Shown here: one piece after another, positions 1 to 64,000 of the stretch
Numbering within the stretch: the first letter of the stretch is position 1
Layout of the letters: each line of letters starts with the position of its first letter
NCBI GenBank assembly: GCA_020057405.1
Contig: JAGVFW010000008.1
Span: 3,218 to 67,217, forward strand
DNA: 64,000 nt
Direction: 5' to 3'
From: an archaeon
GTDB taxonomy: Archaea > Micrarchaeota > Micrarchaeia > Norongarragalinales > UBA97
Notes under the pieces: generated by a model
What the model saw: only the letters and a program-made list of their open reading frames with translations
What the model was told of the DNA's origin: nothing
The model's database searches: none
Made by a program: the position numbers and the translations under genes

Positions 1-3000
1 CTAGCGTTGTCGTAAGCGAGCGCGTTTCCGACGGCAACGGCAAGGAATTGTTTACCGGCAAAACTGGAGAGGACGGCTCGATATCACCGCAAGACGCAGT
101 GCTTGGCACCCTCATCACCGCGAAAGTCACTGCAGCCGGCTATTCTCCCAAAGTAAGCGACGCGGTGACTATCGTTGCGGAAACGGCAATCACTATTGAG
201 ATACGCAGCTTAACCGGACCGCAGAAGCTCACCGTCAGCCTCGTCGATGGCGACGGCAAGCTCGTTGCAAACGGCCTTTTGCGCCTCTACGCGCGGCAGC
301 CCGATGGTGCGATGGCAGTCGTTGACGAGAAAAAACCGTTTAAGGAAACAGTCGATTTTGAGCTAGAGCAGAACCGCGAGTACGCCCTCTCGGCTTACGC
401 GACGGGATTCTTGCCCCAGTTCTTCCAAAAGCTCGAGCCGGGCGGCAAGAGTATTACTTTAGTGCAGGCGACGCCGGCAAAGAGCGCGAGGCTGCGCGTG
501 CACGTGAGCAACTTTGATTCCGCGGACGCCTCAGGTGCAAGTGTCGCACTCTTTAGCGCCGACAGGCTGCCGCTTGGGCTTTCGGAGAAAACCACGGGCC
601 CCGACGGCGTCCAGTACTTTGACGACGTACCGCTCACAAAAGTCATTGCAATGGCCGCCTCGCAAGGCAGGTTCGGCGAATCGCCTGTCACTGTCTCAAG
701 CGGAAACTCTTCGGTCGAAGTGCTTTTGCCAAGAGGCAACGGCAGGGTGCTGCTGACGGTAAAAGACAAGTTCTCGCTAAAGCCGGTCAAGGGCGCTGCA
801 GTGCGCGTAAGCGCTTTTGAGGAACGCGCCTGCACTACCGACGACAAGGGCCAGTGCGCAGTTGAGGCGACCGAATTTGCCGGCGCACGCGCGATTGCCT
901 CCGGTGCAGGTTACGAAACTCTATCTACCGCCCAGTTTGACGTCCGGCCCGGGGTGGACACGAAAGTCGAGGCGCTCTTGTTCCCCACTTCAGTCACCGC
1001 GAGCACCAAGCTTGAGTTCAACGGCTTTTACGACACTTCGGGCAACAAAGTGACTACGCTTTCGCCCGCTAGCGTCTACCGGGCGAAGTTCACTCTCCGC
1101 TCCCCGCCAATTGACTATAGCCAAGCGCGCGCTTTTGTTTCAGTTGGGGAGCTGACCGCAACTCTTGAAGGCTCGCCGGTCACCATCACGGCCTACGACG
1201 CGGCCGGGGCGCAAAGGGTTTACACTGGCACCGACTTCCAGCTGGCCCGACAACTGAATTCGGCAGGCGACAACACGACTTTTGACGCAGCGGCTGCAGC
1301 AAGCGTGCCCAACGCCAAGGAATACAAGTGGGTGGACTTTGTTTTCGACAAGTTTTCCGGCGGGAGGGAAATTTCAGTCACAATCACGACAAAAGCTTCG
1401 CCTTCCGCAAAGAGCGCACTAAACTACCGCACGGAATTCTACACTACGGACGGCGTGCTTAGAAGCCCTGCGGACGCCGAGGCGGGAAAAAGCAAGAGCG
1501 AACTGTTGGCCGCGACTGACTCGGCACCAATCGACTTGAGCTTCCAAGGCACCTGCCAGGATGACTTGTGCGTCCAGGCATTTCTTGAGACTCTCGACGG
1601 GACTCGGGCGCAGACGGGATTCCAGACTCCGCTCGGCCGCGAGTTCTACCTCAAGTTCAAGGCCGCTTCATTCGGCACGCCCTTTGAGGCGCAACTGCTG
1701 ACGAGCGGAGTTGCAGTCGGGCTCTTGCGCGGCACGAGTGGCGGGGCCGAGACGAGCCCCAAGCCCGCCCCTGACGGCACACTCGCAGTCAGGATGCCGG
1801 CCTCGGGCGGGGAAGGCACGTTTACCTTGCGCGGCCAGCGCGTTTCAAGCGATGCCTACGTCAAGCTCACGCTTTACCGCGGCGATGCAGTTGCTTTTGA
1901 GAAAACGCTGTTTCTGCGCGTGAATGCTGAGGGAACGCCGACACTGTCTATTATTGCAAACCCGCGAACGCTTGTCGCACTTGCGGCAACGCCGGTTGTA
2001 ATCACAGTCCGCGACTCTCTTGGCGTACCCGTCACGGGGGCGCGCGTCTCCCTCGGCGGGGTTGGGAATGATGCGCTTGGCCGCATTGACGAGGCGACTG
2101 AAGACGTCACTCTACCAGGCACTTACCGCATTGAAAGCGTGACTGCCGAGAGCGCAGGCGTAATAGCGTATGCAGTTGACGCGGCGGGCTTTGCAATCGC
2201 GCGGGGCACCATTTCCGTAAACGCGCACAACCTCATCTCCGTTGGCGAGACGAGCTTGGCTGTCGAAGTGACTGCCAAGGGGCAGGAGACGCGTACGCCG
2301 ATTACGGTCACCAACCTTCTTGACAATGAAATCAGCGTCTCGCTTTCGGTAACGCGCGATGGCATTCCCAATTTGCTCGACATTGGCGCGGAGCCTTCGC
2401 AGGCGGCAAGAATGCCCTCACGGGGCGTCCTAAACGCCTATCTTAGGGCCGCAATTGCGGATTACGTGCTTGGCTTGGCGGCGCAGGGCGACACGATTAA
2501 GGACAGTATTAGCGGCCGCGTGCGCGTCATCGGCAAGTTAGGTGCGGTGAGGCAGGCAGTTGAAGTGCCATTCACGGCCAAGGCAACTTTAGTGCGGACT
2601 GCAATTTCTGACGCGTGGGGCATTGACGCAAGCGCCCTTAACATCGAGCTCTCGCCCCCCGATGTTGCAGAAAAGACGGTCGAGGTGCAAGTGCGCAACA
2701 CCGGCCCGCACCCGCTTTTAATCAACCAGCAGGTAAACGGGCTCAAGGGCGTCTTTGTTAACCCGCCATCACAGCAAGTGAGCCCCGGCGCTACTACGGC
2801 GATGCAGATACTCGCACGCGTTTCGGGCGCTTCTTCATCAAACCAATGCGTCTTTGACGCGACAACGACTAAAGGGACAATCCGCTTTTTCGCAACATTC
2901 CAGGGCATCTCAAGCAACAAGGACCTCCCCGTCACCCTATCCCTTACTGCAAAAGGCGTGTGCCGGCCGACCGCAGAGCAACTGCTGACCATGCCCATTG

Positions 3001-6000
3001 CAACTCGTTTTGAATTGCCCGCAGATGCCAAGGTGCGCAAGAATGATGACGGCAGCACCACAGTCCAGATGTCCGACGGCAGGCGAGTGCGCTTTTCTGC
3101 CGGAGCGACGGTGGCGACAACCGCGGTTACCGTGCCCCCTGAAACAGAATTCTACGCCGAGGGCACTGCGGCGACAACTGCAACTGACGGCTTCAAGTTC
3201 ACCCCGCCAGTTGGCCTTATTCTAGTACTCCCAGCCGGCGTGCCGGTTATTTCAAGAGGCGATTCAAGCGCGGCCATCATCGGAACCACTCAAGTACTCT
3301 TCCCCTCAACACTCGCGTTCTCACAGGATGCCGGCGGCAGGGCGGTGCGCGTGCCACCGGGAACTATCGTGCAGATAACGGCATTGCCGCAAGTGAGCCT
3401 CGAGTCGAACACGCTTGCAATCTTGCCCGCAAAGATAGTGTTCGACTTTAGCCGAAACGCCATTGTCCGCGAAAACGACGACGGTTCGTTCTCAGTCGAG
3501 TCTGCTGGCAATGCAATTGGCTTTAGCGCGCAATCACAGCACGCGCCCCAAGGGTCCGACGGCAGCGTGCAAGTCACTGTCCCTTCGGGCACCGGCGTGC
3601 TCTTCCCGACGGCGGTCTTTAGCGGCAGGGCAAACAATGGCTTTGAACTCCGCGTGCCCGCCTCACTCTCGATTGAAATTCCGTCCGACGTTGAAGTCGC
3701 AACTCGCGGCACGACAATTGCTGCATTCCTCCCCGACTATGACCTGCTGCTTCCTGCTGGAACGACTTTCAAGGCAAGCGCCGGCGGAAAGACTGCAGCT
3801 GTCGGGCCAAACGCAATTGTTTCATTCAAGTCAGTCACAGGCATTTCATTGACCGGCAACGCGTTTGCAAACCTGCCATTTGCCTTGAGGCTCGTGCTCC
3901 CAGGCGGGGCGCGCCTTGACGGTAGCGAAGTCGGAAAAACTGCGACCCTAGCATCGGGAGAGACAATCGGATTGCCACCGGATGCAACAGTAAGCGACGC
4001 CCAGCTTGACGGCACGCGCGTTACCACAGTGCCACCCTACTCACAAGTGTCGCTTCCAAAAAGTTTCTTCACTCCCGTTACCGGCGGCGGGTTCAACCTG
4101 AAGCCAGCCGTTCCCTATGCCCTTGGATTCCCTATCGGGACACGGCAAGTCGAGGCAGGCAACGACCTGCTAATGCTTTTGCCAGACTATGACTTGCGCG
4201 TGCCAAAGAACACGCGCCTTGCCCCCGACTCAGGCCTCCTCTTCACCACTCAGATGGCGGCAGGCACGCAAACGCGCGCCGCTCCCGCGCCCGAAATTTC
4301 AGTTGCCGACTTGGGCCGCGTAACTCTCCCATTTGACTTGACTGCCACGCTTCCCGCGGCCGCGCGGGTCAACGAGCGAAGCGACGGCATTGCAGTGCTC
4401 GTGCGCGACGGGCTGACGATCGGCTTTTCCGCACCTGCCGAGCTTTCGCACGACAACGGTTCGACAATAAACGCGCCGGCTGGTGCCGCAGTGCTTCTTC
4501 CGGCCTACTTGATTGAATCAACTCCTGACGGCAGCCTGAGGCTCACGCTGCCGATTGACGTTTCGCTGTCGTTTGACACTGGCGTGCAGCTCCAGCGCGG
4601 GCCTGCAGGCAACTCGTTTGTCTCCGACGACTACAAGCTTGACGCGGGTAGCGCAACGCGGGTTGACGTGAGTAAGGCGGGCGTGCTGCGCGCAATAGTC
4701 CCCGCCGGAACCGCGCTCACGCTAACCTCAACTGCAAACGCGATTGCCGCAGGCGACGAAGTCTCGATTCCCGCGCAACTGTCCCTGCAGTTGCCGGTTG
4801 ATGCCATCGTGCGGGCTCGGGCCGACGGCAGGCTCTACGTCGAGGCCAGGGGAATGCGCGCGCTCTTTGGCGCCGGCGCAACTGCCGATGCCGGAAAAAT
4901 AACTGTGCCTGAAAACACTCAAGTGATTTTCTCGCGCGGCATTGTCGGCCAACTCCGCAACGCTGGCCTTGCGCAAGGCCGCGACTTCAAGCTCACCATC
5001 CCGATTGCCTACGCACTCGCATTTCCTGCAGGTGCGGGGGCGCCCGTTGCGACAAAGCGCGGCACAACCGCAATTGCATTCCGCGGCCTCGTAATTGAGT
5101 TCCCGCCAACAGCGCAATCTTCCTCAGGCGATTCGGGCACGCTAGTGTCAATGACGGGCGGCAGTGCGACCAACTTCATCACTTGGATAAACGGCATTCC
5201 CGCATCCGAACTTGGCGGGATAATCGACGCGGCTGATGCGGCCTTAACGCCACGCGAGCGACTCGCCCTTGCTGCAAAGGACAACATTGCAGTGACCCTG
5301 CCGTTCCAGCTCGAGCTGCTCGTGCCCCCGTCGTTCTCAATGACAACTGCGGATGACACGGGCTCTGGGCCCGCAGTGTGGCTCTCAAGCCGGGTTGCAA
5401 TAGCCTTCGGGCCAACCTCGCAAGTTGCAGGCAGCGTGCCAAAGACAATAACCGCCCCCGCAGGCACCCAGCTCTCGCTTCCCGCATCTATGCTTTCACG
5501 CTCGCCCGACGGCGGCTACGCAATCACGATTCCATTCTCAACCGCGGTTCTCATCCCGGAGGACACCGAAGTAGTCAACGACAAGCAGACTTACGCACTG
5601 CTTTCAAACGCGCGCCAAGAGCTCGCCCTCCCAGCAGGCACGGCATTTATTCAAGTGCAGGACTTGCTTCGCGCCGACCTGCAGCCAAACACGCGCATTG
5701 AAGTCAACCCAATTGGCGCCGCGCAGCTTGACGGCCTGGTGCCCGTGCGCCTGCCCGTTGATGCGGAGCTACTGTTTGCAAGCGGCGTTCGCGCATTCAC
5801 TAGCGGTGCGAGCACGGTCGTGCGCCTGCCTGACGGCTCAACCGCACAATTCCCGGGAACAATTGACGCACAAACTGGCCCCGGCGGAGTGCGGGTGCTG
5901 CAGTGGACTGGCGGCACTGCGGCCATGCTGCCGCGGGCGGCAGTGACTTCGGACGCTAATGGCGGCACGCAATTCTCGCTTCCCATCGCGGCAAACGTCA

Positions 6001-9000
6001 TCCTTCCCCCGGACGCACGAGTGGTGCAACGAAGCGGCCTCGTCGCAGTGCTTGCGGCGCAGCGCGCGCAAATTACTCTTCCGACTAGCGCCAAGCCTGC
6101 CTCAGACAAGCGTGGCTTTATCGCAAGCGTGCCCGCAGGCGGCAGGATTTCAGTGAGCACGTTTGGCCTCGACGTGATTGGACAGCCCATTGTCGTGCCA
6201 TTTGAGATGCACGTGAACGTGCCCGCAGACGCGATTGTTGACGAGAACGCCCCCGGCGGGGTTGTCGTTGAATTCTCGGCCAACAGCCGCGCGAAATTCT
6301 CTGGCGGCGTGTTTACCTCACCAACCGGCCTTGGCACTGGCGCCAGCCTCTATGGCCTGCAGTACGGCAACGGGTTCTTCGGCTCGCAGCTAAGCCCATA
6401 CGGGGCTGGATGGCAGCAAAACCAAAACCAGTTCGCGCAGCAAGTGCGGCTCAACTTGCTAACCGTGCCGGCGTTCTCGCAAGTTACGCTCGCCCCGAGC
6501 TTAATGCGGCCGCTTGGCTACTCGCAGGGCGGCCTTGCGGGTGCAAGCGCCTATGAGTTCTCGCTCCCCGTGATGTGGACCGCAATTCCGCAAAGCACTG
6601 GCGCGATTTACAACAACCCCGACAGAAGCTACAGCATTTTCGTGCAAAACAACGAGATAGTCTTTCCCGCGGGAACCCAGTCAAGTCCCTTGTCGCAATT
6701 TGGAGGCGGGTTGGGAGCGCAGCAGCTTATAGTCCCGGCTTTTGCGCCGGTTCGAGTACTCCCAGTCTTTAACGGCGCGTCTCCGTTTGAGCGGCGGCCG
6801 CTGCCCTTTGAGATGGCGATGCAACTACCCCAAGGCGCACGCGTGCTGCCGAGGGGGCAGGATGGCACGCGCACGATTGACTTTGGCGGCGGCAGGCGCA
6901 TGGTGCTTGACCGCGACCTCTTCGTCGACGAACGCAGTGTAAGCGGCCCGACGCCACCGCAGCTAAGTGAATTGGTAATCACGCAAGGGACGCTAGTTGG
7001 CTTCTCCCCCGGCATTTACCGCCCGCTCCCGCCCCAGTTTGCAAACCCGATGGAAACTGCAAGCCTGCCGCAAAACTTGTGGGGCTTTGCACTCCAGTTG
7101 CCTGCCGCGATAAAGATTCGCGTTCCGTCTGACACGCGCTTTGCCAAGAATGCCGACGGGTCGCAAAGCGCTTTTGTGCAAAACTTTGAAATCCGCGTAC
7201 CCGCAGGCACGAGCCAACCGCTAACGGAGAACGGCCAGAATGGCGTGCGCACTCTTGCAGTAGCGCCAAACGCGCAAGTTTTGGTCGTGCCCCTTGCGCT
7301 CTCTGACTCTTTCGAGCGAATCGAGCTCGCAGTGCCATTTGACGTGACGTTTGCCCTCTCGGCCGACGCGCGCGTGCTGCCAAAAGCAGCGGACGGCAGC
7401 TGGGCGATTGAGGTGCCCGGACGCGGCTCGATTGCGTTTAGGCCAGAGTCCGAGCTTGCTGCCAACAAAGTGAATGTCCCTGCAGGCAGCGGCTTCTTTG
7501 CGTCGCGCGAACTGGCGAAGGCGGACAAGAGCGTCGACGAATTTGGCACGCGCGCAACCGCATTCACGTTCACCGCGCCAATGTCAATGTCGATTAAGAG
7601 CGATACCCAACCTCAGGGAACGGGTGCAAGCCGCTCGCTCACTAGCGGCACTGTTGAACTAGTGCTGCCGGCGGGTGTGCAGTCAAGCAAGCTGGGCAAC
7701 GCTTACGTAACGATAGTTTCCGCCGGCTCGCAACTCGTGCTTCGGCCGATTGACGCGAGCTTCGGGCAAAACCTGCAGGACATTTTCCTCCCAGGCGAGG
7801 CAGCGTTTAGCCTGCCCACCGACGCCAAGGCGTTCGGGACATCGCCTGCCGGCGAAATGCCAGTCAAGTTCGCCAGCGGCCAAGGCATTGTCTTTAAGGG
7901 CGGCTCGCGCGTTGAAGGCGATGGCGCTACCAGAAAAGTCATTGTACCAAACGGCGCGTCGTTGGCGCCATCTTATGCGCTCCTAAAGACTGCAAGCACT
8001 ACGGTCCGACAGCAAATTCAGCGCACTCAAACAGTGCCGCAGGGCTGGCGCTTTGCAACCCCCTCGCAACTGACGGTTACATTGCCCGCTGCAACGCGCG
8101 TCGAGACCGGCGACAACGGCTTTTTAGTGCAGGGCCAGTACGAGTCGTACTTGCTGCCTAGAAACGCCCAGCAGTCGCTTGGCAAGGACAAGGCACTCGT
8201 GTTTACCCTTGCGCCCGGCATGGTGATTGAGTACACGCCCGTTGACTTTAACACTGGCGGCCTGACCGAGTTTGTCTTCCCGATTGCGGCCGCACTCACG
8301 CTCCCGCTGCGCACCCTTGAGTTTGCCGACCCCGGCACTTCAAAGGTTTACTATAGCCTGCCAAGCGGGGAGAAAGTCGTGCTTGCAGCGCCTGCCAAGA
8401 AGAACGCGGCTGGCGAGCTCGTCGCGCAAGTCGAGGCAGGACAAGTTATTTTCGTCCCGCGCGGCTGGAAGACGGACGCACCAAACGGCGTCGTGCTCAA
8501 GTACGGCTCGCGATGGAGTTTTGCAGTTCCCTCCGGCACTAAAGCAGAGGAAAACGGGGGCGAGTACCTCATTCGCGTGCCAAGCACTGCATCGCCAACC
8601 GAGCGCGCCGGCGTCTACCTGCCGTTCCCACCTGCATTCTCAAAGAATGGAGTTGAGTCAGGCGGCCGCGAGCTGAAGAACCCGTTTGCCCTTGCGGCAC
8701 AGGCCACCAAGGCGTCTGCGGGCCAGAAGGCCGACGGGCAGTCGTTCGTCATCGTGCCTGCCGGCACTAGCGTTCGCTTTGAGGCAACTGAAAAGACTGC
8801 CGCCGACGTTGCAGGCGGGCCAACTGGCACCCTTGAAATTACTCTAGACTTTGACGGCGCAATCCAGGCTGCTGATGAATCAACTGTCAACGACAAGGGC
8901 GGCAGTGTTGATGTCATGAACACTGCTTGCGGCAACCTGCAGGTTGATGACACGGTGTTCCCCAAGCCCGGCAAGCGCATCGTGCACACCAAGACCGTGC

Positions 9001-12000
9001 AATTCCAGATTACTAACGCGCGGGCTGACGCTGAGTCAAAGAGAATCTCGTTTAAGGCCGGCGCCAAGCTCACCATCATCGCGTGCCGGCAGTCCGAGCC
9101 CGAGTGGCGCCAAGTGCGGCTCTTCTTCCCCGTGCAGACGACGTTCATTTTGCCAAACGACGCGCCCCCGCTTGAGGGCTCGGGCAAAGTCGACTTTGGC
9201 GCGTGCAAGGAAATCAGGACTAGCGCGGATGTCAAGATGAAGCCCCCGCGCGCTGAAGTGATTGACTTTGGCTCGGTGCCAAGTCCAGTCAAGTCAAGCG
9301 ACAAGCGTGGCCAGCAGCCCGACTCCTTGCCGACATTCACCGTGCCGGCTGACTACGGCATCCTCTTCACCATTTGCAAGGGCGACACTAAGTTCAACAT
9401 CAACACCCAGGGGCTTGCAAAGGCGCCCGTGCCCAACTCGATTGAAGTTCAGGTTGACGGCGGGGCCTCGAAGGACGAGTTGCACCTAGTGCTTGACGAC
9501 GGCAACAGGAAGGCAAACGCGCGCATCAAGATGCGGAATTCTGGCGCAACCGTGATTGAAGTCAACCTCGACTCTACTGAGGCGGATGACAAGATCAAGG
9601 CGGCCTACAACAATGAGGGCGAAATCTGGTGGGGCCGCACGGGTGGAATTGGCGAGGGCTGGGTGTGGGAGACCGGCTACGAGAAGAAAGCGCCGGTCTT
9701 TAGGCTGTCCCCAACCGACGACTTCAGAAACGTGGTGTCAACCGACATTTCACTCCCGCGCTCTAGCGAGTTTGTCAACCCGCTTACGGGGTGCGTTGAG
9801 AAGGAGGCAGTGATTGAAGGCACTCTTACTTTCAAGGGCAGCCTCGTCACCGACAAGAGGCCGACCCAATCCAACCCGCTTAAGGTCAAGATTGAAATCA
9901 AGAAAAACCCGGGCGCCTGCGCGGCGGCGCAATCGCTTGAGCGCGTGCTTCGCTCGGGCTTCTACGCCACGCACACTGCAGAAATCAAGGTTGGCGACTC
10001 GTTTGCAACACCCGGAAAAACGCTTTACTTCAAGACCCCAGACGCCAGCCACGTGCAGTACTTTGCGCTCATTAACAACCTGCAGGAGAAAGCCACGCTC
10101 TCGAGCAAGTGGACCGGCACGCAAGTCACCGACTGCAGCATCCTGAAGGCAGGCGAGCTAGTTCCCATTGACGCACTCGTGATGGAGAAGGGAGAAGCGC
10201 TTGTCATAAAGTGCACGCCAAAGGCGGGGGTAACAATCCCTGACGGCGGGGACTCGGGCAAGCAGAGGCTGGAGATTAAGGCAACGCCGAAAGGAACTGG
10301 AAGCGACACGGCCACTCAAACAACTCAATCTCCAGTTACTACCGTAACGCCAACCCCGACGCCCAACGCCGCAGGGCAAACGCAAGTGCAGCCCACTGCA
10401 CCAACGGCGGGCGGTTCTTCGTTCTTCAACACCGACGAAGAGACCAAGGCCAACACTATCCGCGCAGTTCCAGTTGACACGGTTGCAGTAATTGAGTTTG
10501 ACGTGTTTAACCCCGAACCGCTCAACAAGCAGTTCTACCTCGACGCCGGAACGCCTTTGGGCTCGCTTTGCCCGTTTGGCCAAAACGCAATCGACAGCTC
10601 GTGCAATGCTGCGCTTACCACCCCGGCAAATAATTTTGGCTCGGGTGCAAGCACTGGAACGCAAAACGGTGGGACGCAAGCCAATGGCGGCACTAACGGC
10701 CAGCAAAACACCCAGCCGACCACTCCCGAACTAGGCAAGTGCGACGGCGAGACGGCGAAAGTGCCTATTGGCACTTGCTATAATGAAGCCCACAAGGCCG
10801 ATGCGACCAAGGCGGGCTATGTGTGTACTGACGCGGGTAATGGCAGGGCCGACTACCAGATGGCACCCGCACAAGGCAAGGCAACCAAGGCGACAAACAA
10901 CGTCGACCTGACGCGCTGCTGCCCTGCAGGCGGAGTCAACCTGAATCCCTCTAACGACGGCAAGGGCTGCCAGAACGAAAACACCAACCCTGACAACACG
11001 GTCAAGGCCGCGGCCGTCTCGCGCATTAACTTCCAAAGCGCTCCAAGCGGCACGACAGGCGTGAGCGGGGCGACAGTCACCGCGCCAGAGACCACGACGG
11101 GCGGTTCTGCAGCTCCGACGGCGGACACCAAGGACGCAACGGCAGTCAATTCAGTTTACTACTCGCTTTGCGAGGAATTCTATTGCTCTAGCGACCAGGC
11201 GCAAATGGCTTTCAAGTCGCACGTGATGGGCTACCGCGAAATAATTGACGAGGCACGCAAGGAGAGCGCCGGCACGACGCCGGATGACAAGACGCAGGAA
11301 GTCAAGGTGCTCAACAAGCTGCGCGAGCGCTTCAAGCTCGGCTCGACGACAAGCGGCTTTGCGAGGGCTTTTGTCATACAAAAGGCCGGCGACGACAAGG
11401 TGACTAACGCGCAAATCCAGAAGGCTGCACTCGACGCGTTCCCGGCAACGACTTGGCACCCCAAGAACGTCGGGGTTGACGGCGAGCTTGGCGCGTGCGG
11501 AATCTACATTGTCCAGACGACCTTCAGGTTCGGGCCAAGCGCATTTAGCGCGGCCTCAAAGGCAGAGACCGCCCTTGCCGAATCCGAAATCACGATAAAC
11601 ATCGTCAAGGCCGCAGACTGCCCCAAGAACCTCGCTAACGCGCCGATCCTGATGGGGCCGCCAGTTGAGAAGGACGGGCTGACCAACACTGAAATCTGGA
11701 CCGGCAGGCGCGTTGTCAAGTGGCCGACTGACGTCGACCGCATAACGCTGCTCTTTGACATTGGCGGAAGGTGGGCTGAGCTGCAGAAGGAAACCGGCGG
11801 CGGGGTAGTCGGCACCGCGCTAAGCGTGCTCTCATACCCGTCAGTCTTGGCTCTAGGCCCGTACGGAGAGGAGTACAACCTCAAGGACGCGGTAATTGCA
11901 AAAGAAGCTTACAGGCAGATGTTCGGCGTTGAACCCGCCAAAGTCCTCGCGCACAAGGGCGTGAGTTACAACGACGCGGGCTACTGCTTCCAAAACGGCA

Positions 12001-14702
12001 TTCGGCAAGTGTTTGACCTGTCGCTTGCCTCAATCGGCCTTTCCTTGGGCGGCCTTCTCGGCTCTTTCTTCTCCGGCGGCACTTCACTCTCTGTGACAGC
12101 AGTTGGCGTGGCAATCGGAAAAGGAGCCGGCCAGTCAATCGGCGCTTGCGCGAGCCTTGGCGCTTCAGTCGCGGCTGGTACGGTTGTCACTTCAGGCGTG
12201 GGCTCGCAGACAGTTTGCGAAGCGTTCAACGCCTGCGTTTACGGCCAAATATTCTCGCTAATGACTGGATTCGGCGGAAGCAAGACTCCACCCGCATCGC
12301 CTTCGGGCTTCACAGCAGGAGTGGCGCAAACTGGAAGCGCGTTTAAGGGCGGCTTCGGCACGGCATGGAAGGAACTTACTGGCTTTGGCCTTGGAAGCAA
12401 GGCGGTTGCAGCGCGCTTCGTCCCCGGCATGGTCGTCGGCGGCATGGTTGGCTTGGGCGGCGACGGAACGCAAAACCTGCTGCCCTCATACTACCTCGGC
12501 AAAGAAAAAGCAAGTCAAATAAGACAAAGCGCGGTGCCGGATTCACAGCAATTAATTAAAGCGCTGCGTGATGAAGGCGTGCCCGCATCAGGCGCGATAC
12601 CACCAACAATGGTAACGGATGCGCAAGCAAGAGCTATTTTCAATAAATACGATGAACTGGTTAACGGAAGGGCAGCAACGGCAACTGCGACCGCAGTTGC
12701 TCCAAGATTCCCGGCAGGCGGGGCGCAAGCCTGGAAGGAAGCAACGCTCGACGTGTTTGGTACGGGTTTTGTGAGTACAGTAACGTTAGACAAGATAGCC
12801 CTCGCGGGTTCCAAGACGCCGTTTGGCGCGCAAACCAACGCTTACGTCAAGGCAGTTGAAGAGGCGCTCAAGAAGGCAGGCACTACTGAAGGAAAGACCG
12901 CCAAAGTTATCTTAGGCAAGTGGGGCCCAAGCATCAGGGTTCCCGGAAAAGAGCTTACTGACGGAGTTGAGGCGCTGGCTCAGAAAGTCGCGGAGAAAAT
13001 CAAGGAAGGAAAAGCGGAAGACATTGCAGTCACGGAAGCGCTTAACGAACTCAGAATGGGCCTAGACGACTCGGCAGTCATAGAATCCCTTGACGATGCA
13101 GGAAAGAAGTCTCTCGAAAGCAAAGCAACAAGTGCGGCAACTTCACTCGAAGAAGCGAAAACCGCGGCTACAGGCATCAGGTCGCTGACGCAAGAACACA
13201 ACTTCGAGGATGAGTTTAACCGCATAAAGAGAGCCTCAACAGCAGCTGAACTTCAAGGCATAGAAGATAATCTAAAGGGGCTAAGCACGAGCGGTACATC
13301 ATCTACCTATCGAACCAAGCTTATGAATTACATCGGCGACCGCAAGGTAGCGTTGGAAGGTAAACCGATTTCAGAAGCTAAAATTGCGGCTGAAAGTGCT
13401 AGATTTGAGACTAGGGTCAACCTATATCGCGGTTCGGGCGGAACATCTGAAATCCAAAGCGAAATATCTAGAACAATTAGAAGAATCGAGGGATTGTCCA
13501 GTTCTGGTGATGCGGCAACACTTGAAGGAAGCATTCGAGCCGACATCGATTCTTTTGTTTCCCGACTTAAAGGCGCTAATAATAAAGCGGCGTCAGCCGC
13601 TGAGAAAGCCGCCACCAAGGTCACGCTTGAAAACGTGCTTGATGACCTAATTCTAGTCAAAAAAGATGTTCTCGCTAACCAGGACGGATTTAGAACTGCA
13701 CAAGCAGGATTGGAAACAAAGGCAAACGCTGCAGAAGGAACGGCCGAAACCGCAACAAGAGGCAAAACTAGTGTGAGACTGCCTGCAGCAACGATTGACG
13801 TTACAAAAGTTGACGAGCTCGTTACTCGAATTGGGACTGCAACTGACGCCGAGCTAATCCAAATTGAAACCGAGCTTCGGACAACGAAACTTTCAGCCGT
13901 AAGCGATGCTCAAAGAAAAGTTACTAAGGCAATCACTGACAGGCGAGCATATCTTACAACCAAGGCGGGCTTGGTTGGCACAAGCGAGTTTAAGACTTCA
14001 TTCCTGAAGCGGTTGTTCGGCGCGGGCAAGAGCGAGGCAGACGTAATCAGCGTTGTGAAGAAAGTCAAGGCGCCGACTGCCTGGCGCGCGGCACTTGGAC
14101 AGAACTTCAAGGAGTTGTTCCTCAAGAAGCTTCCAACGGGCTTGCTCAGGCTATTCTTGACGCTATTGTTCCACGTTGACGTCGCGCCCGTGCAGGCGGC
14201 GCTCCAGTCGCACACTAACTCGATTGTGGCGACGAACTTTGAGTATGTGACGCGCGCGGGCACCAACTACATTCCATCTATACACCGATACTGTGATGCG
14301 ACTACGACAGGGTGCGACAAGGAAGTCGTGCTTGACGGGAATGGCGACTGCAGTCCACAGCAGGGATTTGCAGCCTGCGGCGGGTTCAGGGAAAAGACCG
14401 GCGGCGGTTACGCAGCGGCGTTCGTGGTTAACGACAGGGTCGAATCAAATAATGGCGGCCAGATAAACCAGAAGAGCGAAACGCCGGCTGGCACTATCGA
14501 CCTCGGACAAGTTGATGACGACACTGGCAAGATTAAGGCCGAAGCCGCTAGCAAGGAAGAACAGAAGGCGCAGGAGTCGGTTGGACCGCAGTCAAAGAGC
14601 CTGATGTCATCAGTATTCAACCCCGCCCAACCGCCATTAGGCAAGGGCTTCGGATTGATTGGCAACCTGGAAAAGAGGAGTGATGAAACAAATGGCGGCT
14701 AA
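1..14702 (+). CDS. Giant membrane-anchored surface protein, 5'-truncated by the window edge (>4,884 aa)
   Basis: One uninterrupted frame. The frame is still open from nt 3 to the TTG at 48 (SVVVSERVSDGNGKE...), so the true N-terminus lies upstream. It contains ~85-aa beta-sandwich modules resembling carboxypeptidase-regulatory/Big Ig-like domains (e.g. RLRVHVSNFDSADASGASVALF..TTGPDGVQYFDDVP). These are followed by a ~1,900-aa divergent repeat array, T/P/Q-rich linkers, Cys-rich modules, a Gly-rich hydrophobic block, a long A/E/K helical segment and a late TM helix (LLRLFLTLLFHV). Stop TAA at 14700-14702. Confidence 0.85.
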   Translation, partial: SVVVSERVSDGNGKELFTGKTGEDGSISPQDAVLGTLITAKVTAAGYSPKVSDAVTIVAETAITIEIRSLTGPQKLTVSLVDGDGKLVANGLLRLYARQPDGAMAVVDEKKPFKETVDFELEQNREYALSAYATGFLPQFFQKLEPGGKSITLVQATPAKSARLRVHVSNFDSADASGASVALFSADRLPLGLSEKTTGPDGVQYFDDVPLTKVIAMAASQGRFGESPVTVSSGNSSVEVLLPRGNGRVLLTVKDKFSLKPVKGAAVRVSAFEERACTTDDKGQCAVEATEFAGARAIASGAGYETLSTAQFDVRPGVDTKVEALLFPTSVTASTKLEFNGFYDTSGNKVTTLSPASVYRAKFTLRSPPIDYSQARAFVSVGELTATLEGSPVTITAYDAAGAQRVYTGTDFQLARQLNSAGDNTTFDAAAAASVPNAKEYKWVDFVFDKFSGGREISVTITTKASPSAKSALNYRTEFYTTDGVLRSPADAEAGKSKSELLAATDSAPIDLSFQGTCQDDLCVQAFLETLDGTRAQTGFQTPLGREFYLKFKAASFGTPFEAQLLTSGVAVGLLRGTSGGAETSPKPAPDGTLAVRMPASGGEGTFTLRGQRVSSDAYVKLTLYRGDAVAFEKTLFLRVNAEGTPTLSIIANPRTLVALAATPVVITVRDSLGVPVTGARVSLGGVGNDALGRIDEATEDVTLPGTYRIESVTAESAGVIAYAVDAAGFAIARGTISVNAHNLISVGETSLAVEVTAKGQETRTPITVTNLLDNEISVSLSVTRDGIPNLLDIGAEPSQAARMPSRGVLNAYLRAAIADYVLGLAAQGDTIKDSISGRVRVIGKLGAVRQAVEVPFTAKATLVRTAISDAWGIDASALNIELSPPDVAEKTVEVQVRNTGPHPLLINQQVNGLKGVFVNPPSQQVSPGATTAMQILARVSGASSSNQCVFDATTTKGTIRFFATFQGISSNKDLPVTLSLTAKGVCRPTAEQLLTMPIATRFELPADAKVRKNDDGSTTVQMSDGRRVRFSAGATVATTAVTVPPETEFYAEGTAATTATDGFKFTPPVGLILVLPAGVPVISRGDSSAAIIGTTQVLFPSTLAFSQDAGGRAVRVPPGTIVQITALPQVSLESNTLAILPAKIVFDFSRNAIVRENDDGSFSVESAGNAIGFSAQSQHAPQGSDGSVQVTVPSGTGVLFPTAVFSGRANNGFELRVPASLSIEIPSDVEVATRGTTIAAFLPDYDLLLPAGTTFKASAGGKTAAVGPNAIVSFKSVTGISLTGNAFANLPFALRLVLPGGARLDGSEVGKTATLASGETIGLPPDATVSDAQLDGTRVTTVPPYSQVSLPKSFFTPVTGGGFNLKPAVPYALGFPIGTRQVEAGNDLLMLLPDYDLRVPKNTRLAPDSGLLFTTQMAAGTQTRAAPAPEISVADLGRVTLPFDLTATLPAAARVNERSDGIAVLVRDGLTIGFSAPAELSHDNGSTINAPAGAAVLLPAYLIESTPDGSLRLTLPIDVSLSFDTGVQLQRGPAGNSFVSDDYKLDAGSATRVDVSKAGVLRAIVPAGTALTLTSTANAIAAGDEVSIPAQLSLQLPVDAIVRARADGRLYVEARGMRALFGAGATADAGKITVPENTQVIFSRGIVGQLRNAGLAQGRDFKLTIPIAYALAFPAGAGAPVATKRGTTAIAFRGLVIEFPPTAQSSSGDSGTLVSMTGGSATNFITWINGIPASELGGIIDAADAALTPRERLALAAKDNIAVTLPFQLELLVPPSFSMTTADDTGSGPAVWLSSRVAIAFGPTSQVAGSVPKTITAPAGTQLSLPASMLSRSPDGGYAITIPFSTAVLIPEDTEVVNDKQTYALLSNARQELALPAGTAFIQVQDLLRADLQPNTRIEVNPIGAAQLDGLVPVRLPVDAELLFASGVRAFTSGASTVVRLPDGSTAQFPGTIDAQTGPGGVRVLQWTGGTAAMLPRAAVTSDANGGTQFSLPIAANVILPPDARVVQRSGLVAVLAAQRAQITLPTSAKPASDKRGFIASVPAGGRISVSTFGLDVIGQPIVVPFEMHVNVPADAIVDENAPGGVVVEFSANSRAKFSGGVFTSPTGLGTGASLYGLQYGNGFFGSQLSPYGAGWQQNQNQFAQQVRLNLLTVPAFSQVTLAPSLMRPLGYSQGGLAGASAYEFSLPVMWTAIPQSTGAIYNNPDRSYSIFVQNNEIVFPAGTQSSPLSQFGGGLGAQQLIVPAFAPVRVLPVFNGASPFERRPLPFEMAMQLPQGARVLPRGQDGTRTIDFGGGRRMVLDRDLFVDERSVSGPTPPQLSELVITQGTLVGFSPGIYRPLPPQFANPMETASLPQNLWGFALQLPAAIKIRVPSDTRFAKNADGSQSAFVQNFEIRVPAGTSQPLTENGQNGVRTLAVAPNAQVLVVPLALSDSFERIELAVPFDVTFALSADARVLPKAADGSWAIEVPGRGSIAFRPESELAANKVNVPAGSGFFASRELAKADKSVDEFGTRATAFTFTAPMSMSIKSDTQPQGTGASRSLTSGTVELVLPAGVQSSKLGNAYVTIVSAGSQLVLRPIDASFGQNLQDIFLPGEAAFSLPTDAKAFGTSPAGEMPVKFASGQGIVFKGGSRVEGDGATRKVIVPNGASLAPSYALLKTASTTVRQQIQRTQTVPQGWRFATPSQLTVTLPAATRVETGDNGFLVQGQYESYLLPRNAQQSLGKDKALVFTLAPGMVIEYTPVDFNTGGLTEFVFPIAAALTLPLRTLEFADPGTSKVYYSLPSGEKVVLAAPAKKNAAGELVAQVEAGQVIFVPRGWKTDAPNGVVLKYGSRWSFAVPSGTKAEENGGEYLIRVPSTASPTERAGVYLPFPPAFSKNGVESGGRELKNPFALAAQATKASAGQKADGQSFVIVPAGTSVRFEATEKTAADVAGGPTGTLEITLDFDGAIQAADESTVNDKGGSVDVMNTACGNLQVDDTVFPKPGKRIVHTKTVQFQITNARADAESKRISFKAGAKLTIIACRQSEPEWRQVRLFFPVQTTFILPNDAPPLEGSGKVDFGACKEIRTSADVKMKPPRAEVIDFGSVPSPVKSSDKRGQQPDSLPTFTVPADYGILFTICKGDTKFNINTQGLAKAPVPNSIEVQVDGGASKDELHLVLDDGNRKANARIKMRNSGATVIEVNLDSTEADDKIKAAYNNEGEIWWGRTGGIGEGWVWETGYEKKAPVFRLSPTDDFRNVVSTDISLPRSSEFVNPLTGCVEKEAVIEGTLTFKGSLVTDKRPTQSNPLKVKIEIKKNPGACAAAQSLERVLRSGFYATHTAEIKVGDSFATPGKTLYFKTPDASHVQYFALINNLQEKATLSSKWTGTQVTDCSILKAGELVPIDALVMEKGEALVIKCTPKAGVTIPDGGDSGKQRLEIKATPKGTGSDTATQTTQSPVTTVTPTPTPNAAGQTQVQPTAPTAGGSSFFNTDEETKANTIRAVPVDTVAVIEFDVFNPEPLNKQFYLDAGTPLGSLCPFGQNAIDSSCNAALTTPANNFGSGASTGTQNGGTQANGGTNGQQNTQPTTPELGKCDGETAKVPIGTCYNEAHKADATKAGYVCTDAGNGRADYQMAPAQGKATKATNNVDLTRCCPAGGVNLNPSNDGKGCQNENTNPDNTVKAAAVSRINFQSAPSGTTGVSGATVTAPETTTGGSAAPTADTKDATAVNSVYYSLCEEFYCSSDQAQMAFKSHVMGYREIIDEARKESAGTTPDDKTQEVKVLNKLRERFKLGSTTSGFARAFVIQKAGDDKVTNAQIQKAALDAFPATTWHPKNVGVDGELGACGIYIVQTTFRFGPSAFSAASKAETALAESEITINIVKAADCPKNLANAPILMGPPVEKDGLTNTEIWTGRRVVKWPTDVDRITLLFDIGGRWAELQKETGGGVVGTALSVLSYPSVLALGPYGEEYNLKDAVIAKEAYRQMFGVEPAKVLAHKGVSYNDAGYCFQNGIRQVFDLSLASIGLSLGGLLGSFFSGGTSLSVTAVGVAIGKGAGQSIGACASLGASVAAGTVVTSGVGSQTVCEAFNACVYGQIFSLMTGFGGSKTPPASPSGFTAGVAQTGSAFKGGFGTAWKELTGFGLGSKAVAARFVPGMVVGGMVGLGGDGTQNLLPSYYLGKEKASQIRQSAVPDSQQLIKALRDEGVPASGAIPPTMVTDAQARAIFNKYDELVNGRAATATATAVAPRFPAGGAQAWKEATLDVFGTGFVSTVTLDKIALAGSKTPFGAQTNAYVKAVEEALKKAGTTEGKTAKVILGKWGPSIRVPGKELTDGVEALAQKVAEKIKEGKAEDIAVTEALNELRMGLDDSAVIESLDDAGKKSLESKATSAATSLEEAKTAATGIRSLTQEHNFEDEFNRIKRASTAAELQGIEDNLKGLSTSGTSSTYRTKLMNYIGDRKVALEGKPISEAKIAAESARFETRVNLYRGSGGTSEIQSEISRTIRRIEGLSSSGDAATLEGSIRADIDSFVSRLKGANNKAASAAEKAATKVTLENVLDDLILVKKDVLANQDGFRTAQAGLETKANAAEGTAETATRGKTSVRLPAATIDVTKVDELVTRIGTATDAELIQIETELRTTKLSAVSDAQRKVTKAITDRRAYLTTKAGLVGTSEFKTSFLKRLFGAGKSEADVISVVKKVKAPTAWRAALGQNFKELFLKKLPTGLLRLFLTLLFHVDVAPVQAALQSHTNSIVATNFEYVTRAGTNYIPSIHRYCDATTTGCDKEVVLDGNGDCSPQQGFAACGGFREKTGGGYAAAFVVNDRVESNNGGQINQKSETPAGTIDLGQVDDDTGKIKAEAASKEEQKAQESVGPQSKSLMSSVFNPAQPPLGKGFGLIGNLEKRSDETNGG
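2991..8800 (+). repeat. Protein-level tandem repeat array inside the giant ORF (~12 bipartite units of ~160 aa)
   Basis: Two sub-motifs alternate. Type A is 'F.L.LP.DA.V....DG....V....G....F..GA........VP.GT.V.F' (e.g. FELPADAKVRKNDDGSTTVQMSDGRRVRFSAGATV..VTVPPETEF; LQLPVDAIVRARADGRLYVEARGMRALFGAGAT..ITVPENTQVIF). Type B is 'F.L..P......P.....V...G...A.L.....L.LPAGT.F' (e.g. FELRVPASLSIEIPSDVEVATRGTTIAAFLPDYDLLLPAGTTFK). The repeats are too diverged to appear as DNA repeats. Boundaries are approximate. Confidence 0.6.
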
Positions 14703-15318
14703 GCCTAGAAAAACAAACAGCTGGCCGCTCGTCGCCGTCCTAGCGATTGCCGCGATAGCAATTGCAGTAGGCTACCTCGCGTTCCAGGCGCCGGGAACAA
14801 ACCCGGTAAAACAGGTGCTCAACCCAAAGAGCCCGCTTGAGAAGGCAGGCGCGGTTTTCGAGCAACAGTACGGAAAAGACTTTGCCACCTACTCCGACCC
14901 TGACTACGGGTTTTCACTCAAGTATCCCCTTGGCTACAAGATTGACAAGGGCTTTACCGACGACGCGAGGGTAATAGTCTATGCAGTATCGGCCGAAGGC
15001 GCACCCGAAACATTTACGGTCGGAGTGGACAACGCCTCAGTCGGACAAAACGAGTTTGACGGAATCGTGCAGCTATACGACCCGCAGTACGTCGAGTCGG
15101 CAACGCAAACGACGATAAACTCGGCAAACGCCTACATCCTCAGCGTAGTCGGGCCAGACGAGTACACCAACTCCAACTCGACAATGCACCAGGCTTTCGT
15201 AAGCTGCAAGCGTGACGACGGCTTGACCTACACCGCCATCCTCACCGCAATGGTGCCACGAGAACTGGGCGCCAACGTTCCACTAATGGACTACATGATT
15301 TCCTCCTTCAGGTGCTAG
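14683..15318 (+). CDS. Membrane-anchored extracytoplasmic protein (possibly a PsbP/DcrB-like fold)
   Basis: ATG 14683 is preceded by GAGGAG (14675-14680) and overlaps the giant ORF by 20 nt. N-terminal TM helix WPLVAVLAIAAIAIAVGYLAF. The YGFSLKYPLGYKI motif resembles PsbP/DcrB-type secreted domains, but this is weak. The ORF-track start TTG 14659 is an alternative. Confidence 0.7.
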   Translation: MKQMAAKPRKTNSWPLVAVLAIAAIAIAVGYLAFQAPGTNPVKQVLNPKSPLEKAGAVFEQQYGKDFATYSDPDYGFSLKYPLGYKIDKGFTDDARVIVYAVSAEGAPETFTVGVDNASVGQNEFDGIVQLYDPQYVESATQTTINSANAYILSVVGPDEYTNSNSTMHQAFVSCKRDDGLTYTAILTAMVPRELGANVPLMDYMISSFRC

Positions 15319-15635
15319 AATTGATTTGGGTAAAGGTGCACGAGCGCAGTTTCAAAGGACAGACGCGCACGGTCATCGCAGCCTGCGACGCCAGGCTCCT
15401 TGGCAAAGTGCTTAAGGGGAGAAACGGCGTTGTGCTCAACCTCAAGCTCCACCGCGCATTCTACGAGGGCGAGAAGGTAAACGGCATGGAGCTTGCCGAG
15501 ATACTCAAAGGTGCGATTAACGTCAATCTAGTCGGCGACGAGACTATCGCCGCCGCGTCAAAAGCTTTGCCCGTGAAGAAAGAGTACGCGAAAAAGATTG
15601 CAGGCGTGCCACACTTACAGTTCTACCGGATTTAG
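15312..15635 (+). CDS. DUF424-family archaeal protein
   Basis: VKVHERS..TVIAACDARLLGKVL...FYEGEKV...NVNLVGDE...IAGVPHLQ matches my recollection of the DUF424 pattern (..CD.ELLGK..FYGGE...N.VG...I.GVPHAQ). The GTG 15312 start overlaps the upstream stop. TTG 15321, 6 nt after AGGTG, is an alternative start. Confidence 0.6.
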   Translation: MLELIWVKVHERSFKGQTRTVIAACDARLLGKVLKGRNGVVLNLKLHRAFYEGEKVNGMELAEILKGAINVNLVGDETIAAASKALPVKKEYAKKIAGVPHLQFYRI

Positions 15636-15646
15636 GGCAAACTTAG

Positions 15647-15778
15647 TTCGCCAGCAAAGGCAAGAACTTGTCCTTCGTTGACGGCATCGGCTACACCCTT
15701 GCAAGAAAACAGGGCCTGACTTTCCTAACTGGCGACCCTGCCTTTGAGGGAATGCAGGGAGTCGAATTCGTCAGGTAA
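15647..15778 (+). pseudogene. C-terminal remnant of a PIN-domain (VapC-like) toxin gene
   Basis: The 43-codon open frame FASKGKNLSFVDGIGYTLARKQGLTFLTGDPAFEGMQGVEFVR* matches the typical VapC C-terminus (..LS..D.I.YA.A..LG..FLTGD..F.G...VE.V). It has no start codon, an in-frame TAG lies immediately upstream (15644-15646), and there is no room for the ~90 missing N-terminal residues. Confidence 0.55.
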
Positions 15779-15788
15779 CTGCGGCGAG

Positions 15789-16067
15789 CTATTCAGGCAG
15801 GATTGGCGGCCGCTCGTCGGTGATGAAGGAGTAGTACGCCCCGAACTTGTACTGGTAGTCTAGCACGCGGCGCAGAAAACTGCTTACGCGCGCGGAGCGC
15901 ATGCCGCGGATGAGCACGGAGCCGAAGTTAAGAATCCAGCCGAGGAACGAAAGGACGCTTAGGATGTAGAGCACGAGGACTACGGGAATCCAGTAGACCA
16001 GGCGCACGAGAAGTTCGAAGCGCGAGGCTTTTTGCGGCGATTTTACCGAAGTCTGGATGGTTTTCAT
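15789..16067 (-). CDS. DUF4389-family small membrane protein (paralog 2)
   Basis: SRFELLVRLVYWIPVVLVLYIL...LGWILNFGSVLIRGMRS...TDERPPILP fits the DUF4389 pattern (R..RL...IP..IVL......I.W....F.GR.P......TD.YPPF). It is a tandem paralog of the gene at 16068-16358. Confidence 0.7.
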   Translation of the reverse strand: MKTIQTSVKSPQKASRFELLVRLVYWIPVVLVLYILSVLSFLGWILNFGSVLIRGMRSARVSSFLRRVLDYQYKFGAYYSFITDERPPILPE

Positions 16068-16358
16068 TTACCCGCTCTCGGGAATGATTGGGGGCCGCTC
16101 GTCGGTTGTGCCAAACGCGTAGGCCGAGCTCTTGAAGAGATAGTCAAAAGCCAGGTTGAGGAAGGCGGATACGCGAACGCTGCGGCGGCCGCGGATTAGG
16201 ATTGAGCCCCAGTTGAGCAGCCAGCCGAGTCCCGAGAGGAGCATGAGGATGTAGGTGACTATTGCAAGCGGAATCGTGTAAACCAATCGCACGAGCAGTT
16301 CGAAGCGCGAGGCCTCGGGGGCGGAATTGACTGAAGTCCGGATAGTTTGCATGGGCAA
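16068..16358 (-). CDS. DUF4389-family small membrane protein (paralog 1)
   Basis: SRFELLVRLVYTIPLAIVTYIL...LGWLLNWGSILIRGRRS...TDERPPIIP. It abuts the downstream paralog with no spacer (stop at 16068, next start at 16067). Confidence 0.7.
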   Translation of the reverse strand: MPMQTIRTSVNSAPEASRFELLVRLVYTIPLAIVTYILMLLSGLGWLLNWGSILIRGRRSVRVSAFLNLAFDYLFKSSAYAFGTTDERPPIIPESG

Positions 16359-16386
16359 ATCACCTATTTAGGCTTAGCCAACCTGC

Positions 16387-16397
16387 GTTTTTAAAGG
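16387..16397 (+). promoter_or_regulatory. TATA-like box (GTTTTTAAAGG) for the 16414 gene
   Basis: The only AT-rich element in a GC-rich spacer, about 22 nt upstream of the GTG start. Confidence 0.4.
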
Positions 16398-16413
16398 AAT
16401 CTGCAGTAACCAT

Positions 16414-16893
16414 GTGGTGGACAGGCGCATTCTCTACAGCATCGCCGCTTTTGTGGCAACCGCCGGCCTTTACCTCGCAATAACCGCCTCGGGCGCGTCG
16501 CTTCCGCAAGTGCCGTCACTCTACTACTATGGCTTGGAAGACTGGGGCAACGGCAAGGCAGTGAGCCTGGCGGGCGTCGTGCTCGCCTATCTTTTCGTCT
16601 CAGTGGCGGCACTGCTTTTCTTCGGCCACGCGGCGCCCCTTGCGATGGCAATGGAGGGGTTGAAATACGCCTCGGCGTACAGCCACGCGAGCGTGCACCC
16701 CTACGATTTTCTCTTCGTCATCCCGCAGTTCATCGCAGTCTACGCGGGCCTGAGGTTGAGTGCGAACGCCGAGGCCGACTTTGACCACAGGGGAACGGTG
16801 TTCAAGCAATGGCAGTTTCCGCTTTTACTCTACGTCGCCGGCGCGGCTTTGGCCCTAGTGCTTTACCTCGTGCGGCCGCCGTTTGTCAGCTGA
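16414..16893 (+). CDS. Multi-pass membrane protein (about 4 TM), no recognised family
   Basis: GTG start 22 nt downstream of a TTTTTAAA box. Four hydrophobic segments. Only a faint resemblance to SpoIIM/DUF95. Confidence 0.6.
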   Translation: MVDRRILYSIAAFVATAGLYLAITASGASLPQVPSLYYYGLEDWGNGKAVSLAGVVLAYLFVSVAALLFFGHAAPLAMAMEGLKYASAYSHASVHPYDFLFVIPQFIAVYAGLRLSANAEADFDHRGTVFKQWQFPLLLYVAGAALALVLYLVRPPFVS

Positions 16894-16939
16894 CTTGAGG
16901 CACGCGGGCAACGCGCCCACACCCGCCCCCCAACAGCAG

Positions 16940-16948
16940 TTTTTAAAA
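16940..16948 (+). promoter_or_regulatory. TATA-like box (TTTTTAAAA) for the 16970 gene
   Basis: Centre lies 26 nt upstream of the ATG. No SD-like element in between. Confidence 0.45.
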
Positions 16949-16969
16949 CGACGGCGCAGTTGGTAATCC

Positions 16970-17554
16970 ATGCTGCCTGTCGCGGCCGTCATGCCGCTTT
17001 CAATACTTGGCGACTTTAGCGACACGCTGGGCGAGCTTGGGTTCGTCATTCGGCTGATGGCTTTTGTCTACATCTTGTTCTGGCTCTTTGCGACGTTTCA
17101 GGACAACCAAATTGTTTTTGGCTTCACCTCGCTCATTGCTGCTTACTTCGTCATTTTCTACGCGTCCGTGATAGTCGTTTTGGCGGTGGTCGTTTTACTC
17201 ATGGTGAACGGGATGTTCATACAGCAGTCGCTCATGTTCGGACTCTTTCCGACATTGGGCAGGGACCAGCACGGTAGCCCCATCGATTACGGCATGCAAA
17301 TGGAGGAGATGAAGAAACAGGAACTCCACGCGCAACTTAACGCCGGAAGGCAGGTAAGCGAGCAGGACATGCAATTCCTCGCGCAAGCGCAACAGAGACA
17401 AGAAATAGCCCAGCAGCAAGTGACTCAGGCAATGCAGAGCATGGGACAACCGAGCAGCCAGCCGCAAGGCGGCTTCGGGTTTGCCCAGCCGCAAACAAGC
17501 CAGCTTTCGGACAGCCTATCAAGCCAGCAAGTTGGAATGAGGAGAATGAGGTGA
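16970..17554 (+). CDS. Membrane protein (3 TM) with a Q-rich C-terminal tail
   Basis: ATG lies 26 nt after a TTTTTAAAA box. Hydrophobic N-terminal half. C-terminal QQRQEIAQQQVTQAMQSMGQPSSQPQGG low-complexity tail. Confidence 0.65.
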   Translation: MLPVAAVMPLSILGDFSDTLGELGFVIRLMAFVYILFWLFATFQDNQIVFGFTSLIAAYFVIFYASVIVVLAVVVLLMVNGMFIQQSLMFGLFPTLGRDQHGSPIDYGMQMEEMKKQELHAQLNAGRQVSEQDMQFLAQAQQRQEIAQQQVTQAMQSMGQPSSQPQGGFGFAQPQTSQLSDSLSSQQVGMRRMR

Positions 17555-17558
17555 GCGG

Positions 17559-17837
17559 ATGAGTTTCTTTGAGGACTTTTTCTTCATGCTGGACTTGGCC
17601 AAGTGGTTTCTCATGCTATATATGGCCTACTGGCTCTACACGTGGGCACGCGACAAGCTAGTCTTTGCCCCAACTATCGGCCTCATCGTCGCCGGCATCC
17701 TAATCTATTTTCTCGTAATCGAGCACCCGTTTATCGGCGCGCTAGGCATTTTTGGCTGGATGATGATTACTGGCGGGCTGATGTACGTCATCGGCACTTT
17801 CGCACCCGGACTCTACATGTTCATGCATCGGAGGTAA
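17559..17837 (+). CDS. Small membrane protein (3 TM)
   Basis: ATG lies 4 nt after GAGGTGA (17548-17554) and 4 nt after the upstream stop. Strongly hydrophobic. Confidence 0.65.
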   Translation: MSFFEDFFFMLDLAKWFLMLYMAYWLYTWARDKLVFAPTIGLIVAGILIYFLVIEHPFIGALGIFGWMMITGGLMYVIGTFAPGLYMFMHRR

Positions 17838-17842
17838 AACAA

Positions 17843-18220
17843 ATGAAACAACGCATACACCACTTCCTCGCTGCCTACAAGCAGACGCACTTTAACAGGG
17901 CGTTTTGGGTGAGCCCCAAGTGGAGGCTCTTCGTCGTGCTTTTAGTCATTGCGACGATGTTTTTGGTCCAGGACTACCTGACCGGCAAGTACTTGGCCGA
18001 ATTCAAGGAGAGCCCCCTTGCGTTTGAGGCACTCGACAAGGTCATGTACTGGTTCGGCGTCGGCATCGTCGTTGGCGCGGCGGCACTCTTCCTCATGTTT
18101 GAAGGCGAGTTCGCAATTGGCATGTGGAATCACTTGAGGCGCGCCGAGCAGGCTGCACTGAAGGAATTTGCGGGCCTGCCGGCAGGCAAGAGAAAAGTGC
18201 GGCGCAAGAAGAAGCGCTAG
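17843..18220 (+). CDS. Small membrane protein (2 TM) with a basic tail
   Basis: In-frame ATG 17843 is preceded by GGAGG (17829-17833). The longer ORF-track start (17603) would overlap the previous gene out of frame and encodes R/H-rich sequence with no protein-like pattern. C-terminal GKRKVRRKKKR. Confidence 0.6.
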   Translation: MKQRIHHFLAAYKQTHFNRAFWVSPKWRLFVVLLVIATMFLVQDYLTGKYLAEFKESPLAFEALDKVMYWFGVGIVVGAAALFLMFEGEFAIGMWNHLRRAEQAALKEFAGLPAGKRKVRRKKKR

Positions 18221-18332
18221 CTGCACCCCCCCCCGCGTCCTACGCCACAAGCCATGGCCACGCTAGGTTTTTTGAAAAACCGGACTCTCGGTGCCCGTCC
18301 CACCACAAAGCGGTTGGGCGCCGAAAGCCGGT

Positions 18333-18647
18333 TTAAACGCCAAGAATAATGGCGATGAGGCCGAAGATGATTACCGCGCCAAAGCCGATGGTGAACCACT
18401 CGGTGAGCTTGGTGAAGTAGGCGAAGAACAAAAGCGCCGCTAGGGCGCCGAAAAGCGGACCCGCTGAAGCCAGCGGAATCAAGATGTTCTCAACTGGCCA
18501 CAATTGTATTTGACCAACGCCGTTAACGAACCAGTGCCCCGAATAGCTATCCGCCTGGCCAGTGAAAATGAGCAGCGTGACCAATATGAATACGAAGAAT
18601 ACCCACTCTTCAGCCGGCAAGTCCAGGAATAAAGCCATAAAACACAC
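18333..18647 (-). CDS. Small membrane protein (3 TM)
   Basis: Hydrophobic 104-aa ORF, divergent from the 18747 operon. A TATTTAAG element lies about 33 nt upstream. Confidence 0.55.
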   Translation of the reverse strand: MCFMALFLDLPAEEWVFFVFILVTLLIFTGQADSYSGHWFVNGVGQIQLWPVENILIPLASAGPLFGALAALLFFAYFTKLTEWFTIGFGAVIIFGLIAIILGV

Positions 18648-18746
18648 CCTTACAACTACTTTATAGTAGTTACAAGTATTTAAGGTTTGGTGCTTTAAAA
18701 GCGGGTAGCGGAGGATATTTAAGCGGCGGGCGGATTAGTTAGCTGC

Positions 18747-18974
18747 ATGAGCGAGTTTTTCGACGCGCTTGGGGTAATCGTCCTCATACTTGATTTCGTC
18801 ATGCTCTACAGGCTCTTTTACCCCGCAGTGGTAAGCAGCAACTTCATCGCACTCATGCTCACTACGCTTGTCGCCTTCCTCCTCCTAGTTCCCTACCCGT
18901 GGCTCGCCTGGGTGATGTTCGCGGCGCTCTTCATGCAAGGGTTTTTCGCACAGTTGTCGGAGCACCAGTGGTAA
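18747..18974 (+). CDS. Small membrane protein (2-3 TM)
   Basis: ATG lies about 29 nt after ATATTTAA (18715-18722). First gene of a tightly packed three-gene set. Confidence 0.55.
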   Translation: MSEFFDALGVIVLILDFVMLYRLFYPAVVSSNFIALMLTTLVAFLLLVPYPWLAWVMFAALFMQGFFAQLSEHQW

Positions 18975-18975
18975 G

Positions 18976-19263
18976 ATGGACTTCACTTTCCTTTTCCTCA
19001 TTATCCTCATGCTGATGGCCTACCAGTCGGGCTTGGGCTTAATTGCCGCGGGCCTGTTCGTCGTAACGCTCGTGATGGCTAAAAACAAGTTCCTCATGGC
19101 TGCAGCTGCGGTCGGGGGGCTGGCCTTGGGCGCGCTCTTCCTCGGGTTTGGCGAGGAAAGTACGCTTATTATTGGCGGGGCGCTGTTCCTAGTGTTCATT
19201 CTTTTGGCTTGGAAGGACGACCAACCCGGCGGACAGCCGGGATATCCGGGAATGGGTTATTAG
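18976..19263 (+). CDS. Small membrane protein (3 TM)
   Basis: Starts 1 nt after the upstream stop. Hydrophobic, with a G/P-rich C-terminus (QPGGQPGYPGMGY). Confidence 0.55.
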   Translation: MDFTFLFLIILMLMAYQSGLGLIAAGLFVVTLVMAKNKFLMAAAAVGGLALGALFLGFGEESTLIIGGALFLVFILLAWKDDQPGGQPGYPGMGY

Positions 19264-19270
19264 TGATAAA

Positions 19271-19582
19271 ATGAACTTTTTGCTCGCCGCACTGCTTTTC
19301 TTCCTCACCTGGTGGTTTGCAGACCAGGGGCTATATTTCTTCTCAATGCTCTTCATCATCGTCCTCGTCATGGTGGCGATTGCCGAGGGCAACAAGCCCC
19401 CCACTACCAAGGTGATGATGCAAGTAAACGCACACCCGGCGGCCTCGCCGGCAATCGCGCCTCACCCGGAGTGGAATGACGACAGGATTGAGAAGTTCGG
19501 GCGCGGGCTGGCAAACGTAATTCTAGTGCCGTTGAAAATCTTGTGGAAGCTCCTCAACTACGCGTGGGGAAACAGGAAATAA
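19271..19582 (+). CDS. Small membrane protein (2 TM)
   Basis: Starts 7 nt after the upstream stop. Two hydrophobic helices followed by a soluble tail. Confidence 0.55.
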   Translation: MNFLLAALLFFLTWWFADQGLYFFSMLFIIVLVMVAIAEGNKPPTTKVMMQVNAHPAASPAIAPHPEWNDDRIEKFGRGLANVILVPLKILWKLLNYAWGNRK

Positions 19583-19584
19583 AA

Positions 19585-19944
19585 TCAGTTTTTGAGCCGC
19601 AAGAGAATGTCGCGGTTTGTTTCCAGAATCTTCTTGTTTGTTTCTTGTAGGGCCTTTAGCAGGGCGAGGGCCTCGTTTAGCTTGTCGCCAATGTCTCCCG
19701 ACGGTCCCGAGGCTTGGGAGGGCAGGGGCTTTGAAAACAGGCTGTCGGGTGCTTGTGGGGATGCCGGGGGCGCCATGGGCTTTAAAGTCTCGGTCGCCTT
19801 GCGAAAGACTTCCTCTGGGTTGCCGACGCCAAGCTGGCGAAGGTTTTCGAGAACTTCTGCCTCAGCCATGCCGGACTTGAGCATGTCGCGGATGGCGGCG
19901 TTCAAGTCAGCCAAACAAGTGCACCGGCAATCATTACTGCGCAA
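19585..19944 (-). CDS. Hypothetical protein with a C-terminal coiled coil
   Basis: ORF of 119 aa. The N-terminal 20-25 codons (Cys/Arg-rich) abut the TATA box of the divergent gene, so the true start is probably Met21 (19884) or Met26 (19869, MAEAEVLENL..). C-terminus: LNEALALLKALQETNKKILETNRDILLRLKN. Confidence 0.45.
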   Translation of the reverse strand: MRSNDCRCTCLADLNAAIRDMLKSGMAEAEVLENLRQLGVGNPEEVFRKATETLKPMAPPASPQAPDSLFSKPLPSQASGPSGDIGDKLNEALALLKALQETNKKILETNRDILLRLKN

Positions 19945-19946
19945 GG

Positions 19947-19955
19947 CTTTTTATG
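19947..19955 (+). promoter_or_regulatory. TATA-like box (CTTTTTATG) for the 19976 gene
   Basis: Centre lies about 25 nt upstream of the GTG start. Confidence 0.4.
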
Positions 19956-19975
19956 CCTAGTGACGTAAGCAAATC

Positions 19976-21475
19976 GTGGAACTTGATTTCCCGTTCGGCC
20001 CGTGGAAGCGCGTGGTCTTTGGCAACTGGGGAGAATACCCTACGGGCATCTACTCGAATCCCGACAGGCTCATCCTCTTGGCCGTCTTTGAGCGCGACGA
20101 GGCGGGAGTAAAGGGAGTACTTACCATGCTTGCAAAGGCCTTTGTCACCGACGCGGACCTAAGCAAGGCAGCCCGCGCGCAAAAGCGGGAAGTGACGATT
20201 ATCGAGAAGCACAGCGTGGAGTCCAGCCGACGGTACGCCATCGTGAGCACTGCGCCCATCTACTCGCCTTACTCGCAAAAGGCCATAGTTGATGCCATCA
20301 ACAGGCAGGCGGGAGAAGTAAAGGTGATTGCAAAGTCGGTTGAGGAGCTTGCGGAGGCTTACGGCAGCAAGGCAAAGGACCTGGCAGTAGCTTCTGACGA
20401 GGAGGCAAACGCGCTTTTGGGCGATCCGTTTCTCATCATGGCACTCGTTAACCCACGGGCGCCGCCGACGAAGGAAAGCTTAAGCACCACGGTAGTGCAC
20501 GTTGGCGCAAGCGGGGCCGGAGAGCCAGTGTCGGTGCCCCTGCAGTCGCTGGCAACGGCAGTCGTCGCCGGGGGCAGCCGCGAGCAGCGCTTGGCTGCAG
20601 TGCAGGTGCTGTGCGAAGACGCCCTTGCAAACAGCGTGCCCGTCGTCATCATCGATTCGAGCAATTCTTTTGCGGGCCTGGCATCGCCAAACCGCCTCAC
20701 GCGCGACTTTACGAAATTCAAGATGACTGCGATGCCCCTGGGTTTTCCCTACCGCGACTACCGGCTTGGCAGTGGCTTTTACGTCGACTTGGCGGGGCTT
20801 GACGCAAAGACGTTCACAAAATGCTTGGGCTTGTCGCAAACGAGCCCGGGGGACGCGATTGAGGCAGCGTGGAGGCCCGACGCACACGCTATCTCGGATT
20901 TGATTGAGCAAATTGAGGCGCACGGCACTGCAAGCAAGGAACCCTCGGCGGCTTATGATGCGGCTAAGGCCAAGCGCGCCATCCGAGTTGCGGAAAAGAC
21001 GCTGCAGGGCATTTTCGCCAAGTTCGTCGAAGGAGAACTGCTCGCGCCGTGGCAGGAAGGCATTGGCAGGGCTTTCCACCTTGACGCGTCCGGCTACGGG
21101 GACGCGGGCCAGAACCTCGCAATCGCCTCTCTTCTTAACGCAGTTAAGCCGCCGAAAGGAAAGCGGCTGCGCGCCGTTGTTGCCTTTGAGGCCGACTTGG
21201 CAGTAGTGCAGGACGAAGTGCTTGAGCTGATTAACTCGATGAGGGGCAACGGGCTTGGCTTCATTTTGCACGCCGAGCACGAACTGGACGCCCAGCTCAT
21301 TCCCAACGCCGAGCTAAAGCTTGAGCTAATCAAGAACGAGATTGTCGCAACAGTGGTTGGTCAAAAACCCGCCCGCTTTTTCTTAAGGCCCACTTACACC
21401 GATGCGCCTTACGCGCGGCAAGAGCCCCAGCCACAGATTGCAAGGCGACCCGCCCCCACTCAAACCACCGGCTGA
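19976..21475 (+). CDS. Hypothetical 499-aa protein; possible degenerate HerA/FtsK-like ATPase fold lacking a Walker A motif
   Basis: GTG start about 25 nt after CTTTTTATG. Size and local patterns echo HerA/DUF87. VAGGSREQRLAAVQVLCEDALANSVPVVIIDSSNSFAGLA resembles G.TGSGKS......L....G.PVVVIDPHGEY.GLA. RAVVAFEADL resembles ..LVIDEAH. RGNGLGFILHAEHELD resembles EGRK.G.GL.L.TQRPS.L. No GxxxxGK[ST] occurs anywhere in the protein. Confidence 0.6.
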   Translation: MELDFPFGPWKRVVFGNWGEYPTGIYSNPDRLILLAVFERDEAGVKGVLTMLAKAFVTDADLSKAARAQKREVTIIEKHSVESSRRYAIVSTAPIYSPYSQKAIVDAINRQAGEVKVIAKSVEELAEAYGSKAKDLAVASDEEANALLGDPFLIMALVNPRAPPTKESLSTTVVHVGASGAGEPVSVPLQSLATAVVAGGSREQRLAAVQVLCEDALANSVPVVIIDSSNSFAGLASPNRLTRDFTKFKMTAMPLGFPYRDYRLGSGFYVDLAGLDAKTFTKCLGLSQTSPGDAIEAAWRPDAHAISDLIEQIEAHGTASKEPSAAYDAAKAKRAIRVAEKTLQGIFAKFVEGELLAPWQEGIGRAFHLDASGYGDAGQNLAIASLLNAVKPPKGKRLRAVVAFEADLAVVQDEVLELINSMRGNGLGFILHAEHELDAQLIPNAELKLELIKNEIVATVVGQKPARFFLRPTYTDAPYARQEPQPQIARRPAPTQTTG

Positions 21476-21480
21476 GCACA

Positions 21481-22017
21481 ATGGCCAAGGTACTTTCCGA
21501 AAAGCAGGTGTTCAAAGGCACTGTTTTTGCGGTAAAGGAACTGCAGGCCGAGCTGCCGAACGGCAAGCGCATGAAATTCAACGTCGTAGAGAAGAACGAC
21601 TCTGCGATGATTGTCCCAATCACCGACGACGGACAGCTAGTGCTGCAAAAAGAGTACTTCGTTGCCAGCGATGTCTACATGCTCAGCCTGCCGAAGGGAG
21701 CGATGGCCGACGGGGAACACCGCCTTGACGCGGCTAACCGCGAACTCCAGGAAGAGGCGGGCTACAAGGCGGGAGAACTCATTGAACTGGGCACACTTAC
21801 CGTCTCGCCCGGCTACATACGGCAGAAGACGCACGTCTTCCTCGCCAGAAAGCTCACCGAAAGCAGACTTTCCGGCGACGAGGACGAGGAAATTGAAGTC
21901 AAGAGAATCCCGTTTGCCGACTTCGAGAAGCTAGTCTACAGCCACGAAATCAGCGAAGCGCGCGTGATTGCCGCGCTCTTCCTTGCAAAGAAATACTTGG
22001 AAACAAACAAGAAATAG
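21481..22017 (+). CDS. NUDIX hydrolase (ADP-ribose pyrophosphatase-like)
   Basis: Nudix box GAMADGEHRLDAANRELQEEAGY fits G-x5-E-x7-REUxEExGU. Starts 5 nt after the upstream stop. Confidence 0.85.
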   Translation: MAKVLSEKQVFKGTVFAVKELQAELPNGKRMKFNVVEKNDSAMIVPITDDGQLVLQKEYFVASDVYMLSLPKGAMADGEHRLDAANRELQEEAGYKAGELIELGTLTVSPGYIRQKTHVFLARKLTESRLSGDEDEEIEVKRIPFADFEKLVYSHEISEARVIAALFLAKKYLETNKK

Positions 22018-22020
22018 GAA

Positions 22021-22479
22021 TTAGATTCGCTTGAATAAGCCGGAAGCACCGCCCCCCGCGCCCCTTTGGGCCGGAGGCTTTTCGTCGGATTCCTTCTTGG
22101 CGGCCTTTAGCGCACCCAGTTTTTCCTCGAGCAAGTCGCGCACTTGAGTGATGGTGGCGTAATCTAGGGGGTTTATCGTGTCGAGAACGTAGCGCAGCTC
22201 GCGGAGCTCTTGTTTTGTGGCAAACTTCTTCTCCAAATCTTCCTGCGAGGCAGTTGAGGGACGGTTGCCGGAACTTGGGGAAAAACCGCCCGACGCGGCC
22301 TGCTCTTCTAGCTTCTTGAGCCTGCCGTTTAGCGCAATCATCGTGCGGCCGATGACTTCCTCGTTCTTCTCCATCGTGCGCAGCTTCTGGGCGATTAAGC
22401 CCAGCTTGGAGTCGAGGCTGCGCAGGTCGGCCATCACACTCTCGATAACTTCAGCTTTTGCCATTGCTACCTCAAGCAT
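22021..22479 (-). CDS. Coiled-coil protein, unknown function
   Basis: Heptad-rich helical sequence with a G/S/P linker. The probable real start is Met6 (ATG 22464, MAKAEVIESV..), about 30 nt from the CTTATATTAAG box. Confidence 0.6.
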   Translation of the reverse strand: MLEVAMAKAEVIESVMADLRSLDSKLGLIAQKLRTMEKNEEVIGRTMIALNGRLKKLEEQAASGGFSPSSGNRPSTASQEDLEKKFATKQELRELRYVLDTINPLDYATITQVRDLLEEKLGALKAAKKESDEKPPAQRGAGGGASGLFKRI

Positions 22480-22488
22480 TAGGCAAAC

Positions 22489-22499
22489 CTTATATTAAG
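22489..22499. promoter_or_regulatory. Shared TATA-like box (CTTATATTAAG) between divergent genes
   Basis: Lies about 27-30 nt from both ATG 22464 (minus strand) and GTG 22521 (plus strand). Confidence 0.4.
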
Positions 22500-22520
22500 G
22501 GATTTCGAGAAAGGCTTGTC

Positions 22521-22895
22521 GTGCAGCTTAACATTCACGAACACGTCAAGACGCTCAAGTCTACGGGAGCGAGATTCGTAGTTGAAAGAAACGCGAAGGT
22601 GGCGTCGGGACAGCCGGTGCGCCAAAACGACTGGAAAATTACCGAGGTCACGCCTGCGACAGTGACCTTTTTCCGAAGTGAAGGCAAGAAAGCCGCCGTT
22701 AAAACCGTCTCGCATGCAGAATTTGCCGAATGGCAGTTTAATTGGCTCGGGTTAATGGAAAAGCGGGTGCAGAAAGAATCTGGGAGCATTAGACAACAGC
22801 CGTTAACCAGGGCGAGGGTGTACCAAGAAAACCAAGTGACCGATCCGATTCGGGCCATTTACGATGCCGTGATAAGGCACCGGACCGGCGTCTGA
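22521..22895 (+). CDS. Hypothetical protein
   Basis: The ORF track gives 22458-22895, but its first 21 codons overlap the divergent gene and the TATA box. GTG 22521 (or TTG 22515) lies about 27 nt downstream of CTTATATTAAG. No recognised domain. Confidence 0.45.
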   Translation: MQLNIHEHVKTLKSTGARFVVERNAKVASGQPVRQNDWKITEVTPATVTFFRSEGKKAAVKTVSHAEFAEWQFNWLGLMEKRVQKESGSIRQQPLTRARVYQENQVTDPIRAIYDAVIRHRTGV

Positions 22896-22951
22896 CCTGC
22901 CCCGCTTTTAAATCGCCACTGTTTTTAGCCCTTCCCGTCCATTCTACTAGC

Positions 22952-25369
22952 ATGAAGGCGTTCCTGCTTGAAGTCGAGCCCTCCGCACGCAGGGGCCAAA
23001 GCGGGGTACGACTTTTCCTAAAGACGCCGGGCGGAAAGAGCGTGGCCGCTTTTGCGCCCTTCGAACCATATTTTTACCTAGTGCCAAACGGAGACATTTC
23101 GCAGGCCGCAGTGCAAATAATGGCCGTGAAGGCCCTGTCGCGAAACGAGATGATCGGCGTAAAGCGGACCGAGGAAATCGAGCGCAACGCATTTGGCAAC
23201 GCGACAAAGATGCTAAAAGTGTTCACGCACGCCCCCGGCCACGTGCCTGCCTTGCGGGAAGAGTGCAAAGCCTTCGGGCAGTCATACGAGCACACCATCC
23301 TCTTTACTAGGCGCTTTGTCATCGACTCTGGCCTGGTGCCGGGAGCGCTTGCCGAATTCGAGCTGGACGAGCACAAAACAGTTAAGTCGTGGAAGAACTT
23401 GCCCCCCGAGGAGGCGTTCGCGACGATGCCGCCACTGCGCACGCTGACTTTTGACATCGAGACGCACAACCCGGGCGGCATTTCGCGGCCAGAGAAGGAC
23501 CCGATTTTGATGGTGAGCTACTCTGCCGACGACGGCGAGGGCGTCATTACTTATGCGAAAAGCGCGGTTGGAAAGAAGTTCGTCAAGCTTGTCAAGGGAG
23601 AAAAGGAAATGCTTGAGGCATTCGTCGCGCTTGTGAAAGAGAAGAAGGCCGACCTCATCTGCGGCTACAATTCCGACGAGTTCGACTTGCCTTACATGAT
23701 GGAGCGCGCAAGCAAGCTGCGCACCGACTTCAACATCGGCCGCGGGAAGAAAGGCCGCGTCACGCTCAAGAAGCTCGGCCTGCGCAGGCGCGCCCGCGTT
23801 GCCGGCCGCATCCACTTCGACGCGTTCTCGCCAGCGTCATTCATGGACTTTACTGGCACAGTCAAGTTCCCACGCCTGACTTTGGGCGCAGTCTACGAGA
23901 CGCTGTCGGGCGACAAGAAGATTGACACCGACAAGACCGCGATTTGGAAGGCATGGGACGCTGGTGGCGAAGCGCTTGCACACCTCTTTGACTACTCGCT
24001 TGCCGACTCGCGGGCCTGCCGCAAAGTGATGGAGTTCGAGCTGCCGCTTGAGATTGCAATGGGCCGCGTCACGCGCATGACGCTCTTTGACGTCAGCAGA
24101 ACCACGCCAGGGCAGATGGTGGAATCGCTTTTAATGCGCCGCGCGTTTGAGCGCGGGGAAATCGTGCCAAACAAGCCCGACTACTCTACCGTCCAGGCGA
24201 GGCTTGACGACCAAATCCAGGGCGCCTATGTCAAGGTCCCGATGCCCGGAGTTTACGAGAACATTGCGGTCTTCGACTTCCGCTCGCTTTACCCGAGCAT
24301 CATCACTTCGCACAACATCGACCCGTTTACGCTAAACTGCAGCTGCTGCGGGGATGACGCGTTTGTCGCCCCGACGGGCAGCAAGTTCTGCGTGAAGAAG
24401 AAGGGCATCGTGCCGGAAACTCTTGAGAAAGTGCTTGACGAGCGCACTAGCCTCAAAGCCAAGCTCAAGAAGCTCGAGAAGGGCAGCACTGAATACAAGC
24501 TTACCGACGCGCACCAGTGGGCGCTCAAAATCTTGGCAAACAGCACTTACGGCTATCTAGTCTACAGCCGGTCGCGCTATTATTCACGCGAGTGCGGCGA
24601 GGCGATTACCGCCTTGGCGCGAAAGTACATCCAGGATACCATGGCTGACGCCGAGAAAGCTGGCTTTGAGGTGCTCTACGGTGATACTGATTCGTGCTTT
24701 TTACTCCTCGGGAGCCAGAAACGCGAGGACGCTGAGGCGTTCCGGCACGAGGTCAACAAGAAGTTGCCTGGCCGGATGGAATTGGAACTGGAGGACATTT
24801 ACCCGCGCGGGATTTTTGTGAGCAAGAAGCAGGGGGAGAAGGGGGCGAAGAAGAAGTACGCCCTCATTAACGCTGCCGGCGCCATCAAGATCCGCGGCTT
24901 TGAGCTCGTGCGGCGCGACTGGAGCCTGGTTGCGCGCAACACGCAGAGAAAAGTGCTTGAAATACTGCTCAAGGAAGGCGATTTGCCAAAGGCAAAAGAC
25001 CTCGTGCGGGGAGTTCTCGAAGACTTGCGGGGAGGGAAAATGCCGCTTAAGGACCTTGCCATCACAACGCAGTTGCGAAAGAGCGCGGGCAGTTATGATA
25101 TCATGTCACCAGAGCTAAGCGCGGTGCAAAAAGCGAAGGCCGCGGGCGTGAGGGTTGAGGAGCACGCGCTAATCGAATACATCATAACCAAGCAGGGCAA
25201 GACAATCAGCGAAAAAGCCCAGCTCCTAGAGCTTGCGAAAGACTATGACGCGGACTACTACGTCAACAACCAGTTAATGCCCGCGGTGCTAAAGATATTG
25301 GGCGCACTCGGGGTTGACGGGGAAGACATCAAGACGAAAAGCTCGCAAAAGTCGCTTGGCGACTGGTAA
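22952..25369 (+). CDS. polB: Family B DNA polymerase (archaeal PolB)
   Basis: Exo I FDIETHN, Exo II YNSDEFDLPY, Exo III YSLADS. Pol motif A DFRSLYPSII, motif B KILANSTYGY, motif C YGDTDS. The motifs are contiguous, with no intein. Confidence 0.95.
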   Translation: MKAFLLEVEPSARRGQSGVRLFLKTPGGKSVAAFAPFEPYFYLVPNGDISQAAVQIMAVKALSRNEMIGVKRTEEIERNAFGNATKMLKVFTHAPGHVPALREECKAFGQSYEHTILFTRRFVIDSGLVPGALAEFELDEHKTVKSWKNLPPEEAFATMPPLRTLTFDIETHNPGGISRPEKDPILMVSYSADDGEGVITYAKSAVGKKFVKLVKGEKEMLEAFVALVKEKKADLICGYNSDEFDLPYMMERASKLRTDFNIGRGKKGRVTLKKLGLRRRARVAGRIHFDAFSPASFMDFTGTVKFPRLTLGAVYETLSGDKKIDTDKTAIWKAWDAGGEALAHLFDYSLADSRACRKVMEFELPLEIAMGRVTRMTLFDVSRTTPGQMVESLLMRRAFERGEIVPNKPDYSTVQARLDDQIQGAYVKVPMPGVYENIAVFDFRSLYPSIITSHNIDPFTLNCSCCGDDAFVAPTGSKFCVKKKGIVPETLEKVLDERTSLKAKLKKLEKGSTEYKLTDAHQWALKILANSTYGYLVYSRSRYYSRECGEAITALARKYIQDTMADAEKAGFEVLYGDTDSCFLLLGSQKREDAEAFRHEVNKKLPGRMELELEDIYPRGIFVSKKQGEKGAKKKYALINAAGAIKIRGFELVRRDWSLVARNTQRKVLEILLKEGDLPKAKDLVRGVLEDLRGGKMPLKDLAITTQLRKSAGSYDIMSPELSAVQKAKAAGVRVEEHALIEYIITKQGKTISEKAQLLELAKDYDADYYVNNQLMPAVLKILGALGVDGEDIKTKSSQKSLGDW

Positions 25370-25385
25370 AACAGGGGGATGAAAA

Positions 25386-26324
25386 ATGGCACACGAACAC
25401 TCACACGATGGACACGACCATGCTGAAGTTGACGAGGAGCACTGGGCTGAGTATCTCGCTGAATTTGAGAAGGCGGGAGAAATTTGCAAAAAAGCAAAGG
25501 AAAAAATGCTTACCGTAGCCAAGCCCGGCGTCAAGCTCATTGACTTGGCCGAGGGAATCGAGGCGCACATCCTCGAACTCGGCGGAAAGCCTGCTTTCCC
25601 GGTGAACTTGAGCGCGAACAACCGCGCGGCGCACTATACGCCCGCTGCTGACGACGCTACGGTCATCAGCGAGAAGGACTTGCTCAAAATTGACTTCGGC
25701 GTGCATCTCGACGGCTGCATTGTCGACAATTCGGTGACTGTTGATTTTAGTGGCGAGAACGGCAAGCTCGTTGAGGCGGCAAAAGAGGCGCTTGCCAACG
25801 CGCTTGGCATGATGAAGGCGGGAGTAAACACCGCCGATGTCGGGAAAGTGATTGAGGAGACGGTCAAAAAGAGGGGCTTCAAGCCCATCGAAAACCTCTG
25901 CGGCCACAGCATCATGCCGTGGCAGTTGCACGCGGGCGTCGAAGTGCCCAATGTGGGGAACCACGGCGGCGTGCCCCTTGAGGAAGGCATGGTCTACGCG
26001 GTCGAGCCATTCGTCTCAACGGGCGAGGGCCGCGTGAAGGACGACCCTGACTTCTGCGAGATCTACTCGCTCTCCGAACCCAAGTCCGTGCGGCTCCCGG
26101 CTAGCAGAAAAGTTTTGGACTTAGTCATCGAAGAGTACCAGACGCTGCCCTTTGCCAGGAGATGGCTGCAGGAAGTGCCCATGCTTTCAATGGCCCTAAG
26201 CGACTTGCAAAGGCAAGGCGTGCTTCACGGCTATAACTTGTTGCGCGAAGCGCCGGGCACGCTGATCAGCCAGGCAGAGACCAGCGTAATCATCGAGGAA
26301 GACGGCGTCAAAGTGCTCGTCTAA
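25386..26324 (+). CDS. map: Methionine aminopeptidase, type 2 (archaeal)
   Basis: AAHYTP, KIDFGVHLDGCIVDNSVTV, CGHSI, YAVEPF and the C-terminal ETSVIIEE pita-bread metal-ligand pattern. GGGGGATGA SD-like element 16 nt after the polB stop. His/Asp-rich N-terminal tag. Confidence 0.9.
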   Translation: MAHEHSHDGHDHAEVDEEHWAEYLAEFEKAGEICKKAKEKMLTVAKPGVKLIDLAEGIEAHILELGGKPAFPVNLSANNRAAHYTPAADDATVISEKDLLKIDFGVHLDGCIVDNSVTVDFSGENGKLVEAAKEALANALGMMKAGVNTADVGKVIEETVKKRGFKPIENLCGHSIMPWQLHAGVEVPNVGNHGGVPLEEGMVYAVEPFVSTGEGRVKDDPDFCEIYSLSEPKSVRLPASRKVLDLVIEEYQTLPFARRWLQEVPMLSMALSDLQRQGVLHGYNLLREAPGTLISQAETSVIIEEDGVKVLV

Positions 26325-26370
26325 TTTGCGGCGCCAAAGTGCTCGCGTGAGACACATAGCGGCCAAGCAA

Positions 26371-26574
26371 TTAGTCCAAGCTGTTTAGCTTGTGCACTAG
26401 CAAAAGCGTTGCCAGACCGATTGCTGCAGAAGCGGCGTAGCTGAGGGCCGGGTTTTCGGGCAGCAGGTAGAGGTCAAACAATCCCCAAATGCCGCGCCAG
26501 TAGACGACTATTGCAGTTCCGGCAACCAGGGTGACTAAGAGCGAGCGCGGCAGTCCGAAATTATTGCGCTTCAT
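26371..26574 (-). CDS. Small membrane protein (2 TM)
   Basis: 67-aa hydrophobic ORF starting 1 nt downstream of the stop of the 26576-27709 gene. Confidence 0.5.
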   Translation of the reverse strand: MKRNNFGLPRSLLVTLVAGTAIVVYWRGIWGLFDLYLLPENPALSYAASAAIGLATLLLVHKLNSLD

Positions 26575-26575
26575 T

Positions 26576-27709
26576 TTACAACACGAATTTTACCAGCGCC
26601 CACGCCAAGATTGTCGCGAGCACGTGGACGAAGAGGTTGACTATGCTTAGTACGCCGGCAACGGTTAGGGCGGCCATCAGGCCAAGGTAGTTGTAGAGCA
26701 GGCGCGTCTGCGGCACTGCTTGAAGTTGCTTGGTGAGGATTTTGGGAGTCAAGAATTGGGTGACGTTTGCCGAAGAGATTTGCTTGCTTGCGTCAATGCC
26801 CCGGATGACTTTCGCGAAGTCTTTTTGGAGTTTTGAGGCGACTTCAATGGACTTGTCAATCGAGTAGGTATAGGCGCTGTCGACAATCGCCTGCCTTGAC
26901 ACTGCCGGAAGCGCGGTGTAGACCGCACCGCCGTTTGCATCCATGCTCGCGGCAAAATCGTCTTTAGTAAAGATCGTCTGCACCTGGTCTTTCTTGATTT
27001 GGGCCGAGTCGATTAGGTCTGCGCAGAAGATGACCGCCTGCTGGGCGCCTGCCGGTGCGGCTGACGCGAGGAGTTCCGGCGCCTGGTTCACCACGCCTAA
27101 AATGAGGGTGTTGAAGTAACGCTCCTTGTTTGCCTCAACATGCATGTAGGTGAAGAGGAAGGAGAGGACGACCAGCACGGTGAGGGCCTTTGAAGTGATG
27201 TTCCACGCTGCCGAGGGGGTAAGCTCCTTTGCGAAGCTTGCGAAAAACGCGGCGGCGCCCAAAGTGAGGGCAAAGCCGATGAAGGCGGCGCCATAGGGCC
27301 CGAAGAAAAGCGATTCAATAGCTGCGACAATCACTAGCACGACGGCCGGAATCGCTGCCTGCAATTTTGGCAGGCCCAGGCCGTAGGCGGTGAGAAGAGC
27401 CATCGACAGGCTGAAGAGGACGAGGAAGAGCAGAAAGTACAGGCTGTAGAGCTTGCCTGCGTTAAACTCAATGCGCGAGTAGTCAAAGATGTCGCTTGTC
27501 GCGAAGTTCGAGCGGGCGAAGAGGAAGAGGGAAAACGTAAAGAGCAGGATTGCAAACGCGAGGATCGCCAGCTTGAAGTGGAACTGGGGGCCAAAGTCGG
27601 CCATAGACGGCAACGAGATTACGATTTGCTTGGGCTGCGGAGCTGCCTGAGGCTGAGGCAGCATGGGCGCTACTTTTCCCTTGTCCGGGCTCTTCTTATC
27701 GGATGGCAT
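26576..27709 (-). CDS. Multi-pass membrane protein, unknown function
   Basis: 377 aa: a P/Q-rich N-terminus, at least 6 hydrophobic segments, a soluble insert, and a C-terminal TM. A TTTTTAAAA box lies about 30 nt upstream. Confidence 0.65.
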   Translation of the reverse strand: MPSDKKSPDKGKVAPMLPQPQAAPQPKQIVISLPSMADFGPQFHFKLAILAFAILLFTFSLFLFARSNFATSDIFDYSRIEFNAGKLYSLYFLLFLVLFSLSMALLTAYGLGLPKLQAAIPAVVLVIVAAIESLFFGPYGAAFIGFALTLGAAAFFASFAKELTPSAAWNITSKALTVLVVLSFLFTYMHVEANKERYFNTLILGVVNQAPELLASAAPAGAQQAVIFCADLIDSAQIKKDQVQTIFTKDDFAASMDANGGAVYTALPAVSRQAIVDSAYTYSIDKSIEVASKLQKDFAKVIRGIDASKQISSANVTQFLTPKILTKQLQAVPQTRLLYNYLGLMAALTVAGVLSIVNLFVHVLATILAWALVKFVL

Positions 27710-27756
27710 TGCAGGAATTACTCACGAATCGTTTTTAAAACCCTTCGCGTGGGCAT

Positions 27757-28332
27757 TCAACCAACTATCCGGCGAAGATTCTCGTAAAATTCCGGGTTTT
27801 TCATGCTTCCCGGGGGCGCTACTATGAGCCGGTCGCCGAAATTGCGCAACAGGGGTCTTGCTGCCGCCTTCACTTCATCGGGGTTAGCGTTCGACATGAG
27901 AACAACCTTCAGGTCATGGTCTGTCGAGAGAAACGATTCAGCAAGCGTTATTCCATTCTGGCCTATGTCCCTCAAGTACTTCTTAAGGTCAGCTTCCCAA
28001 GGATCAAGCGACTTTGCGTGAGTCCTAAGGCGACGCATTAGCTGGGAACCGCCCTCGCGCAGCCGGTCAATCATGTAATTTCGCTTTACTACAGAAAGGC
28101 CGCCCGGGTTTGTGCGCAAAAGGTTTATAGTCTGGTCTTTTTCCGGCTGAAACTGCCAGTCGACAACGACTACGTGGGGATTAAACTCGATTCGCTTGGC
28201 GTGGGCGTCCTTGAAATTGTCAACTGCCTCGCACTTGAAATTTCCGTGACGCACGGCAGCTTGGGTTATGGCCAAACGCGCGCCATCATAGTCGTGCACA
28301 ACAAGCAAGCGTCGTTCCGGCATTTGGCTCAT
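27757..28332 (-). CDS. Divergent CheY-like receiver-domain protein (orphan)
   Basis: RRLLVVHDYDG...HVVVVDWQFQPEKDQTINLL aligns by eye with CheY KFLVVDDFST...FVISDWNMPNMDGLELL. The acidic pocket and phospho-acceptor Asp are plausibly retained. No kinase gene is nearby. Confidence 0.4.
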   Translation of the reverse strand: MSQMPERRLLVVHDYDGARLAITQAAVRHGNFKCEAVDNFKDAHAKRIEFNPHVVVVDWQFQPEKDQTINLLRTNPGGLSVVKRNYMIDRLREGGSQLMRRLRTHAKSLDPWEADLKKYLRDIGQNGITLAESFLSTDHDLKVVLMSNANPDEVKAAARPLLRNFGDRLIVAPPGSMKNPEFYENLRRIVG

Positions 28333-28634
28333 ACCTCGACAAACACTTTGCCGCCCTCAACCTTGACTGGATAGGCGGCCTGCTTTGCGCCCGGGTTGCT
28401 TACCGACTCGCCCGTGCGCACGTCAAAAGTCCAGCCGTGCATGGCGCACATGACAACGGTTCCGTCTAGAAAGCCGTCGCAGAGGGGACTGCCCTTGTGG
28501 CTGCAGGAATTGTCAATGGCGTAGAATCCGGCGGGCGTGTTGAAGACAGCGATTTTCTTGCCCTTGACGGTGACGCACTTGGCACCGCCTGCCGGTACGT
28601 CGGACGCGCTGCACACTTCGACAAAATCGGCCAT
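28329..28634 (-). CDS. Rieske-type [2Fe-2S] ferredoxin
   Basis: The CSHKG and CAMHGW motifs (C-x-H ... C-x-x-H) have appropriate spacing in a ~100-aa protein. Confidence 0.85.
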   Translation of the reverse strand: MADFVEVCSASDVPAGGAKCVTVKGKKIAVFNTPAGFYAIDNSCSHKGSPLCDGFLDGTVVMCAMHGWTFDVRTGESVSNPGAKQAAYPVKVEGGKVFVEV

Positions 28635-28673
28635 TTCAAACGGAGTTTGCGGCCGGGCGCTATTTAACGCTTC

Positions 28674-29303
28674 TTAAAACAAGTCAGAGAGCCAGTCCAT
28701 TTCGGACTCAAGGGTAGTCTCGATGCCGTGGCCGCCGGCCACGCGCGTTGCCGCAGGAAGGCCAGCAATTTTCTTGAGGCTCTCTTTTAGCAGCATCGCG
28801 TTGCCGCCGGGAAAATCCGAGCGGCCGTGGGCGCCCTCAAGGAGGGTGTCTCCGGTAAAGACGATTGCCTCGGCTGCAGAGTAGAGGCACACGCTTCCCG
28901 GAGTGTGGCCCGGAGTGTGCATCACAGACAGCCGCAGGCCGCCAAGCTCGACTACTTGGCCGTCGGAAAGAAAGCCGTCGGCGGTGCTTGGCTCAAATGG
29001 GAACTCTTGGTCAGTTGGCGGGAAGGGCACGGTTAGCATTTGCGCGTCTGCCTCGCTTATGAGGATGCGCGCCCCCGTTGCGGCCTTTAGCGCGGCGTTG
29101 CCGCCAACGTGGTCAAAGTGGCCGTGGGTGTTGAGGATGAGCTCGATTTTGAGGCCCAAATCGGCGGCCGCGGGCAGGATTTTCTCCGCCGACCCGAAGG
29201 TGGGGTCGATTACGAGTGCCCGCTTGCTCTCCGCGTCTGACACTAAGTAGACGTTGTTGAAAAGGAGTCCCACAATGAACTTTTGGACCAGCAAATCGCT
29301 CAC
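28674..29303 (-). CDS. Metallo-beta-lactamase fold hydrolase (glyoxalase II-like)
   Basis: THGHFDHVGG (HxHxDH), HTPGHTPGS, and a C-terminal GH motif. The GTG start overlaps the GGR stop (GTGA). Confidence 0.85.
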   Translation of the reverse strand: MSDLLVQKFIVGLLFNNVYLVSDAESKRALVIDPTFGSAEKILPAAADLGLKIELILNTHGHFDHVGGNAALKAATGARILISEADAQMLTVPFPPTDQEFPFEPSTADGFLSDGQVVELGGLRLSVMHTPGHTPGSVCLYSAAEAIVFTGDTLLEGAHGRSDFPGGNAMLLKESLKKIAGLPAATRVAGGHGIETTLESEMDWLSDLF

Positions 29304-30535
29304 GCCATGAGCACGCGCAAGTAGAAGAGCGGCGAGACGTACTTGTTGCGCGAGTGGGAGTCGGTGAGGGTGCCTGCAATCATGTCGCGGAGTTCAGCCG
29401 AGCGCGATGCCTTGCCCATGAAGAGGTTTAGCAGCCAGTTCTTCGTGCCCACGCGCTGCATGTTGTAGCTGTTTTTCAGCTCGGGGTCGAGTTCCGCGCG
29501 CATCGTGTCCTCGTAGCGCTTGAGGAACTTTTCGCTAAAGTCGTTTGCGGTGAAGGCCTCGTTGATTGCATCCGACGCCATCTTGCCAGTTAGAAGCGCG
29601 TTGCCGATTCCTTCGCCCGTGAACGGGTCGACAAGAGCCGCTGCATCGCCGATGAGCAGCCAGCCTGCGCCGTGGGCCTTCCAGTGCCAGCTGCCGAACG
29701 GCAGGTTCCAGCCCTTGATGTCGCCGACGAGCTCGGCCTGCGCAAAGCGGTCCTTGAAAAGTAGGTTGTCCTTCATCGCCTTGTTCATCGCGTCTTTCAG
29801 GTTGACGTGCTTCTTCTGCAGGTCGCGCAGCACCATGCCGACACCTACATTCGCGTAGCCGTTCTCAAGGGGGAAAATCCAGAAGTAGCCGGGCATCGTC
29901 TCGTCAATGAAGTGAAGCTCGATGTTGGGGGTCAGGCCGCGCACGTTTTTGTAGTAGCCACGGATTGCAGCGCACCAGTGGTCGGGCTTGGCCTCGTAGA
30001 CGCCCAGCTTTCGCGCGACAATGCTGTTAGCGCCGTCGGCGCCGACAACTACTTTTGCGCGGAACTCGGCTTCTGCCTTGTCCTCGCCAATGCCCTTGAT
30101 GCCGACGACAACGCCGTCTTCAGTGAGAAGGTCGGTAACTTGGAAGCCTTCCATGGTCGTGGCGTACTTCTTGGCGTTCTGGTAGAGCACGTTGTCGAAG
30201 ACTTCGCGCCTGCAGCAATAGCCGTAGTCAATCTTCTGCGCGTTACCCTTCGGGATTGGAATCTCGACGACCGTGCCGTTGGGGCTAGAGAACATCACGC
30301 CGTGGATCTTGCCGTGCGGGGCGCGCTCGATTGCGTCAGTGATGCCCAGCTCTTTTAGGATGCGCATGCTTTTCCCGCTGATGCCGTCACCGCAGGTCTT
30401 GTCGCGGGGAAAATGCGCTTTGTCTAGAAGTAGGACCTTCTTTCCTGACTTTCCAAGGAAGGCCGAGCAGCTTGCGCCGGCCGGGCCCCCTCCAACAACT
30501 ATGACGTCGTAATCCTGCAAAGCAATGCACCCCAA
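29300..30535 (-). CDS. Geranylgeranyl reductase family flavoprotein
   Basis: YDVIVVGGGPAGASCS Rossmann motif followed by FPRDKTCGDGIS, the characteristic GGR motif. Length about 410 aa. Confidence 0.85.
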   Translation of the reverse strand: MGCIALQDYDVIVVGGGPAGASCSAFLGKSGKKVLLLDKAHFPRDKTCGDGISGKSMRILKELGITDAIERAPHGKIHGVMFSSPNGTVVEIPIPKGNAQKIDYGYCCRREVFDNVLYQNAKKYATTMEGFQVTDLLTEDGVVVGIKGIGEDKAEAEFRAKVVVGADGANSIVARKLGVYEAKPDHWCAAIRGYYKNVRGLTPNIELHFIDETMPGYFWIFPLENGYANVGVGMVLRDLQKKHVNLKDAMNKAMKDNLLFKDRFAQAELVGDIKGWNLPFGSWHWKAHGAGWLLIGDAAALVDPFTGEGIGNALLTGKMASDAINEAFTANDFSEKFLKRYEDTMRAELDPELKNSYNMQRVGTKNWLLNLFMGKASRSAELRDMIAGTLTDSHSRNKYVSPLFYLRVLMA

Positions 30536-30606
30536 AATAGTGTAATGACGATAATGCTATGGACGTGAAAAGTATTTAAATGGCTAACGGCCGGCTTGGG
30601 GAGTAG

Positions 30607-31302
30607 TCACTGATACCCTTCAAAGTGCTCGATTCGGACCTGCCCCTCAGGCACGCCCATTGACTTTAGCAGTTGCGTAAGGCCCTCGACCATTGCCGGC
30701 GGGCCGCAGATGAAGAACATCGCGCGCGCAAGGTCGGGAACGGCTTCCCGCACCATTGTCTCGTCGATGCGGCCGATTTTCCCGCCCCAATCAACTCCGA
30801 CTGGCACTTCGGCGACCACCGAAACTACGGCCACGCCCTTGCCAGCAAGTTCCTCAAGCTCATGGCGAAAGGGTATCTCGGAAAGCGTCCGGTTGCCAAA
30901 GAGCAGGGTGAGCTTGTCCGACTCGCCGCGGTTGACTGCCGCCTCAAGCATGCTCTTGATTGGAGTGATGCCGATGCCGCCTGAAAGAAAAACTGCGTGA
31001 CCAGCACCGCCGTCATAAGAGAAGCCGCCTAGGGGGCCCGCGATGTCAACTTCGTCGCCTTCGGCAAGGGACCAGAATGCCGCCTTGAAGGCCGAGTCGC
31101 TCTTGCGGCAGGCAAACTCGAGGTAGGGCTGGCCGGGCGCGTTTGAGATTGAAAGAGAGTGCGCCATGCCGGGCTTTACTGCAAAGAGGCAGTACTGGCC
31201 AGGCTTGAAGGGAAAGACGGCGCCGGCGAGGTCAAGATGCACGCTCCTTACGGTCGGCGTCTCGTCACGCACTTGTAAAACCTTGAGCTTGAAGCGGGGC
31301 AT
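30607..31302 (-). CDS. FNR-like FAD/NAD(P)-binding oxidoreductase
   Basis: GGIGITP and ICGPPAM nucleotide-binding motifs, with a beta-barrel FAD domain at the N-terminus. The start is assigned to ATG 31302 (MPRFKLKVL..). The ORF-track extension to 31410 would overlap the divergent gene. Confidence 0.8.
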   Translation of the reverse strand: MPRFKLKVLQVRDETPTVRSVHLDLAGAVFPFKPGQYCLFAVKPGMAHSLSISNAPGQPYLEFACRKSDSAFKAAFWSLAEGDEVDIAGPLGGFSYDGGAGHAVFLSGGIGITPIKSMLEAAVNRGESDKLTLLFGNRTLSEIPFRHELEELAGKGVAVVSVVAEVPVGVDWGGKIGRIDETMVREAVPDLARAMFFICGPPAMVEGLTQLLKSMGVPEGQVRIEHFEGYQ

Positions 31303-31366
31303 ATTAGGGCAGTAGGCAGCGCAGGTTTTAATTGGTTCGCCGCATTCAACATTGCGGTGGGATTTC

Positions 31367-32284
31367 ATGCGGATTGGATTTGTCGGACTGCGGCGCATGG
31401 GCGCAAACATCGTGCTAAATGCCCTAGACCGTGGCGTGGCGGTTGTGGCCTACAACCGCACGGGCGAAGTAACGAGAGAGTTCGCTAGGGAAGCGAAAAG
31501 CAGGAACTTAACCCCCGCTTACTCGCTCTCGCAAATGTGCGCCGCGCTGCCTTCACCGCGCGTCATCTGGCTCATGGTGACCGCCGGTCCAGCCGTTGAC
31601 GAAATCATCAAGGAGCTTCTGCCAAACCTTAAGGCCGGCGACACGATAATCGACGGCGGCAACTCATTCTTCAAGGACTCCGTCCACCGAAACAAATTCC
31701 TCAAGGCGAGAGGCATCCATTACCTTGACTGCGGCACTAGCGGCGGGCTCGAGGGCGCGCGAAACGGTGCGTGCCTCATGGTAGGCGGTGACAAGCGGGT
31801 TTTCGACAAGCTCGAACCGCTCTTTTCAAAAATCGCGACCAGCCACGGCTACATGTACTGCGGCCCCTCAGGCGCAGGCCACTACACGAAGATGGTGCAC
31901 AACGGCATCGAATACGGCCTCTTGCAGGCGTTCGGTGAAGGGTACGAACTACTTGAAAAGTCGCCTTACAGCATTGACTTGGAAAAGACTTCACGCGTAT
32001 GGAGCCACGGGAGCGTCGTTCGCGGGTGGATGACCGAACTGGCCGAGCGGGCTTTTGGAAAAGACGCGCACTTGAAGAAAATCAGGGGCGTGATTGGCGG
32101 CGGGGAGACCGGCGGCTGGACTCTAAAGACGGCAAAAGAGAGGAAAGCCGAGATGCCCGTGCTTGAGGCGTCGCTTGCGATGCGCAAGCGGTCGGCGAAG
32201 AAGGAAGTTTTTGCTGGAAAAGTCATCGCTGCCTTGCGAAACGAGTTCGGCGGGCACGCGGTTGTCAAGGCGAAGAAAAAATGA
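31367..32284 (+). CDS. gnd: 6-phosphogluconate dehydrogenase (decarboxylating), short ~300-aa form
   Basis: MRIGFVGLRRMGANI Rossmann motif, DGGNSFFKDS, LDCGTSGGLEGA, GPSGAGHYTKMVHNGIEYG. TTG 31352 is an alternative start. Confidence 0.8.
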   Translation: MRIGFVGLRRMGANIVLNALDRGVAVVAYNRTGEVTREFAREAKSRNLTPAYSLSQMCAALPSPRVIWLMVTAGPAVDEIIKELLPNLKAGDTIIDGGNSFFKDSVHRNKFLKARGIHYLDCGTSGGLEGARNGACLMVGGDKRVFDKLEPLFSKIATSHGYMYCGPSGAGHYTKMVHNGIEYGLLQAFGEGYELLEKSPYSIDLEKTSRVWSHGSVVRGWMTELAERAFGKDAHLKKIRGVIGGGETGGWTLKTAKERKAEMPVLEASLAMRKRSAKKEVFAGKVIAALRNEFGGHAVVKAKKK

Positions 32285-32297
32285 GTCGTGCAAAAAA

Positions 32298-32936
32298 ATG
32301 AAAGTCAAGAAAATCATCGACATTTCCCTGCCCATCAGCGGCTCGATGCTCGTCTATCCGGGTAACGCGGCGCCCAAGCTCGAGTTCACGCGCAAAATCC
32401 CGGGAAAAAGCATCCTCTCGGCAATCACTCTGGGCAGCCACACTGGCACGCACGTTGACGCGCGAATGCACGTGAGGCACGGCGCGGTAAAGGAAACTAT
32501 CGAGAAAATCCCGCTCGAGGCGTTTGTTGGCGAGTGCCGAGTGCTTGACTTGACTAAAGTAAAGGGAAACGCGATTGGCGAACGGCACCTGCGCAAGTTC
32601 AAGCTGAAGAAAAACAAAATCATTTTGCTCAAGACCAAGAACTCCTTGCGCGGGTTCAAGAAATTTACGTTTGACTACGTTTATGTCGACGAGAGTGCGG
32701 CCGCTTACTGCGCAAAAGCAGGCATCCGCACGATTGGCGTTGACTACTTAAGCGTGCAGAAGCCGAATTCCGGCAATTACCGAGTGCACGAGCTATTGCT
32801 TGACAACAAAATCACTATTTTTGAGGGCCTGAATCTTGCGAAGGCCAAGGGCGGGAAATACTTTTTCGCGGGCCTGCCGCTCAACGTCGTTGGCGCCGAG
32901 GGCGCCCCGGCAAGATGCGTCTTGCTGGAAGTCTAG
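32298..32936 (+). CDS. Cyclase-family protein (arylformamidase/kynurenine formamidase-like)
   Basis: The HTGTHVDA motif and overall length fit the putative-cyclase family. Start assigned to ATG 32298 (MKVKKIIDISLP..), because the longer ORF-track start lies inside gnd. Confidence 0.75.
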   Translation: MKVKKIIDISLPISGSMLVYPGNAAPKLEFTRKIPGKSILSAITLGSHTGTHVDARMHVRHGAVKETIEKIPLEAFVGECRVLDLTKVKGNAIGERHLRKFKLKKNKIILLKTKNSLRGFKKFTFDYVYVDESAAAYCAKAGIRTIGVDYLSVQKPNSGNYRVHELLLDNKITIFEGLNLAKAKGGKYFFAGLPLNVVGAEGAPARCVLLEV

Positions 32937-35008
32937 CGGTGGATGCGGCCGTTGGCGATTGAAACGAGCCTATCTTGGAAGGCGGGGTTGAAAAGGTGGC
33001 CGCGCGCCTGGGACATGAGTCTTTCCTTGGCAGCGTAGAAGTTCGAGTAGTGGCTCATGTGATCGTGGTTGGGAATGGACTTGTCGCTGTGCGCGTACTC
33101 GTGCACCACTAGTTCGGTAAGTGCGTTTAGGTGTTCGTGGGTGAAGCGGCCTGCCTTGATGTCGGTGAGGGTGCGCCTGATGAGCGGGTCGCGGAGGTTG
33201 AGTGCCACCCAAGAAGAGGCGAGTGGCAAATGGGCTGAGCCGAGATTGTGCGCTGATTCCTTTCCGCCAAGCACGAGCCCAACGCCAATGTTTTGGGCGT
33301 CACTGTGTGCCGCAAGCTCGCGCGAAATCTCCGAAGCAACTCGGACTAGCCTAGCGCGCGGGTGGTTCGAACCAAAAGCCTGGCGAACGGCGTTTTCTGC
33401 CTGGAATAGCGGGTATGAAACTTGGGAGGAGAGCTGGGTTGCAAAGCCGCCAACCGCTTTTGCAGCTTCCCTCAAGCGCCCTTCGTCTTCCTCTTTTTGC
33501 TCGGGCTTTAGCAATTCGGCGTAGTCGGCGTGCACGTTGAGGCCTTCCTCGAGCTCTTCTGACTCAAGTGATTTTGATAGGAACAAGCGACCTGCCCCGA
33601 ATTCTCGTCGCGCGGTGTTGAGGCTGATTTTCGTTTTCTGTTGCTTTCCGTTCTCTACGCTCACTGCCGGAATGACTTTCTTGTTGGCAATCGAAGGTGT
33701 GAAAAGCCCGCCAAGCGAGAATCCGAGCCTTCGTTTGGTGACTGACACGCCCTTCTTTTCACGCGAGGCGAGCCTTTTGGCAATAGTGTTTTTGATGCCG
33801 TACACAACCGGTATTGCGCTAATCGCGCCTAGGGCATAAGCGCCATACTGTACGCCGTGCTCTGCAATGTCGGGCAGGTTGAGCTTGCTTGCGCCGTAGG
33901 CAAGCGCGGCTGCAGCTGCAACCTTTGCCGTCCTCCCGCCTAGCTTCTTCCAGTCGAACCTTGCCGACTGCAATAGTGCGAGCTCGCGCGGCGTCAGCGT
34001 TTCGCTTTTAAGAAGCAAATTCAGGTAGTTTTTCCTAAGCTTTGGCAGTTTGGCCATGACTGCCTCGTGGACTTCCTGTGGCACAGTGTCGCGCCCGCGG
34101 GTTAGGAGCACTTCAGTCGGAAGTTCGGCAACAAATTTGATGCCATTCGTCGGTTTCTCCCCCTGCACACTGGTAATTGCCAGGCCCGATTGAGTGAAGT
34201 TCAGCTCGCCTGACTGTGTGTGGTGGTAGGCTTGGGCAAAAATGTTTATTGGCCCGATAGGCGTGGCAACCGGTCCAAGCTGCGCGTAACCTTCGCGCGA
34301 GTTCAGCACCGCTTGCTTGCTTTTATACTTGCTCACAATCTGGTACTGCGTTGGGTCGACGAAATTCGCATAGTCTATGATGCTGTAGGTTGGAGCATAG
34401 TTGATCCGGATTCCGCGCGCCTCGACCGAAGTGCCCTGCAGGGGCTTTTTCAGCTTGGAGAATTCTGCAAAATACTCGCCGCCTTCCTTGAAGATACGCA
34501 CGGCATTGTCGCGGGAATTCACTACGACTTCTTTAGAAATTCCTGCAATTGCCTTGAATCCCTGGCCGTGGCCGCCAACGCTGCCCTTCACCTTGCTTGT
34601 TGCGCCAACGGTCAGCAAGTAGCGGATGATTCCCTCGGTGTCTAGCCCGCCCGCTTTATCACTTAGTACGAAGTTGCGCGTGCCGTCCCGGTTTTCTTTC
34701 TGTTCCACCTCGATAATTCCCGGGCCCTCCAATTCCCCGCGTTGTCGCATTGCCAAGTATGCATCCATCGAGTTTTGCACCAACTCCTGAAACGAACGGG
34801 CGCCCTGTGAATGCTGGAGCTCTGCTGCCTGGAGGAATTCCTTTTCCGCAAGAGCCTCGTCAACCTTTTGAGCTGCCGAGTGGATTAGCTCGTCCGCCTT
34901 TTGCTGCGAGCCTCTGCGGATTGCCTCGACAAGCCCATCCATCATCGGGCTTTGTCGGCCTTTGGCGTGGAAATACGACAGATACTTCACGGGTACTCTT
35001 ACGGCCAT
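32933..35008 (-). CDS. GHKL (Hsp90/sacsin-like) ATPase-domain protein with a C-terminal HExxH motif
   Basis: N-box FQELVQNSMDA, G1-like SDKAGGL, G2-like GGHGQGFKA. Central hydrophobic segments (AAAAALAYGASKL, YALGAISAIPVVYGI). C-terminal LVVHEYAHSD...HDHMSH. ATG 35008 lies 7 nt after the upstream stop. TTG 35029 (ORF track) would give a 14-nt overlap. Confidence 0.75.
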   Translation of the reverse strand: MAVRVPVKYLSYFHAKGRQSPMMDGLVEAIRRGSQQKADELIHSAAQKVDEALAEKEFLQAAELQHSQGARSFQELVQNSMDAYLAMRQRGELEGPGIIEVEQKENRDGTRNFVLSDKAGGLDTEGIIRYLLTVGATSKVKGSVGGHGQGFKAIAGISKEVVVNSRDNAVRIFKEGGEYFAEFSKLKKPLQGTSVEARGIRINYAPTYSIIDYANFVDPTQYQIVSKYKSKQAVLNSREGYAQLGPVATPIGPINIFAQAYHHTQSGELNFTQSGLAITSVQGEKPTNGIKFVAELPTEVLLTRGRDTVPQEVHEAVMAKLPKLRKNYLNLLLKSETLTPRELALLQSARFDWKKLGGRTAKVAAAAALAYGASKLNLPDIAEHGVQYGAYALGAISAIPVVYGIKNTIAKRLASREKKGVSVTKRRLGFSLGGLFTPSIANKKVIPAVSVENGKQQKTKISLNTARREFGAGRLFLSKSLESEELEEGLNVHADYAELLKPEQKEEDEGRLREAAKAVGGFATQLSSQVSYPLFQAENAVRQAFGSNHPRARLVRVASEISRELAAHSDAQNIGVGLVLGGKESAHNLGSAHLPLASSWVALNLRDPLIRRTLTDIKAGRFTHEHLNALTELVVHEYAHSDKSIPNHDHMSHYSNFYAAKERLMSQARGHLFNPAFQDRLVSIANGRIHR

Positions 35009-35015
35009 AGTCAAT

Positions 35016-36737
35016 TCATCTCTCAACAAGCTTGAAAATCAATTTTTGTTCCGCAGCGTCGTGACCGTAAAGTGCAATGGCAAGACAACGCTTGGCCCAA
35101 GCGCGGTCCTGCTGGGTAGCGCCCGTGAGTGCAGGGTGGTTGACGTTGACATAAAGGCCAGGCGCGACTGTCTTTTCAGCAGCAGAAGATACCTCCGATT
35201 TCTGAACAAAAAGAAATGGCGAATGATTCTGTGGCGACAAGCTTACTCGATGCACGATTAGCTCCTCTTCAGATTCGTCCTCTGGCTCTTCTTCAAAACC
35301 CATGGCTTTTTTCTCGGCGGCTGGCAGCTTGGAGAAAGGAAATGGCTTTGATGCCCGCCTTTCCTCAAGAAATGCGCCTAAATGGACGGCCGCCTTGTTT
35401 TCAAGCGTTCCAGAATTGAACGGCGAGAAGAATTGGTGGTACGCGCCTTCGCCGTAGAAATTCGCGTCGGCGGTTATGAAGTGAGTTGCATCCAAGTGTC
35501 TTTCGTCGCTTACTACGAGTCGCTTTTGAGGGTCAAGTTTGGGCTCATAAGGCTTTCGAAGGCCATTGGCGTATTCAATGATTTTATCCGTTTTCGCAAG
35601 TGCGCCAAAAGATTGCTTGTATTTGAAGCCAAGTTGGGTAAATCCGCCAAGCATCGCGCGCTTGAAGTCCTTAAAGTCGAGCGCCGCGCGTCCAGTCTTC
35701 CGTTCCCCTTCCATTTCCTGCACGTAATCCCATAACTTTGAGAAGACTATCGCTTCTGCCTGCTTCAGTTCGGGCGTTTCGCGAAAGTCGCGTCGGTTTT
35801 CCCCAACTTGGAATGAGGCGGGCATGTGCACGACTGTTCGGAACGGTTTCGCGCCGTAATTGTAAGGCATCTTGTTAAGCAAAATGCCGCCCGAAGTGAT
35901 TGGCAAGTACCGGCCAGTATTCATCCGCGAGCCGAAGTCGAGGTCAACTACTATCTTCTCGTCGCCAAACGGGATTTCGTACTTTCGAGCGTAACGCGAT
36001 AGCCTAGGCGGACGGTTGAGTTGCCTGCCGTTAAGCTCGATTACAGCGTGCTTTGGGCTCACGTGCTGCAGGTATTCGGATAGCTCTCGTGAAATTTCCT
36101 TAACCTGCCTCTTTGACAGTTCTCCGCTGATTTCGACGCGCGTTCCCGGAGCTGCAGAAGTCTTCTCGAATGCTGCCATGACGTCGTTGCCGGTTGGAGA
36201 GTTATCCGATGGCTTGAGGCTGAATTCAGCTGCAGTCGCGTGGCCGCCTGAGTTGCTCTCCACCCGCACTGCACGGGCGGTGCCAGATGTGAGAAATGAG
36301 AGATTTGAAAGAAAGCCAAGGCCGAAACGGCCAATTTGCTTTGAGGCTACGCCCGTCTCAGCCCTTGCTTTTCCGGAGTAGTACGGCACCGACAGGTTCT
36401 GCATCATCGAGTCAAGCGTCATGCCCCCGCCGTTATCCCTAACGACAACGCCGTTTCTGCCAACTGTGATGCTCACCTTGCCCCCGCCTTTCTCGCGCGT
36501 CGCGTCAACAGCGTTTGAAGCGAGCTCGACAACAGAGCGCGGGAGCTCAAACTGGCTGTTGACAAGGTCAAGAAACTTTCCGCGCACGAAGTGCTCGTCA
36601 AAAGACACTTGGTGGGAAGGCACTTCGCCGCTTCCGTGCACCGCCTTGACAACGCTCTTTCTTAGCTCGGCAAAATGCGCCTTGTCATACTGGGCAATGC
36701 CGAAAAGGCGGTGAGCCGGGATTTCGAAACGAGCCAC
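35016..36737 (-). CDS. GHKL (Hsp90/sacsin-like) ATPase-domain protein
   Basis: N-box VVELASNAVDA, G1 RDNGGGM, G2 IGRFGLGFLS. The order and spacing match Hsp90 (ELISNASDA / DNGIGM / IGQFGVGFYS). The C-terminal ~350 aa are unrecognised and include an acidic tract (EEEPEDESEEE). Confidence 0.8.
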   Translation of the reverse strand: MARFEIPAHRLFGIAQYDKAHFAELRKSVVKAVHGSGEVPSHQVSFDEHFVRGKFLDLVNSQFELPRSVVELASNAVDATREKGGGKVSITVGRNGVVVRDNGGGMTLDSMMQNLSVPYYSGKARAETGVASKQIGRFGLGFLSNLSFLTSGTARAVRVESNSGGHATAAEFSLKPSDNSPTGNDVMAAFEKTSAAPGTRVEISGELSKRQVKEISRELSEYLQHVSPKHAVIELNGRQLNRPPRLSRYARKYEIPFGDEKIVVDLDFGSRMNTGRYLPITSGGILLNKMPYNYGAKPFRTVVHMPASFQVGENRRDFRETPELKQAEAIVFSKLWDYVQEMEGERKTGRAALDFKDFKRAMLGGFTQLGFKYKQSFGALAKTDKIIEYANGLRKPYEPKLDPQKRLVVSDERHLDATHFITADANFYGEGAYHQFFSPFNSGTLENKAAVHLGAFLEERRASKPFPFSKLPAAEKKAMGFEEEPEDESEEELIVHRVSLSPQNHSPFLFVQKSEVSSAAEKTVAPGLYVNVNHPALTGATQQDRAWAKRCLAIALYGHDAAEQKLIFKLVER

Positions 36738-36776
36738 GCTAGAATTCCGCCGAGGAGATTAAAAAAGAGCTTGCCG

Positions 36777-37931
36777 CTATCGGCCCAGCTTCTTGCGCCA
36801 GTCGCTTATTGGAATGTTGTAGGCATAGTCTGCAAACATGTAGGTCTTGCCGAAGTTGGCAAAAACCTCTTCGGGAATGTTTGAGTTTCGGATGTCCTGC
36901 ACGGCTTTCCACTGGCCCGCGTCCTTGAGCTTTTTCAAGGATTGCTTGAGCCGCGTGAGGTAAAGCCTCGCGTCGTCCGAGCCTGCAGTGCGGATGTCAT
37001 CATCAATCCGCACGAAAGAAGGGTCGTCGCCGTAGCGCGAAGCGGCGTGGACGACGACCAAAGGGTGGTAATTCAAGGGCTTTGCTGCCTTTTCGACCGG
37101 AATGAAAGCGTCTACCGGAATTTTCTTCGAGCCGTACATTCCCTGCAGGTAGTGCAGGAACATCCAAATGTTGTAGTGATCGAACTTGTGCTCAACGCGA
37201 TACCACTCTGAACCGGCTATCGCGTCCTTGAAATTCGCAATCGCTTCCGATTTCACGCGCGTTTCGGTTTTTCGCACAGCAACGGCAGTCCGGCCGGATT
37301 CGCCACTCTTGATTGAACTTACGTACGAGCTCAAGCCCAAATAACCGGCTACTGCTGCTAAGGCAATGCCTCCAGCTGCGGATAACCGCTTTGTGCGAGC
37401 CGCGGCTAGTCGTTGGCGAGAAGCGGCCTCTTCGGGACTTAACCGCTCGGCGTTCGGCTTGACTATGCTGAACTCGTTCCGGGATGCCGTTTTCAAGTAA
37501 TTGGCAGTTGCCTTTGGAGCGACAACCAGGTGCACTACCTGCGTGTTGCCCTCCATCTCGAGTCTTTTGAGCAAAACTGGTTCCTTCATCCTTAGGACAG
37601 CAAGTTCCTTGGAGTCCCGCAGCACATTACCCCAGTGGCGTGACAGGCCGGCATCGTCGTAAACGTCTGCATCGCCTTGGCGAATCTTGACAGCCGCAAC
37701 GCGCATCCGCATCTCCTTTGCCTGAAGCTGATTTAACGCCTTGATGCGCTCAGCGCTAAATCCCTTGAGTCTGGAAGTCTCAAGTCGTCTTGCCTCAGTC
37801 GTCCGGTCATTCGTAACATCACTTGGAATCAACGCATTAACAGAAGTCTCGTGGAGCTTGTGTGCTTTAGGATTCAGACGCTCAACTAGAGCACCAGCGA
37901 ATACCTTTGCTCCGGCGTAAACGGCTTTCAC
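36777..37931 (-). CDS. Hypothetical protein with a central TM helix (first gene of the GHKL cassette)
   Basis: 384 aa: a helical N-terminal half, the TM helix GGIALAAVAGYLGLSSYV, and an unrecognised C-terminal domain. A CCTTATTAATCG element lies about 25 nt upstream. Confidence 0.65.
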   Translation of the reverse strand: MKAVYAGAKVFAGALVERLNPKAHKLHETSVNALIPSDVTNDRTTEARRLETSRLKGFSAERIKALNQLQAKEMRMRVAAVKIRQGDADVYDDAGLSRHWGNVLRDSKELAVLRMKEPVLLKRLEMEGNTQVVHLVVAPKATANYLKTASRNEFSIVKPNAERLSPEEAASRQRLAAARTKRLSAAGGIALAAVAGYLGLSSYVSSIKSGESGRTAVAVRKTETRVKSEAIANFKDAIAGSEWYRVEHKFDHYNIWMFLHYLQGMYGSKKIPVDAFIPVEKAAKPLNYHPLVVVHAASRYGDDPSFVRIDDDIRTAGSDDARLYLTRLKQSLKKLKDAGQWKAVQDIRNSNIPEEVFANFGKTYMFADYAYNIPISDWRKKLGR

Positions 37932-38049
37932 GAAAAAGTTGTTTTTTCTGACCTTATTAATCGTTCGGATGGTTAAGACCGCAAGCCGAATGGCCGGGCG
38001 GGTAGTGTTTTAAACGCCCGACTGCCTAAGCTAGCTTTGGTGGTCTACA

Positions 38050-38655
38050 ATGTTCGAGTTACCTAAATTGCCTTATGCATACAACGCCCTTGAACCATTC
38101 ATCGACGAGTTGACTATGACTATTCACCACACCAAGCACCACGCAGCTTACGTTGACAACGCGAACAAGGCGCTTTCGGGAACGCCGTTTGGGGGCGCGC
38201 CAGTTGCCGATGTGGTAATGTCCCTCGATAGCGTTCCAGACGCGGTTAGGACCGCTGTTCGAAACAACGCTGGCGGGCACCTTAACCACTCGCTCTTCTG
38301 GCAGATGATGGGCCCCGGAAAGGGCGGCTCCCCGGGCGGCGAGCTTGAAGAAGCGATTTCAAAGAAGTTCGGCGGCTTTGACAAGTTCACTGAGCAGATG
38401 AATGCCGCTGGCGTCGGAAGATTTGGTTCGGGGTGGGCTTGGCTGGTTTTGAACAAAGGCGAATTGGAAATAATGTCAACACCAAACCAGGACAACCCGA
38501 TTACCGAAGGTAAGCAGCCGATTCTGGGAATCGACGTGTGGGAGCATAGTTATTACCTCAAGTGGAAATCCAATCGAGCCGAATATCTCAAAAATTGGTG
38601 GAATGTAGCGAATTGGGATTTTATGAAAGAGACCTATGTAAGGCTGATTGGCTGA
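38050..38655 (+). CDS. sod: Fe/Mn superoxide dismutase
   Basis: [27 protein letters not shown] and DVWEHSYYL metal-ligand motifs. 201 aa. Confidence 0.95.
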
Positions 38656-39488
38656 GTTGACTTTTTTAAATTCAGCCAATTTTCAACAAAACTCGCTTTT
38701 TCCGGCTTAAGTTTGGTGGTCGGTATGCTTTCCAAGAATCGACGCACAAAATCTTTTTTATATATTCTTAGATGATAGGACTCTTTTCTGGGCGACCCGT
38801 CTTTAGACATGTACGCCTTTTGAATAGAATATTTCGCGTCGATATCGAGATGTTCCTTGAGCAGAATACGGACTAATTCTAGATATGAATAATTCGTGTT
38901 GCAAAGGTCAGGACATATTTTCGGAGTTTTCCTGACTTTTTCTTTGATGATTTTTATGCACCCTTCCGCATCAAAAAAGCCCCCTATGAACTCAAGAGAA
39001 TTTGCTCTAAAGTCTCCATCGGCCATAAGCAACTTTAGTTTCTCTAGGTCGCGTCTGATTTCTTTAAACAAGAAAAACAATTCGGCATTTCCAACGACAA
39101 CAAACCAGACGTGCCTGCTGCGATTGATGTAACCTTTTACTTTCCTTCCAATGCATACCGATAGCTTCTGGGCGTATTTGTCGATGAACTCTTTTTCTCC
39201 AACCACGCCTACAATATGCCGGTCTGTTTTCCAAGAATATACGTAACCATCACCGAGCAAAGCACCCAGTACATAGAAAAGTTCCTTGCAGAATCTTATT
39301 CTCCTCTTTCTAAAGGGAGAACTGCTTCCTAAAATCCAGCAATAAACCGTGCCTGAAGGAATTCCGTACGTCTCACTAATTAGTCGCACTATCTGGACTC
39401 GTTCAACGCCTTTTGCCTGCAGTTCTTCTAAATGTCGAAACGCTTTCACTCTGACCGCCGAGGGTATTCTGTTCATCATCTCACGCAA
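38634..39488 (-). CDS. Free-standing double-motif LAGLIDADG homing-endonuclease-like protein with an N-terminal HTH
   Basis: Motif 1 [11 protein letters not shown] and motif 2 [13 protein letters not shown] lie about 95 aa apart, as in single-chain LAGLIDADG enzymes. N-terminal helix-turn-helix-like [19 protein letters not shown]. Hand-counted GC is 35-42% in two 60-nt lines, against 60% in a polB line. Its 3' end overlaps the sod 3' end by 22 nt. Confidence 0.8.
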
Positions 39489-39600
39489 ACACTAGAGAAA
39501 CAACAACTGAAAAATTGCTTTTAAGCCGACTTAGAGCGGGTTGCCGGCCTTGCCGGAGTTAAACCCAGCGAATTTATTCGCCCAGCGAGTAGCTTAATTT

Positions 39601-40104
39601 GTGAAAACCGAGAAGGCTGCATTCGCGGCAGGATGCTTTTGGGGCGTGGAGCAGCTCTTTGACGGCGTGCGGGGAGTAGTCTCAACGCGCGCGGGCTACA
39701 CGGGCGGGCACTTCGACAAGCCCACTTACGCGGATGTCTGCAGAGACGCGACGGGCCACGCCGAGGCAGTCGAGGTAGAGTACGACCCGGCGAAAGTGAA
39801 GTTCGAGGAACTCTTGAAGCTGTTTTGGGAAATGCACGACCCCACGCAGGACGACGGCCAGGGGCCCGACATCGGCAGTCAATACCGCTCTGCGATTTTC
39901 TGCCACACTGATGCCCAGAGGAAAGCGGCGGAAAAATCTCTTGCTGAAGAGCAGAAGAAACACGAAGACAAGATTGTCACACAAATCGTGAAGGCAAAGG
40001 AATTCTGGCCTGCCGAAGGCTACCACCAGAAGTATTATTTGAGCCACGCGGTCGCGTGCCACTTGCCAGTAAGTGCCCTAAAGAAAATGGGACTGGCCAA
40101 GTAG
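39601..40104 (+). CDS. msrA: Peptide methionine sulfoxide reductase MsrA
   Basis: AAGCFWGVE catalytic motif, GYTGG..PTY..VC...TGHAEAVEVEYDP. GTG start. Confidence 0.9.
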   Translation: MKTEKAAFAAGCFWGVEQLFDGVRGVVSTRAGYTGGHFDKPTYADVCRDATGHAEAVEVEYDPAKVKFEELLKLFWEMHDPTQDDGQGPDIGSQYRSAIFCHTDAQRKAAEKSLAEEQKKHEDKIVTQIVKAKEFWPAEGYHQKYYLSHAVACHLPVSALKKMGLAK

Positions 40105-40124
40105 CCGATTAGCGGAAGTCCAGT

Positions 40125-40133
40125 GTTTAAAAT
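40125..40133 (+). promoter_or_regulatory. TATA-like box (GTTTAAAAT) for the 40155 gene
   Basis: Centre lies 26 nt upstream of the ATG. Confidence 0.4.
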
Positions 40134-40154
40134 CTGGCGGGATGTATTGAGTCT

Positions 40155-40580
40155 ATGAAATTTCAGGACCTAGGCAAGGCCGCGGACAAGGAAATGGCGA
40201 AGGCCAAAATCAACCCCTACCGCTTCGGGTGGGCCGTCGTGCTGCTATTCCCCATCGTAGCCTTCCTAATCGACAGGGGCTTTTTGCTAAAGTCGCTCGG
40301 CATCTTAATCGCGTTTCCCATAGTGGAATATATTTCAAAGAGCATCGACAACTACGAGGGCCGCTACGGCAGGAAAAGCCTGCTGCACGTCGGCATCTAC
40401 CTTGACCGCATCAACGCGTTTCCAGTCTTCGTCATGAAAGTCGTCGGCCTGTTTTTGCTCTCGACTTGGTTCTCCGACTTATTCGCCGCCTACCTGACAA
40501 GCTACTCGGGTGTAATCACGGCCTACTTGGTCATGGCCGCGGTCTTTCTCTACTACCGCACTACGGTAAACGGCAAGTGA
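40155..40580 (+). CDS. Membrane protein (4 TM), unknown function
   Basis: ATG lies 26 nt after GTTTAAAAT. Four hydrophobic helices. Confidence 0.6.
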   Translation: MKFQDLGKAADKEMAKAKINPYRFGWAVVLLFPIVAFLIDRGFLLKSLGILIAFPIVEYISKSIDNYEGRYGRKSLLHVGIYLDRINAFPVFVMKVVGLFLLSTWFSDLFAAYLTSYSGVITAYLVMAAVFLYYRTTVNGK

Positions 40581-40610
40581 ATCCAAAAAAAGCAGTGCTC
40601 TGGGCCAAGG

Positions 40611-41498
40611 CTAGTCAAGCGGCTCTTCGTGCACGAGAACTTCCCGCACTTGCGGCACTGCCTTGATGACCGCGTACTTCACTGCGCCGGAAATCCGGTG
40701 CGCCCGCCTTAACGACATGCGTTCAGGAAACTGCAGGTGGACGTCAACGTAAATGCCACCGGAATAAGAGCGGGCGCGAAGCTTGTGGAAGCTTAGGACG
40801 CCGTTTTGGCTCATGATTGCCGTCCGGATTTTCGAAATAACTTCATCGTCGGGACCGCCGTCGGTAAGCTCACGGACCGAGTTGGAGCCAATCACGTAGA
40901 CGATACGAATCATGAGGAGCGACACGATTACTGCCGCGATGGCGTCAAGGCGGTAAAGACCTAGGGACGAGCCGAAGAGGCCCAAGAGAACAACCGAGTT
41001 TTGGAGAATGTCCGAAGAGTAGTTGGCGGCTGTTGCCGAAAGGGCCGAACTACCGTACTCGCGAGCCTTTCGGGAGAGGTACCTTGACATCAAGACGTTG
41101 ACGATAATGGTGCAAACGAGAACCGCCAAAACAAGCGGCGTGATTAGAAGCGGCCTTGACTCAAAATAGCGCTCGACTGCCTCAAACAAGATGAAAAAGG
41201 CCGTGAGGAAAATTAAAGTAAGCTGCGCGAGGCCCGAGAGGGCGCCGTACTTCTTGTGGCCGTAAAAGTGGTTGTGGTCGGGCGGCTCCTGCGCCTTTTT
41301 CACGCCAAAGTACGCAAGCAACCCTCCCGCCAAGTCGAAAATGGAGTCAACAAGGACTGCCAAAACGCCGAGGCTGCCAGTCCAGATGACTACGAGAAGC
41401 TTGCTTGAGATAAGAAAAACGTTTGCGACCAGCACCAGTTTGGCCGCGCCCTCCTCGCCGTCGAAAAAACCCATGCAGGAAAAATACTCCGCTGGCAT
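40611..41498 (-). CDS. Cation diffusion facilitator (CDF) family metal transporter
   Basis: Six-TM N-terminal domain with D..FD and H/D-rich loops (HNHFYGHKKYG). C-terminal cytoplasmic domain (VLSFHKLRARSYSGGIYVDVHLQF). Met9 (41474) is an alternative leaderless start, about 25 nt after the TTTAAA immediately upstream of 41498. Confidence 0.85.
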   Translation of the reverse strand: MPAEYFSCMGFFDGEEGAAKLVLVANVFLISSKLLVVIWTGSLGVLAVLVDSIFDLAGGLLAYFGVKKAQEPPDHNHFYGHKKYGALSGLAQLTLIFLTAFFILFEAVERYFESRPLLITPLVLAVLVCTIIVNVLMSRYLSRKAREYGSSALSATAANYSSDILQNSVVLLGLFGSSLGLYRLDAIAAVIVSLLMIRIVYVIGSNSVRELTDGGPDDEVISKIRTAIMSQNGVLSFHKLRARSYSGGIYVDVHLQFPERMSLRRAHRISGAVKYAVIKAVPQVREVLVHEEPLD

Positions 41499-41506
41499 TT
41501 AAAGCA

Positions 41507-41524
41507 ATCCGCCCGAAGGCGGAT
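41507..41524 (-). other. Stable hairpin (7-bp stem, UUCG loop) between the sRNA candidate and the CDF gene
   Basis: Minus strand AUCCGCC-UUCG-GGCGGAU, followed by UGCUUUAAAUG (a TATA-like element and the CDF ATG). Confidence 0.5.
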
Positions 41525-41529
41525 GAACT

Positions 41530-41598
41530 TAAGTCAGACCGTCCGTCAATCGTCACAGCCCCGTAACGGGCTCCGAGTGTTGCATGATCATCACGGAA
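41530..41598 (-). ncRNA. Candidate archaeal C/D-box sRNA (2'-O-methylation guide)
   Basis: The minus strand reads cc-GUGAUGA(C)-ucaugcaacacu(12)-CGGA(D'-like)-15-nt hairpin spacer-GUGACGA(C'-like)-uugacggacggu(12)-CUGA(D). Both guides are exactly 12 nt. It lies in a 153-nt gap between two minus-strand genes. Weaknesses: the D' box is degenerate, the spacer is longer than usual, and the terminal stem is weak. Confidence 0.5.
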
Positions 41599-41651
41599 AG
41601 TATTGGGGTGGGGAAAGCTTAAGAGATGGGCGCAGGATGGTTTCCCGAAGG

Positions 41652-42155
41652 CTAGTTCATGGAACTGGAATTGAGCCGTGCCTGGTTTATCAGCTCTTGC
41701 AGCCCAAAAAAACTCACGAAAGCAAGTAGGTAAAAAGGAAGCGCAACCCACGCGCCAAGGTGCTGGATGCCTGACTCAGTCGTCATGCTTAGGAAAGTTG
41801 CGGTAAAACCAAGTACGATAATTGTTTCAGGAAACGTGAGAATCAGAAGCGCGGCGCCGTCGCTCAGGCGGTTATTGCGCGAGAGGTCGTTTTTGATAAA
41901 GTATTTCGACAAGCGCGGGAAAACTAAAATCAAGGCAACCGATAAGCCGAGGAAAACCAAATAGAAACCGGGAAACGCGTCAAGCGAATAGCTCGGGGCT
42001 GCGGTGGACGGTTCGAAAGATTTGCCCAAAAACCACAGGACAAAAGCCAGCACGCCTGCAGAACCGAAAAAGGCTAGTTTTGCCAGCGCAGTTCCGTCAA
42101 TCCCGCCCGGCCTGCCTTCAGAAACCAACGCGTCCCGCCACCTCAAATTAGTCAA
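41652..42155 (-). CDS. Membrane protein (4-5 TM), unknown function
   Basis: Hydrophobic 167-aa ORF that overlaps the upstream gene's stop by 8 nt. Confidence 0.6.
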   Translation of the reverse strand: MTNLRWRDALVSEGRPGGIDGTALAKLAFFGSAGVLAFVLWFLGKSFEPSTAAPSYSLDAFPGFYLVFLGLSVALILVFPRLSKYFIKNDLSRNNRLSDGAALLILTFPETIIVLGFTATFLSMTTESGIQHLGAWVALPFYLLAFVSFFGLQELINQARLNSSSMN

Positions 42156-42894
42156 TGCTCTCCAAAAACTTTACTGCCAGGTTCTCGACGTCGTCGCTAG
42201 AACTGAGGCCCGCCCACTGCTGGCCGGGCTCGACTACGTTGACGACGACGATGTTGGCGCCGTTAAAACTGGCCGTCTGGGCCTCCTTGAGGTCAACGCC
42301 CCCGGCAGCGCTGATGAGCACGTCGAACTTGCTCTTCACGCGCTTGACGTGGCGGTAGCCGATGACTTTCCCGCGCGTGGACTCCTCGTCGCGGCCGCGG
42401 TGCAGGATGACTACCGAAGGTGCGTGGCGGACAAGCGGCCGCAGGACACCAAGCGGGTCGGCAACTCCAAGCATGTCAACCATCGAGTCGACGCCAAGGG
42501 ACTCGCAGGCAACTATGAAGCGCTCGACGGTCTCGATGGGCGCGCTGCCGAGAACCGTGACGCCGTTGGCGCCCGCCTGCGCAGCCATGGCTGCCTCAAT
42601 TGCGCCGCCGTCAGCAGACTTGATGTCGGCAACAACGTAACCGCCCCACGCGCCTTTTATTTCAGAAATCGCGTTGGCGCCGAATTCTTTTACAAGCGGC
42701 GTGCCGGCCTCGACGAGAATGCGCTCGTCGCGGGGCAAGTGCGGAATGATGGCGAGAGCCGAGTCTAGAGAGCCGTTGAATGCGATTTGAAGGTAGCGTT
42801 TGTTGCGCTCAAGGCGCGTGCCGGGCGAAAAACGACGGGACCCCAGGCCAGACCTGAGCCGGCCGAGGAGGGCTGCTGAGAGTTCCGAGCGCAT
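42148..42894 (-). CDS. 3-hexulose-6-phosphate synthase / OMP-decarboxylase-suprafamily protein
   Basis: LQIAFNGSLDSAL..LVEAGTPLVKEFG..VVADIKSADGGAIEA..GANGVTVLG..HRGRDEE..SAAGGV aligns with HPS (LQVAIDLL..IIELGTPL..FADMKTMDAGELEA..GADLVTVLG..HAGLDEQ..VAGG). Start assigned to ATG 42894, because the ORF-track extension to 43011 overlaps the stomatin gene. Confidence 0.7.
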   Translation of the reverse strand: MRSELSAALLGRLRSGLGSRRFSPGTRLERNKRYLQIAFNGSLDSALAIIPHLPRDERILVEAGTPLVKEFGANAISEIKGAWGGYVVADIKSADGGAIEAAMAAQAGANGVTVLGSAPIETVERFIVACESLGVDSMVDMLGVADPLGVLRPLVRHAPSVVILHRGRDEESTRGKVIGYRHVKRVKSKFDVLISAAGGVDLKEAQTASFNGANIVVVNVVEPGQQWAGLSSSDDVENLAVKFLESID

Positions 42895-42910
42895 CAACGC
42901 CACCGCACGC

Positions 42911-43696
42911 CTACTTTCGCGAATCCTTGCCGCCGGACAGCAGTTGCGTGACCGCACCGGCAAAGTCGGACGGCACGAGGATGATGATTTTCTCGCTCGG
43001 GTCTGCCGCAATGTCGTTAATCGTCTGCAGCGTGCGCAGGTGGAGTGCGCCCGGAGCTGAGGAAAGCTCGAGTGCGGCCTTGCTGAGGCTCTTGGATGCG
43101 CTCAGTTCGCCCTCGGCCTTGATTATCATGGCACGGCGTTCGCGCTCGCTCTCCGCCTGCTTTGCCATCGCGCGCTTCATCTCGGCAGGCAACTCGATTT
43201 CCTGCACGTTGATGCCGGTGATGTCAACGCCCCAGTCGTCAGTGTCCTTCTCGACCACGCCCTGAATCGAGGCGGCAATATTGTCCGGGTCGGATAGAAC
43301 CTCGTCAAGCTCGTTGCCGCCGACTACGTTGCGCAAGGCCGCCTGAGTGAGCTGGGCGACGGCGAAAGTGTAGTCCTCAATCTCGGTAACCGCGTCTTTT
43401 GCGTTCTTGACCTTGAAGTACACCACTGCGTTTACGAGCATTGGAACGTTGTCCTTGGTCATTATCTCCTGCTTCTCGACCTCGACGGTGCGTATGCGCA
43501 TGTCAACGCGGATCATCGTCTGGATAACGGGAATGACGAAGTTGAGGCCGGGTTCAAGGGTTGCCGAGTACTTGCCGAGAGTCAGGACGACGCCCCGCTC
43601 CCACTGCGGAATGACCTTGATTGCCGAAAGCGCGATGATGAATGCGAAGAAGAGAATGCCGAATCCGCTGAAAATCAATTCCCACACGACAACCAC
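42911..43696 (-). CDS. SPFH/Band-7 (stomatin-like) membrane protein
   Basis: N-terminal TM followed by PQWERGVVLTLGKY...LEPGLNFVIP...VDMRIRT...TKDNV...V.YFKV, then a coiled-coil AERERRA..KAEGE region. Confidence 0.9.
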   Translation of the reverse strand: MVVVWELIFSGFGILFFAFIIALSAIKVIPQWERGVVLTLGKYSATLEPGLNFVIPVIQTMIRVDMRIRTVEVEKQEIMTKDNVPMLVNAVVYFKVKNAKDAVTEIEDYTFAVAQLTQAALRNVVGGNELDEVLSDPDNIAASIQGVVEKDTDDWGVDITGINVQEIELPAEMKRAMAKQAESERERRAMIIKAEGELSASKSLSKAALELSSAPGALHLRTLQTINDIAADPSEKIIILVPSDFAGAVTQLLSGGKDSRK

Positions 43697-43836
43697 CCGT
43701 CCACAATCACGGCAGGGAAGTTAAAAAAGGTTATTCGGGGGGCGGGAGGAAGCCCCATCGCCAGGGAGAAAGTAGTTTGTACGGCTAGCCTGATTGTTTG
43801 CATCTGGTACGCCTTTGCGCGCCAGCTAATGCAAGC

Positions 43837-43845
43837 GTTAAAAAC
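43837..43845 (+). promoter_or_regulatory. TATA-like box (GTTAAAAAC) for galT
   Basis: Centre lies 27 nt upstream of ATG 43868. Confidence 0.4.
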
Positions 43846-43867
43846 CGCCTTAGAGTAAGCACTCTCG

Positions 43868-44800
43868 ATGGTTCTCGAATACCGGCTTGAGCCGACGAAA
43901 AAACAGCTAGTCATTGTCGCCAACGAGCGCTCGGGAAGGCCCCTTGTTTTCGGAAAGACTAAAGTCACCTGCCCGTTTGACAAGGGAGTCGAGAAAGTCA
44001 CTCCGCCAACAAAGCTCGCCCTGCCGAATGAGAGGCAGTGGCGCACGCGCGTTTTCGACAACGCCTTTGCGTTTCTTAAGCGCCGTGGCAAGTTCAAACC
44101 GATGAAGCAAGGCGAGCTTTACTGGACTTCACCCGCTTTTGGCGACCATGAAGTAATTGTCGAGAGCGACGTGCACGGCGCGCTCTACCAAGAATTAGGG
44201 GACGAGCAACTCCAGCTCGTGCTCGAGACTTACCAAAAGCGCTTCCGCACTCTCTCGGCGCAAAAGGGCGTCGAGTGCACTTACTTGTTCAAGAACCACG
44301 GGCAAAAGGCCGGGGCGAGCATCGACCACGAACACAGCCAGATTGTGACACTGCCGTTTGTCCCGCCCGTCATAAAGGAAGAGCTCGAGGCGAACAAGCG
44401 GGCCGGCACTTGCCTGCACTGCGCTCTCCTAAAGCGCGAGAAAAAGAACGTCTTGGCGAAGCAGGGCGCGTTCACTGCCGTGTGCCCCAGTTTCGCGCGG
44501 TTCCCGTTCGAGACGTGGATTGTGGCAAACGAGCACATCCGCAGCTTCACCGAGTTCTCTGCAGGGGACAACCGCGACTTCATGCGCTTGTTGCGCGATG
44601 TCGTGGCAAGAGTCTACGGCGTGAGCCACGACTACAACGTTCTTTACCACAACTCGCCCCGCACCGGCGAATTGCACTTCCACGCAGAAGTTTGCCCGCG
44701 GCCGAGCGTGTGGGCGGGCTTCGAGCTCGGAACTGGCGTATTGGTTAATCCAAAGAGCACTGAAGAGGCACTCGCGGCCCTGCGGGCAGTGCAAGTCTAA
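43868..44800 (+). CDS. galT: Galactose-1-phosphate uridylyltransferase (HIT superfamily)
   Basis: R.EP....V.VA.ER..RP N-terminus, a CPFD zinc motif, the catalytic DHEHSQIV (H-x-H-x-Q), and a second half with YNVLYHNSP. ATG lies 27 nt after GTTAAAAAC. Confidence 0.85.
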   Translation: MVLEYRLEPTKKQLVIVANERSGRPLVFGKTKVTCPFDKGVEKVTPPTKLALPNERQWRTRVFDNAFAFLKRRGKFKPMKQGELYWTSPAFGDHEVIVESDVHGALYQELGDEQLQLVLETYQKRFRTLSAQKGVECTYLFKNHGQKAGASIDHEHSQIVTLPFVPPVIKEELEANKRAGTCLHCALLKREKKNVLAKQGAFTAVCPSFARFPFETWIVANEHIRSFTEFSAGDNRDFMRLLRDVVARVYGVSHDYNVLYHNSPRTGELHFHAEVCPRPSVWAGFELGTGVLVNPKSTEEALAALRAVQV

Positions 44801-44845
44801 GTCTAACCCCCCCCCCCCGAATCTAGCGCCCGGGCTAAGGGATTG

Positions 44846-44875
44846 AAAAATAAAAGAGGGGGGTTTGAATCCCCT
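44846..44875 (-). terminator. Hairpin plus T-tract terminator candidate for the OB-fold gene
   Basis: Minus strand AGGGG-auucaaacc-CCCCU followed by CUUUUAUUUUUC. Confidence 0.4.
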
Positions 44876-44890
44876 AAATTCAGAAAGAGT

Positions 44891-45175
44891 TTAGATCGAG
44901 CTTATCTTGCCGAACTTGCCTAAGGTGAGCTGGATCTTGTCCTGCCACGTGTTGACGTAGCCGTTCTCAATCTTCACTTTGGCGCCTTCGCTGACTTTCT
45001 CGATGTTCTCGTTCCAGAGGGCGAGCACGATGGTGCCCGTCTCGTCACGGAGGGTGACGTCGGCAACGCGGAGGTCGCGGCCGTACTTGTTGATGACGCG
45101 GGGCTCGCTAATGCTTGCCACTTCGGCTTCGAGCATTACATTGCCGGTTCCGGGCTTGAGGTCTGATATTTTCAT
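44891..45175 (-). CDS. Single OB-fold nucleic-acid-binding protein (SSB/RPA-like)
   Basis: MKISDLKPG..NV.LEAEV.S....R.....G....VADV.L.DETG.I.L.LW pattern of archaeal short OB-fold SSBs. Start assigned to ATG 45175 rather than 45235. Confidence 0.7.
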   Translation of the reverse strand: MKISDLKPGTGNVMLEAEVASISEPRVINKYGRDLRVADVTLRDETGTIVLALWNENIEKVSEGAKVKIENGYVNTWQDKIQLTLGKFGKISSI

Positions 45176-45322
45176 TTCACATGCACCTATATTGCGTTTT
45201 AACAGGCGTATGGCGCACAAGGGGTATTTCTTCAAACGCTCTTAGAAAGAGGCTCTCGAAAACCCAGGTTTTGCTCTTCCACCTGACTAAGAAATTATGG
45301 AAAAGCGCGTATTTAAGGCTTG

Positions 45323-45766
45323 TCAGGGCGCCTTTCCGAGGATGGCGTCGTGGAGGGCCCGAAATGCCGCGTTTATTTTGACGTCATTTTTTGGCTTACC
45401 CAACTCGGCCTCAATTGCGTCTATTTTGCTTAAGTGCTTTGCGTCAAAAGAGAGGGTGGGGACTATTGCAGTCACGGAATAGCCGTAAAACGATTTTCCG
45501 CCAGCCTTATTGCTGATTTCCTTGCCAACGCCTTCAGGCAGCATGTCTAAGAGTATTCGCCTGATGCGGTCCCGCTCGGCCTTTGCAACGCGCTTAGTAT
45601 TCATACTGGCAAGAATTGAAATGCCCCAGTGGTTTGGATCCTCGACAGTCGGCTCCATGACGAAATTATAAGTCCTGGGCAAGTTGCTAACCGGCCCTTT
45701 TTTCCCGTAGTGCAGAACGAATCCCTTGTCCTGAAGTCTTCTGAAAATTTCAGCTAAAGGTTTCAT
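45323..45766 (-). CDS. Hypothetical protein
   Basis: 147-aa ORF that starts immediately after the stop of the M29 peptidase gene (45767). No recognised motif. Confidence 0.55.
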   Translation of the reverse strand: MKPLAEIFRRLQDKGFVLHYGKKGPVSNLPRTYNFVMEPTVEDPNHWGISILASMNTKRVAKAERDRIRRILLDMLPEGVGKEISNKAGGKSFYGYSVTAIVPTLSFDAKHLSKIDAIEAELGKPKNDVKINAAFRALHDAILGKAP

Positions 45767-47086
45767 CTACCAAACCGGCCTCCCGCCCTTCATCACGGCC
45801 TTGCCATCAACCCAAAGGACGCCCTTTCGCATGTCTTTGACCATGTCAAGATGGCCTGAGGCCTTGTTTTTGCCGTGGTAACTGCCAGTGTTGTTGCCAA
45901 TTGCGAGGTGAATCGTGCCTGCAATCTTCTCGTCGGTAAGGATGTAGCCGCTGTATTTCGCCGACAGGTTGGCGCCGATGCCGAGCTCGGCAAGCACGCG
46001 CGTGCTGGGAGTGTTTTCCTTAAGATAGTTGGCAAAGTGCTTGACGTTCTGGCGGGCCTTGAAGGAAACCACGCGGCCTCCCTTGAAAGTCAGCTGCAAC
46101 CCATCGACAAAGCCGTGGCCGTCGACGTGAATCCTGTCGAACTTGATGATGCCGTTTGCTGTCGTCTCAAGAGGCGAGATGAAGGACTCGCCGCTTGGCA
46201 GGTTTAGGCCAAAATCGCCGAGTTCGGGCTCCATGTAGCCTGCGTCCTTTAGGGGCGGGCGGCCCTTGACTGAAAACGACAGGTCGCTGCCGTCGGCGTG
46301 CGTGATGCGCACCGCATCACCGCCCTCAAGCGAAGCGTAGTAGTACTCGACTAGCTTGCGCGTGCGCGGGGAAAAGCTCTCGGCAAGCGAGGCGAACACC
46401 ATTTTCTCAAACCACTTTGCCGGCACGCCGAAGCCCTTGGCGGTCATGGCGAAGGGCCAGCCGAGGTAGAGCCACCTGACTTTGCGGCTGTCGAGAATCT
46501 CGTGGGCCTTCTGGCCATTTGCCTGGCCGGCCTTGAGTTTCGAGAGTGGCAAGCCGCGCTTCCAGTGCGGGTCGTCCTCGTTCTCTAGGTAAATTGTCAC
46601 GTCAACGGTCTTCATCGACGCTCCGGCCATTTCCGGCCAGTCCTCAAGCGCTTCGACGCTCTTGGCAGTCATCAGGTCGTGGCTCAATGCCGAGTAGTCG
46701 CAAGTCCAGCTTACGTGAGCACCACGCTTGGCAGCGGCGAGGATAATCTCCTTTGCCAGGGGCCAGTTGTCGGGATGGTAGCGCAGGCGCACGGCCTCGC
46801 CAATCCGAGGGCGCACTAGGAACTTGGCACCGCGCTTTGAGAGAAGCGGGCCGTAGTCGGGCTTCTGCAATTCGGCGATTGCGGCAGGCGAAAAACCTTT
46901 TGCGCGCAATTGTTTTTCGGACAAGAGTTTGCCGTCAAATTCCTCGAAGAACTTCTCCGCCGAGCGCAAGTGCTTTTTCGCCATTGCCACGCCGTGTGAG
47001 TTCCACTTGCGGCCTATTAGCATTGCGGAAACAGTTTTCTCTGCGATGAATCGGATTTCTGAAGCTGAAGGCATAGGCAAAACCAC
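45767..47086 (-). CDS. Aminopeptidase, M29 (AmpS/PepS) family
   Basis: ELGIGANLSAK..GYILTDEKIAGTIHLAIGNN is the M29 signature region. The N-terminal ~90 aa may be an over-extension, and an internal Met such as MAKKHL is a possible start. Confidence 0.75.
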   Translation of the reverse strand: MVLPMPSASEIRFIAEKTVSAMLIGRKWNSHGVAMAKKHLRSAEKFFEEFDGKLLSEKQLRAKGFSPAAIAELQKPDYGPLLSKRGAKFLVRPRIGEAVRLRYHPDNWPLAKEIILAAAKRGAHVSWTCDYSALSHDLMTAKSVEALEDWPEMAGASMKTVDVTIYLENEDDPHWKRGLPLSKLKAGQANGQKAHEILDSRKVRWLYLGWPFAMTAKGFGVPAKWFEKMVFASLAESFSPRTRKLVEYYYASLEGGDAVRITHADGSDLSFSVKGRPPLKDAGYMEPELGDFGLNLPSGESFISPLETTANGIIKFDRIHVDGHGFVDGLQLTFKGGRVVSFKARQNVKHFANYLKENTPSTRVLAELGIGANLSAKYSGYILTDEKIAGTIHLAIGNNTGSYHGKNKASGHLDMVKDMRKGVLWVDGKAVMKGGRPVW

Positions 47087-47123
47087 CCGACACTATTTTA
47101 TGCTGGCGGCTAATAAGCATTGC

Positions 47124-48143
47124 ATGAAGTTCGACTTTGGCAAACGGCTGGCGCGGCTTCAAAAGTTTGTCGAAAAGCGCAACTGCGCGGCCGTGCTTAC
47201 CGCCGCCGAAGGCTTTGACGCCAACGCGTACTACTACAGTGGTGACGAGACGTTCCCGACAACGCTCGTCGTCACGCCGGATTACGCCGGCATTTACACC
47301 ATGCACCCGTCTGACTTCGGGAGCCTCTTTGACGAGGCCATGGGCCTCCCGGAGCTGCGCAAGGGCCTTGGGAAAAAACTTAAAGAGCTCAAGGTGAAGG
47401 CCATCGGAGTTGACGACAACTCAGCTTCCGCAGGTGTTTTCCTGCGCGCGCAAAAGCGGCTTGGCGTTAAGCTGCTGCCAATCGGCAACGAGCTTGCGCA
47501 AGAGCGCCTCATCAAGGAACCGGCTGAAATAAAGTGCATCCGCGAGGCGGGACGGATTTCAGTTGCGGCAGTCAAGGGGTTTGGCAGCGGCTACTTTTCC
47601 GGCAAGACCGAAAACGCAGTCACTGGTGAAATGGAACTGCGGGCAAGGAAGATGGGCGCTGCGCTTGACGCTTTTCCCACCATGGTACTTAGCGGGGCGC
47701 GGAGCGCGTTTTTCCACAACCACACTTCAAACAAGAGAATCGGTCGCAGCGAAGCGGTGTTGATTGACTGGGGCGGCCGCTTTGAGCACTACTGCAGCGA
47801 CCATTCGCGCACTTACTACGACGGCAGGGACAAGCAGCTAAAGGACGCGATTGAGGCGACGGTCGAATCGAAGAAGGCTGCCGAGAAGCTCGCGAAAGTG
47901 GATGCCGACGGCAAGAAGATTGCCGATGCCGCGGAGAAAGTCATCGGGGAGTACGGATTTGGCGAGTGGTCGTTCCGCAAGACTGGCCTGGCACTCGGGC
48001 ATTTTGTCGGCCTTGATGTCCATGACGCTGGCGTTGGCTTTGAACGCACTAAACTAAGGCGCGGAATGGCGTTTACGATTGAGCCCGGCGTCTACATCCC
48101 CGGCAAGTTCGGCGTGCGGTTCGAGGACACGTACTGTCTTTGA
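47124..48143 (+). CDS. M24-family Xaa-Pro dipeptidase/aminopeptidase
   Basis: Pita-bread ligand pattern: LIDWGGRFEHYCSDHSRT, GHFVGLDVHD, FTIEPGVY, VRFEDT. Start assigned to ATG 47124 (MKFDFGK..). ATG 47100 is an alternative, and the ORF-track start 46929 overlaps the divergent gene. Confidence 0.8.
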   Translation: MKFDFGKRLARLQKFVEKRNCAAVLTAAEGFDANAYYYSGDETFPTTLVVTPDYAGIYTMHPSDFGSLFDEAMGLPELRKGLGKKLKELKVKAIGVDDNSASAGVFLRAQKRLGVKLLPIGNELAQERLIKEPAEIKCIREAGRISVAAVKGFGSGYFSGKTENAVTGEMELRARKMGAALDAFPTMVLSGARSAFFHNHTSNKRIGRSEAVLIDWGGRFEHYCSDHSRTYYDGRDKQLKDAIEATVESKKAAEKLAKVDADGKKIADAAEKVIGEYGFGEWSFRKTGLALGHFVGLDVHDAGVGFERTKLRRGMAFTIEPGVYIPGKFGVRFEDTYCL

Positions 48144-48148
48144 AAATG

Positions 48149-48170
48149 CCGCTTGAAAACGCGGGTTTTT
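48149..48170 (+). terminator. Hairpin plus T-tract terminator candidate after the M24 peptidase gene
   Basis: CCGC-uugaaaac-GCGG followed by GTTTTT, starting 6 nt after the stop. Confidence 0.35.
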
Positions 48171-48269
48171 CCTCTAAAAAAACGAGTCCGGCAAGTGACT
48201 GAAGTTGCTTTAAAACCCTTTGGCGTCGGGTTTGCTTTATAAGCGTTTTTTGGGTTAATTACTCTAGAT

Positions 48270-48758
48270 TTGCACTTAAGGGAGAGGGTGGTTCGGGATA
48301 TGGAAATGACTCAGGAAGCTGTGGCGTCACAACAACTAGTTGAAGCTATTGAAGAGAATGAAGTCGAGGACGACGAGAGCGAACACCTGCCTTTCCCCAA
48401 CGCGCGCGTCGTGCGAATCATCAAGGGCAACTTAAAGAAAGAACACCAGCTAAAGCGCGACGTGAAAGTCGCCGCCAACATCCTCGTCGGCGAGATTCTT
48501 TCCGACATCGCGCAGAGCATGGACCACGAGGAGTACTTCACCCTTAGCATCGAGCACTTCAACCGCGCGGCCCGCAAGTACCGCGAGATTGCGCTTAACC
48601 AAAAGCGAATCCGCCGCATCCAGAAGGTTCTTGAGAAGCAGCGCGCCGAGCTTGACGAGATTGTCACTGAAATCGAGCTTGAAGCCAACCCCGAAGCGAC
48701 GTTAACGCCTGGGCAGATGGCCTCAATGGATTCAAGGCAATCCGGGCAAACCGTTTAA
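48270..48758 (+). CDS. Histone-fold protein with N- and C-terminal extensions
   Basis: LPFPNARVVRIIKGNL...DVKVAANILVGEILSDIAQSM...LSIEHFNRAARKY aligns with the archaeal histone / NF-Y / NC2 fold (LP.A...RIIK...). The TTG 48270 start lies about 31 nt after GCTTTATAAGC. ATG 48300, preceded by GGAGAGGGTG, is an alternative. Confidence 0.65.
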   Translation: MHLRERVVRDMEMTQEAVASQQLVEAIEENEVEDDESEHLPFPNARVVRIIKGNLKKEHQLKRDVKVAANILVGEILSDIAQSMDHEEYFTLSIEHFNRAARKYREIALNQKRIRRIQKVLEKQRAELDEIVTEIELEANPEATLTPGQMASMDSRQSGQTV

Positions 48759-48768
48759 GGAACAATTT

Positions 48769-49656
48769 ATGTCCCAGCGTTTGGACGCAGTGGCAACAGC
48801 CGACCCTAAGCTAGCGGGACGCAGGCAATACAGCGGCACGCAAAGCAAGGAAGTAAGCGCGCTTGCCCGCGAGAACTCCGCACTGATTACGGAATTCCGC
48901 ACTCTGCTCGTCAAGGCCAAGCTATTGCGCGCCGAACGCGACTTGCTTAACGCAAGAGTGCCGGAACTTCGCGCCAAGAAAAACGACTTGCTTGGAAAGC
49001 TGAAGACCATCACCGCCAGCCTGCGCGAGGCACGCGAGAAGGCCGGCGTGGAAAAGGAGCCGGAACCCCAGCCCCGAGGAAAGGAGAAGGGACCGACTTA
49101 CGGACAGCTTTTCACCGAACTCGAGCGGCTAGAGTGGGAGCAGATGACCGAAGCGCTCTCGATAAAGGATGGAAAAGCGCTTGAGAAAAAAATCCGCGAG
49201 CTAAGAAAGCAGATGCCGGTAGTGTCAAAGGGCGCTGCTGCCCGCTCGCAAGTGCGCGTGTTGTCAAAGGAACTGCGGCCCGTCAAGATAGAGCTCGACA
49301 AGGTGCGGACCGAGTTTGACGGGGTGCGAAAAGAGTCGGACGCCAAGCACGAGGAGGCAATGGCGCTCTCGAAGAAGGCCGACGGGATTGGAAAGAAGAT
49401 TGGAGCGAACATCAAGGTACTTGACGAAAAACGGCAGGCTGAAGGCGAGGAGCGAAAGCAGTTCGGCGAGAGGCTCAAGGTCGTCATGACTGCCGAGGAA
49501 CGCGAGGAGAAGGAGCGCCACCAGAAGAAACGCCGCGAGCACGACAAGCGCGCTGCGCAAGTCAAGGCGATGGCGGAAAAAGTCCGCGAGAAAATGAAGG
49601 CCGGCGGCAAGCTCTCGATGGAAGAATTCCAGATATTACAGCAGACTGGCGAGTAG
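48769..49656 (+). CDS. Archaeal coiled-coil protein (COG1340-like)
   Basis: 295 aa, almost entirely heptad-like K/E/R/L-rich helix. Its size and composition match my recollection of the uncharacterised archaeal coiled-coil family. Starts 10 nt after the histone-fold gene. Confidence 0.55.
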   Translation: MSQRLDAVATADPKLAGRRQYSGTQSKEVSALARENSALITEFRTLLVKAKLLRAERDLLNARVPELRAKKNDLLGKLKTITASLREAREKAGVEKEPEPQPRGKEKGPTYGQLFTELERLEWEQMTEALSIKDGKALEKKIRELRKQMPVVSKGAAARSQVRVLSKELRPVKIELDKVRTEFDGVRKESDAKHEEAMALSKKADGIGKKIGANIKVLDEKRQAEGEERKQFGERLKVVMTAEEREEKERHQKKRREHDKRAAQVKAMAEKVREKMKAGGKLSMEEFQILQQTGE

Positions 49657-50259
49657 CTAGGCTAGTTTTATTTTATTGTCAAGCAACAGCGCGTGCAAAA
49701 TCGGGCCACTCGAGTAATGGTGTCTGAATGCGCTTTCAATTAGGTCAAGTTCGCCGGCAGGTAGTGCGTCGGACTTTGACTCTACCGCTTGCTTGATGCT
49801 TTGGTCAATTAAATGGTCTACAGCAAGTGGCGCGTATCCCCTGACATCCTCGGCAAAAAACGGCTGATCAACGATTTTCTCGCGCCATTCCTTCACCCAA
49901 GCCCGATCTTTTCGGTCAAAATTCTCGTTCAAATAACTAGCTATTCTTTCGGAAATGTCCCGGACGTGCTCTTCATTGCGCGCTAATACTACCCGATTTT
50001 TTCGCTCGTCTTTCATCTTGTCGCGTCTGAACATCTGGTCGGCTTGATTTCCATCCACCCCAAAGAGCTTGGCTGCATTCATTCGCGCCTGTGCGGCGTT
50101 CTTGACATCCCCACCAACCATGAAGTAAATTGACGCCAAGCGCGCTGCCCGAAATTTTTCAGAAGCGTCAAGCTTTTTGGCACGAGCAATTACCATTAGC
50201 CGGTCGCCAGCGCCAAGGCTGCCTGAGCGGGGTTCCGGTAGCTTGCGTTTGAATAGCAT
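49657..50259 (-). CDS. Hypothetical protein
   Basis: 200-aa soluble-looking ORF with no recognised motif. It is convergent with the coiled-coil gene and abuts it. Confidence 0.5.
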   Translation of the reverse strand: MLFKRKLPEPRSGSLGAGDRLMVIARAKKLDASEKFRAARLASIYFMVGGDVKNAAQARMNAAKLFGVDGNQADQMFRRDKMKDERKNRVVLARNEEHVRDISERIASYLNENFDRKDRAWVKEWREKIVDQPFFAEDVRGYAPLAVDHLIDQSIKQAVESKSDALPAGELDLIESAFRHHYSSGPILHALLLDNKIKLA

Positions 50260-50290
50260 GAGAAAAAGATTAATGAATTGCCTTAAAACG

Positions 50291-50992
50291 CTACCGTGAA
50301 TGCTTCACGCCAACCCTTGGGCAGTCCCTTGCAAGCGGGCAGCGGCTGCAGAAAGGCGAGACCGGCACGCAAGTCTTCTGGCCGTGCAAGACGAAAAGCT
50401 CGTTTACCGCTAGCCAATCCTTTTCGGGCAACAATTTCATCAAGGCTAACTCTGTCTTCGCGGGAGTTTTCGTCTCAATTAAACCCAACCGGTTGCTTAC
50501 TTCGTGCACGTGCGAGTCAACAGGAATGGCAGGCAACTCGTGGGCATAGACCATGACGCAACCGGCAGTCTTTCGGCCAACGCCGGTTAGTGACGTAAGC
50601 TCGTCCATGGAGTTAGGCACTACACCGCCGAAATTTTCAAGCAGCTCTTGGCTGCACTTTTTCACGTACTTTGCCTTGGTGCGGTAGAAGCCGACGGGCT
50701 TGATGAGCTTTTGGATGGCGGCGACGGGAGCGGCGGCCAGTTTTTGTGGAGTGGGATATTTTGCAATTAGCGCGTCAGTTGCAATTTCTGTTCTTTCATC
50801 TTTGGTTCTGTGGGATAAAATAGTTCCAATCAAGATGCGGAATGCCTTCAGGTTGTCGCCAACTCGTTCTTTCTTGGCAGTGTCGCTTACGCGCTGCAAG
50901 TGAGTCAGGTCAACAGAGTAAAGTTTGGAGAGCTTGGCGAGGGCGGCTTGGCCGCGCGAACGGCGGGCGAAAACTGAATCCACGCAAATCAA
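50291..50992 (-). CDS. nth: Endonuclease III (HhH-GPD DNA glycosylase/AP lyase)
   Basis: HhH LTSLTGVGRKTAGCV, catalytic region VDSHVHEVSNRLGL, and the C-terminal [4Fe-4S] motif C-x6-C-x2-C-x5-C (CVPVSPFCSRCPLARDC). Confidence 0.9.
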   Translation of the reverse strand: MICVDSVFARRSRGQAALAKLSKLYSVDLTHLQRVSDTAKKERVGDNLKAFRILIGTILSHRTKDERTEIATDALIAKYPTPQKLAAAPVAAIQKLIKPVGFYRTKAKYVKKCSQELLENFGGVVPNSMDELTSLTGVGRKTAGCVMVYAHELPAIPVDSHVHEVSNRLGLIETKTPAKTELALMKLLPEKDWLAVNELFVLHGQKTCVPVSPFCSRCPLARDCPRVGVKHSR

Positions 50993-51042
50993 ATGAGCAA
51001 GCGCAAATAAACCCTTAACGACTCCCGTCGTAGTCGGTTACG

Positions 51043-51051
51043 CTTATATTC
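51043..51051 (+). promoter_or_regulatory. TATA-like box (CTTATATTC) for pyk
   Basis: Abuts ATG 51052 and lies about 26 nt upstream of ATG 51073. Confidence 0.4.
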
Positions 51052-51072
51052 ATGGAGTTGGTTCATAGTCTA

Positions 51073-52485
51073 ATGCGACGAACTAAAATCGTGTGTACCG
51101 TAGGTCCGGCGTGCGACGACCCAAGGCACCTCTTGGGGCTTGTTGAGCACGGGATGGATATTGCGAGGCTCAACATGAGCCACGGAACGCTAGATGAGCA
51201 CGCAAGGCGAGCGAAGCTCGTTCGCGAGAACGCCGAGAAACTAAACCGCACGGTCGGCATCCTCTTTGACATCCGGGGGCCAAAAATCCGCACTGGCCTG
51301 ATGAAGGGCGGAAAAATGCATCTCAAGGAAGGCACGAAACTCACCCTCACCACTGAAAAAGTGCTTGGCGATTCGACAATTATCCCGATTGACTACCCGT
51401 CGTTTTACGGCATGGTGACACAGGGCCAGCAGATTTTCCTCTCCGACGGCATGCTGGAACTTAAAGTTGAGGAAGTCAAGGAAAGCGGAGTGAAGTGTAA
51501 AGTCGTCATCGGGGGAGACCTCTTTGACCGAAAGGGCGTCAACCTGCCGGGTGTCGACCTCAACATGCCGGTATTGAGCGAAAAAGACAAGCGCGACGTC
51601 GAATTTGCAGTCAGCCAGGACGCCGACTTCATCGCCCAGAGCTTCGTCGGAAACGCCCAGGACGTGCGTGACCTGCGCAAGCTTTTGCACAAGCACGGGA
51701 GCGAGGCCTGGATAGTCGCCAAGATAGAGAGCGCCGAAGCGTACCATAACATTGACGAGATTATTGCCGAAGCGGACGCGGTCATGGTCGCGCGAGGCGA
51801 CCTGGGCGTGCAGCTGCCAAGCGAGGACATTCCAATCATGCAAAAGACGATAGTCAGCAAGTGCAACGCCGCTGCAAAGCCCGTCATCATCGCCACGCAG
51901 ATGCTTGAGAGCATGACGAACCTGCCGCAGCCCACCCGCGCCGAAGTGAGCGACGTGGCAAACGGCATTCTTGACGGCGCCTGCGCCCTGATGCTTAGCG
52001 GGGAGACTGCAAACGGCAAGCACCCCGTACGCGTGGTCGAGGTTATGGACCGCATTGCGAGGAAAGCTGAAGCAACTCTACTGCGCTACGAGCGCGCAAA
52101 GGACTTTGACGGGGTAAAGATTACGGGCACTGCTCAGAGCGTGAGCAAGAGCGTGTGCTCGACCGCAAGGGACCTGCACGCGAACGCCATCGTACTTTAC
52201 ACCCACAAGGGGCACACGGCCCGCTTTACCGCAATGTACCGTCCCTTCACGCCCATTATTGGTGCGACCAGCTCGGAACAGGTGATGCGCAAGCTCTCAA
52301 TCGTGTGGGGCGTGCACCCGGTTCTCATCAAGGAACCGAAGACCACCGACGAGCTCATCGACTCGTGCGTCGAGGTGGCCAAGCAAATGCACCTCGTTGG
52401 CAAGGGTGACAAGGTCGTCATCGCGGCCGGCGTGCCAGTGCAGGAACCCAGCCACACTAACTTGATGAAGATTCACGAAGTTTAG
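51073..52485 (+). CDS. pyk: Pyruvate kinase
   Basis: KIVCTVGPA, ARLNMSHG, GPKIRTG, VARGDLGV, ATQMLESM, MLSGETANGKHP. ATG 51073 lies about 26 nt after CTTATATTC. That box directly abuts the ORF-track ATG at 51052, which makes the earlier start unlikely. Confidence 0.9.
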   Translation: MRRTKIVCTVGPACDDPRHLLGLVEHGMDIARLNMSHGTLDEHARRAKLVRENAEKLNRTVGILFDIRGPKIRTGLMKGGKMHLKEGTKLTLTTEKVLGDSTIIPIDYPSFYGMVTQGQQIFLSDGMLELKVEEVKESGVKCKVVIGGDLFDRKGVNLPGVDLNMPVLSEKDKRDVEFAVSQDADFIAQSFVGNAQDVRDLRKLLHKHGSEAWIVAKIESAEAYHNIDEIIAEADAVMVARGDLGVQLPSEDIPIMQKTIVSKCNAAAKPVIIATQMLESMTNLPQPTRAEVSDVANGILDGACALMLSGETANGKHPVRVVEVMDRIARKAEATLLRYERAKDFDGVKITGTAQSVSKSVCSTARDLHANAIVLYTHKGHTARFTAMYRPFTPIIGATSSEQVMRKLSIVWGVHPVLIKEPKTTDELIDSCVEVAKQMHLVGKGDKVVIAAGVPVQEPSHTNLMKIHEV

Positions 52486-52525
52486 CCCCTGGCCACCTGC
52501 TCAAGATTTGAATAATTTCCAACGC

Positions 52526-53572
52526 CTAGGGGGGCATGAACGTGCCGAAGGCGCCGCGCAGGACGCCCAAAGCGGCCAGGTAGATGCCAAGCGAGACTAG
52601 CACGAACGGCAGGACGTACTTTAGACCCTTGATTGCCTTGCCTTCCTGGATTAGCCCCAAAGACAGCGCCGCGAAGAAGGTGGTTATGAAGATGTTTGAG
52701 AGGGAAAACCAGAAAATGTCCTGGGCCGTAATAGAGTCGGGCGAGCGCTTCTTGGTGGCTGACGCAAACGTCGAGAGAGCACCAAGGCCTCCGGCCTGGC
52801 CTGAGACGCGCTTTGCATCGGAGCTCGATTGCTTGACCTGCTGCGCGAGGACTTTCTCGTTCATCTCGCTGTAGAAAGTCGACAGGCTGAATAGTGCCGG
52901 GGCTGCAAGCACTGCAGCGAATATGATGAAGATTGCGTACATCATCGTGCTCGTTATGATTTCCTTTTTCAGGAGCTGTTCTGAGCGGATGTCAACTGCC
53001 ACCGCGTCAAGGAGGGGCGCCATCTCGCCACCCAGGCGGATGCCCTCGTTGATGAGGCGGATGCTGCGCTCCAGGATGGCAGAGTGAACGCGCGAGGTCA
53101 TGCGCGTCAGGCTCTCGGTAATCGGCACGCCTCCGTAGGTGTCGGCACTAACGCGCTTGATTTCGTCGGCCATCGCGCCGAATTCGGGGCGCGCCGCGGT
53201 CCAGACCGCGTTCTCAAGGGTCATGCCGGCGCGGATGTTTGCGCTGATGATTTGGAGCGCTTCTGGGAGGATGGATTCAATGCGCTCGGCGCGCGTGTCG
53301 GCGGCTATGACCAAAAGCAGGTAAAAACCGGTCAGCGAGAGAGCGAAAACGCCTAGGGGCGTCACGACGAGCAGGATGTTGGTTTGCGTGATAAACGGCA
53401 TGATGAAGAACGAGAGGACGGCTAGAAAGAAGGAGAAGAACACTGCAAAGCCCACGTAAATGCGGGGGGAAATGTCGGTGAACCCGCCTTGGAGCATGAG
53501 CCTGCTGGCCCAGCGGGTGATGCCGCGCGGGAGGATGGCGGAAATTTGGTGGTAAATCCTTTCGAACACCAT
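52526..53572 (-). CDS. Type IV pilus platform protein, single T2SS-F domain (TadC-like)
   Basis: TM - soluble T2SSF domain (LPEALQIISANIRAGMTLENAV...ESLTRM..) - TM architecture. Confidence 0.8.
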   Translation of the reverse strand: MVFERIYHQISAILPRGITRWASRLMLQGGFTDISPRIYVGFAVFFSFFLAVLSFFIMPFITQTNILLVVTPLGVFALSLTGFYLLLVIAADTRAERIESILPEALQIISANIRAGMTLENAVWTAARPEFGAMADEIKRVSADTYGGVPITESLTRMTSRVHSAILERSIRLINEGIRLGGEMAPLLDAVAVDIRSEQLLKKEIITSTMMYAIFIIFAAVLAAPALFSLSTFYSEMNEKVLAQQVKQSSSDAKRVSGQAGGLGALSTFASATKKRSPDSITAQDIFWFSLSNIFITTFFAALSLGLIQEGKAIKGLKYVLPFVLVSLGIYLAALGVLRGAFGTFMPP

Positions 53573-53574
53573 CG

Positions 53575-54447
53575 TTAGATCACCGGGCGGCGGCTGCCGA
53601 CGAAGTTCATGAAGAAGAGCTGGAAGCCCGTCAGGCCACCCAACACCGCGATGAGCAAGAGCTTGGGCACCACGACGTTAAGGAGGCCGATGACGACGAT
53701 GAGCATGGTAAGGCCGAGGCTGGGCACGATGACTGCGGCCATCATGTAAATCATCGTAAAGGGCGACAGCTCCTGCCCGTACTTGCGGATTTGGTCGATG
53801 CGCTCGCGGGTGAGCTCGGCCACCTGCAGCTCGAGCACTATCGCAACGTCGCTGCCGACTTTCAGGGCGTTTGAGATTTGCCAGAGCACGCGGCGGAACT
53901 GCGGATTGGGGTTTGACGTTGTTGACTCGGCGATTGCGTCGAGCTCGGGCACGCCTGAATTGATTTTCTGCACTATTTTTCGGAATTCCTTGCTGACTTC
54001 GCCGTAGTCGGTGCTCACGCTCGCCATCGAGTTGAAGAGCGGCACGCCCGACTTGATTTCAATGAGGAGCTGGCGCACCGCCGGAATCAGGGTGGCGTCA
54101 AGCTCGCGCGACCTCTTGCCGGCAATCACCTGCGGGTAGTAGAGTATGGTGATGAAGGTTGCGAAAAAGACTATTATCATGAGGGCAAGGCCGAAGGCGA
54201 GCATGGAAACGTTGTGGGTGACTACAGCAATGACGACGAAGAGGAGCACGATTGCAAAACTGTTGAAGAACGCGGCGGTAAAAGCAAGGGCGGCGTAATT
54301 GCGTGCGGTGTAGTCGCTCTCGGCCTGCAAAAGCGAGTCGTGCATGAAGGGAAAGAACGCCGAGGTGAAGTAGCCGAAGTTCTCAAAGTTGTGTGAAAGG
54401 GATTCCAGTAGTGGGGCGGGGAGTATCGAGAACGGAATGCGCTTCAT
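53575..54447 (-). CDS. Type IV pilus platform protein, single T2SS-F domain (TadB-like)
   Basis: Same architecture (LIPAVRQLLIEIKSGVPLFNSMASV..). Lies 2 nt upstream of the TadC-like gene. Confidence 0.8.
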   Translation of the reverse strand: MKRIPFSILPAPLLESLSHNFENFGYFTSAFFPFMHDSLLQAESDYTARNYAALAFTAAFFNSFAIVLLFVVIAVVTHNVSMLAFGLALMIIVFFATFITILYYPQVIAGKRSRELDATLIPAVRQLLIEIKSGVPLFNSMASVSTDYGEVSKEFRKIVQKINSGVPELDAIAESTTSNPNPQFRRVLWQISNALKVGSDVAIVLELQVAELTRERIDQIRKYGQELSPFTMIYMMAAVIVPSLGLTMLIVVIGLLNVVVPKLLLIAVLGGLTGFQLFFMNFVGSRRPVI

Positions 54448-54454
54448 CCCCCGT

Positions 54455-55948
54455 TCACTCCAGAAGAAGTTTTACAATCTGGCCCTTCTCGGCCAGGCCG
54501 ACGACCGAGTCCTTGTCAAGGTAGTAGCCTGCGATGACGCGCCCCACGTCGTTGACCTTCATAATCTGCTTGTCAACCATCGCTTCAAGGACAGTCTGCT
54601 TGCCCTTCATGTCCTCGAAAATTTCCTTCTGAGTCATGCCAGTGTGCAGCATGAGGTCGTTTGAAATGCGGAGTAAATCGCCGACTTTGCGCAGCTTGTC
54701 CTCGCGCGCGTCAAGCTTGTAGACGATGTTGAGGCTCGCACCGTCATTGGTCTGCAGAAGCTCGGCAATCTCGTAAGTGCGCCTAACGCCGGTGCGCCTC
54801 TGGCGGTACTGGACTAAAATGAGCTGGAGGGACCCGACGAGCATTTCGGGCAGGCTGATTGGCGGGTTGATGAGCCGCTGCTTGACTTGCGAAGCGTCGT
54901 CGGCGTGAAGCGTGCCGTAGACGCTGTGGCCAGTGTGCACGGCCTCGAAGAGGACTTCGGCCTCGCGCTGTCTGCGGATTTCGCCAAGCACGATTCTATC
55001 GGGCCGCATACGCAGGCTGTTTACCATCAGGTCAAGCATCTCAACCCCGCCGCGGCCCTCGGGGTTGGGCTGGCGCGTGCTCATCGGCACCCAGTTGAGG
55101 AACTCCGGCAGCACGAGCTCGCGCGTGTCCTCGATGGTGATTACGCGCTGGTTGGGCGGGGTGAAGATTAAAAGCGAGTTAAGCATCGAGGTCTTGCCAC
55201 TGCCGGTGCCCCCGCCGACGATCATGCTCATTTCGTACTGCATGGCGAGCCAGATGAGTGCGGCTGCGTCGGGGGTAATCGTGCCGTTGGTGATGAGATT
55301 TGAAATCGTCCACGGGTCTTTGGCAAACTTGCGGATGGTGATGGTGTTGCCGTGCGTAGAGATTGGGAAGAGCGTGGCGTTGACGCGGTCCCCAGTGCCG
55401 AGGTTGGCGTCAAGGAGGGGGCTGAGGTTGGTGATTTGCCTGCCGACGCGGCGGCCGATGATGCTCGAGTAATTGTGAATCTGCTCCTCGGTCGGGACGT
55501 AGATGTTGGACTTTAGCCAGCCGTGGCGCTTGTGGTAGACCCAGACTGGCTCGCGGCTTGAGTTTACGACGAGCTCTTCGAGGTTCTCGTCCGCCAAAAT
55601 GAGTTCGAGCTCTCCTAGCCCGAGCATTTCCTGGCTGAGGCGGCCGACGATGATGCGCTCCTCGTCGTCGGTAAGGCCGCTTAGTTCGGCCCTAACGATT
55701 TCGTGCGCCTTTGCGACCAGGCGTTGCTTGACGCGCTCGCCCTCGCGGGGGTCAAGGATTTCGCTTACCTTGATGTTTACCCCTTCGATGATTTTTTCCT
55801 TCAAGTAGTTTATCGCAACGGTCGTCGCTTCCCTCAGGCGCGTGTGGCGGAGCTCGTAGATGCGGACGTACTCGTGCGGCTCTTCCACGATGGCGACTTC
55901 TGCTGGTACGCCCTCGCTTTCTATCTCGTAAGTTTCGAGAACCTTCAT
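54455..55948 (-). CDS. Type II/IV secretion-family assembly ATPase (archaeal PilB/FlaI/TadA-like)
   Basis: Walker A GGGTGSGKTS, Asp box VITIEDTREL, Walker B/His box RPDRIVLGEIR...HTGHSVYGTLHA. Confidence 0.9.
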   Translation of the reverse strand: MKVLETYEIESEGVPAEVAIVEEPHEYVRIYELRHTRLREATTVAINYLKEKIIEGVNIKVSEILDPREGERVKQRLVAKAHEIVRAELSGLTDDEERIIVGRLSQEMLGLGELELILADENLEELVVNSSREPVWVYHKRHGWLKSNIYVPTEEQIHNYSSIIGRRVGRQITNLSPLLDANLGTGDRVNATLFPISTHGNTITIRKFAKDPWTISNLITNGTITPDAAALIWLAMQYEMSMIVGGGTGSGKTSMLNSLLIFTPPNQRVITIEDTRELVLPEFLNWVPMSTRQPNPEGRGGVEMLDLMVNSLRMRPDRIVLGEIRRQREAEVLFEAVHTGHSVYGTLHADDASQVKQRLINPPISLPEMLVGSLQLILVQYRQRRTGVRRTYEIAELLQTNDGASLNIVYKLDAREDKLRKVGDLLRISNDLMLHTGMTQKEIFEDMKGKQTVLEAMVDKQIMKVNDVGRVIAGYYLDKDSVVGLAEKGQIVKLLLE

Positions 55949-56847
55949 CGGCCTCTCCTCTTGATGACGAAGCGCTTGCGAACTGAACCCGATTTCGAGC
56001 CGGGGCGAAGCTTGAACGGCATTGGTAGCTTGCGCGAGCTTGCGGGAGCTTCCTCTTCCTTTTGCGTCTCCGGACGCGCAGTGGCTGTTACCGGCGCCAG
56101 GGTTTGCTTGGGCTTTTCTTCGCCGGGTTTTTCCCCGCTTGCCTCTGGCTTCTCGCCGAGGATTTCATCCGGCCCGGCTTTTGGCTCAGTGGCCGGCTTG
56201 GAGGCCGCCCCCGGCTTCTTGACTATCAGGATGATGTCAAGCAGGTTAAGCAAAAAGTCGATGATGCCGCTCCTTCCTTTTCTTGGCGCGGAGGTCGCGC
56301 GGGCTTCGATGTGGTCAATGCGAGACCTGAATCCCTTGAGCTTGGAATAGAATTCAGTCTCGCGCTCGCCTAGTTTGCGCACTTCCGCGCTGAAGCTTTC
56401 AAGCTGCTGGAGGGCCAAGTCAACTTCAGTGCGCAGGCGGTCAAGTTCCTCGGCAGTAAAGCCCTCGCGCGACTCAAGGTCGGCCAAGAGTTTTTCGGAA
56501 ACGTGAATGCGGCGTTCGATGTCGGTCTCGAAGAATCGGAGCAGGTTCTCGGTAGTCAGGATTTCGCGCTCAAGGCGGCTGACTTCCTCGATTGCGCTCG
56601 TGCCTTCGTCCTTGTCCCCTAATTCCTGCTTTTGGACTGAGGGCTTCTTCTTTGAGACGAGGCGGATGCCTGAAATCGAGTAGTGAACGTCAATTAAGCC
56701 CGCCTCCTCAAGCAAAAGCGCGAAGCGCTCGACTTGCGCGGGCTTACGCGCGACGGCCTTGGCGGCGTCCTTTAGCGATACGCTGCCGCTTGCCGCAATG
56801 TAGTCGGCCAGCCGGTCGATTACAGTCTGAATGTCTTCCTTAACCAC
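55945..56847 (-). CDS. Pilus-locus accessory protein (wHTH-like N-terminus, coiled coil, K/E/P-rich tail)
   Basis: First gene of the minus-strand operon. Its stop overlaps the ATPase start (ATGA). No recognised family. Confidence 0.55.
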   Translation of the reverse strand: MVKEDIQTVIDRLADYIAASGSVSLKDAAKAVARKPAQVERFALLLEEAGLIDVHYSISGIRLVSKKKPSVQKQELGDKDEGTSAIEEVSRLEREILTTENLLRFFETDIERRIHVSEKLLADLESREGFTAEELDRLRTEVDLALQQLESFSAEVRKLGERETEFYSKLKGFRSRIDHIEARATSAPRKGRSGIIDFLLNLLDIILIVKKPGAASKPATEPKAGPDEILGEKPEASGEKPGEEKPKQTLAPVTATARPETQKEEEAPASSRKLPMPFKLRPGSKSGSVRKRFVIKRRGR

Positions 56848-56907
56848 AACAATGGGAATGGACTTTCCGCTATTAAGCCTTGCGCACTACGGCCCAAATG
56901 CCGCCTA

Positions 56908-56917
56908 GCTTTATAAG
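56908..56917 (+). promoter_or_regulatory. TATA-like box (GCTTTATAAG) for the giant pilin-like adhesin gene
   Basis: Centre lies 27 nt upstream of ATG 56940. Confidence 0.45.
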
Positions 56918-56939
56918 AAGCGGCGGAGTAAGAACACCG

Positions 56940-59900
56940 ATGCCGATGCGTAAGGGCATAGTCTTCTCTCTTGACGCAGTGCTGACGCTGCTAGTGCTCT
57001 TGATGCTGGTGCCGCTCTCTAGCTTCTTTAGGCTTGAGACGACGCCGTCTCCCGTGTTCCAAAGCTCGCTGTATTTTCAGGCGCAGGACGCGATTGACTC
57101 TCTTTCGCGAGTGCGGATTTCGGATGTCAGGTCGAATCCGGCGGTTCAGAGTATTTTCGACCAGGGGCTTCTTACGGACGAGGAATTAAATGCGTCTGTG
57201 CTTGACGCCATCGGCGGGCTTTGGGCGATGAACACTACTATTAGCCGGAGTGCGGCGACGAACCTTACCCGCGCCATGCTTGACGGGCTGATGCCCCAAA
57301 GCGTGCAGTGGGGCTTTGCCGCCGAAGTGCCGGGGGGCGAGGACCTGCTCTACAACACTTCACAAATGCCTTCCGACGCGCGCGTGGTGTTCAAGAGCAC
57401 GCGCTACGCGTCCGGCTTCCAGATAAACCAGCCTTCGCGGGGTTACGTCGCACGCGCGGTGTTGGATGCCATCAAGGGCAAGCAAAGCGCGTCATACGCC
57501 TACTTCGGAGGGTTTGTCGGACAGGGCAACGTCACGGCAGCCATTGACGGCGTGCCCGACGATGCGGACGTGAAGTGGATTTATGTTGAAGCCGACTTGG
57601 GCAGCAACGCCACGGTATTTGTTAACGGCGTTCAGTGCGGCACGCTAAACGTGAGCCGCGATCCCATATTTCAGGCGGCAAACGCGACTTACACCGGCGC
57701 AGGTTGCTTAAGCGCGGTTGTGAAGGGAGCGGCAAACACGGTTTTTCTTAACTTCAGCGGTTCTGACGACCTGGTCAAGTACGTTGGCGGCGGTTACGCC
57801 AGCATCACTTACTCGACTCAAAAGTTTGCCGACACTTCGGAAAACCGGACACTCTACCGGTTCCCTGGCATCCGTGGCCTCGTGAATCTGTACGACTCGT
57901 TCTACGTGCCCGGCAATGTCACCAATGCGAGTGCCTACGTCCACATCAACACGAGCTACCAGTTCTACCTGCAAATAGGGAACGCGACAGTCATCAACTC
58001 ATCCGGTGCATCCGGCGAGCAAATGATCTTTATTGACAACGCCACGTTTGCGGCCAACATCAGCAAGGCATTCTACGGCGGGGGAAGCACGCTGAACCCG
58101 CTTGACGCGACAAACGTGCCCGTGCGCCTTGGCCTTGCCAACATCCCGCTAAACCAGGCGGCCGACATTTCACTCTCAATAGACGTTTCGGGAAGCATGG
58201 CAACTTGCGTCGGCGCCAGCGGCATCACCCCGACGAAGAATGAAAACTTTACTGTCGACAACGGCATCCTCTATTGCGGCGCGGTTTCCTACGCCACGTG
58301 CGTGCTGCCCGACTTTGAAACGCGCGTGCAGGGGGCAGTCAACGCGTCCAAGAGCTTTATCGACCACATCATCACCCGCTCGATAAACCGCCTGGGAATC
58401 GCCGAGTTCACGGCCGCAAGCTCCCGCAACAATTTCGGCAGCCCGCCTGCGGGTTTCTACAACTTCATTCCAACCGGCATTTGGCCGTGGATGTCGAAGA
58501 ACTACCCCTACCGCGTGCACCTTGAAATACTCAATAACAACCTCACGCGCCAAATTCCCGCAGGCACGCCTGTAAACTTCAGCTTCAACCACTCGCGCCT
58601 GGCGATTCAAGGCAAGTCTAACGCGAGTGGCTATGACGTGCGCGTGGCGTGGTTTAACACATCACTTGGCACCTACGTCATGCTCGAGCGCTTCAACACC
58701 ACCAAATTCAACGACCCGGCGGCGCAGACGACAGTGTGGTTCCCGCTGCAGCAAAACGTGAGTGCCGGTTCCGTTGACTACAACTACTTTGTCTACTACG
58801 GCAACATGACCGCCACCAACCCGCCCGACGACCCGCGCAGGATTTTCCTGCTCTACGACGACTTTTCAGACGGCGACTACGCCAACTTCACCAACTGGAC
58901 TGCCAGGGTGAACTCCACAGTCTGGAACGTCACGTCCGGCAACCTCACCGTCAACGGCAGCAACTACAAGGCGACGATATTCGCGGGCGATCCAAGCTGG
59001 AGCGACTACGCGGTCGAGGCGGACGCGTGGTTCGGGCCGGTAAACAACAACCAGACCGCAAGCGTGTTGCTTTACTTCAACTCGACGATGACGGGCGGCT
59101 ATGAAACTACGATGATGGGCGCGGCGCTTGACGACTACCGCAACTACTGGTGGAACGGATTAAACGGCTCACAGGCAAGTTACGGCAAGTTCGTGCAGCT
59201 CTCAAGCTCAAACCTCGCTAACATCGCCAACAACCGGTGGTACCACTTCAAGACCGGCATCTACGAAAAGTACCTCCGCTCGTTCCTTGACGGGACGCTC
59301 TACAATACCAACTTCAACTCATCTTACTCCTCCGGCCTCATCGGCCTTGGCGCAGGTGGTGGCACGGGCGCGAATAATGCCTTCGTCAGGTTCAGGAAAG
59401 TTTTCGTGCGCAAATGGATTTACCCGGACCCGACGACAACAGTCAACAAGGAAGAGGCGTTTTCGGGAGGGGGCACGACGATGCTCACACTCGGAATTCT
59501 AAACAACGCGAGCGCCAATGTCTTCAAACCGGTGAATAACACGTTCTCCTACGCAAACGGCACGGAAATCGGCAACAACACGGCAGTGCCATTCATCCCG
59601 TTTGACTCTGCAAGCGCCTCAATTGACTGGAACTACACCCCAGGCGTCACTATCGTTAACGCCACCACCGACTACCCGCCTGCGCCCAACGGCGAGTTCT
59701 CGGAGTCTAACGAGTCAAACAACATCAGCGCAAGAATCGTTTTCAAGCCCGACCTGCGCGTGGACTGGGTTGCGATAACGCCGTTTGCGCCCGTTGCCGG
59801 CGCAGTCAATACCTTTACGCTAAACGCACTCGTCATCAATCAGGGGCCGGTTGACGCAAGCAACATCGTAGTGCGATTTACAAAAGCATCGGGCGAGAAC

Positions 59901-61493
59901 TCGGGAACATGGGGAGAAACCACGGTATCGCTTGCATCAGGCCAAAGCGCAATGGCGGCGCTAGTGGTTGCAAAGACTTTTGCAGTAGTGGGCCAGCACA
60001 ACCTGACTGCAACTGCTGACCCTGACGGCGTTATCGACGAGAGCTACGAGACAAACAACGCCGGTTACGGTAGCATCTGGGTTGCCGGCAAAGGCAGCGA
60101 CTACTTCGGCGGCGTTGCAGACAACTACACTGGCCGGGGAACGGCGGGAACGCTTTACTACACGCCCGCAAACGTTTGCGGCGGCCCGACGACCACGATA
60201 TTCGGCAACGGCAAGGCGAGGAGCCTGAACCTGACGAGCAACACGCGGTCCCTGAAGGACTTTTTGGCATCATCCAAACCGTGGTTAAACACCTGCATCT
60301 GCTGCGGCGTCAACGCAAGCGTCGAGCTTTTGCGCTCGAACAACGCGGTGCAGCGCACGCGCTCGCTCATCCTCATGACTGACGGGCAGCCCAACGTCGA
60401 CTGCCCGGGAATGCCCGGCAGCACTGGAAATCCAGTCCGCGACTCCATCGTCTCCGCCTGCAACGCTTACAACAACTACAGCATCCGCGTTTACACCATC
60501 GGCTTTGGCACGCAGACCGGCGGGGAAGTCAACTGGACGCTGCTTAAGGCAATGGCCGACTGCGGAGGTGGCGCTAACTACTCTGGAGCCAACTCAAGCG
60601 AGCTTGAAATCGCGTTCCAGAAAATCATCGAACAAATCCTCAACCAGACGCAGATCCAGCAGGCAATCAACGTGAGCGGCGATTATATCACGACGAACTT
60701 GTTCCCGGACTCATACATCGACGTCAACTACACTTACAACCGCCCGCCGCCCGCGTTTAAGGAAATCACGCTGCCGATAGAGACCGACAGGTTCGGCTCG
60801 TGCATGGGAACTTACTACGTTCCCACCGGGCTGACGCCCTACGACGTGCGCGTAACGTCATACAGCGGCAGCTTATGGACCGCGAAAGTTTCGGTGAACT
60901 CTAGCACGAGCGTGCCCTGGAGCGACACGTTCAAGCTCTCCAAGTGGGGGCAAAGGTTCGACAACCTGGGCGACCCGTTCGCAATCCACTATCCATCTTA
61001 CCTCGTGCCATTTAACGAGAACAACTCAGTCAACGTCAGCCTGGGGCTAAACGCCTCGGCCGGCTCGCAGATGTGCTCGAACTCCAGCCGGGTCATCTAC
61101 GACGCGCGCGTGAAGGGCTCGGTGGGCTACGGAAACGTTTTCATAAACGCCAGCGGCTTTAACCTGACGGTCTACTACGACGCCAACCACGATGGCGTTG
61201 CCGACGGCTTTAGCTATGTTGCAGTCGGTCAGGACTTAACCCAGTTCAATGCAACAGCCATTAACGTGTCGGCCCTTGACACGGCGCGCAACGCCCTTGC
61301 CGATGCGGTGGCGCGGCTGTTAGTTGAGCTGAACTTCTTTAACCCAGGCAGCAATCCCAACCCAGCCGGCTCGCAGCAAAACCCGATTGACATCCAGTTG
61401 TCGGACTCGATTGCCATCCAGTCAAACGACTTGGGCGGCGTGCCATTCATGTGGGGGCCCAACGCGTTTAGCGTAAGAGTGTGGGGCAAATGA
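56940..61493 (+). CDS. Giant pilin-like adhesin (1,518 aa): class-III-like signal/TM, VWA domain with nested DUF2341-like, LamG-like and CARDB-like domains
   Basis: ATG 56940 lies 27 nt after GCTTTATAAG. N-terminus MPMRKGIVFSLDAVLTLLVLLMLVPL. MIDAS DVSGS at 58182-58196, alpha1/beta2 (..SKSFIDHII..RLGIAEF). Then RVHLEILNNN..YFVYYGN (DUF2341-like), LLYDDFSDGDY..W..Y (LamG-like), PDLRVDWVAI..INQGPVDA..DESYETNN (CARDB-like). The VWA then resumes with NTCICCGVNASVELL, LILMTDGQPN (60366-60395) and IRVYTIGFG. There are dozens of N-x-S/T sequons. Confidence 0.8.
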   Translation: MPMRKGIVFSLDAVLTLLVLLMLVPLSSFFRLETTPSPVFQSSLYFQAQDAIDSLSRVRISDVRSNPAVQSIFDQGLLTDEELNASVLDAIGGLWAMNTTISRSAATNLTRAMLDGLMPQSVQWGFAAEVPGGEDLLYNTSQMPSDARVVFKSTRYASGFQINQPSRGYVARAVLDAIKGKQSASYAYFGGFVGQGNVTAAIDGVPDDADVKWIYVEADLGSNATVFVNGVQCGTLNVSRDPIFQAANATYTGAGCLSAVVKGAANTVFLNFSGSDDLVKYVGGGYASITYSTQKFADTSENRTLYRFPGIRGLVNLYDSFYVPGNVTNASAYVHINTSYQFYLQIGNATVINSSGASGEQMIFIDNATFAANISKAFYGGGSTLNPLDATNVPVRLGLANIPLNQAADISLSIDVSGSMATCVGASGITPTKNENFTVDNGILYCGAVSYATCVLPDFETRVQGAVNASKSFIDHIITRSINRLGIAEFTAASSRNNFGSPPAGFYNFIPTGIWPWMSKNYPYRVHLEILNNNLTRQIPAGTPVNFSFNHSRLAIQGKSNASGYDVRVAWFNTSLGTYVMLERFNTTKFNDPAAQTTVWFPLQQNVSAGSVDYNYFVYYGNMTATNPPDDPRRIFLLYDDFSDGDYANFTNWTARVNSTVWNVTSGNLTVNGSNYKATIFAGDPSWSDYAVEADAWFGPVNNNQTASVLLYFNSTMTGGYETTMMGAALDDYRNYWWNGLNGSQASYGKFVQLSSSNLANIANNRWYHFKTGIYEKYLRSFLDGTLYNTNFNSSYSSGLIGLGAGGGTGANNAFVRFRKVFVRKWIYPDPTTTVNKEEAFSGGGTTMLTLGILNNASANVFKPVNNTFSYANGTEIGNNTAVPFIPFDSASASIDWNYTPGVTIVNATTDYPPAPNGEFSESNESNNISARIVFKPDLRVDWVAITPFAPVAGAVNTFTLNALVINQGPVDASNIVVRFTKASGENSGTWGETTVSLASGQSAMAALVVAKTFAVVGQHNLTATADPDGVIDESYETNNAGYGSIWVAGKGSDYFGGVADNYTGRGTAGTLYYTPANVCGGPTTTIFGNGKARSLNLTSNTRSLKDFLASSKPWLNTCICCGVNASVELLRSNNAVQRTRSLILMTDGQPNVDCPGMPGSTGNPVRDSIVSACNAYNNYSIRVYTIGFGTQTGGEVNWTLLKAMADCGGGANYSGANSSELEIAFQKIIEQILNQTQIQQAINVSGDYITTNLFPDSYIDVNYTYNRPPPAFKEITLPIETDRFGSCMGTYYVPTGLTPYDVRVTSYSGSLWTAKVSVNSSTSVPWSDTFKLSKWGQRFDNLGDPFAIHYPSYLVPFNENNSVNVSLGLNASAGSQMCSNSSRVIYDARVKGSVGYGNVFINASGFNLTVYYDANHDGVADGFSYVAVGQDLTQFNATAINVSALDTARNALADAVARLLVELNFFNPGSNPNPAGSQQNPIDIQLSDSIAIQSNDLGGVPFMWGPNAFSVRVWGK

Positions 61494-62440
61494 GGCGCGG
61501 AATCATCTACTCGATAATGCTTCTCTTGCTTTTGGCTCCAGTGCTGCTCTTCATATTCAGCTACGCGAATTCCGCAGGACAAAGGAACGCACAGCTCGTC
61601 TCGCACATAAGAGGCAGCGAGATAGCAAGCTTCTCGGATTCGGTATCGCAGGATGTGCCCCGCGTGCTCGAAATCGCGGGCAAGCGCGCGATTGTCTCGT
61701 CAATAAACTACGTGGACGTCAACGGATTACCCCTTGACGACGCGGCGGCCCGCATACGCGAGCTGATGGTGAACAACAGCCTCTACGGCGTCCACCAGAC
61801 CGCGATGGACGGCGCATCCGTGACCGACTGGACGGTCAACCTGCACGCGCTTGGCGCGCAAAGGGGCTTTAACGTCACGGTCAACGTCACTAGCGTGCAA
61901 ATATCGCCCAAGGACGCATTCACGCTAAACCTCACGGCCTACATGCAGGTAAACATCAGCGACATGGTGCAGACGGTAAACATCACGCGCACTTACTTTG
62001 ACTCAAAAGACATTCCCATCGCTGGGTTCGAGGACCCGCTCTACGTGCTAAACAGCCAAGGGTTCATCAAGCGCACCTTCACCGCAAACCAAAGCCCGGC
62101 TTTTGGCCTCGCGGCGTTTGACGCTTTTGCATCCTCAGGGCGCTACGCGCCAAGCTCAACGGGACCAAGCTTCCTCGACAGGCTTGAAGGCAAGTTTTAC
62201 ACACAATCGAAGTACGCAAGCCAAACGCCGGCGCTCATCGGGCTTGACAGCCTCGTTAACATCACTGAATTTGAAATCCGCGGCCTGCCGGTGCGCTACA
62301 ACCAAAGCACGCTCGACTACCATTTCTTCAATGCGAGCACCGTCTACGGCTACAAGATAACCGGCTCAAGCCTGCCGCTCCAGCGGCTGGCCAATGGCAC
62401 AAACGCTTCCTACGGCGTCTACCTCGACCTGAACTCTTAA
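61490..62440 (+). CDS. Pilin-like secreted/anchored protein
   Basis: ATG 61490 overlaps the upstream stop (ATGA). N-terminus MRRGIIYSIMLLLLLAPVLLF. About 12 N-x-S/T sequons. Confidence 0.7.
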   Translation: MRRGIIYSIMLLLLLAPVLLFIFSYANSAGQRNAQLVSHIRGSEIASFSDSVSQDVPRVLEIAGKRAIVSSINYVDVNGLPLDDAAARIRELMVNNSLYGVHQTAMDGASVTDWTVNLHALGAQRGFNVTVNVTSVQISPKDAFTLNLTAYMQVNISDMVQTVNITRTYFDSKDIPIAGFEDPLYVLNSQGFIKRTFTANQSPAFGLAAFDAFASSGRYAPSSTGPSFLDRLEGKFYTQSKYASQTPALIGLDSLVNITEFEIRGLPVRYNQSTLDYHFFNASTVYGYKITGSSLPLQRLANGTNASYGVYLDLNS

Positions 62441-62874
62441 GAAGACGCGTTAAGCTGGACGACTATGTTGCCGTTGGCTTGGCGAACTGCAGCGACAGTC
62501 ACCGACATAGCGCCGGGGGAAGTGCCGGCCTCCACGAGGCCATTTGCCGACAGGTTGGCGTAAGTGACTGCATAGGCGGTGGTGTTGTAGACCGCCGAGC
62601 CGATGACTAGAGTAATCTCGCGGCCGGACGCGTTGAAGAACGTCGTGTCGTGCGGAATTGAAATGGCGACGTTAACTTGGGCCGGCGGGCCCTGCGTGTA
62701 GACGAGGTCGGCTGCGTCCTTTAGCTTTCCGACCGCCTGCTTGGCGGCTGCAATCGAGGCTCCGCTGTCGGCCTGGGTGGCGGCCCCAGTGCTGAAAAGC
62801 CAGATGATTGCGAAGATGGTGAGCGCCATGACGGCAACGGCCATATACTCAACTGAAGCCTGCGCCCTTTCCAC
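62437..62874 (-). CDS. Archaeal type IV pilin (DUF361-type class III signal peptide)
   Basis: RA-QASVEYMAVAVMALTIFAII matches the Q(+1)..E(+5) pilin N-terminus. Start assigned to GTG 62874 (MERAQASVEY). The ORF-track start 62934 would leave 0 nt to the divergent pilin gene. Confidence 0.7.
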   Translation of the reverse strand: MERAQASVEYMAVAVMALTIFAIIWLFSTGAATQADSGASIAAAKQAVGKLKDAADLVYTQGPPAQVNVAISIPHDTTFFNASGREITLVIGSAVYNTTAYAVTYANLSANGLVEAGTSPGAMSVTVAAVRQANGNIVVQLNASS

Positions 62875-62895
62875 GCAAGGTAATAACCCTCTGGC

Positions 62896-62906
62896 CTTTT
62901 TATTTC
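62896..62906. promoter_or_regulatory. TATA-like box (CTTTTTATTTC) between divergent pilin genes
   Basis: Lies about 34 nt from ATG 62935 and about 27 nt from GTG 62874. Confidence 0.4.
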
Positions 62907-62934
62907 CCGCCTGTGTACACGCCTTAGACAACAA

Positions 62935-63327
62935 ATGAAGGGACAGGCGGCGCTAGAGTTTATAGCCATCGTAGGCATCCAGCTCGCAGTACTCGCACTC
63001 GCGTGGCTGTACTTCAATACCAACTACCAGTCGACAATCCAGTCGCTTGACGCTGCAAAGGCGCGCGACGCGGTTGAAAAAATTAGCGCGACCGCCCAGA
63101 TAGTCAGCCTCCAGGGCCCACCTGCCAAGCAAACGGTGGTGGTGGACTTTCCCTCAAACATCCAGTCGGTCAACGTCACCGGCCACGAGGTGCTAATCAA
63201 GCTTGCCGCCAACGGGGAGGCCTACGCCTATTCCCCGGTCCTATTAAACGGCAGCGTGCAGACAACGGCGGGCACCGCCTTAATCACAATTGAGGCACTG
63301 CAGGGCGTAGTGCAGATAACGGGATGA
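62935..63327 (+). CDS. Archaeal type IV pilin (DUF361-type class III signal peptide)
   Basis: MKG-QAALEFIAIVGIQLAVLALAWLYF is a canonical short class III signal with Q+1 and E+5. Confidence 0.8.
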   Translation: MKGQAALEFIAIVGIQLAVLALAWLYFNTNYQSTIQSLDAAKARDAVEKISATAQIVSLQGPPAKQTVVVDFPSNIQSVNVTGHEVLIKLAANGEAYAYSPVLLNGSVQTTAGTALITIEALQGVVQITG

Positions 63328-63734
63328 GTGAAATGCGGGGACAGTCGTCAATAGAGTTCATGCAGGCCGTCGGCCTGCTCTTAGCCATTTTCATCGTACT
63401 TACCCCGGTCGCCTACATCAAGTACACCGACAACCTAAACGCGCAGCTGCGCACCGACGCACAGCTTGTTGCCGACACCGTCGCGGGAGAAATAAACACG
63501 GCCGCCGGCGTTGGCACGGGCTATCGGCGCGCGTTCATTCTCCCGCCGCTTTTGGGCGACTCGCGGCCATACACAGTCACAATCTACGCGGCCGAACAGC
63601 AAGTTTACGTAAACTGGACCGACTCGACTGCGGTGAGCTCGGCAATAGCCACTTCAAACGTGACGCAAACCAGCCCGCTTGACCCGGGCGAGAACATCGT
63701 GTTTAACAACGGCGGGCTAATCGAGGTTGGGTGA
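63324..63734 (+). CDS. Archaeal type IV pilin (DUF361-type class III signal peptide)
   Basis: MSEMRG-QSSIEFMQAVGLLLAIFIVL. The start overlaps the upstream stop (ATGA). ATG 63333 (MRGQ..) is an alternative. Confidence 0.8.
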   Translation: MSEMRGQSSIEFMQAVGLLLAIFIVLTPVAYIKYTDNLNAQLRTDAQLVADTVAGEINTAAGVGTGYRRAFILPPLLGDSRPYTVTIYAAEQQVYVNWTDSTAVSSAIATSNVTQTSPLDPGENIVFNNGGLIEVG

Positions 63735-63740
63735 AAAGAG

Positions 63741-64000
63741 ATGGGAAAACGCGGCCAGGGAATACTGCTTGACTTCTTCATCAGCGCAGTCGTCTTCATG
63801 ATAATACTGGCCGCGACCTTCTCGATACTGAGCAATTTTGACAGGCAGGTGGGCAACTCCAATGACCTGCAGGAAATTAACGCAGTCTCGCAAGCTGCAG
63901 CAGACGCGCTAGTGAGCACACGCGGCGTGCCAAAGGACTGGAACTCCACTAGCGTGCAGGCACTCGGGCTTTTAGGCGACGACGGCCTGGTGTCCAAGAC
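63741..64000 (+). CDS. Pilin-like protein, 3'-truncated by the window edge
   Basis: Not in the ORF track because no stop is reached. My translation from ATG 63741 is MGKRGQGILLDFFISAVVFMIILAATFSIL.., open to nt 64000. Confidence 0.65.
   Translation, partial: MGKRGQGILLDFFISAVVFMIILAATFSILSNFDRQVGNSNDLQEINAVSQAAADALVSTRGVPKDWNSTSVQALGLLGDDGLVSK

Follow-up and report, generated by a model that had tools for sequence, protein, structure and literature searches.

The window, by which we mean the whole 64,000-nucleotide stretch of archaeal DNA analysed here, opens inside a giant gene, and a partner gene, a DUF424 gene and a cluster of genes for small membrane proteins lie downstream of it (Table 1). 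Frame +3 is open from nt 3 up to a TAA at 14700-14702 and holds 4,899 sense codons with zero internal stops, just as a preliminary description of this DNA had read it. At 59% G+C, about 3.3% of random codons are stops, and an open run of such length has a probability of roughly 1e-72 to occur by chance. The TTG at nt 48, which the ORF program called as start, is merely a mechanical call, as the open frame reaches back to the very edge of the window. That the protein extends beyond the window is borne out by its homologues: the collinear alignment with the relatives P0001, P0002 and P0003 begins at their residues 268-281, and by homology some 255 N-terminal codons of the giant ORF are estimated to lie off-window. 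With this part included, the full gene would measure about 15.5 kb and encode a product of roughly 5,150 residues; the mass of the giant protein exceeds 500 kDa.

The giant gene is real. An artefact, be it through chimeric assembly, gene fusion or read-through of a pseudogene, has a negligible probability, even though the 5' end of the gene is missing from the window. Homology is collinear over aa 21-4502, and again in the C-terminal module, with proteins of independent NCBI, ENA and Logan assemblies, and such collinearity, which extends across more than 4,500 residues, speaks against a chimera or a frameshift and for the genuine, very large modular protein that had been proposed. Within the giant gene, no DNA-level tandem repeats were found that could mislead an assembler, and an assembly artefact is therefore unlikely; moreover, the downstream gene order is conserved in relatives.

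Table 1. Modules of the giant gene and genes downstream of it, in window positions
Feature	Position	Strand	Basis
Giant ORF	3..14702	+	translation; 5' end off-window; collinear with P0001-P0003
About four CarboxypepD_reg/prealbumin-type beta-sandwich modules (aa 1-330)	3..992	+	weak Pfam match in window protein; homologues strong
Conserved N-region with Big_1-like module and A4 block (aa 331-997)	993..2993	+	blastp, phmmer, alignment A4
14 units of a ~150-aa all-beta repeat (aa 998-3010)	2994..9032	+	self-comparison, iterated HMM, alignment A1
Module M1, Cys-containing (aa 3011-3420)	9033..10262	+	jackhmmer; invariant Cys in alignment A6
T/P/Q/N-rich linkers and 6-Cys knot (aa 3421-3689)	10263..11069	+	lineage-specific
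Module M2, alpha/beta, five invariant Cys (aa 3690-4005)	11070..12017	+	alignment A5; AlphaFold pLDDT 75
Gly/Ala/Ser-rich uncharged hydrophobic block (aa 4006-4230)	12018..12692	+	composition, alignment A6
Variable segment, probably alpha-helical (aa 4231-4700)	12693..14102	+	alpha-type hydrophobic periodicity
C-terminal module (aa 4701-4899)	14103..14699	+	jackhmmer; A6 consensus
Partner gene (211 aa)	14683..15318	+	homologue downstream of giant in 9/9 loci
DUF424 gene	15312..15635	+	Pfam E=2e-11; in cluster at 4/9 loci
Small membrane-protein genes 1-4 of 8	16414-16893, 16970-17554, 17559-17837, 17840-18220	+	phmmer/jackhmmer synteny
Small membrane-protein gene 5 of 8	18333-18647	-	phmmer/jackhmmer synteny
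Small membrane-protein genes 6-8 of 8	18747-18974, 18976-19263, 19271-19582	+	phmmer/jackhmmer synteny
119-aa soluble protein	19585..19944	-	homologues in L081, L082, L085, L089
499-aa protein closing the cluster	19976..21475	+	homologues in L085, L089; alignment A9

The partner gene and the downstream cluster

The partner has an N-terminal TM anchor and carries 'Y.D..YGF..YP.GY' as its motif. One Cys is internal, and a second one, which is invariant, stands at or beside the C-terminus (alignment A8). Homologues of the partner have a length of about 190-245 aa. In seven of the nine loci that were compared, they are encoded immediately downstream of the giant. Translation starts at the ATG at 14683 or 14692, which is preceded by a GAGGAG motif and still belongs to the final 20 nt of the giant ORF, and this 20-nt overlap agrees with the translational coupling that had been noted for the downstream gene. 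A PsbP-like assignment of the partner was dismissed, as just one of eight members matches (E=0.006) and no PDB match exists.

The eight membrane ORFs that follow (16414..19582) had been described as orphans. They are real, but they are not orphans, as they are collinear with the loci L081, L082, L085 and L089; none of them belongs to a Pfam or NCBIfam family. Co-occurrence of giant homologues with the genes between 14.7 and 19.6 kb is thus seen in all nine loci for the partner and in four of nine for the membrane-ORF cluster. In L081 and L082, a gene for a DsbA-like Thioredoxin_4 protein lies divergently upstream of the giant homologue. For the 499-aa protein, nothing was found in Pfam, NCBIfam or PDB, and its assignment as a HerA/VirB4-like ATPase had no support in these databases.

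Could this neighbourhood form a secretion or transfer conduit together with the giant, similar to the nanohaloarchaeal 'SPEARE', with the small membrane proteins and the 499-aa protein as membrane machinery? The nanohaloarchaeal giants have been proposed to be T4SS-like (PMC10266531), the eight small membrane proteins and the soluble 499-aa protein follow the giant gene in four of nine loci, and on our own impression the latter may contain a putative degenerate segment resembling a P-loop ATPase core. We nevertheless regard such a conduit as very improbable. A VirB4, TraG or other ATPase domain was not found in the giant, in 16 homologues or in the neighbours, and five of nine loci lack the small-ORF cluster within 10 kb of the giant, which leaves the partner gene alone as universal.

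Module architecture and family

An exhaustive profile search for relatives of the giant protein gave 59 matches, and about 40 of these have the N-region, M1, M2 and C-terminal module in common. P0005, P0024, P0030, P0034, P0036 and P0043 were excluded from the family as unrelated repetitive PKD, He_PIG or Rib-type proteins. The ~40 relatives comprise 2,800-5,161 aa, and all named ones are from Micrarchaeota, including the Candidatus Micrarchaeota MAG proteins MFH1106925.1, MBU1197541.1 and MBI4360955.1 as well as MBI5177189.1 (5,147 aa) and MBI3588208.1 (5,161 aa), which are both called 'Ig-like domain-containing protein'. Their annotations are just automatic names, i.e. hypothetical, Ig-like or CarboxypepD_reg. 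In blastp, the window protein is 24-47% identical to more than 35 members, and identity to the closest homologue is 31-47% across nearly the whole length. Most members have 2,800-3,650 aa with 2-4 repeat units, and 11-14 units are found in the window protein and three relatives. The window protein has all family traits that were tested, namely the ~1,000-aa N-region, the repeats, M1 and M2, the C-terminal 4-Cys module and the partner gene. It is thus not the one-off that it first seemed to be, since a family of about 40 clusters is already deposited, albeit unstudied.

The assignment to a small-genome, episymbiotic archaeal lineage is sustained by the PolB that is encoded in the window, whose relatives are from Candidatus Micrarchaeota (DPANN). 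In one Micrarchaeota genome, PolB and a giant homologue are separated by about 60 kb; of 80 PolB loci of Micrarchaeota, not one has a giant homologue within 10 kb. As had been suspected, the giant stands outside well-described families: Pfam, NCBIfam and PDB sequence searches gave nothing beyond the beta-sandwich modules, and we found no account of this family in the literature. Nor is it a routine representative of some known family that lacks a conserved neighbourhood, as no such family was found and the neighbourhood is conserved. The giant is best explained as a member of a Micrarchaeota-specific, so far undescribed family of giant cell-surface proteins that is expanded here by extra repeats.

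The N-terminus, which is off-window here, has in the homologues the consensus 'W..FL.W...KGLP....A..LEEKGIPSLP', followed by a hydrophobic helix. The N-terminal beta-sandwich modules of ~85 aa, of which at least four had been described, are about four in number. In the window protein itself the Pfam match is weak (CarboxypepD_reg, E=0.012, aa 252-323), and it is strong in the homologues, 15 of 16 of which match CarboxypepD_reg and SpaA at the equivalent place (best E for CarboxypepD_reg 7e-32), with Big_1 in 12 of 16 (best E 2e-17). Adhesin-type modules of the homologues further include bMG3, MG4 and Invasin_D3, and Pfam detected no enzymatic domains in any of the 16. The A4 block (aa 826-1000) contains an invariant series of W, N, N, P, C, S and C, which is present in the window protein.

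The array of repeats, which had not been recognised as any known type, makes up about 40% of the giant protein. Its units share 15-35% pairwise identity within the window protein, and three of them (aa 2066-2444) are partial or degenerate; across the family, the copy number ranges from 2 to the 14 found here. AlphaFold models units 2-3 with a pLDDT of 94.1, a pTM of 0.81 and about 30 short strands, and the high pTM of this pair speaks for units that are fixed relative to each other. On the grounds of these confidence scores and the strand pattern, the array may well have the shape of a rigid rod. Foldseek with the two-unit model gave no PDB or BFVD match at E<=1e-3, the best being E 6e-3 in PDB (TM <=0.27) and E 4e-3 in BFVD (TM <=0.20), and no beta-solenoid or beta-helix fold as in fibre adhesins, nor a phage tail-fibre fold, was found in these databases. 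The repeat is therefore a confidently predicted beta structure without structural neighbour in PDB or BFVD.

M1 was found by jackhmmer in 34 family members, M2 in 28 and the C-terminal module in 24. The T/P/Q linkers and Cys-rich knots between M1 and M2 (aa 3420-3690) are present as described before, though lineage-specific: jackhmmer found zero family matches for the region with the linkers and the 6-Cys knot, and a comparable Cys knot with T/P/Q linkers was seen in P0001 only. M2 is marked by the motifs CxxxxC, GCG.Y, C..(T)LANA, GxY and Y.D..FC, and all A5 invariants (C34, C39, C143-G144, C184, N190, C306) are present in the window protein. In PDB, neither a fold match with E<1 for its model nor a match for its sequence was found. 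After M2, nearly all members have an uncharged stretch of 25-56 residues with ~50-70% Gly/Ala/Ser/Thr, and often a second one; the block carries three invariant Cys (A.C ... C...N.C in A6). The part between M2 and the C-terminal module comprises 151-690 aa in the family, and its segment aa 4231-4700 is not alignable across the family. The C-terminal module consists of a short hydrophobic segment, 'VDV.PV.A', a 4-Cys domain (RYC..C..C..AC) and the tail 'S.F.P...PL'. Invariant Cys of the disulfide type thus occur in M1, M2, the Gly-rich block and the C-terminal module.

N-glycosylation sequons and the orientation of the distal part

The window giant contains 3 sequons, as compared to 26.5+/-4.7 expected from shuffles (0.11x). 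Family-wide, 182 sequons face an expectation of 546, with 488 occurrences of the reversed motif. The depletion is complete in the distal part: from M2 to the C-terminus, there are 0 sequons across the family versus 75 expected (reversed motif 54), and the region of 150-690 residues between the first and the last hydrophobic stretches likewise has 0 versus 47 expected (reversed motif 29). Cytoplasmic proteins of the window served as controls and have 1.05x the sequon expectation, and the neighbouring CARDB surface protein has 2.9x. The depletion is not universal, as P0020 has 24 sequons versus 19 expected and P0056 has 18 versus 25. In the literature, we found no mention of archaeal giant proteins that are depleted of sequons. 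It appears that the giant is kept almost free of N-glycans, which would distinguish its family from the usual surface glycoproteins of this cell.

The topology of the giant rests on hydropathy, Cys patterns and these sequon statistics. As the depletion reaches through the helical and C-terminal parts, it suggests that these parts are outside the cell, and this makes the topology doubtful that had been implied by a sequence of membrane block, helical segment and further TM helix. The Gly-rich block as such is present and conserved. The helical segment, originally put at ~550 aa, comprises aa 4231-4700 and is weakly supported by its hydrophobic periodicity. At the C-terminal end, the Cys-containing tail is substantiated as a 4-Cys module, but the last hydrophobic stretch has only 12-18 hydrophobic residues and carries charges, and its status as TM helix is therefore uncertain.

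These observations bear on the idea that the giant is a scaffold of the envelope, with both of its ends held in the membrane of the archaeon itself. As a loop or strut, it would then order the pseudoperiplasm or fasten the S-layer in the manner of a giant SlaB-like stalk, instead of reaching out to another cell. Such a scaffold would agree with the hydrophobic segments at both chain ends, with the long, probably helical segment before the last hydrophobic stretch, which recalls coiled-coil S-layer stalks, and with the conservation of the family in the manner of a housekeeping envelope component. Moreover, the S-layer protein of Micrarchaeota may require a separate membrane-anchored partner (bioRxiv 10.1101/2021.04.28.441871). 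If, however, the first and the last hydrophobic stretches were simple TM helices, the 150-690 residues between them would be cytoplasmic, whereas their complete lack of sequons points to exposure on the outside, and the last stretch itself is short and charged. As a stoichiometric anchor of the S-layer, a protein of 5,000 residues would also be extremely costly, and a repeat number of 2-14 is hard to square with a fixed envelope spacing. We therefore consider the scaffold unlikely.

Proposed role and comparison with known systems

With moderate confidence, we favour the view that the giant is an extracellular fibre, free of glycans and anchored at its N-terminus, which serves cell-cell contact, probably with the host of the episymbiont. 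The conserved cytoplasmic segment of ~45 residues and the one TM helix known from the homologues would anchor the N-terminus in the archaeon's own membrane, and the remaining ~4,900 residues would be exported. They could form a long fibre in which the CarboxypepD_reg/Big-type beta-sandwiches are followed by the presumed rod of fourteen 150-residue repeat units, and at the distal end the disulfide-stabilised M1, M2 and C-terminal 4-Cys domain would be exposed together with the uncharged Gly-rich hydrophobic block. These distal modules are the likely business end, which may bind a surface or a membrane, be it that of the host or the archaeon's own. The fibre would work with the co-expressed, membrane-anchored partner of ~210 residues, and most likely it would serve to touch another cell physically or to attach to it, this cell being the episymbiont's host. 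No ligand-binding or adhesin head domain of a known kind was identified in the giant.

A more far-reaching variant is that of a glycan-free 'harpoon', in which the rod projects the Gly-rich hairpins, M2, the helical segment and the C-terminal modules, along with the partner, into the membrane of a wall-less host in order to tether, permeabilise or fuse it and thereby open a bridge. Nearly all members have the uncharged, Gly/Ala/Ser/Thr-rich stretch, it lies at the chain end opposite to the N-terminal anchor, and everything in the distal part seems to be extracellular and free of glycans. The composition of this block resembles that of viral fusion peptides and glycine-zipper pore formers. The known hosts of cultivated Micrarchaeota, moreover, are Thermoplasmatales, which have neither S-layer nor cell wall. 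However, the same features would also fit an anchoring in the producer's own membrane, and M2 is structurally unlike any fusion or pore-forming protein in PDB, including viral fusion proteins and archaeal fusexins, so that we regard membrane insertion as quite improbable. If it were true, the giant could provide a tether or cytoplasmic bridge that supplies the DPANN symbiont with lipids and metabolites, and the purge of sequons would be an adaptation by which the rod could pass the S-layer and its tip could penetrate a foreign bilayer. A distal hydrophobic block that enters host membranes would constitute a new kind of intercellular contact device.

The favoured contact fibre is relevant to the recognition of hosts by DPANN archaea and to their attachment. 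The giant is a good candidate for the molecule by which the micrarchaeon touches its host, and it would be the first attachment molecule to be identified in Micrarchaeota. What had been an isolated giant ORF can now be placed in a delimited family that is specific to the phylum, keeps a fixed order of modules, always has the partner and bears an unusual, statistically strong signature of sequon avoidance. This family yields targets that can be tested in the few existing Micrarchaeota co-cultures, and a search profile for related genomes.

How does this family compare to known surface proteins? In other DPANN archaea, giant proteins with a membrane anchor and many Ig-like domains have been proposed to be host-interaction devices, among them the SPEARE giants SVXNc_0300 (9,409 aa) and BNXNv_0298 of Nanohaloarchaeota (PMC10266531). 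Both groups of proteins belong to DPANN episymbionts and are giant, membrane-anchored, rich in Ig-like domains and, as far as can be judged for the Micrarchaeota proteins, extracellular; both take up a percent-scale share of a ~1-Mb genome and have functionally linked genes downstream. The SPEARE proteins differ by a Sec signal, by beta-propellers and by a VirB4/TraG-like ATPase domain in the cytosol, and the gene downstream of them encodes another ATPase of this kind (PMC10266531). Judged by this description, Pfam and NCBIfam detected neither a VirB4/TraG-like ATPase nor beta-propellers in the giant, its homologues or the neighbours.

The Micrarchaeota S-layer protein SLP_Mh (Micr_00292, 101 kDa, PF05123) is a surface protein from the same phylum. 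It has ~1,000 aa, an S-layer domain and numerous predicted N- and O-glycosylation sites, and it appears to be glycosylated, whereas the giant is depleted of sequons and lacks an S-layer domain. Neither Pfam nor NCBIfam detected such a domain in the window giant and 16 homologues, and archaeal S-layer proteins range from 40 to 200 kDa, far below the size of the giant.

With bacterial adhesins of the Big_1/invasin-intimin and SpaA/SdrD types, the giant shares a stalk of tandem beta-sandwiches from the same Pfam families and the logic of a distal binding end. In contrast to these Ig-fold adhesins, it belongs to a different envelope and has no beta-barrel or sortase anchor, about two fifths of its chain consist of the repeat without structural neighbour, and its distal modules are unrelated to known heads. 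The full arrangement recurs in its closest homologues, which share the module order of N-region, repeats, M1, M2, Gly-rich block and C-terminal module as well as the downstream partner.

A family of giant proteins in Micrarchaeota

The gene encoding the giant protein is real: its reading frame remains open over 4,899 sense codons up to a TAA at 14700-14702, for which we calculate a chance of ~1e-72 at 59% G+C, and the TTG at nt 48, picked by the ORF finder, is the earliest possible start past the window edge. As Tandem Repeats Finder detected nothing in this region, the repeats seen at the protein level are old and diverged, unlike the near-identical copies that mislead assemblers. The probability of an artefact is negligible.

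Searches with the whole giant protein against Pfam, NCBIfam and PDB sequences gave a sub-threshold CarboxypepD_reg match and nothing else. Self-comparison revealed a repeat with a period of ~150 residues, and a profile of the 14 repeat units of the window protein (alignment A1) returned 59 of 1.84 billion representative proteins in an exhaustive hmmsearch. About 40 of these are 2,800-5,147 aa in length or fragments of such proteins; the low-scoring tail consists of unrelated repetitive proteins and lies outside the family. In blastp comparisons, window aa 21-4502 can be aligned with the homologue P0001 (5,147 aa), with 31-47% of residues identical. Members of ~3,000 aa match the window protein in two places, over its N-terminal ~1,200 residues and at aa ~3,700-4,100. 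Judged by sequence, these ~40 proteins are full-length relatives of the giant protein. Residues 244-290 of all homologues match the first ~20 residues of the window protein, so that ~255 residues are missing upstream and the complete protein comprises ~5,150 aa. Every named member comes from Candidatus Micrarchaeota or Micrarchaeia, annotated as 'hypothetical', 'Ig-like domain-containing' or 'carboxypeptidase regulatory-like domain-containing'. A literature search found no paper describing the family; a survey of proteins >5,000 aa goes no further than noting uncharacterised CarboxypepD_reg/Big architectures among the few archaeal cases (PMC11573180).

The window also encodes a family-B DNA polymerase (PolB), a geranylgeranyl-reductase-type flavoprotein, a DUF424 protein, a CARDB protein and a type IV pilus-type ATPase with platform proteins; tRNA and Rfam searches gave no matches. 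PolB matches 80 loci in GTDB species genomes, almost exclusively from Candidatus Micrarchaeota, with 42-55% identity in full-length matches, which assigns the window to a DPANN archaeon of the Micrarchaeota without a close sequenced representative. A much closer relative is present in a public ENA metagenome assembly, where a 6.6-kb contig encodes the fragment P0004 (613 aa), 70% identical to window aa 1393-2000. As the complete or near-complete Micrarchaeota replicons of the PolB list measure 0.78-1.3 Mb, the ~15.5-kb giant gene takes up 1-2% of such a genome. Elsewhere in the window, a HATPase_c_3 gene pair gave weak TmtA matches in PADLOC (E ~5e-4), and this gene set may be a defence-type module.

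Modular plan and predicted folds

Iterated segment searches against the family and a 16-member full-length alignment (A6) indicate a fixed module order. Among the 16 homologues, Pfam matched CarboxypepD_reg in 15 (best E 7e-32) and Big_1 in 12 (best E 2e-17), together with SpaA, bMG3, MG4 and Invasin_D3, and none of the matches was an enzymatic domain. Most members have 2-4 repeat units, and 11-14 are found in the window protein, P0001, P0002 and P0003. The linker and knot region gave no family matches in the iterated search, though it is visible in P0001. Of the conserved Cys-containing modules M1 and M2, the latter has the invariant positions C34, C39, C143-G144, C184, N190, G212 and C306 (alignment A5), and three further invariant Cys lie in the Gly-rich stretch that follows. 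In L081 and L082, which hold the two closest full-length homologues, a divergent DsbA-like gene lies directly upstream of the giant (the equivalent window position is off its edge), which fits the many invariant Cys of the giant being extracellular disulfides.

Coordinates of the giant protein's modules and of genes in the window and in homologue loci (L)
Feature	Position	Strand	Description
Giant ORF	3-14702	+	5' end off-window
Module 1			N-terminal ~45 residues 'W..FL.W...KGLP....A..LEEKGIPSLP', then hydrophobic helix; off-window
Module 2			CarboxypepD_reg/prealbumin-type and Big_1-type beta-sandwiches
Module 3	ends at aa 1000		Conserved block (alignment A4)
Module 4	aa 998 to ~3010		150-aa repeat
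Module 5 (M1)	aa 3011-3420		34 members
Module 6	aa 3421-3689		T/P/Q/N-rich linkers and 6-Cys knot; confined to this lineage
Module 7 (M2)	aa 3690-4005		28 members
Module 8			Uncharged 25-56-residue stretch, ~50-70% Gly/Ala/Ser/Thr; often a second one after it
Module 9			Variable region
Probably helical segment	12693-14102 (aa 4231-4700)		By eye, ~three loose 60-70-residue motif copies ('...A.EL..IE..L..L...')
Module 10			C-terminal module, 24 members: short hydrophobic stretch, 'VDV.PV.A', 4-Cys domain, 'S.F.P...PL' tail
Partner gene	14683-15318		
DUF4389 pair	15789-16358	-	Tandem membrane-protein genes between DUF424 and the small-ORF cluster
Small membrane proteins	16970-17554, 17559-17837, 18747-18974		Three mutual paralogues
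499-aa protein	19976-21475; L085:26596-28062; L089:26346-27812	+ (window)	Closes the downstream cluster
HATPase_c_3 set	32933-37931	-	Adjacent 698-aa and 573-aa proteins with GHKL/MORC-type domains, then 384-aa orphan
Type IV pilus-type set	52526-55948	-	T2SSE ATPase and two T2SSF platform proteins; adjoins the CARDB pair
CARDB protein	56880-61493	+	1,537 aa; also 3-keto-disaccharide-hydrolase/LamG-like domain
ORF after CARDB protein	61481-62440	+	
DsbA-like gene	L081:8418-9569; L082:1076-2164	-	Thioredoxin_4
Extra large ORFs	L085:1-9705; L088:1-5949; L090:19070-25918		1,800-2,300 aa; adjoin the giant gene

A model of two repeat units (window aa 1142-1442; 33-row alignment A7 of orthologous and paralogous units) was obtained with a pLDDT of 94.1 and a pTM of 0.81 and is all beta, with ~30 short strands. 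Foldseek found no PDB match at E<=1e-3 (best 6e-3, TM <=0.27; the most probable one is the single-layer beta-meander TCP10 domain of CPAP) and no match in BFVD, and no known solenoid or fibre fold was matched in either database. The repeat is thus a confidently predicted beta structure without a detectable neighbour in PDB or BFVD, and the high pTM over two units suggests that the units keep a fixed mutual arrangement and that the array would form a rod.

The M2 model (27 sequences; pLDDT 75, core 80-96) predicts a mixed alpha/beta domain followed by a long terminal helix, with which the hydrophobic block begins. M2 has neither a PDB fold match with E<1 nor a PDB sequence match. A device that inserts into membranes or forms a bridge would fit the position and composition of this Gly-rich block, and also the Thermoplasmatales hosts of cultivated Micrarchaeota, which have no S-layer, but the fold search gave it no structural support and we regard it as distinctly unlikely.

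A partner gene and its neighbourhood

In all nine independent homologue loci (records L081-L090, with L083/L084 being one locus from two sources), a homologue of the partner gene is found downstream of the giant gene, directly adjacent in seven (4-nt overlap to 39-nt gap) and one to three genes further downstream in L083/L084, L086 and L087. The giants constitute a conserved family of Micrarchaeota, whose modular plan is fixed and whose partner gene is universal. The partner protein carries a TM anchor at its N-terminus and the motif 'Y.D..YGF..YP.GY', and two of its Cys are invariant, one internal and one at or beside the C-terminus (alignment A8); no credible family or PDB assignment was found. 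The preliminary description had called this gene translationally coupled: the overlap is indeed there, with the partner ATG (14683 or 14692) within the giant ORF's final 20 nt and 3' of a GAGGAG motif, which makes the coupling itself plausible.

The membrane ORFs further downstream, previously taken for orphans, are conserved instead. The set, made up of DUF424, the eight small membrane proteins, the 499-aa protein and, on the opposite strand, a 119-aa protein, is collinear in L081, L082, L085 and L089, four of the nine loci, including one whose giant is just ~30% identical to that of the window, and apart from DUF424 none of these proteins could be assigned to a named family in the libraries searched. 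Three of the small membrane proteins are mutual paralogues, with jackhmmer cross-hits among their homologues in these four loci. The DUF4389 pair is absent at the equivalent position in all four and looks like an insertion peculiar to the window's lineage. The 499-aa protein has no Pfam, NCBIfam or PDB match; its segment 'VVAGGSREQRL...VPVVIIDSSNSFAGL...AVVAFEADL...GFILHAEHELD' may resemble the P-loop core of HerA/VirB4-type proteins, in a form whose Walker A is degenerate. The extra large ORFs of L085 and L088 have the N-terminal region of ~1,000 residues in common with the giant family, at ~25% identity, and that of L090 has a faint CarboxypepD_reg match, nothing more.

A secretion conduit like SPEARE is very improbable, as no ATPase domain was found in the giant, its 16 homologues or the neighbours searched (compare PMC10266531).

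Sequon avoidance and the proposed function

The window protein contains just three N-glycosylation sequons (N-X-S/T, X not P; aa 235, 424 and 1485), whereas 26.5+/-4.7 are expected from 2,000 composition-preserving shuffles, the minimum of which was 10. Over 27 members, 182 sequons compare with 546 expected (0.33), and the reversed motif [ST]-X-N, which served as a control for compositional and structural effects, was counted 488 times (0.89); P0020 and P0056 are exceptions without depletion. Summed over 25 members, neither the stretch separating M2 from the C-terminal module (47 sequons expected; 29 reversed motifs) nor the C-terminal module itself (28 expected; 25 reversed motifs) has any sequon. 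Among the other proteins of the window, 19 non-surface ones are at expectation (27 vs 25.7); the CARDB protein, a second large surface protein, is 2.9-fold enriched (65 vs 22.5), and in the ORF after it 12 sequons compare with 3.2 expected, a signature opposite to that of the giant. Taken together, it is very probable that ordinary surface proteins of the organism are N-glycosylated and that the giant family has been selected to escape this modification. Of the extra large ORFs, L085:4216-9705 is sequon-enriched (29 vs 16 expected), opposite to the giant family.

Since cytoplasmic proteins lack the depletion, it argues that practically the whole chain beyond the N-terminal anchor is exposed outside the cell. 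This would include the 'helical' segment, which had been placed between membrane segments; it lies in the variable region, where the hydrophobic periodicity is of the alpha type, not the beta type, in the window protein and the distance from M2 to the C-terminal module is 151-690 residues across the family. An envelope scaffold anchored at both ends, or an S-layer stalk, is disfavoured by the sequon data for this inter-segment region and by the variable repeat number, and appears rather unlikely.

The giant combines adhesin-type beta-sandwiches with conserved, Cys-rich modules in its distal part, an uncharged hydrophobic block that is likewise conserved, and sequon avoidance. We lean, with some reserve, towards a protein that would be anchored by its N-terminus and exported, the chain of which would form a long fibre free of glycans, and the distal modules of which would, with the partner, touch another cell, for which the episymbiont's host is the most plausible candidate.

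Identity as an S-layer protein was rejected, as no S-layer domain was matched in the giant or the 16 homologues. Giant DPANN surface proteins are already known, and a further one would not surprise a specialist; new are the repeat fold (14 copies here), the modules M1 and M2, the partner and the purge of sequons. With a defined family, a partner and a glycan-avoidance signature, the question of host contact becomes directly testable. Nothing known is closer to the giant than its own homologues, which are unstudied. In function, its nearest counterparts are the Ig-rich, membrane-anchored giants of Nanohaloarchaeota (PMC10266531), which do not share its domains but have the lifestyle context and the overall logic in common with it.

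Follow-up and report, generated by a model that had tools for sequence, protein, structure and literature searches.

Genes and features of the locus

The window analysed, i.e. the whole stretch of 64,000 nucleotides, belongs to the genome of a small archaeon of the DPANN type. Three open reading frames follow each other on its minus strand, as the original prediction had it: gene 1 (36777-37931, an ORF of 384 aa, for which the public gene call gives 309 aa), gene 2 (35016-36737, 573 aa, GTG start), which encodes a small Hsp90-like subunit, and gene 3 (32933-35029), which encodes a large one. Gene 3 is 698 aa long from a TTG and 691 aa long from the ATG at 35008, the latter agreeing better with its homologues. 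Depending on this start, there is either a gap of 7 nt between the stop of gene 2 and the start of gene 3, or an overlap of 14 nt. Both configurations claimed were found, as was the CTAG at 32933-32936 in which the stop codons of gene 3 and of the convergent cyclase gene overlap.

The locus had been taken for accessory low-GC DNA, from a contrast between 48-52% GC in sampled lines and about 60% in polB. This contrast was overstated: genes 1, 2 and 3 have a GC content of 53.8, 53.4 and 55.5% respectively, the window as a whole having 56.5% and polB 57.2%, and the only clearly low gene is the LAGLIDADG gene (41.4%). With a base composition that is not deviant and a position among housekeeping genes, the neighbours of genes 2 and 3 in the window being metabolic genes, the argument for accessory DNA is weak.

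Genes 1 and 2 are separated by a 39 nt spacer containing the element TTTTTTAAT (36758..36766, minus strand), about 25 nt before the GTG of gene 2. Read from the sequence, it is a candidate archaeal TATA box, which may drive a transcript of genes 2 and 3. This bears on the proposal that all three genes form a single operon, where the product of gene 1 would be a membrane protein anchoring or regulating a GHKL heterodimer. The common orientation and the short spacer are in its favour, and so is the central hydrophobic segment announced for gene 1, which is present as a single, moderately hydrophobic stretch (residues 183-207, Kyte-Doolittle 1.59). However, a search of 5.8 billion proteins returned gene 1 itself as its sole match, Pfam, NCBIfam, PADLOC and PHROG gave none, and tblastn against all related loci found nothing. 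In the closest pair-bearing relatives (L115 and L116), the upstream genes are unrelated to gene 1 and on the opposite strand. Together with the TATA-like element, this makes a three-gene operon very improbable. We conclude that gene 1 is an orphan lying outside the conserved module and that, since it is absent from all related loci, the conserved unit consists of two genes and not three.

Two paralogous Hsp90-like ATPases

The gene 2 product has three parts, a Bergerat ATPase domain at the N-terminus, then a middle and a C-terminal domain. Its ATP-binding domain (36123..36737, minus strand, approximately residues 1-205) matches Pfam HATPase_c_3 with 32.4 bits (cut-off 25) and carries the three motifs predicted, ELASNAVDA (E71, N75, D78), DNGGGM (D101) and GRFGLGF (G136-G141). 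They align with ELISNASDA, DNGVGM and IGQFGVGF of E. coli HtpG, and the ATP-site positions are invariant or nearly so in 40 family members. The AF2 model (pLDDT 87.9, pTM 0.85) was compared with the PDB using Foldseek, and the top matches were full-length TRAP1, Hsp90, GRP94 and HtpG (E 1.2e-18, about 640 columns); with hhalign, the family matched E. coli HtpG at a probability of 98% (E 1.9e-13). In the middle domain, the loop E313-N-R315 (35793..35801, minus strand, translation checked), in which E313 and R315 do not vary across 40 sequences, precedes a long helix (322-343) in the model, like the LNxSRE loop of Hsp90. R315 is therefore a candidate catalytic arginine, possibly the equivalent of Hsp90 R380. 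The relatives of gene 2 retrieved with HMMER among 1.84 billion representative proteins form about 78 clusters of proteins of 490-640 aa, and about 55 of the 150 best matches are proteins of 1400-4800 aa with the same type of ATPase domain.

Gene 3 scores just under the HATPase_c_3 cut-off (22.8 bits against 25). The predicted motifs ELVQNSMDA, SDKAGGL and GGHGQGFKA are all present, and the key positions of its ATPase and middle domains (33965..35029, minus strand, residues 1-355), namely E82, N86, D89, D124, G152/G155/G157 and R313 (LLTRGR, confirmed by translation), do not vary among 13 archaeal and bacterial orthologues. The AF2 model has a pLDDT of 71.7, its ATPase and middle part being confident, and its top PDB matches in Foldseek are HtpG, TRAP1 and Hsp90 (E 2.6e-13); with hhalign, E. 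coli HtpG is matched at E 1.8e-12. When the gene 2 and gene 3 family profiles were aligned to each other, a probability of 99.9% was obtained (E 2e-32, 290 columns), the similarity spanning the ATPase and middle domains, including a P...(E/R)GRD loop. Profile searches, Foldseek and hhalign thus agree with the predicted identity: as judged from profiles and models, genes 2 and 3 are very divergent paralogous GHKL ATPases of the Hsp90/sacsin type. A MORC-like reading with an S5 domain had also been put forward, but in Foldseek the resemblance to Hsp90 extends over all three domains, N-terminal, middle and C-terminal. A MORC- or MutL-type fold does not occur among the 50 best structural matches for either protein.

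Downstream of the middle domain, gene 3 encodes an Ala/Gly-rich hydrophobic linker (33695..33958, minus strand, residues 358-445), modelled as helices with low confidence. The two hydrophobic segments claimed there are doubtful in the window protein, where the Kyte-Doolittle value stays below 1.5, i.e. under the usual transmembrane threshold; it reaches 2.0 in the Woesearchaeota orthologue L007. Length and sequence of the linker differ among orthologues, and it may form a membrane hairpin.

A conserved pair and its candidate peptidase partners

A gene 2-like gene directly followed by a gene 3-like gene was found in every locus examined, about 15 in all (14 related loci and the window), belonging to Micrarchaeota, Woesearchaeota, a Polyangium bacterium and a low-GC bacterial-type contig. 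The expectation that the genes would co-occur in other genomes was therefore borne out for genes 2 and 3, but not for gene 1, which is missing from all the related loci. In 12 of the 14 related loci the end of the first gene overlaps the start of the second by 1-7 nt; the other two have a 1-nt gap (L007) or, counted from the longest ORF start, an overlap of about 20 nt (L011). HMMs of the two paralogues tell gene 2 from gene 3 in archaeal and bacterial loci alike, meaning that the duplication is older than their spread. These observations support an obligatorily co-occurring, translationally coupled pair, which makes a heterodimer a reasonable inference.

The C-terminal domain of gene 3 (32936..33403, minus strand, residues 543-698) contains the predicted HEYAH (residues 643-647, 33089-33103) within a putative metal-binding and catalytic motif, HEYAH-x12-H-xxx-F (33038..33103, minus strand), which translates to HEYAHSDKSIPNHDHMSHYSNF. 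In the model, three strands are followed by helices; HEYAH is located in the terminal part of helix 631-648, and the helix after it begins with H660 and F664. HEYAH itself is apparently not conserved among the closest relatives. The general form HExxH-x10-13-H-xxx-F is invariant at the same columns in five distant loci (Micrarchaeota-like, Woesearchaeota, Polyangium), as HEYAH in L007, HEKAH in L093 and L108, and HEKTH in L109 (Polyangium), and was found in no other ORF among the 560 of the fetched loci. Across five orthologues about 20% identical, the sole invariant columns of the domain are N611, L637, H643, E644, H647, H660 and F664. SprT, Wss1 (WLM) and Spartan have the same layout, a strand ending in N, a HExxH helix and a His-x3-aromatic 10-13 residues further on; in E. 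coli SprT, IRLN is followed after 17-31 residues by HELAH and, 12 residues later, by HGKEW. Gene 3 differs from these proteins in having neither zinc ribbon nor DNA-binding module, and in the fusion of the domain to an Hsp90-like ATPase. Matches to Pfam WLM (E 0.054) and SprT-like (E 0.26) were weak, non-significant and limited to single members of the gene 3 family, and hhalign against E. coli SprT was negative. The original zincin reading survives as a putative assignment, based on the invariance of the motif and on model topology.

The presence of the fused motif was then compared with gene content. All five loci with the fused motif are devoid of an adjacent HExxH gene. Where the motif is degenerate, a HExxH gene is adjacent in 8 of 9 loci: downstream and M50B-like in six (L001/L096, L002, L003, L005/L006, L009, L115), upstream and encoding a HExGH-vWA (zincin-vWA) protein in two (L011, L092). 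The exception, L091, has neither. No M50B-like gene lies within the window.

These data also bear on the idea of a plain heterodimeric Hsp90-like chaperone, devoid of proteolysis. The HExxH domain would then be a metal-stabilised dimerisation or regulatory derivative of the Hsp90 C-terminal domain, and the peptidase genes nearby would be there by chance, or encode clients or co-factors. The C-terminal domains of genes 2 and 3 do share the same order of strands and helices and match weakly over 15 columns (E 0.029), and gene 2 has a conserved LYVNxNHPxF motif lining up with the strand preceding HEYAH, so that the gene 3 domain may be the counterpart of the Hsp90-type domain of gene 2 rather than a zincin. 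Besides, HExxH is lost in many orthologues that keep the domain and its invariant N611, and L091 is without any peptidase. However, the Glu of HExxH, invariant here, is catalytic and not structural in zincins, and the full three-part SprT-like layout is retained. The loss of the fused motif where a HExxH gene is adjacent is, moreover, hard to explain if no peptidase is required. We consider a plain chaperone unlikely.

The similarity to Spartan and Wss1, which are DNA-protein crosslink proteases, suggests another role, that of a DNA clamp gated by ATP, comparable to MORC, MutL or Topo VI-B, which would recruit a SprT/Wss1-like protease to crosslinks. NCBIfam matches of gene 2 to Topo VI-B (E 3.6e-8) and MutL (marginal, E 0.01-0.05) go in this direction, weak as they are. 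So does the neighbourhood: in two Micrarchaeota loci the gene upstream of the pair, in divergent orientation, is FEN1, and in L002 and the window polB is found within about 5-10 kb. But this FEN1/polB setting is confined to one clade, and the 50 best structural matches of both proteins, among which Topo VI-B is also absent, are all of the Hsp90 family through the middle and C-terminal domains. A Pfam scan revealed no DNA-binding domain, the alternative partner is an M50B-like peptidase, of a membrane-type family, and a hydrophobic linker is ill-suited to a DNA role. A DNA clamp is thus highly unlikely.

Possible role and comparison with known systems

We propose, with about an even chance of being right, that genes 2 and 3, without gene 1, encode a conserved Hsp90-like heterodimer coupled to a zinc metallopeptidase. 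The two genes are ancient paralogues of one extremely divergent Hsp90-like GHKL ATPase. The catalytic Glu, the Asn that binds Mg, the Asp that binds adenine, the glycine lid motifs and an invariant Arg of the middle domain are retained by both, for which reason both subunits are predicted to hydrolyse ATP. They would assemble as an Hsp90-style heterodimeric clamp, whose ATP-driven closure would hold or remodel a client polypeptide and pass it to the peptidase. In the window, the latter would be the SprT/WLM-like domain with which the large subunit ends; elsewhere, in lineages where this domain has lost its catalytic residues, a separate peptidase of the operon, M50B-like or zincin-vWA, would take its place. 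The hydrophobic linker may position the machine at the membrane. As we know of no chaperone-fused Hsp90 protease, the hand-over of the client is proposed by analogy with AAA+ proteases such as FtsH. The pair looks like an undescribed ATP-driven chaperone-protease module: as first suspected, it corresponds to no named defence system in PADLOC, and no description of it was found in the literature searched.

A role in conflict or defence can also be envisaged, where the paired GHKL proteins would sense an invader or a stress and an ATP switch would free the metallopeptidase effector, which would lead to abortive infection or to cleavage of a target belonging to invader or host. The module is rare (174 matches among 1.84 billion representatives) and patchily spread over the distant lineages named above. 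Some loci have neighbours of toxin-antitoxin type (Fic, Polbeta nucleotidyltransferase, PIN/DUF3368 with UPF0175), but toxin-antitoxin genes are common throughout archaeal genomes. In two Woesearchaeota loci the pair is fused to a MoxR-like AAA+ and vWA operon, a combination of genes reported from conflict systems (PMC7159879). The top viral structural matches are phage RIIA proteins, GHKL proteins with a role in phage-host conflict (PMC7824862), and the nearest PADLOC model is Tiamat TmtA. The PADLOC matches, however, span 70-100 residues of the shared ATP-binding domain, out of profiles of 1300-1650 positions. Nor did the searches reveal plasmid or phage copies of the pair: tblastn of gene 2 for phage copies found none, and a scan of viral contigs with the gene 3 profile yielded one match, in the ATPase domain only. 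The metabolic neighbours and ordinary GC content in the window, as well as the partly syntenic housekeeping setting of the pair in Micrarchaeota (FEN1, a cold-shock gene, polB), also point away from defence; the window polB shares 50% identity with the polB of a Micrarchaeota genome in which the same pair lies near that gene. The module may serve proteostasis or defence, and we hold defence to be a possible but rather doubtful role.

The proposed chaperone-protease module is closest to the Hsp90 family (HtpG, TRAP1, Hsp90, GRP94), with which it shares the Bergerat motifs, the N-terminal/middle/C-terminal architecture of the full-length models and an invariant Arg located, in the middle domain, on a loop that precedes a long helix. 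Identity is nevertheless only 11-16%, the Pfam HSP90 model matches neither protein, and the NCBIfam HtpG score is 21 bits for a cut-off of 371. Hsp90 is a homodimer, whereas the module consists of two obligatorily paired paralogues with an N-terminal extension of about 60 residues, the large subunit adding a hydrophobic insert and a zincin-motif domain. HtpG has been reported absent from Archaea (PMC1525184). Beyond generic ATPase domains, the best curated matches are the NCBIfam PRK14083 'HSP90 family protein' (E 7e-6 for gene 2, 2e-6 for gene 3) and the sacsin Hsp90-like repeat (P_loop_sacsin, 32 and 23 bits), far under the family cut-offs (455 and 50 bits respectively), confined to the ATP-binding domain and belonging to proteins of unlike overall architecture.

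TmtA (PADLOC E 5e-4 for the window proteins, down to 2e-8 for orthologues) has a sacsin/Hsp90-type ATP-binding domain in common with both genes, but is a single giant protein with neither paired paralogue nor zincin domain. MORC, paraMORC and MutL belong to the same GHKL superfamily, and HATPase_c_3, the model passed by gene 2, also occurs in paraMORC proteins (PMC8011034); the pair differs in having no nuclease or restriction-modification partner. Phage T4 RIIA resembles gene 3 in its size (about 700 aa), its annotation as membrane-associated and its adjoining partner gene, and a viral structure library gives RIIA proteins as the top matches to the model of gene 3 (E about 1e-9 to 1e-10). PHROG RIIA profiles match no window protein, and one orthologue weakly, in the ATPase domain only. 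The RIIA partner, RIIB, is not a GHKL paralogue, and to our knowledge RIIA has no zincin motif. Finally, FtsH would be a functional analogue, as an ATPase joined to a HExxH zinc peptidase, possibly at the membrane, but it is an AAA+ hexamer rather than a GHKL dimer, with an unrelated ATPase fold and a peptidase of the unrelated family M41.

Gene layout and conservation of the pair

The three minus-strand ORFs of the original prediction were all located in the window, in the same orientation and at the coordinates claimed: gene 1 (36777-37931, 384 aa), the smaller ATPase gene, gene 2 (35016-36737, 573 aa), and the larger one, gene 3 (32933-35029, 698 aa from a TTG start or 691 aa from an ATG). 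The gene 2 stop is separated by 7 nt from this ATG, or overlaps gene 3 by 14 nt if the TTG is used, and the ATG version is the one agreeing with homologues. The GHKL motifs quoted for genes 2 and 3 were all found in the sequence, as was HEYAH (gene 3 residues 643-647, window 33089-33103), and the CTAG at 32933-32936 does contain the stop codons of both gene 3 and the convergent cyclase gene. The longest ORF of the latter (32163-32936, plus strand) has 257 aa from a TTG and would run into the 3′ end of the 6-phosphogluconate-dehydrogenase-like gene. Since its Pfam Cyclase match starts at residue 52, translation probably begins further in, around MKVKK (residue 46).

The GC contrast put forward in favour of accessory DNA is small, and the compositional argument weak: GC is 53.8, 53.4 and 55.5% in genes 1, 2 and 3, while the window as a whole has 56.5% and polB 57.2%. 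The sole outlier among the genes compared is a LAGLIDADG gene (41.4%). This free-standing gene (38634-39488, minus strand; Pfam LAGLIDADG_3, E 1.7e-9) overlaps by 22 nt, 3′ end to 3′ end, the convergent superoxide-dismutase-like gene (38050-38655). Other neighbours are ordinary chromosomal genes, coding for polB, an M24 peptidase, a metallo-beta-lactamase-fold protein, a 6-phosphogluconate-dehydrogenase-like protein, the cyclase, a cation-efflux protein and OMP decarboxylase, together with what we take, from translation alone, to be superoxide dismutase and methionine sulfoxide reductase genes. Upstream of polB (22952-25369) lies a giant ORF of 4884 aa (48-14702, plus strand), and one of more than 2600 aa likewise adjoins the polB of another Micrarchaeota locus, L002.

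Gene 1 had been proposed to form a cassette with genes 2 and 3. The conserved unit is in fact the gene 2-gene 3 pair: gene 1 has no homologue in any related locus by BLAST or tblastn, and no family match in any library searched. In the two closest relatives (L115 and L116) its place upstream of the pair is taken by unrelated genes of opposite orientation. That gene 1 is a relocated version of a conserved 209-346 aa gene found downstream of the pair in other loci was ruled out, as neither BLAST nor tblastn detected any similarity. In the 39-nt spacer between genes 1 and 2, TTTTTTAAT is found ~25 nt before the gene 2 start, a spacing that would be compatible with an archaeal TATA box.

In a word-indexed search of 5.8 billion proteins, gene 3 had four relatives (28-33% identity, one from Candidatus Micrarchaeota), and genes 1 and 2 returned the query alone. 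A full HMMER scan of 1.84 billion cluster representatives with gene 2 gave 174 proteins at E ≤1e-3. Of the 149 non-query matches listed, about 78 are 490-640 aa long, and most of these align through residue 320-350; the named family members are Micrarchaeota and Woesearchaeota 'ATP-binding proteins'. Proteins of 1400-4800 aa were also returned. A profile search of genome contigs with the gene 2 family mostly picked up bacterial GHKL proteins through their generic IGRFGVGF, with a single true member (L011) among 80 loci. A metagenome profile search with the gene 3 alignment yielded 7 true pair loci, plus ~11 loci of a different, ~500-aa Hsp90-like GHKL family (L097-L102, L104-L107 and L111), which scores ~70 bits on both the gene 2 and the gene 3 HMMs. 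In several of these (e.g. L100-L102, L104, L107) overlapping giant ORFs (990-1650 aa) flank the ~500-aa gene. Such an arrangement could be a distinct small-plus-giant GHKL system, with a relationship to the HMMER matches of 1400-4800 aa.

In every context read (L001-L011, L091-L093, L096, L103, L108, L109, L115 and L116), a gene 2-like gene (509-631 aa) is directly followed by a gene 3-like gene (646-831 aa), usually with a stop/start overlap of 1-7 nt. Paralogue-specific HMMs tell gene 2 from gene 3 in all pair loci, and therefore the duplication predates the spread of the module. Such strict pairing of two paralogues suggests that the two proteins form a heterodimer. In L002 (GCA_016212375.1, 6764-8895) the gene 3 orthologue is read as two overlapping ORFs (516 and 206 aa), owing either to a frameshift or assembly error or to a genuine split. 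An orthologous gene 3 is annotated in Polyangium sp. (HMY20264.1), and another pair lies on a 34%-GC contig among bacterial-type signalling genes; the family is therefore not confined to archaea. At the Polyangium locus (L109; 1606-3012, minus strand, and 7-1542, plus strand), the gene upstream of the pair is divergent and matches vWA weakly (E 5e-4), a prolyl-oligopeptidase-family (S9) gene lies further out, and a V4R-domain gene is found downstream. Searches of plasmids, phages and viral contigs found no family member.

Predicted fold and catalytic positions of the two ATPases

The assignment of gene 2 to the GHKL ATPases was confirmed by Pfam, with 32.4 bits for HATPase_c_3 (cut-off 25) and 28.9 bits for HATPase_c (cut-off 26.4). 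Gene 3, at 22.8 bits, is slightly under the Pfam cut-off, and its Woesearchaeota orthologue in L007 reaches 29.3 bits. The N-box (ExxxNxxD), G1 box (DxGxG) and G2 box (GxxGxG) of the Bergerat fold are present in order. NCBIfam matches of the pair were all sub-threshold, and were distributed over Topo VI-B, the sacsin ATP-binding domain, PRK14083 'HSP90 family protein', HtpG and MutL.

The AlphaFold2 model of gene 2, built with 40 family members, is confident (pLDDT 87.9, pTM 0.85), and its 50 best Foldseek matches in the PDB are all Hsp90-family chaperones (TRAP1, Hsp90, GRP94, HtpG), with E as low as 1.2e-18 and ~640 aligned columns that span all three domains, N-terminal, middle and C-terminal. 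The gene 3 model (13 sequences, pLDDT 71.7) gave the same outcome, HtpG, TRAP1 and Hsp90 being matched at E 2.6e-13. Both models thus have the three domains of the Hsp90 fold, N-terminal ATPase, middle and C-terminal. Global TM-scores are low, at 0.33-0.44, and therefore the domain orientation differs. The two family profiles bring their N-box, G1 and G2 motifs into register with those of E. coli HtpG (probability 98% and 97.7%), and match each other at 99.9% (E 2e-32, 290 columns), including a common middle-domain loop, P-x-(E/R)-G-R-D. The MORC-type architecture with an S5 fold, which the original prediction named as a check, was not recovered: the region following the ATPase domain aligns with the Hsp90 middle domain, and MORC and MutL are absent from the 50 best fold matches. 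We conclude that genes 2 and 3 are, by their predicted structures, Hsp90-like in fold, yet outside the curated Hsp90/HtpG family, and not MORC-like.

In Hsp90 and HtpG, the catalytic arginine comes from a middle-domain loop. Here, both families keep invariant or nearly so the catalytic Glu, the Asn and Asp that bind Mg and adenine, respectively, the glycines of G2 and a loop Arg, for which reason both subunits look catalytically competent. The loop Arg, a candidate counterpart of the Hsp90 one (R315 in gene 2, R313 in gene 3), is invariant, and its loop, P-x6-8-(E/R)-G-R-D, precedes a long helix. Another motif, LYVNxNHPxF, is nearly invariant across the gene 2 family, in the C-terminal domain (residues ~527-536, window 35016-35120), with N531 and H534 kept in at least 90% of 40 sequences.

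A putative metallopeptidase, fused or adjacent

The layout of the zincin motif proposed for gene 3 is invariant in five orthologues, and matches to curated models and profiles are weak or negative. HEYAH was at first taken for a chance motif, from the four closest relatives (AEASQ, IEALS, IESAS at this place), a view overturned by distant orthologues. HEYAH is found at residue 642 of the L007 protein, aligned with that of gene 3; the corresponding residues are HEKAH in L093 and L108, and HEKTH in the Polyangium protein. In each of these four, H-x3-F occurs 10-13 residues after HExxH. Among the five aligned C-terminal regions, with ~20% identity, the only invariant columns are a strand-end Asn, a Leu, H-E-x-x-H, and the H and F downstream, and no other ORF among 560 from the compared loci has the HExxH...H-x3-F pattern. 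In the gene 3 model, the domain consists of three strands then helices, HEYAH ending the helix 631-648, and H660 and F664 beginning the next one. A strand ending in N, HExxH on a helix, and a third His plus an aromatic residue 10-20 residues downstream are the layout of SprT/WLM-like zincins, and E. coli SprT is arranged alike (IRLN, 17 residues, HELAH, 12 residues, HGKEW). On the other side, Pfam WLM (E 0.054) and SprT-like (E 0.26) were each matched weakly in a single member, no significant match was found for the domain in a PDB profile search, NCBIfam or hhalign against E. coli SprT, and no zincin surfaced in a BFVD structure search with gene 3, in which RIIA and other GHKL proteins predominated.

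It is possible that the pair is a non-proteolytic chaperone, the gene 3 C-terminal domain being a paralogue of that of gene 2 and its metal site structural. The order of strands and helices is alike in the two domains, and LYVNxNHPxF of gene 2 aligns weakly with VALNLRDPLI of gene 3, the strand preceding HExxH; a search for an Hsp90-type C-terminal domain common to both gave this 15-column match alone, at E 0.029.

The five loci with the fused motif are all devoid of an adjacent HExxH gene, and no M50B-like gene is present in the window. Six locus groups (L001/L096, L002, L003, L005/L006, L009 and L115) keep the gene 3 domain without its H-E-H residues, and in each of them the next gene downstream codes for a 209-346 aa protein with HExxH, GAPN and GD(F/Y), invariant in five members. 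This M50B-like protein scores 24.5 bits against Pfam Peptidase_M50B (PF13398, cut-off 26) in L002, and less in the others. In two Woesearchaeota loci (L092, 1658-9581, and L011, 193-7788), the pair closes a five-gene overlapping operon, in the order MoxR-like AAA+, a 266-279 aa gene, an HExGH-vWA protein, gene 2 and gene 3. In the third protein (620-644 aa) the HExGH region is N-terminal and the vWA domain, with DxSxS, is C-terminal. The sole exception is L091, a pair with neither a fused nor an adjacent HExxH. This fused-or-adjacent pattern is the strongest argument for the ATPase pair working with a metallopeptidase.

A DNA clamp with a crosslink protease is also suggested by the SprT-like motif and by the FEN1 and polB neighbours. 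However, fold matches are exclusively to Hsp90, and the M50B-like partner contradicts it.

Proposed mode of action and comparison with known systems

Of the readings considered, the best supported is a heterodimeric ATPase clamp in the style of Hsp90, together with a zinc peptidase. The clamp would present or remodel a client polypeptide for the peptidase, which would be carried on, or docked to, the large subunit. An Ala/Gly-rich hydrophobic insert of gene 3 (residues 358-445) may put the module at the membrane; its model confidence is low, and it is under the usual TM threshold in the window protein and clearly TM-like in L007.

The module is apparently an obligatorily paired, catalytically competent Hsp90-like heterodimer. 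Gene fusion as well as gene neighbourhood connects it with metallopeptidases, and it occurs in a myxobacterium besides DPANN archaea with reduced genomes. To our knowledge, all energy-dependent proteases are driven by AAA+ ATPases, and DPANN lineages are considered to lack Hsp90. There is a realistic, though less than even, chance that the module is the first known case of a separate class of ATP-dependent proteases, in which an Hsp90-type GHKL heterodimer, and not an AAA+ ring, drives client handling for a zinc metallopeptidase, either fused (SprT-like) or encoded alongside (M50B-like or zincin-vWA). DPANN archaea would then gain an ancient Hsp90-like chaperone system; Hsp90 has been reported absent from Archaea, except for divergent 'HSP90-like' sequences (PMC1525184). 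If the coupling is real, it would widen the known ways of powering proteolysis, offer a natural heterodimeric Hsp90 for mechanistic study of asymmetric ATP hydrolysis, and give a role to ~4 kb of DNA conserved in very small genomes, where its products are named 'hypothetical' or, generically, 'ATP-binding protein'.

A rival reading is a defence or conflict system, which would represent a protease-effector type outside current catalogues. A rare and patchy distribution speaks for it, together with the presence of toxin-antitoxin-type genes next to the pair at some loci, the association with MoxR and vWA genes (compare PMC7159879), and a similarity, confined to the ATPase domain, to Tiamat TmtA and phage RIIA (PMC7824862). 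Yet the GC content is unremarkable, plasmids and phages yielded no copies, and the housekeeping neighbourhood is partly syntenic in Micrarchaeota. The polB genes of the window and of L002 share 50% identity, and in L002 the pair lies ~5 kb from polB. The PADLOC control gave no full-length match and no named defence system; Tiamat TmtA and others matched 70-100 residues of the N-terminal ATPase domain (E 5e-4 to 2e-8), and nothing was returned for gene 1, the M50B-like protein or the MoxR/vWA partners. Phage RIIA PHROG profiles did not match the window proteins; the L007 orthologue matches at E 3e-4, in the ATPase region only, and the structural similarity of RIIA to gene 3 is no better than that of Hsp90.

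As to other GHKL systems, in MORC and paraMORC proteins the GHKL domain is followed by a transducer domain of ribosomal S5 fold, and the usual partner is a nuclease or a restriction-modification system; no such nuclease partner was seen in any locus read. The sacsin-type assignment failed as well, with 32 and 23 bits for P_loop_sacsin (cut-off 50), and 12 bits for Pfam SACS (cut-off 32.8) in one orthologue. No description of the pair or of its peptidase association was found in the literature searched, with incomplete coverage. By fold and ATPase motifs, the nearest known proteins are Hsp90, HtpG and TRAP1. The pair nevertheless has no Pfam HSP90 match at E up to 1, and falls far below the curated thresholds (21 bits versus 371 for PRK05218 HtpG, 25-26 versus 455 for PRK14083). 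Hsp90 and HtpG are homodimers, joined through their C-terminal domain, whereas genes 2 and 3 are an obligate paralogue pair, with an N-terminal extension, a hydrophobic insert and a zincin-motif domain.

Follow-up and report, generated by a model that had tools for sequence, protein, structure and literature searches.

A 61-nt candidate archaeal box C/D sRNA was recognized by sequence reading on the minus strand, at positions 41534-41594 of the window (the whole stretch of 64,000 nt analysed here), which belongs to a small, symbiotic archaeon of the Micrarchaeota (DPANN) with a genome of 1.22 Mb, 17 contigs and 56% G+C. One of its two guides is antisense to helix 34 of the organism's own 16S rRNA and the other to the decoding site, where it places an adenine opposite C1402 at the catalytic N+5 position. 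The locus is almost certainly a genuine C/D sRNA gene, and it was previously unannotated. On balance, the favoured reading is that of a dual-guide sRNA whose D′ arm would methylate position 1051 and whose D arm would bind the decoding-site strand without methylating it. The sRNA is probably expressed, as suggested by its conservation and by the RNA-seq detection of its Thermoproteales relatives.

The four boxes and the two guides of exactly 12 nt, already claimed in a preliminary description of this DNA, were recovered at the same minus-strand positions (Table 1), and the range given there, 41530-41598, takes in a few flanking bases on either side of the element. The D′-C′ spacer folds into a short hairpin, GCCCG-UUA-CGGGGC, with a free energy of -8.2 kcal/mol (RNAfold, spacer alone), and no terminal stem was found in the sRNA. 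The strict architecture of boxes and 12-nt guides occurred at only three loci in the 1.22-Mb genome, this sRNA among them, and the C/D sRNA repertoire of the genome appears very small; strict loci alone were used, since a relaxed census with a 9-of-10 target rule was too permissive, both control candidates having passed it. The Rfam search returned nothing at the gathering threshold and only weak generic C/D matches at the E-value threshold. The best model, sR2, scored 19.4 bits against a threshold of 42 (E = 0.017) in an end-to-end alignment that agreed mainly at the boxes, a sub-threshold score that says little on membership.

The sRNA sits in a 153-nt intergenic gap, with both flanking genes on the same strand. 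Beginning 9 nt past box D and stopping 8 nt ahead of the cation-efflux ATG, a UUCG-capped hairpin lies between the two, and the region 41496-41533 was predicted to fold with -14.7 kcal/mol (RNAfold). The relatives examined showed no counterpart of this hairpin downstream of the D box. It may serve the sRNA as a terminator or 3′ end, or else belong to the 5′ part of the cation-efflux mRNA.

Table 1. The sRNA, its surroundings and the other strict C/D loci of the genome; positions refer to the window unless a contig is named.
Feature	Position	Strand	Sequence or remarks
Upstream neighbour	ends 41652	-	167-aa ORF; no Pfam match
Box C	41594-41588	-	GUGAUGA (DNA GTGATGA); fits the RUGAUGA consensus; RTGATGA in orthologues L004-L006
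D′ guide, 12 nt	41587-41576	-	UCAUGCAACACU (DNA TCATGCAACACT)
Box D′	41575-41572	-	CGGA; CGGA or CAGA in relatives, with the same spacing
D′-C′ spacer, 15 nt	41571-41557	-	GCCCGUUACGGGGCU (DNA GCCCGTTACGGGGCT)
Box C′	41556-41550	-	GUGACGA (DNA GTGACGA); NTGANGA in relatives
D guide, 12 nt	41549-41538	-	UUGACGGACGGU (DNA TTGACGGACGGT)
Box D	41537-41534	-	CUGA (DNA CTGA)
UUCG-capped 7-bp hairpin	41507-41524	-	AUCCGCC-UUCG-GGCGGAU, perfect stem
Downstream neighbour	ATG 41498	-	cation-efflux (CDF) transporter gene
Second strict C/D locus	G000:C14:8809-8871	+	spacer hairpin; guides 9-10/12 to tRNAs
Third strict C/D locus	G000:C14:42021-42075	+	11/12 match to 23S own position 3022

Profile searches of the genome recovered fibrillarin (PF01269, 260.7 bits), a Nop5-domain protein (PF01798, 181.7 bits) and L7Ae (PF01248, 101.3 bits). 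The Nop5 gene (L154:376-2184, on G000:C14) is unlinked to the fibrillarin gene (C2:389-1051) and may encode up to 602 aa, its start codon being uncertain, with the Nop domain confined to residues 376-598. The protein presumably carries roughly 200 residues more ahead of the Nop domain than the usual archaeal Nop5, and this longer spacer domain might be related to the expanded sRNAs described below. As separate observations on the RNA genes, the 23S rRNA gene (G000:C11:135910-139650, L002) measures 3741 nt against a model of 2987 positions, which suggests that it holds one or more insertions or introns. Introns seem common among the tRNAs, several of which span 105-218 nt, and the tRNA-Cys called by ARAGORN (G000:C17:52830-53787) spans 958 nt and either contains an exceptionally long intron or was called wrongly.

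The D guide was aligned with the organism's own 16S rRNA (G000:C11:140071-141592), for which E. coli numbering was obtained through a MAFFT alignment to rrsH. It formed 11 of 12 possible Watson-Crick pairs with own positions 1392-1403 (E. coli 1398-1409), the sole mismatch being an A:C at N+5 between A41542 and own C1396, which is C1402. The preliminary description had proposed both the decoding-site target and the lone mismatch opposite C1402 at N+5, and the organism's own 16S bore out the two proposals. It had also left open whether the base at 1402 is U or C; it is C in the own 16S and in 48 of 48 order-level matches from 45 genomes, on which ground co-variation of the guide with a U1402 rRNA was rejected. 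When the D guide was shuffled, 209 of 20,000 sequences reached 11/12 in 16S plus 23S (~1%) and 74 of 20,000 did so in 16S alone. No equal or better complement of this guide was found elsewhere in the genome, in 23S or in the 40 predicted tRNAs. The tRNA targets, whose best match was 9/12, were rejected, and a perfect antisense TTGACGGGCGGT at locus C6:161395, with no surrounding boxes and a coding-like aspect, was taken as chance.

The A:C mismatch costs about 7 kcal/mol (-15.7 kcal/mol for the D-guide duplex with A vs -22.9 with G), and the duplex is left close to the -17.2 kcal/mol of the D′ duplex. Despite its 11/12 pairs, the D arm presents an A:C at N+5, where the catalytic criterion calls for a Watson-Crick pair.

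The other guide, referred to as the C-guide and left unplaced in the preliminary description, is the D′ guide and could be assigned to 16S helix 34, both guides now matching the organism's own rRNA. It pairs with own positions 1034-1045 (E. coli 1047-1058) through 11 Watson-Crick pairs and one G:U. Ten of the Watson-Crick pairs are contiguous, for a criterion of at least 9 bp with a paired N+5, and at N+5 A41580 forms a proper A-U pair with own U1038, which is E. coli position 1051. This position lies on the same helix 34 strand as C1054, three bases 5′ of it. Shuffles of the D′ guide reached 11/12 in 16S plus 23S in 199 of 20,000 cases (~1%) and in 16S alone in 67 of 20,000, the 16S-alone rate being about 0.35% for either guide. 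The D′ target sequence was unchanged in the relative G004. From this pairing, the D′ arm probably directs 2′-O-methylation at position 1051 (own U1038). In another relative of the same family (L158, G002:C21:15500-17300), the 300-420 nt upstream of the 16S C1402 site were not rRNA-like, which suggests an intron or insertion in that 16S gene where helix 34 is expected.

The absence of the element from relatives had been named beforehand as a ground against it, and it was in fact found to be kept in relatives. Orthologues that retain the two guides occur in three members of the same family (L004, L005 and L006). The D′ guide of L005 starts with C, by which the terminal G:U becomes G-C, and the spacers of the three orthologues differ in sequence and still fold (GCGC...GCGC and GGC-CGAAA-GCC stems). 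Synteny with the cation-efflux gene was not observed, tblastn giving no match at the relatives' loci, and the flanking genes were not conserved, which indicates that the sRNA has been kept independently of its surroundings.

Across the order and the phylum, the half formed by box C′, the D guide and box D recurs with many different partner guides. When 401 genomes of the phylum were searched with a pattern that left the N+5 base of the D guide free, the guide core GACGGACGG gave 75 matches in 71 genomes, and all 75 had A at N+5. In the same sequences, guide positions 1, 11 and 12, the unpaired neighbours, varied freely, and therefore the invariant A is under constraint. The A is the product of neither target co-variation nor drift, and its constraint equals that of the paired positions. 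The 16S 3′ tail is the antisense target of the partner arm in the majority of Micrarchaeota copies, with N+5 at ~1533; the family studied here has exchanged this 3′-tail partner for helix 34. Most copies also carry a D′-C′ hairpin, from 9 to about 72 nt long and as stable as -29 kcal/mol, and such a hairpin-expanded C′/D′ module is unusual among archaeal sRNAs. Such hairpins were seen in L042, L100, L115, L119, L126, L144 and others, and several of the long ones share a ccctttt...aaaaggg-type stem.

The guide is not evenly distributed. In three large families (f13, f14 and f19), the guide pattern was found in 1 of 253 genomes, and fibrillarin was present in 97 of the 98 sampled; these families have either lost the guide or altered it so far that the pattern no longer matches. 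The idea that the guide-less families lack the C/D machinery was rejected, fibrillarin being found in 150 of 151 genomes. The near-absence of the guide from three large families that possess fibrillarin indicates that the sRNA is not indispensable to the phylum. Separately, two MAGs binned or labelled as Micrarchaeota, L019 (G008:C120, a 2-kb contig) and L136 (JALWQZ010000066.1), showed a G version with short spacers, the guide of L019 reading UUGAUGGGCGGA and resembling I. hospitalis sR11. These G versions could result from mis-binning or a loose label, or could be a real exception.

Outside the phylum, species-representative genomes were scanned, and among the matches listed the guide, in an identical box frame, had G at N+5 in most of the other archaeal lineages, at least in Thermoplasmata/DHVE2/Aciduliprofundum, Korarchaeia (Methanodesulfokora), Nitrososphaerota, Undinarchaeota and several Thermoproteota. 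A guide G at N+5 makes a Watson-Crick pair with C1402, and these G-variant orthologues match 16S perfectly. The G-variant sRNAs measure about 48-50 nt, with a D′-C′ spacer of 2-4 nt in most copies. Bacterial matches to the guide had no C box and were attributed to chance.

The N+5 A was also found in a Thermoprotei MAG (L140), and in 120 Thermoprotei genomes the recurring form of the guide was GACGGACGGGCUGA. The A is therefore present in Micrarchaeota and in Thermoprotei, with G in several phyla between them. In six Thermoprotei genomes (G468, G526, G528, G529, G533 and G537), an A-type 14-mer of guide plus CTGA was noted beside a G-type one; the G-type ones may be chance, since a backwards-pattern control was frequently matched in this G+C-rich class (~15 matches) and isolated G matches there are unreliable. 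If these six G matches were true, the same organism would possess a catalytic C1402 guide in addition to a binding-only one. Another observation concerns the partner guide AAUUCCUUU, directed to 16S ~915 in the central pseudoknot region, which is common to L140, L085, L063 and L120, from different phyla. The family with a partner guide against ~E. coli 915 includes both G copies (L085 and L063) and an A copy (L140). The family may have begun with this combination of the C1402 guide and the ~915 partner guide; its conserved stretch is too short to support a tree.

C1402 touches the P-site codon, and bacteria and eukaryotes both modify it; the equivalent nucleotide is the target of yeast snR70 and human SNORD43. 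Whereas snR70, SNORD43 and RsmI/RsmH modify this nucleotide, the present guide lies on it with a mismatch expected to prevent modification. In E. coli, C1402 is ribose-methylated, the m4Cm being produced by RsmH and RsmI (PMC11551388). A gene of the RsmH type (PF01795) was not found in the genome, and the replacement of the guide's catalytic role by RsmH was rejected on this ground.

The closest known counterparts come from hyperthermophilic Thermoproteales, whereas the present host belongs to a DPANN lineage. In supplement 1 of Dennis et al. 2015 (PMC4644070), P. calidifontis sR25 reads ...GUGACUG ACGACGGACGGA CUGA and T. tenax sR135, detected with 35,958 reads, reads ...CGACGGACGGG CUGA, and the 16S alignment of the same paper labels the targets of Pca sR25 and T. 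tenax (T35) near 1355 and 1400. Both sRNAs have the identical D-guide core followed by one free base and CUGA, with A at N+5 and the same 16S strand and register, and both are, like the present sRNA, dual guides whose other arm is also directed to 16S. They differ in that arm, which contains GCGUUGGUG and targets helix 43 at ~1355 instead of helix 34 at 1051, and in their D′-C′ spacer, of 3-4 nt instead of a 15-nt hairpin. Mismatches at N+5 were reported for 16 of 262 double guides (Dennis 2015, PMC4644070), and Lui et al. 2018 (PMC6009581) counted sR25:C1368 among four N+5 mismatches that are conserved in Pyrobaculum. This C1368 of Pae would be the C1402 equivalent, as indicated by the sR25 guide sequence and the label near 1400. 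The preliminary description had called a mismatch at the target base odd; the mismatch is real and conserved, and was already published for Pyrobaculum sR25 (PMC6009581). Citing published work, Lui 2018 (PMC6009581) described the Watson-Crick pair at N+5 as essential for methylation, and proposed for such guides that the interaction is beneficial and the modification unneeded or harmful. In the literature searched, no 2′-O-methylation map for Pyrobaculum or Thermoproteus and no paper tying Micrarchaeota to C/D sRNAs were found.

Other archaeal sRNAs reach the same region with a different expected outcome. The D′ guide of Ignicoccus hospitalis sR11, CCGAUGGGCGGA-CUGA, has the same target strand and register in a C′/D or C/D′ framing, and was proposed to direct Cm1402 (PMC5389701); sR11 and the G-variant guides have G at N+5 and are expected to methylate, in contrast to the present guide with A. 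Nanoarchaeum equitans sR13, a dual guide that is likewise of DPANN origin, links the upper end of helix 44 (1405-1415) to the anti-Shine-Dalgarno tail (1531-1540); Seistrup et al. 2016 (PMC5389701) proposed for it an sRNA-timed checkpoint in the folding of the small subunit. Like most Micrarchaeota copies, whose arms target 1399-1407 and ~1533, sR13 combines a decoding-region arm with a 3′-tail arm, whereas the partner arm of the present sRNA lies on helix 34. Moreover, both arms of sR13 are Watson-Crick paired at N+5 and methylate (Am1408 and Am1534), unlike the mismatched D arm described here. N. equitans lacks KsgA/Dim1, whereas the present genome encodes it (PF00398, 166 bits), and for this reason a Nanoarchaeum-style role of the sRNA as a stand-in for a missing KsgA/Dim1 was rejected.

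In the proposed mechanism, the sRNA would assemble with L7Ae, Nop5 and fibrillarin, and the D′ guide would pair over 10-12 bp with the 5′ strand of helix 34 in 16S, where the Watson-Crick pair at N+5 would lead to 2′-O-methylation at 1051. The D guide would pair with the decoding-site strand 1399-1407, its conserved A facing C1402 at the catalytic N+5. The D arm would act as a placeholder or chaperone, holding the decoding-site strand and tethering it to helix 34 during small-subunit assembly. Since a Watson-Crick pair at N+5 is reported as required (PMC6009581), the D arm most likely binds without methylating; by this analogy, the evidence leans modestly towards a binding-only arm that would leave C1402 unmethylated by this guide, the blocking of methylation by a mismatch at N+5 being a rule established in other organisms. 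The binding-only model alone leaves the strict retention of A unexplained, as C or U would serve equally were the loss of methylation all that mattered. G-to-A is the likeliest single mutation, so that the recurrence of A is weak evidence and its retention is the stronger point.

This retention bears directly on a second possibility, that the D guide is still catalytic, the A:C being tolerated by fibrillarin-Nop5 as an A+:C wobble and C1402 being methylated, perhaps sub-stoichiometrically, like its bacterial and eukaryotic equivalents. Such an activity is considered rather unlikely. An A kept specifically in 75 of 75 copies is in line with it, as is the shape of the A:C, the mismatch nearest to a wobble pair, as are the ribose methylation of C1402 in E. 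coli (PMC11551388) and the fact that no RsmH-type gene was found in the genome. A further parallel is N. equitans, which has Cm1402 and for which no Watson-Crick guide was found (PMC5389701), so that methylation despite a mismatch, or by a stand-alone enzyme, may be envisaged. On the other hand, the corresponding guide has G in other phyla, and the canonical solution was therefore available.

It is also conceivable, although doubtful, that the invariant A is, rather than a sign of guide decay, a selected design in which the RNP clamps the strand and keeps C1402 in a non-Watson-Crick state, either for a base-modifying enzyme or as a non-catalytic checkpoint of P-site assembly. The A-opposite-C1402 design itself recurs, as read from the guides, in two or more archaeal lineages that are only remotely related. 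A related proposal, that C1402 or a neighbour is left unpaired within the clamped duplex for another enzyme, as snR4, snR45 and SNORD13 do for Kre33/NAT10, is very unlikely. Antisense guidance of base acetylation of the SNORD13 type is a known precedent (PMC9670809), C1402 or an adjacent nucleotide was deduced to carry a base modification in N. equitans and I. hospitalis (PMC5389701), and an invariant A points to a particular geometry more than to a mere loss of pairing. These points are countered by the single internal mismatch, which differs from the two flanking duplexes of SNORD13, and by the lack of a candidate enzyme, RsmH not having been found. The archaeal ac4C context is CCG, and C1402 falls outside it.

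A true D-guide target in some other RNA with U at N+5, such as the 23S GTPase-associated-centre strand GCCAUCCGUUAA, is highly improbable. At own position 1119, this 23S strand would offer an A-U at N+5, but its 9 Watson-Crick and 2 G:U pairs fall far short of the 11/12 on 16S. It was rejected as a target because the guide C that is invariant in all copies would face A next to N+5 there, and the same C pairs perfectly with G1401 of 16S. Furthermore, no RNA gene of the genome contains a perfect complement of the D guide, and the G-variant orthologues of other phyla match 16S perfectly. Finally, the notion that the element consists of chance box-like motifs in an intergenic spacer, with which the lack of an Rfam match above threshold would agree, is practically discounted by the match of both guides to 16S (each ~1% by shuffling), the rarity of the architecture in the genome (3 loci), its retention in dozens of genomes, at loci that are unrelated and lack common synteny, and the RNA-seq detection of T. 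tenax and P. calidifontis sRNAs with an identical guide core.

Both the kind of element and the N+5 mismatch were already published, and the advance is in this respect incremental. What is new here is the target of the second guide, the C at 16S 1402, the finding that A is invariant throughout the phylum whereas G prevails elsewhere, and the hairpin-expanded Micrarchaeota copies. The RNA genes of DPANN archaea are sparsely annotated, and the finding adds C/D sRNAs to them, this hairpin-expanded form included. Across Micrarchaeota copies, a guide would be clamped on the decoding strand and avoid precisely the pair reportedly needed for methylation. The natural contrast between A in Micrarchaeota and Thermoproteales and G in other phyla bears on whether an A:C blocks fibrillarin, and on selected non-catalytic roles, as chaperone or checkpoint, that C/D sRNAs may have at the decoding centre.
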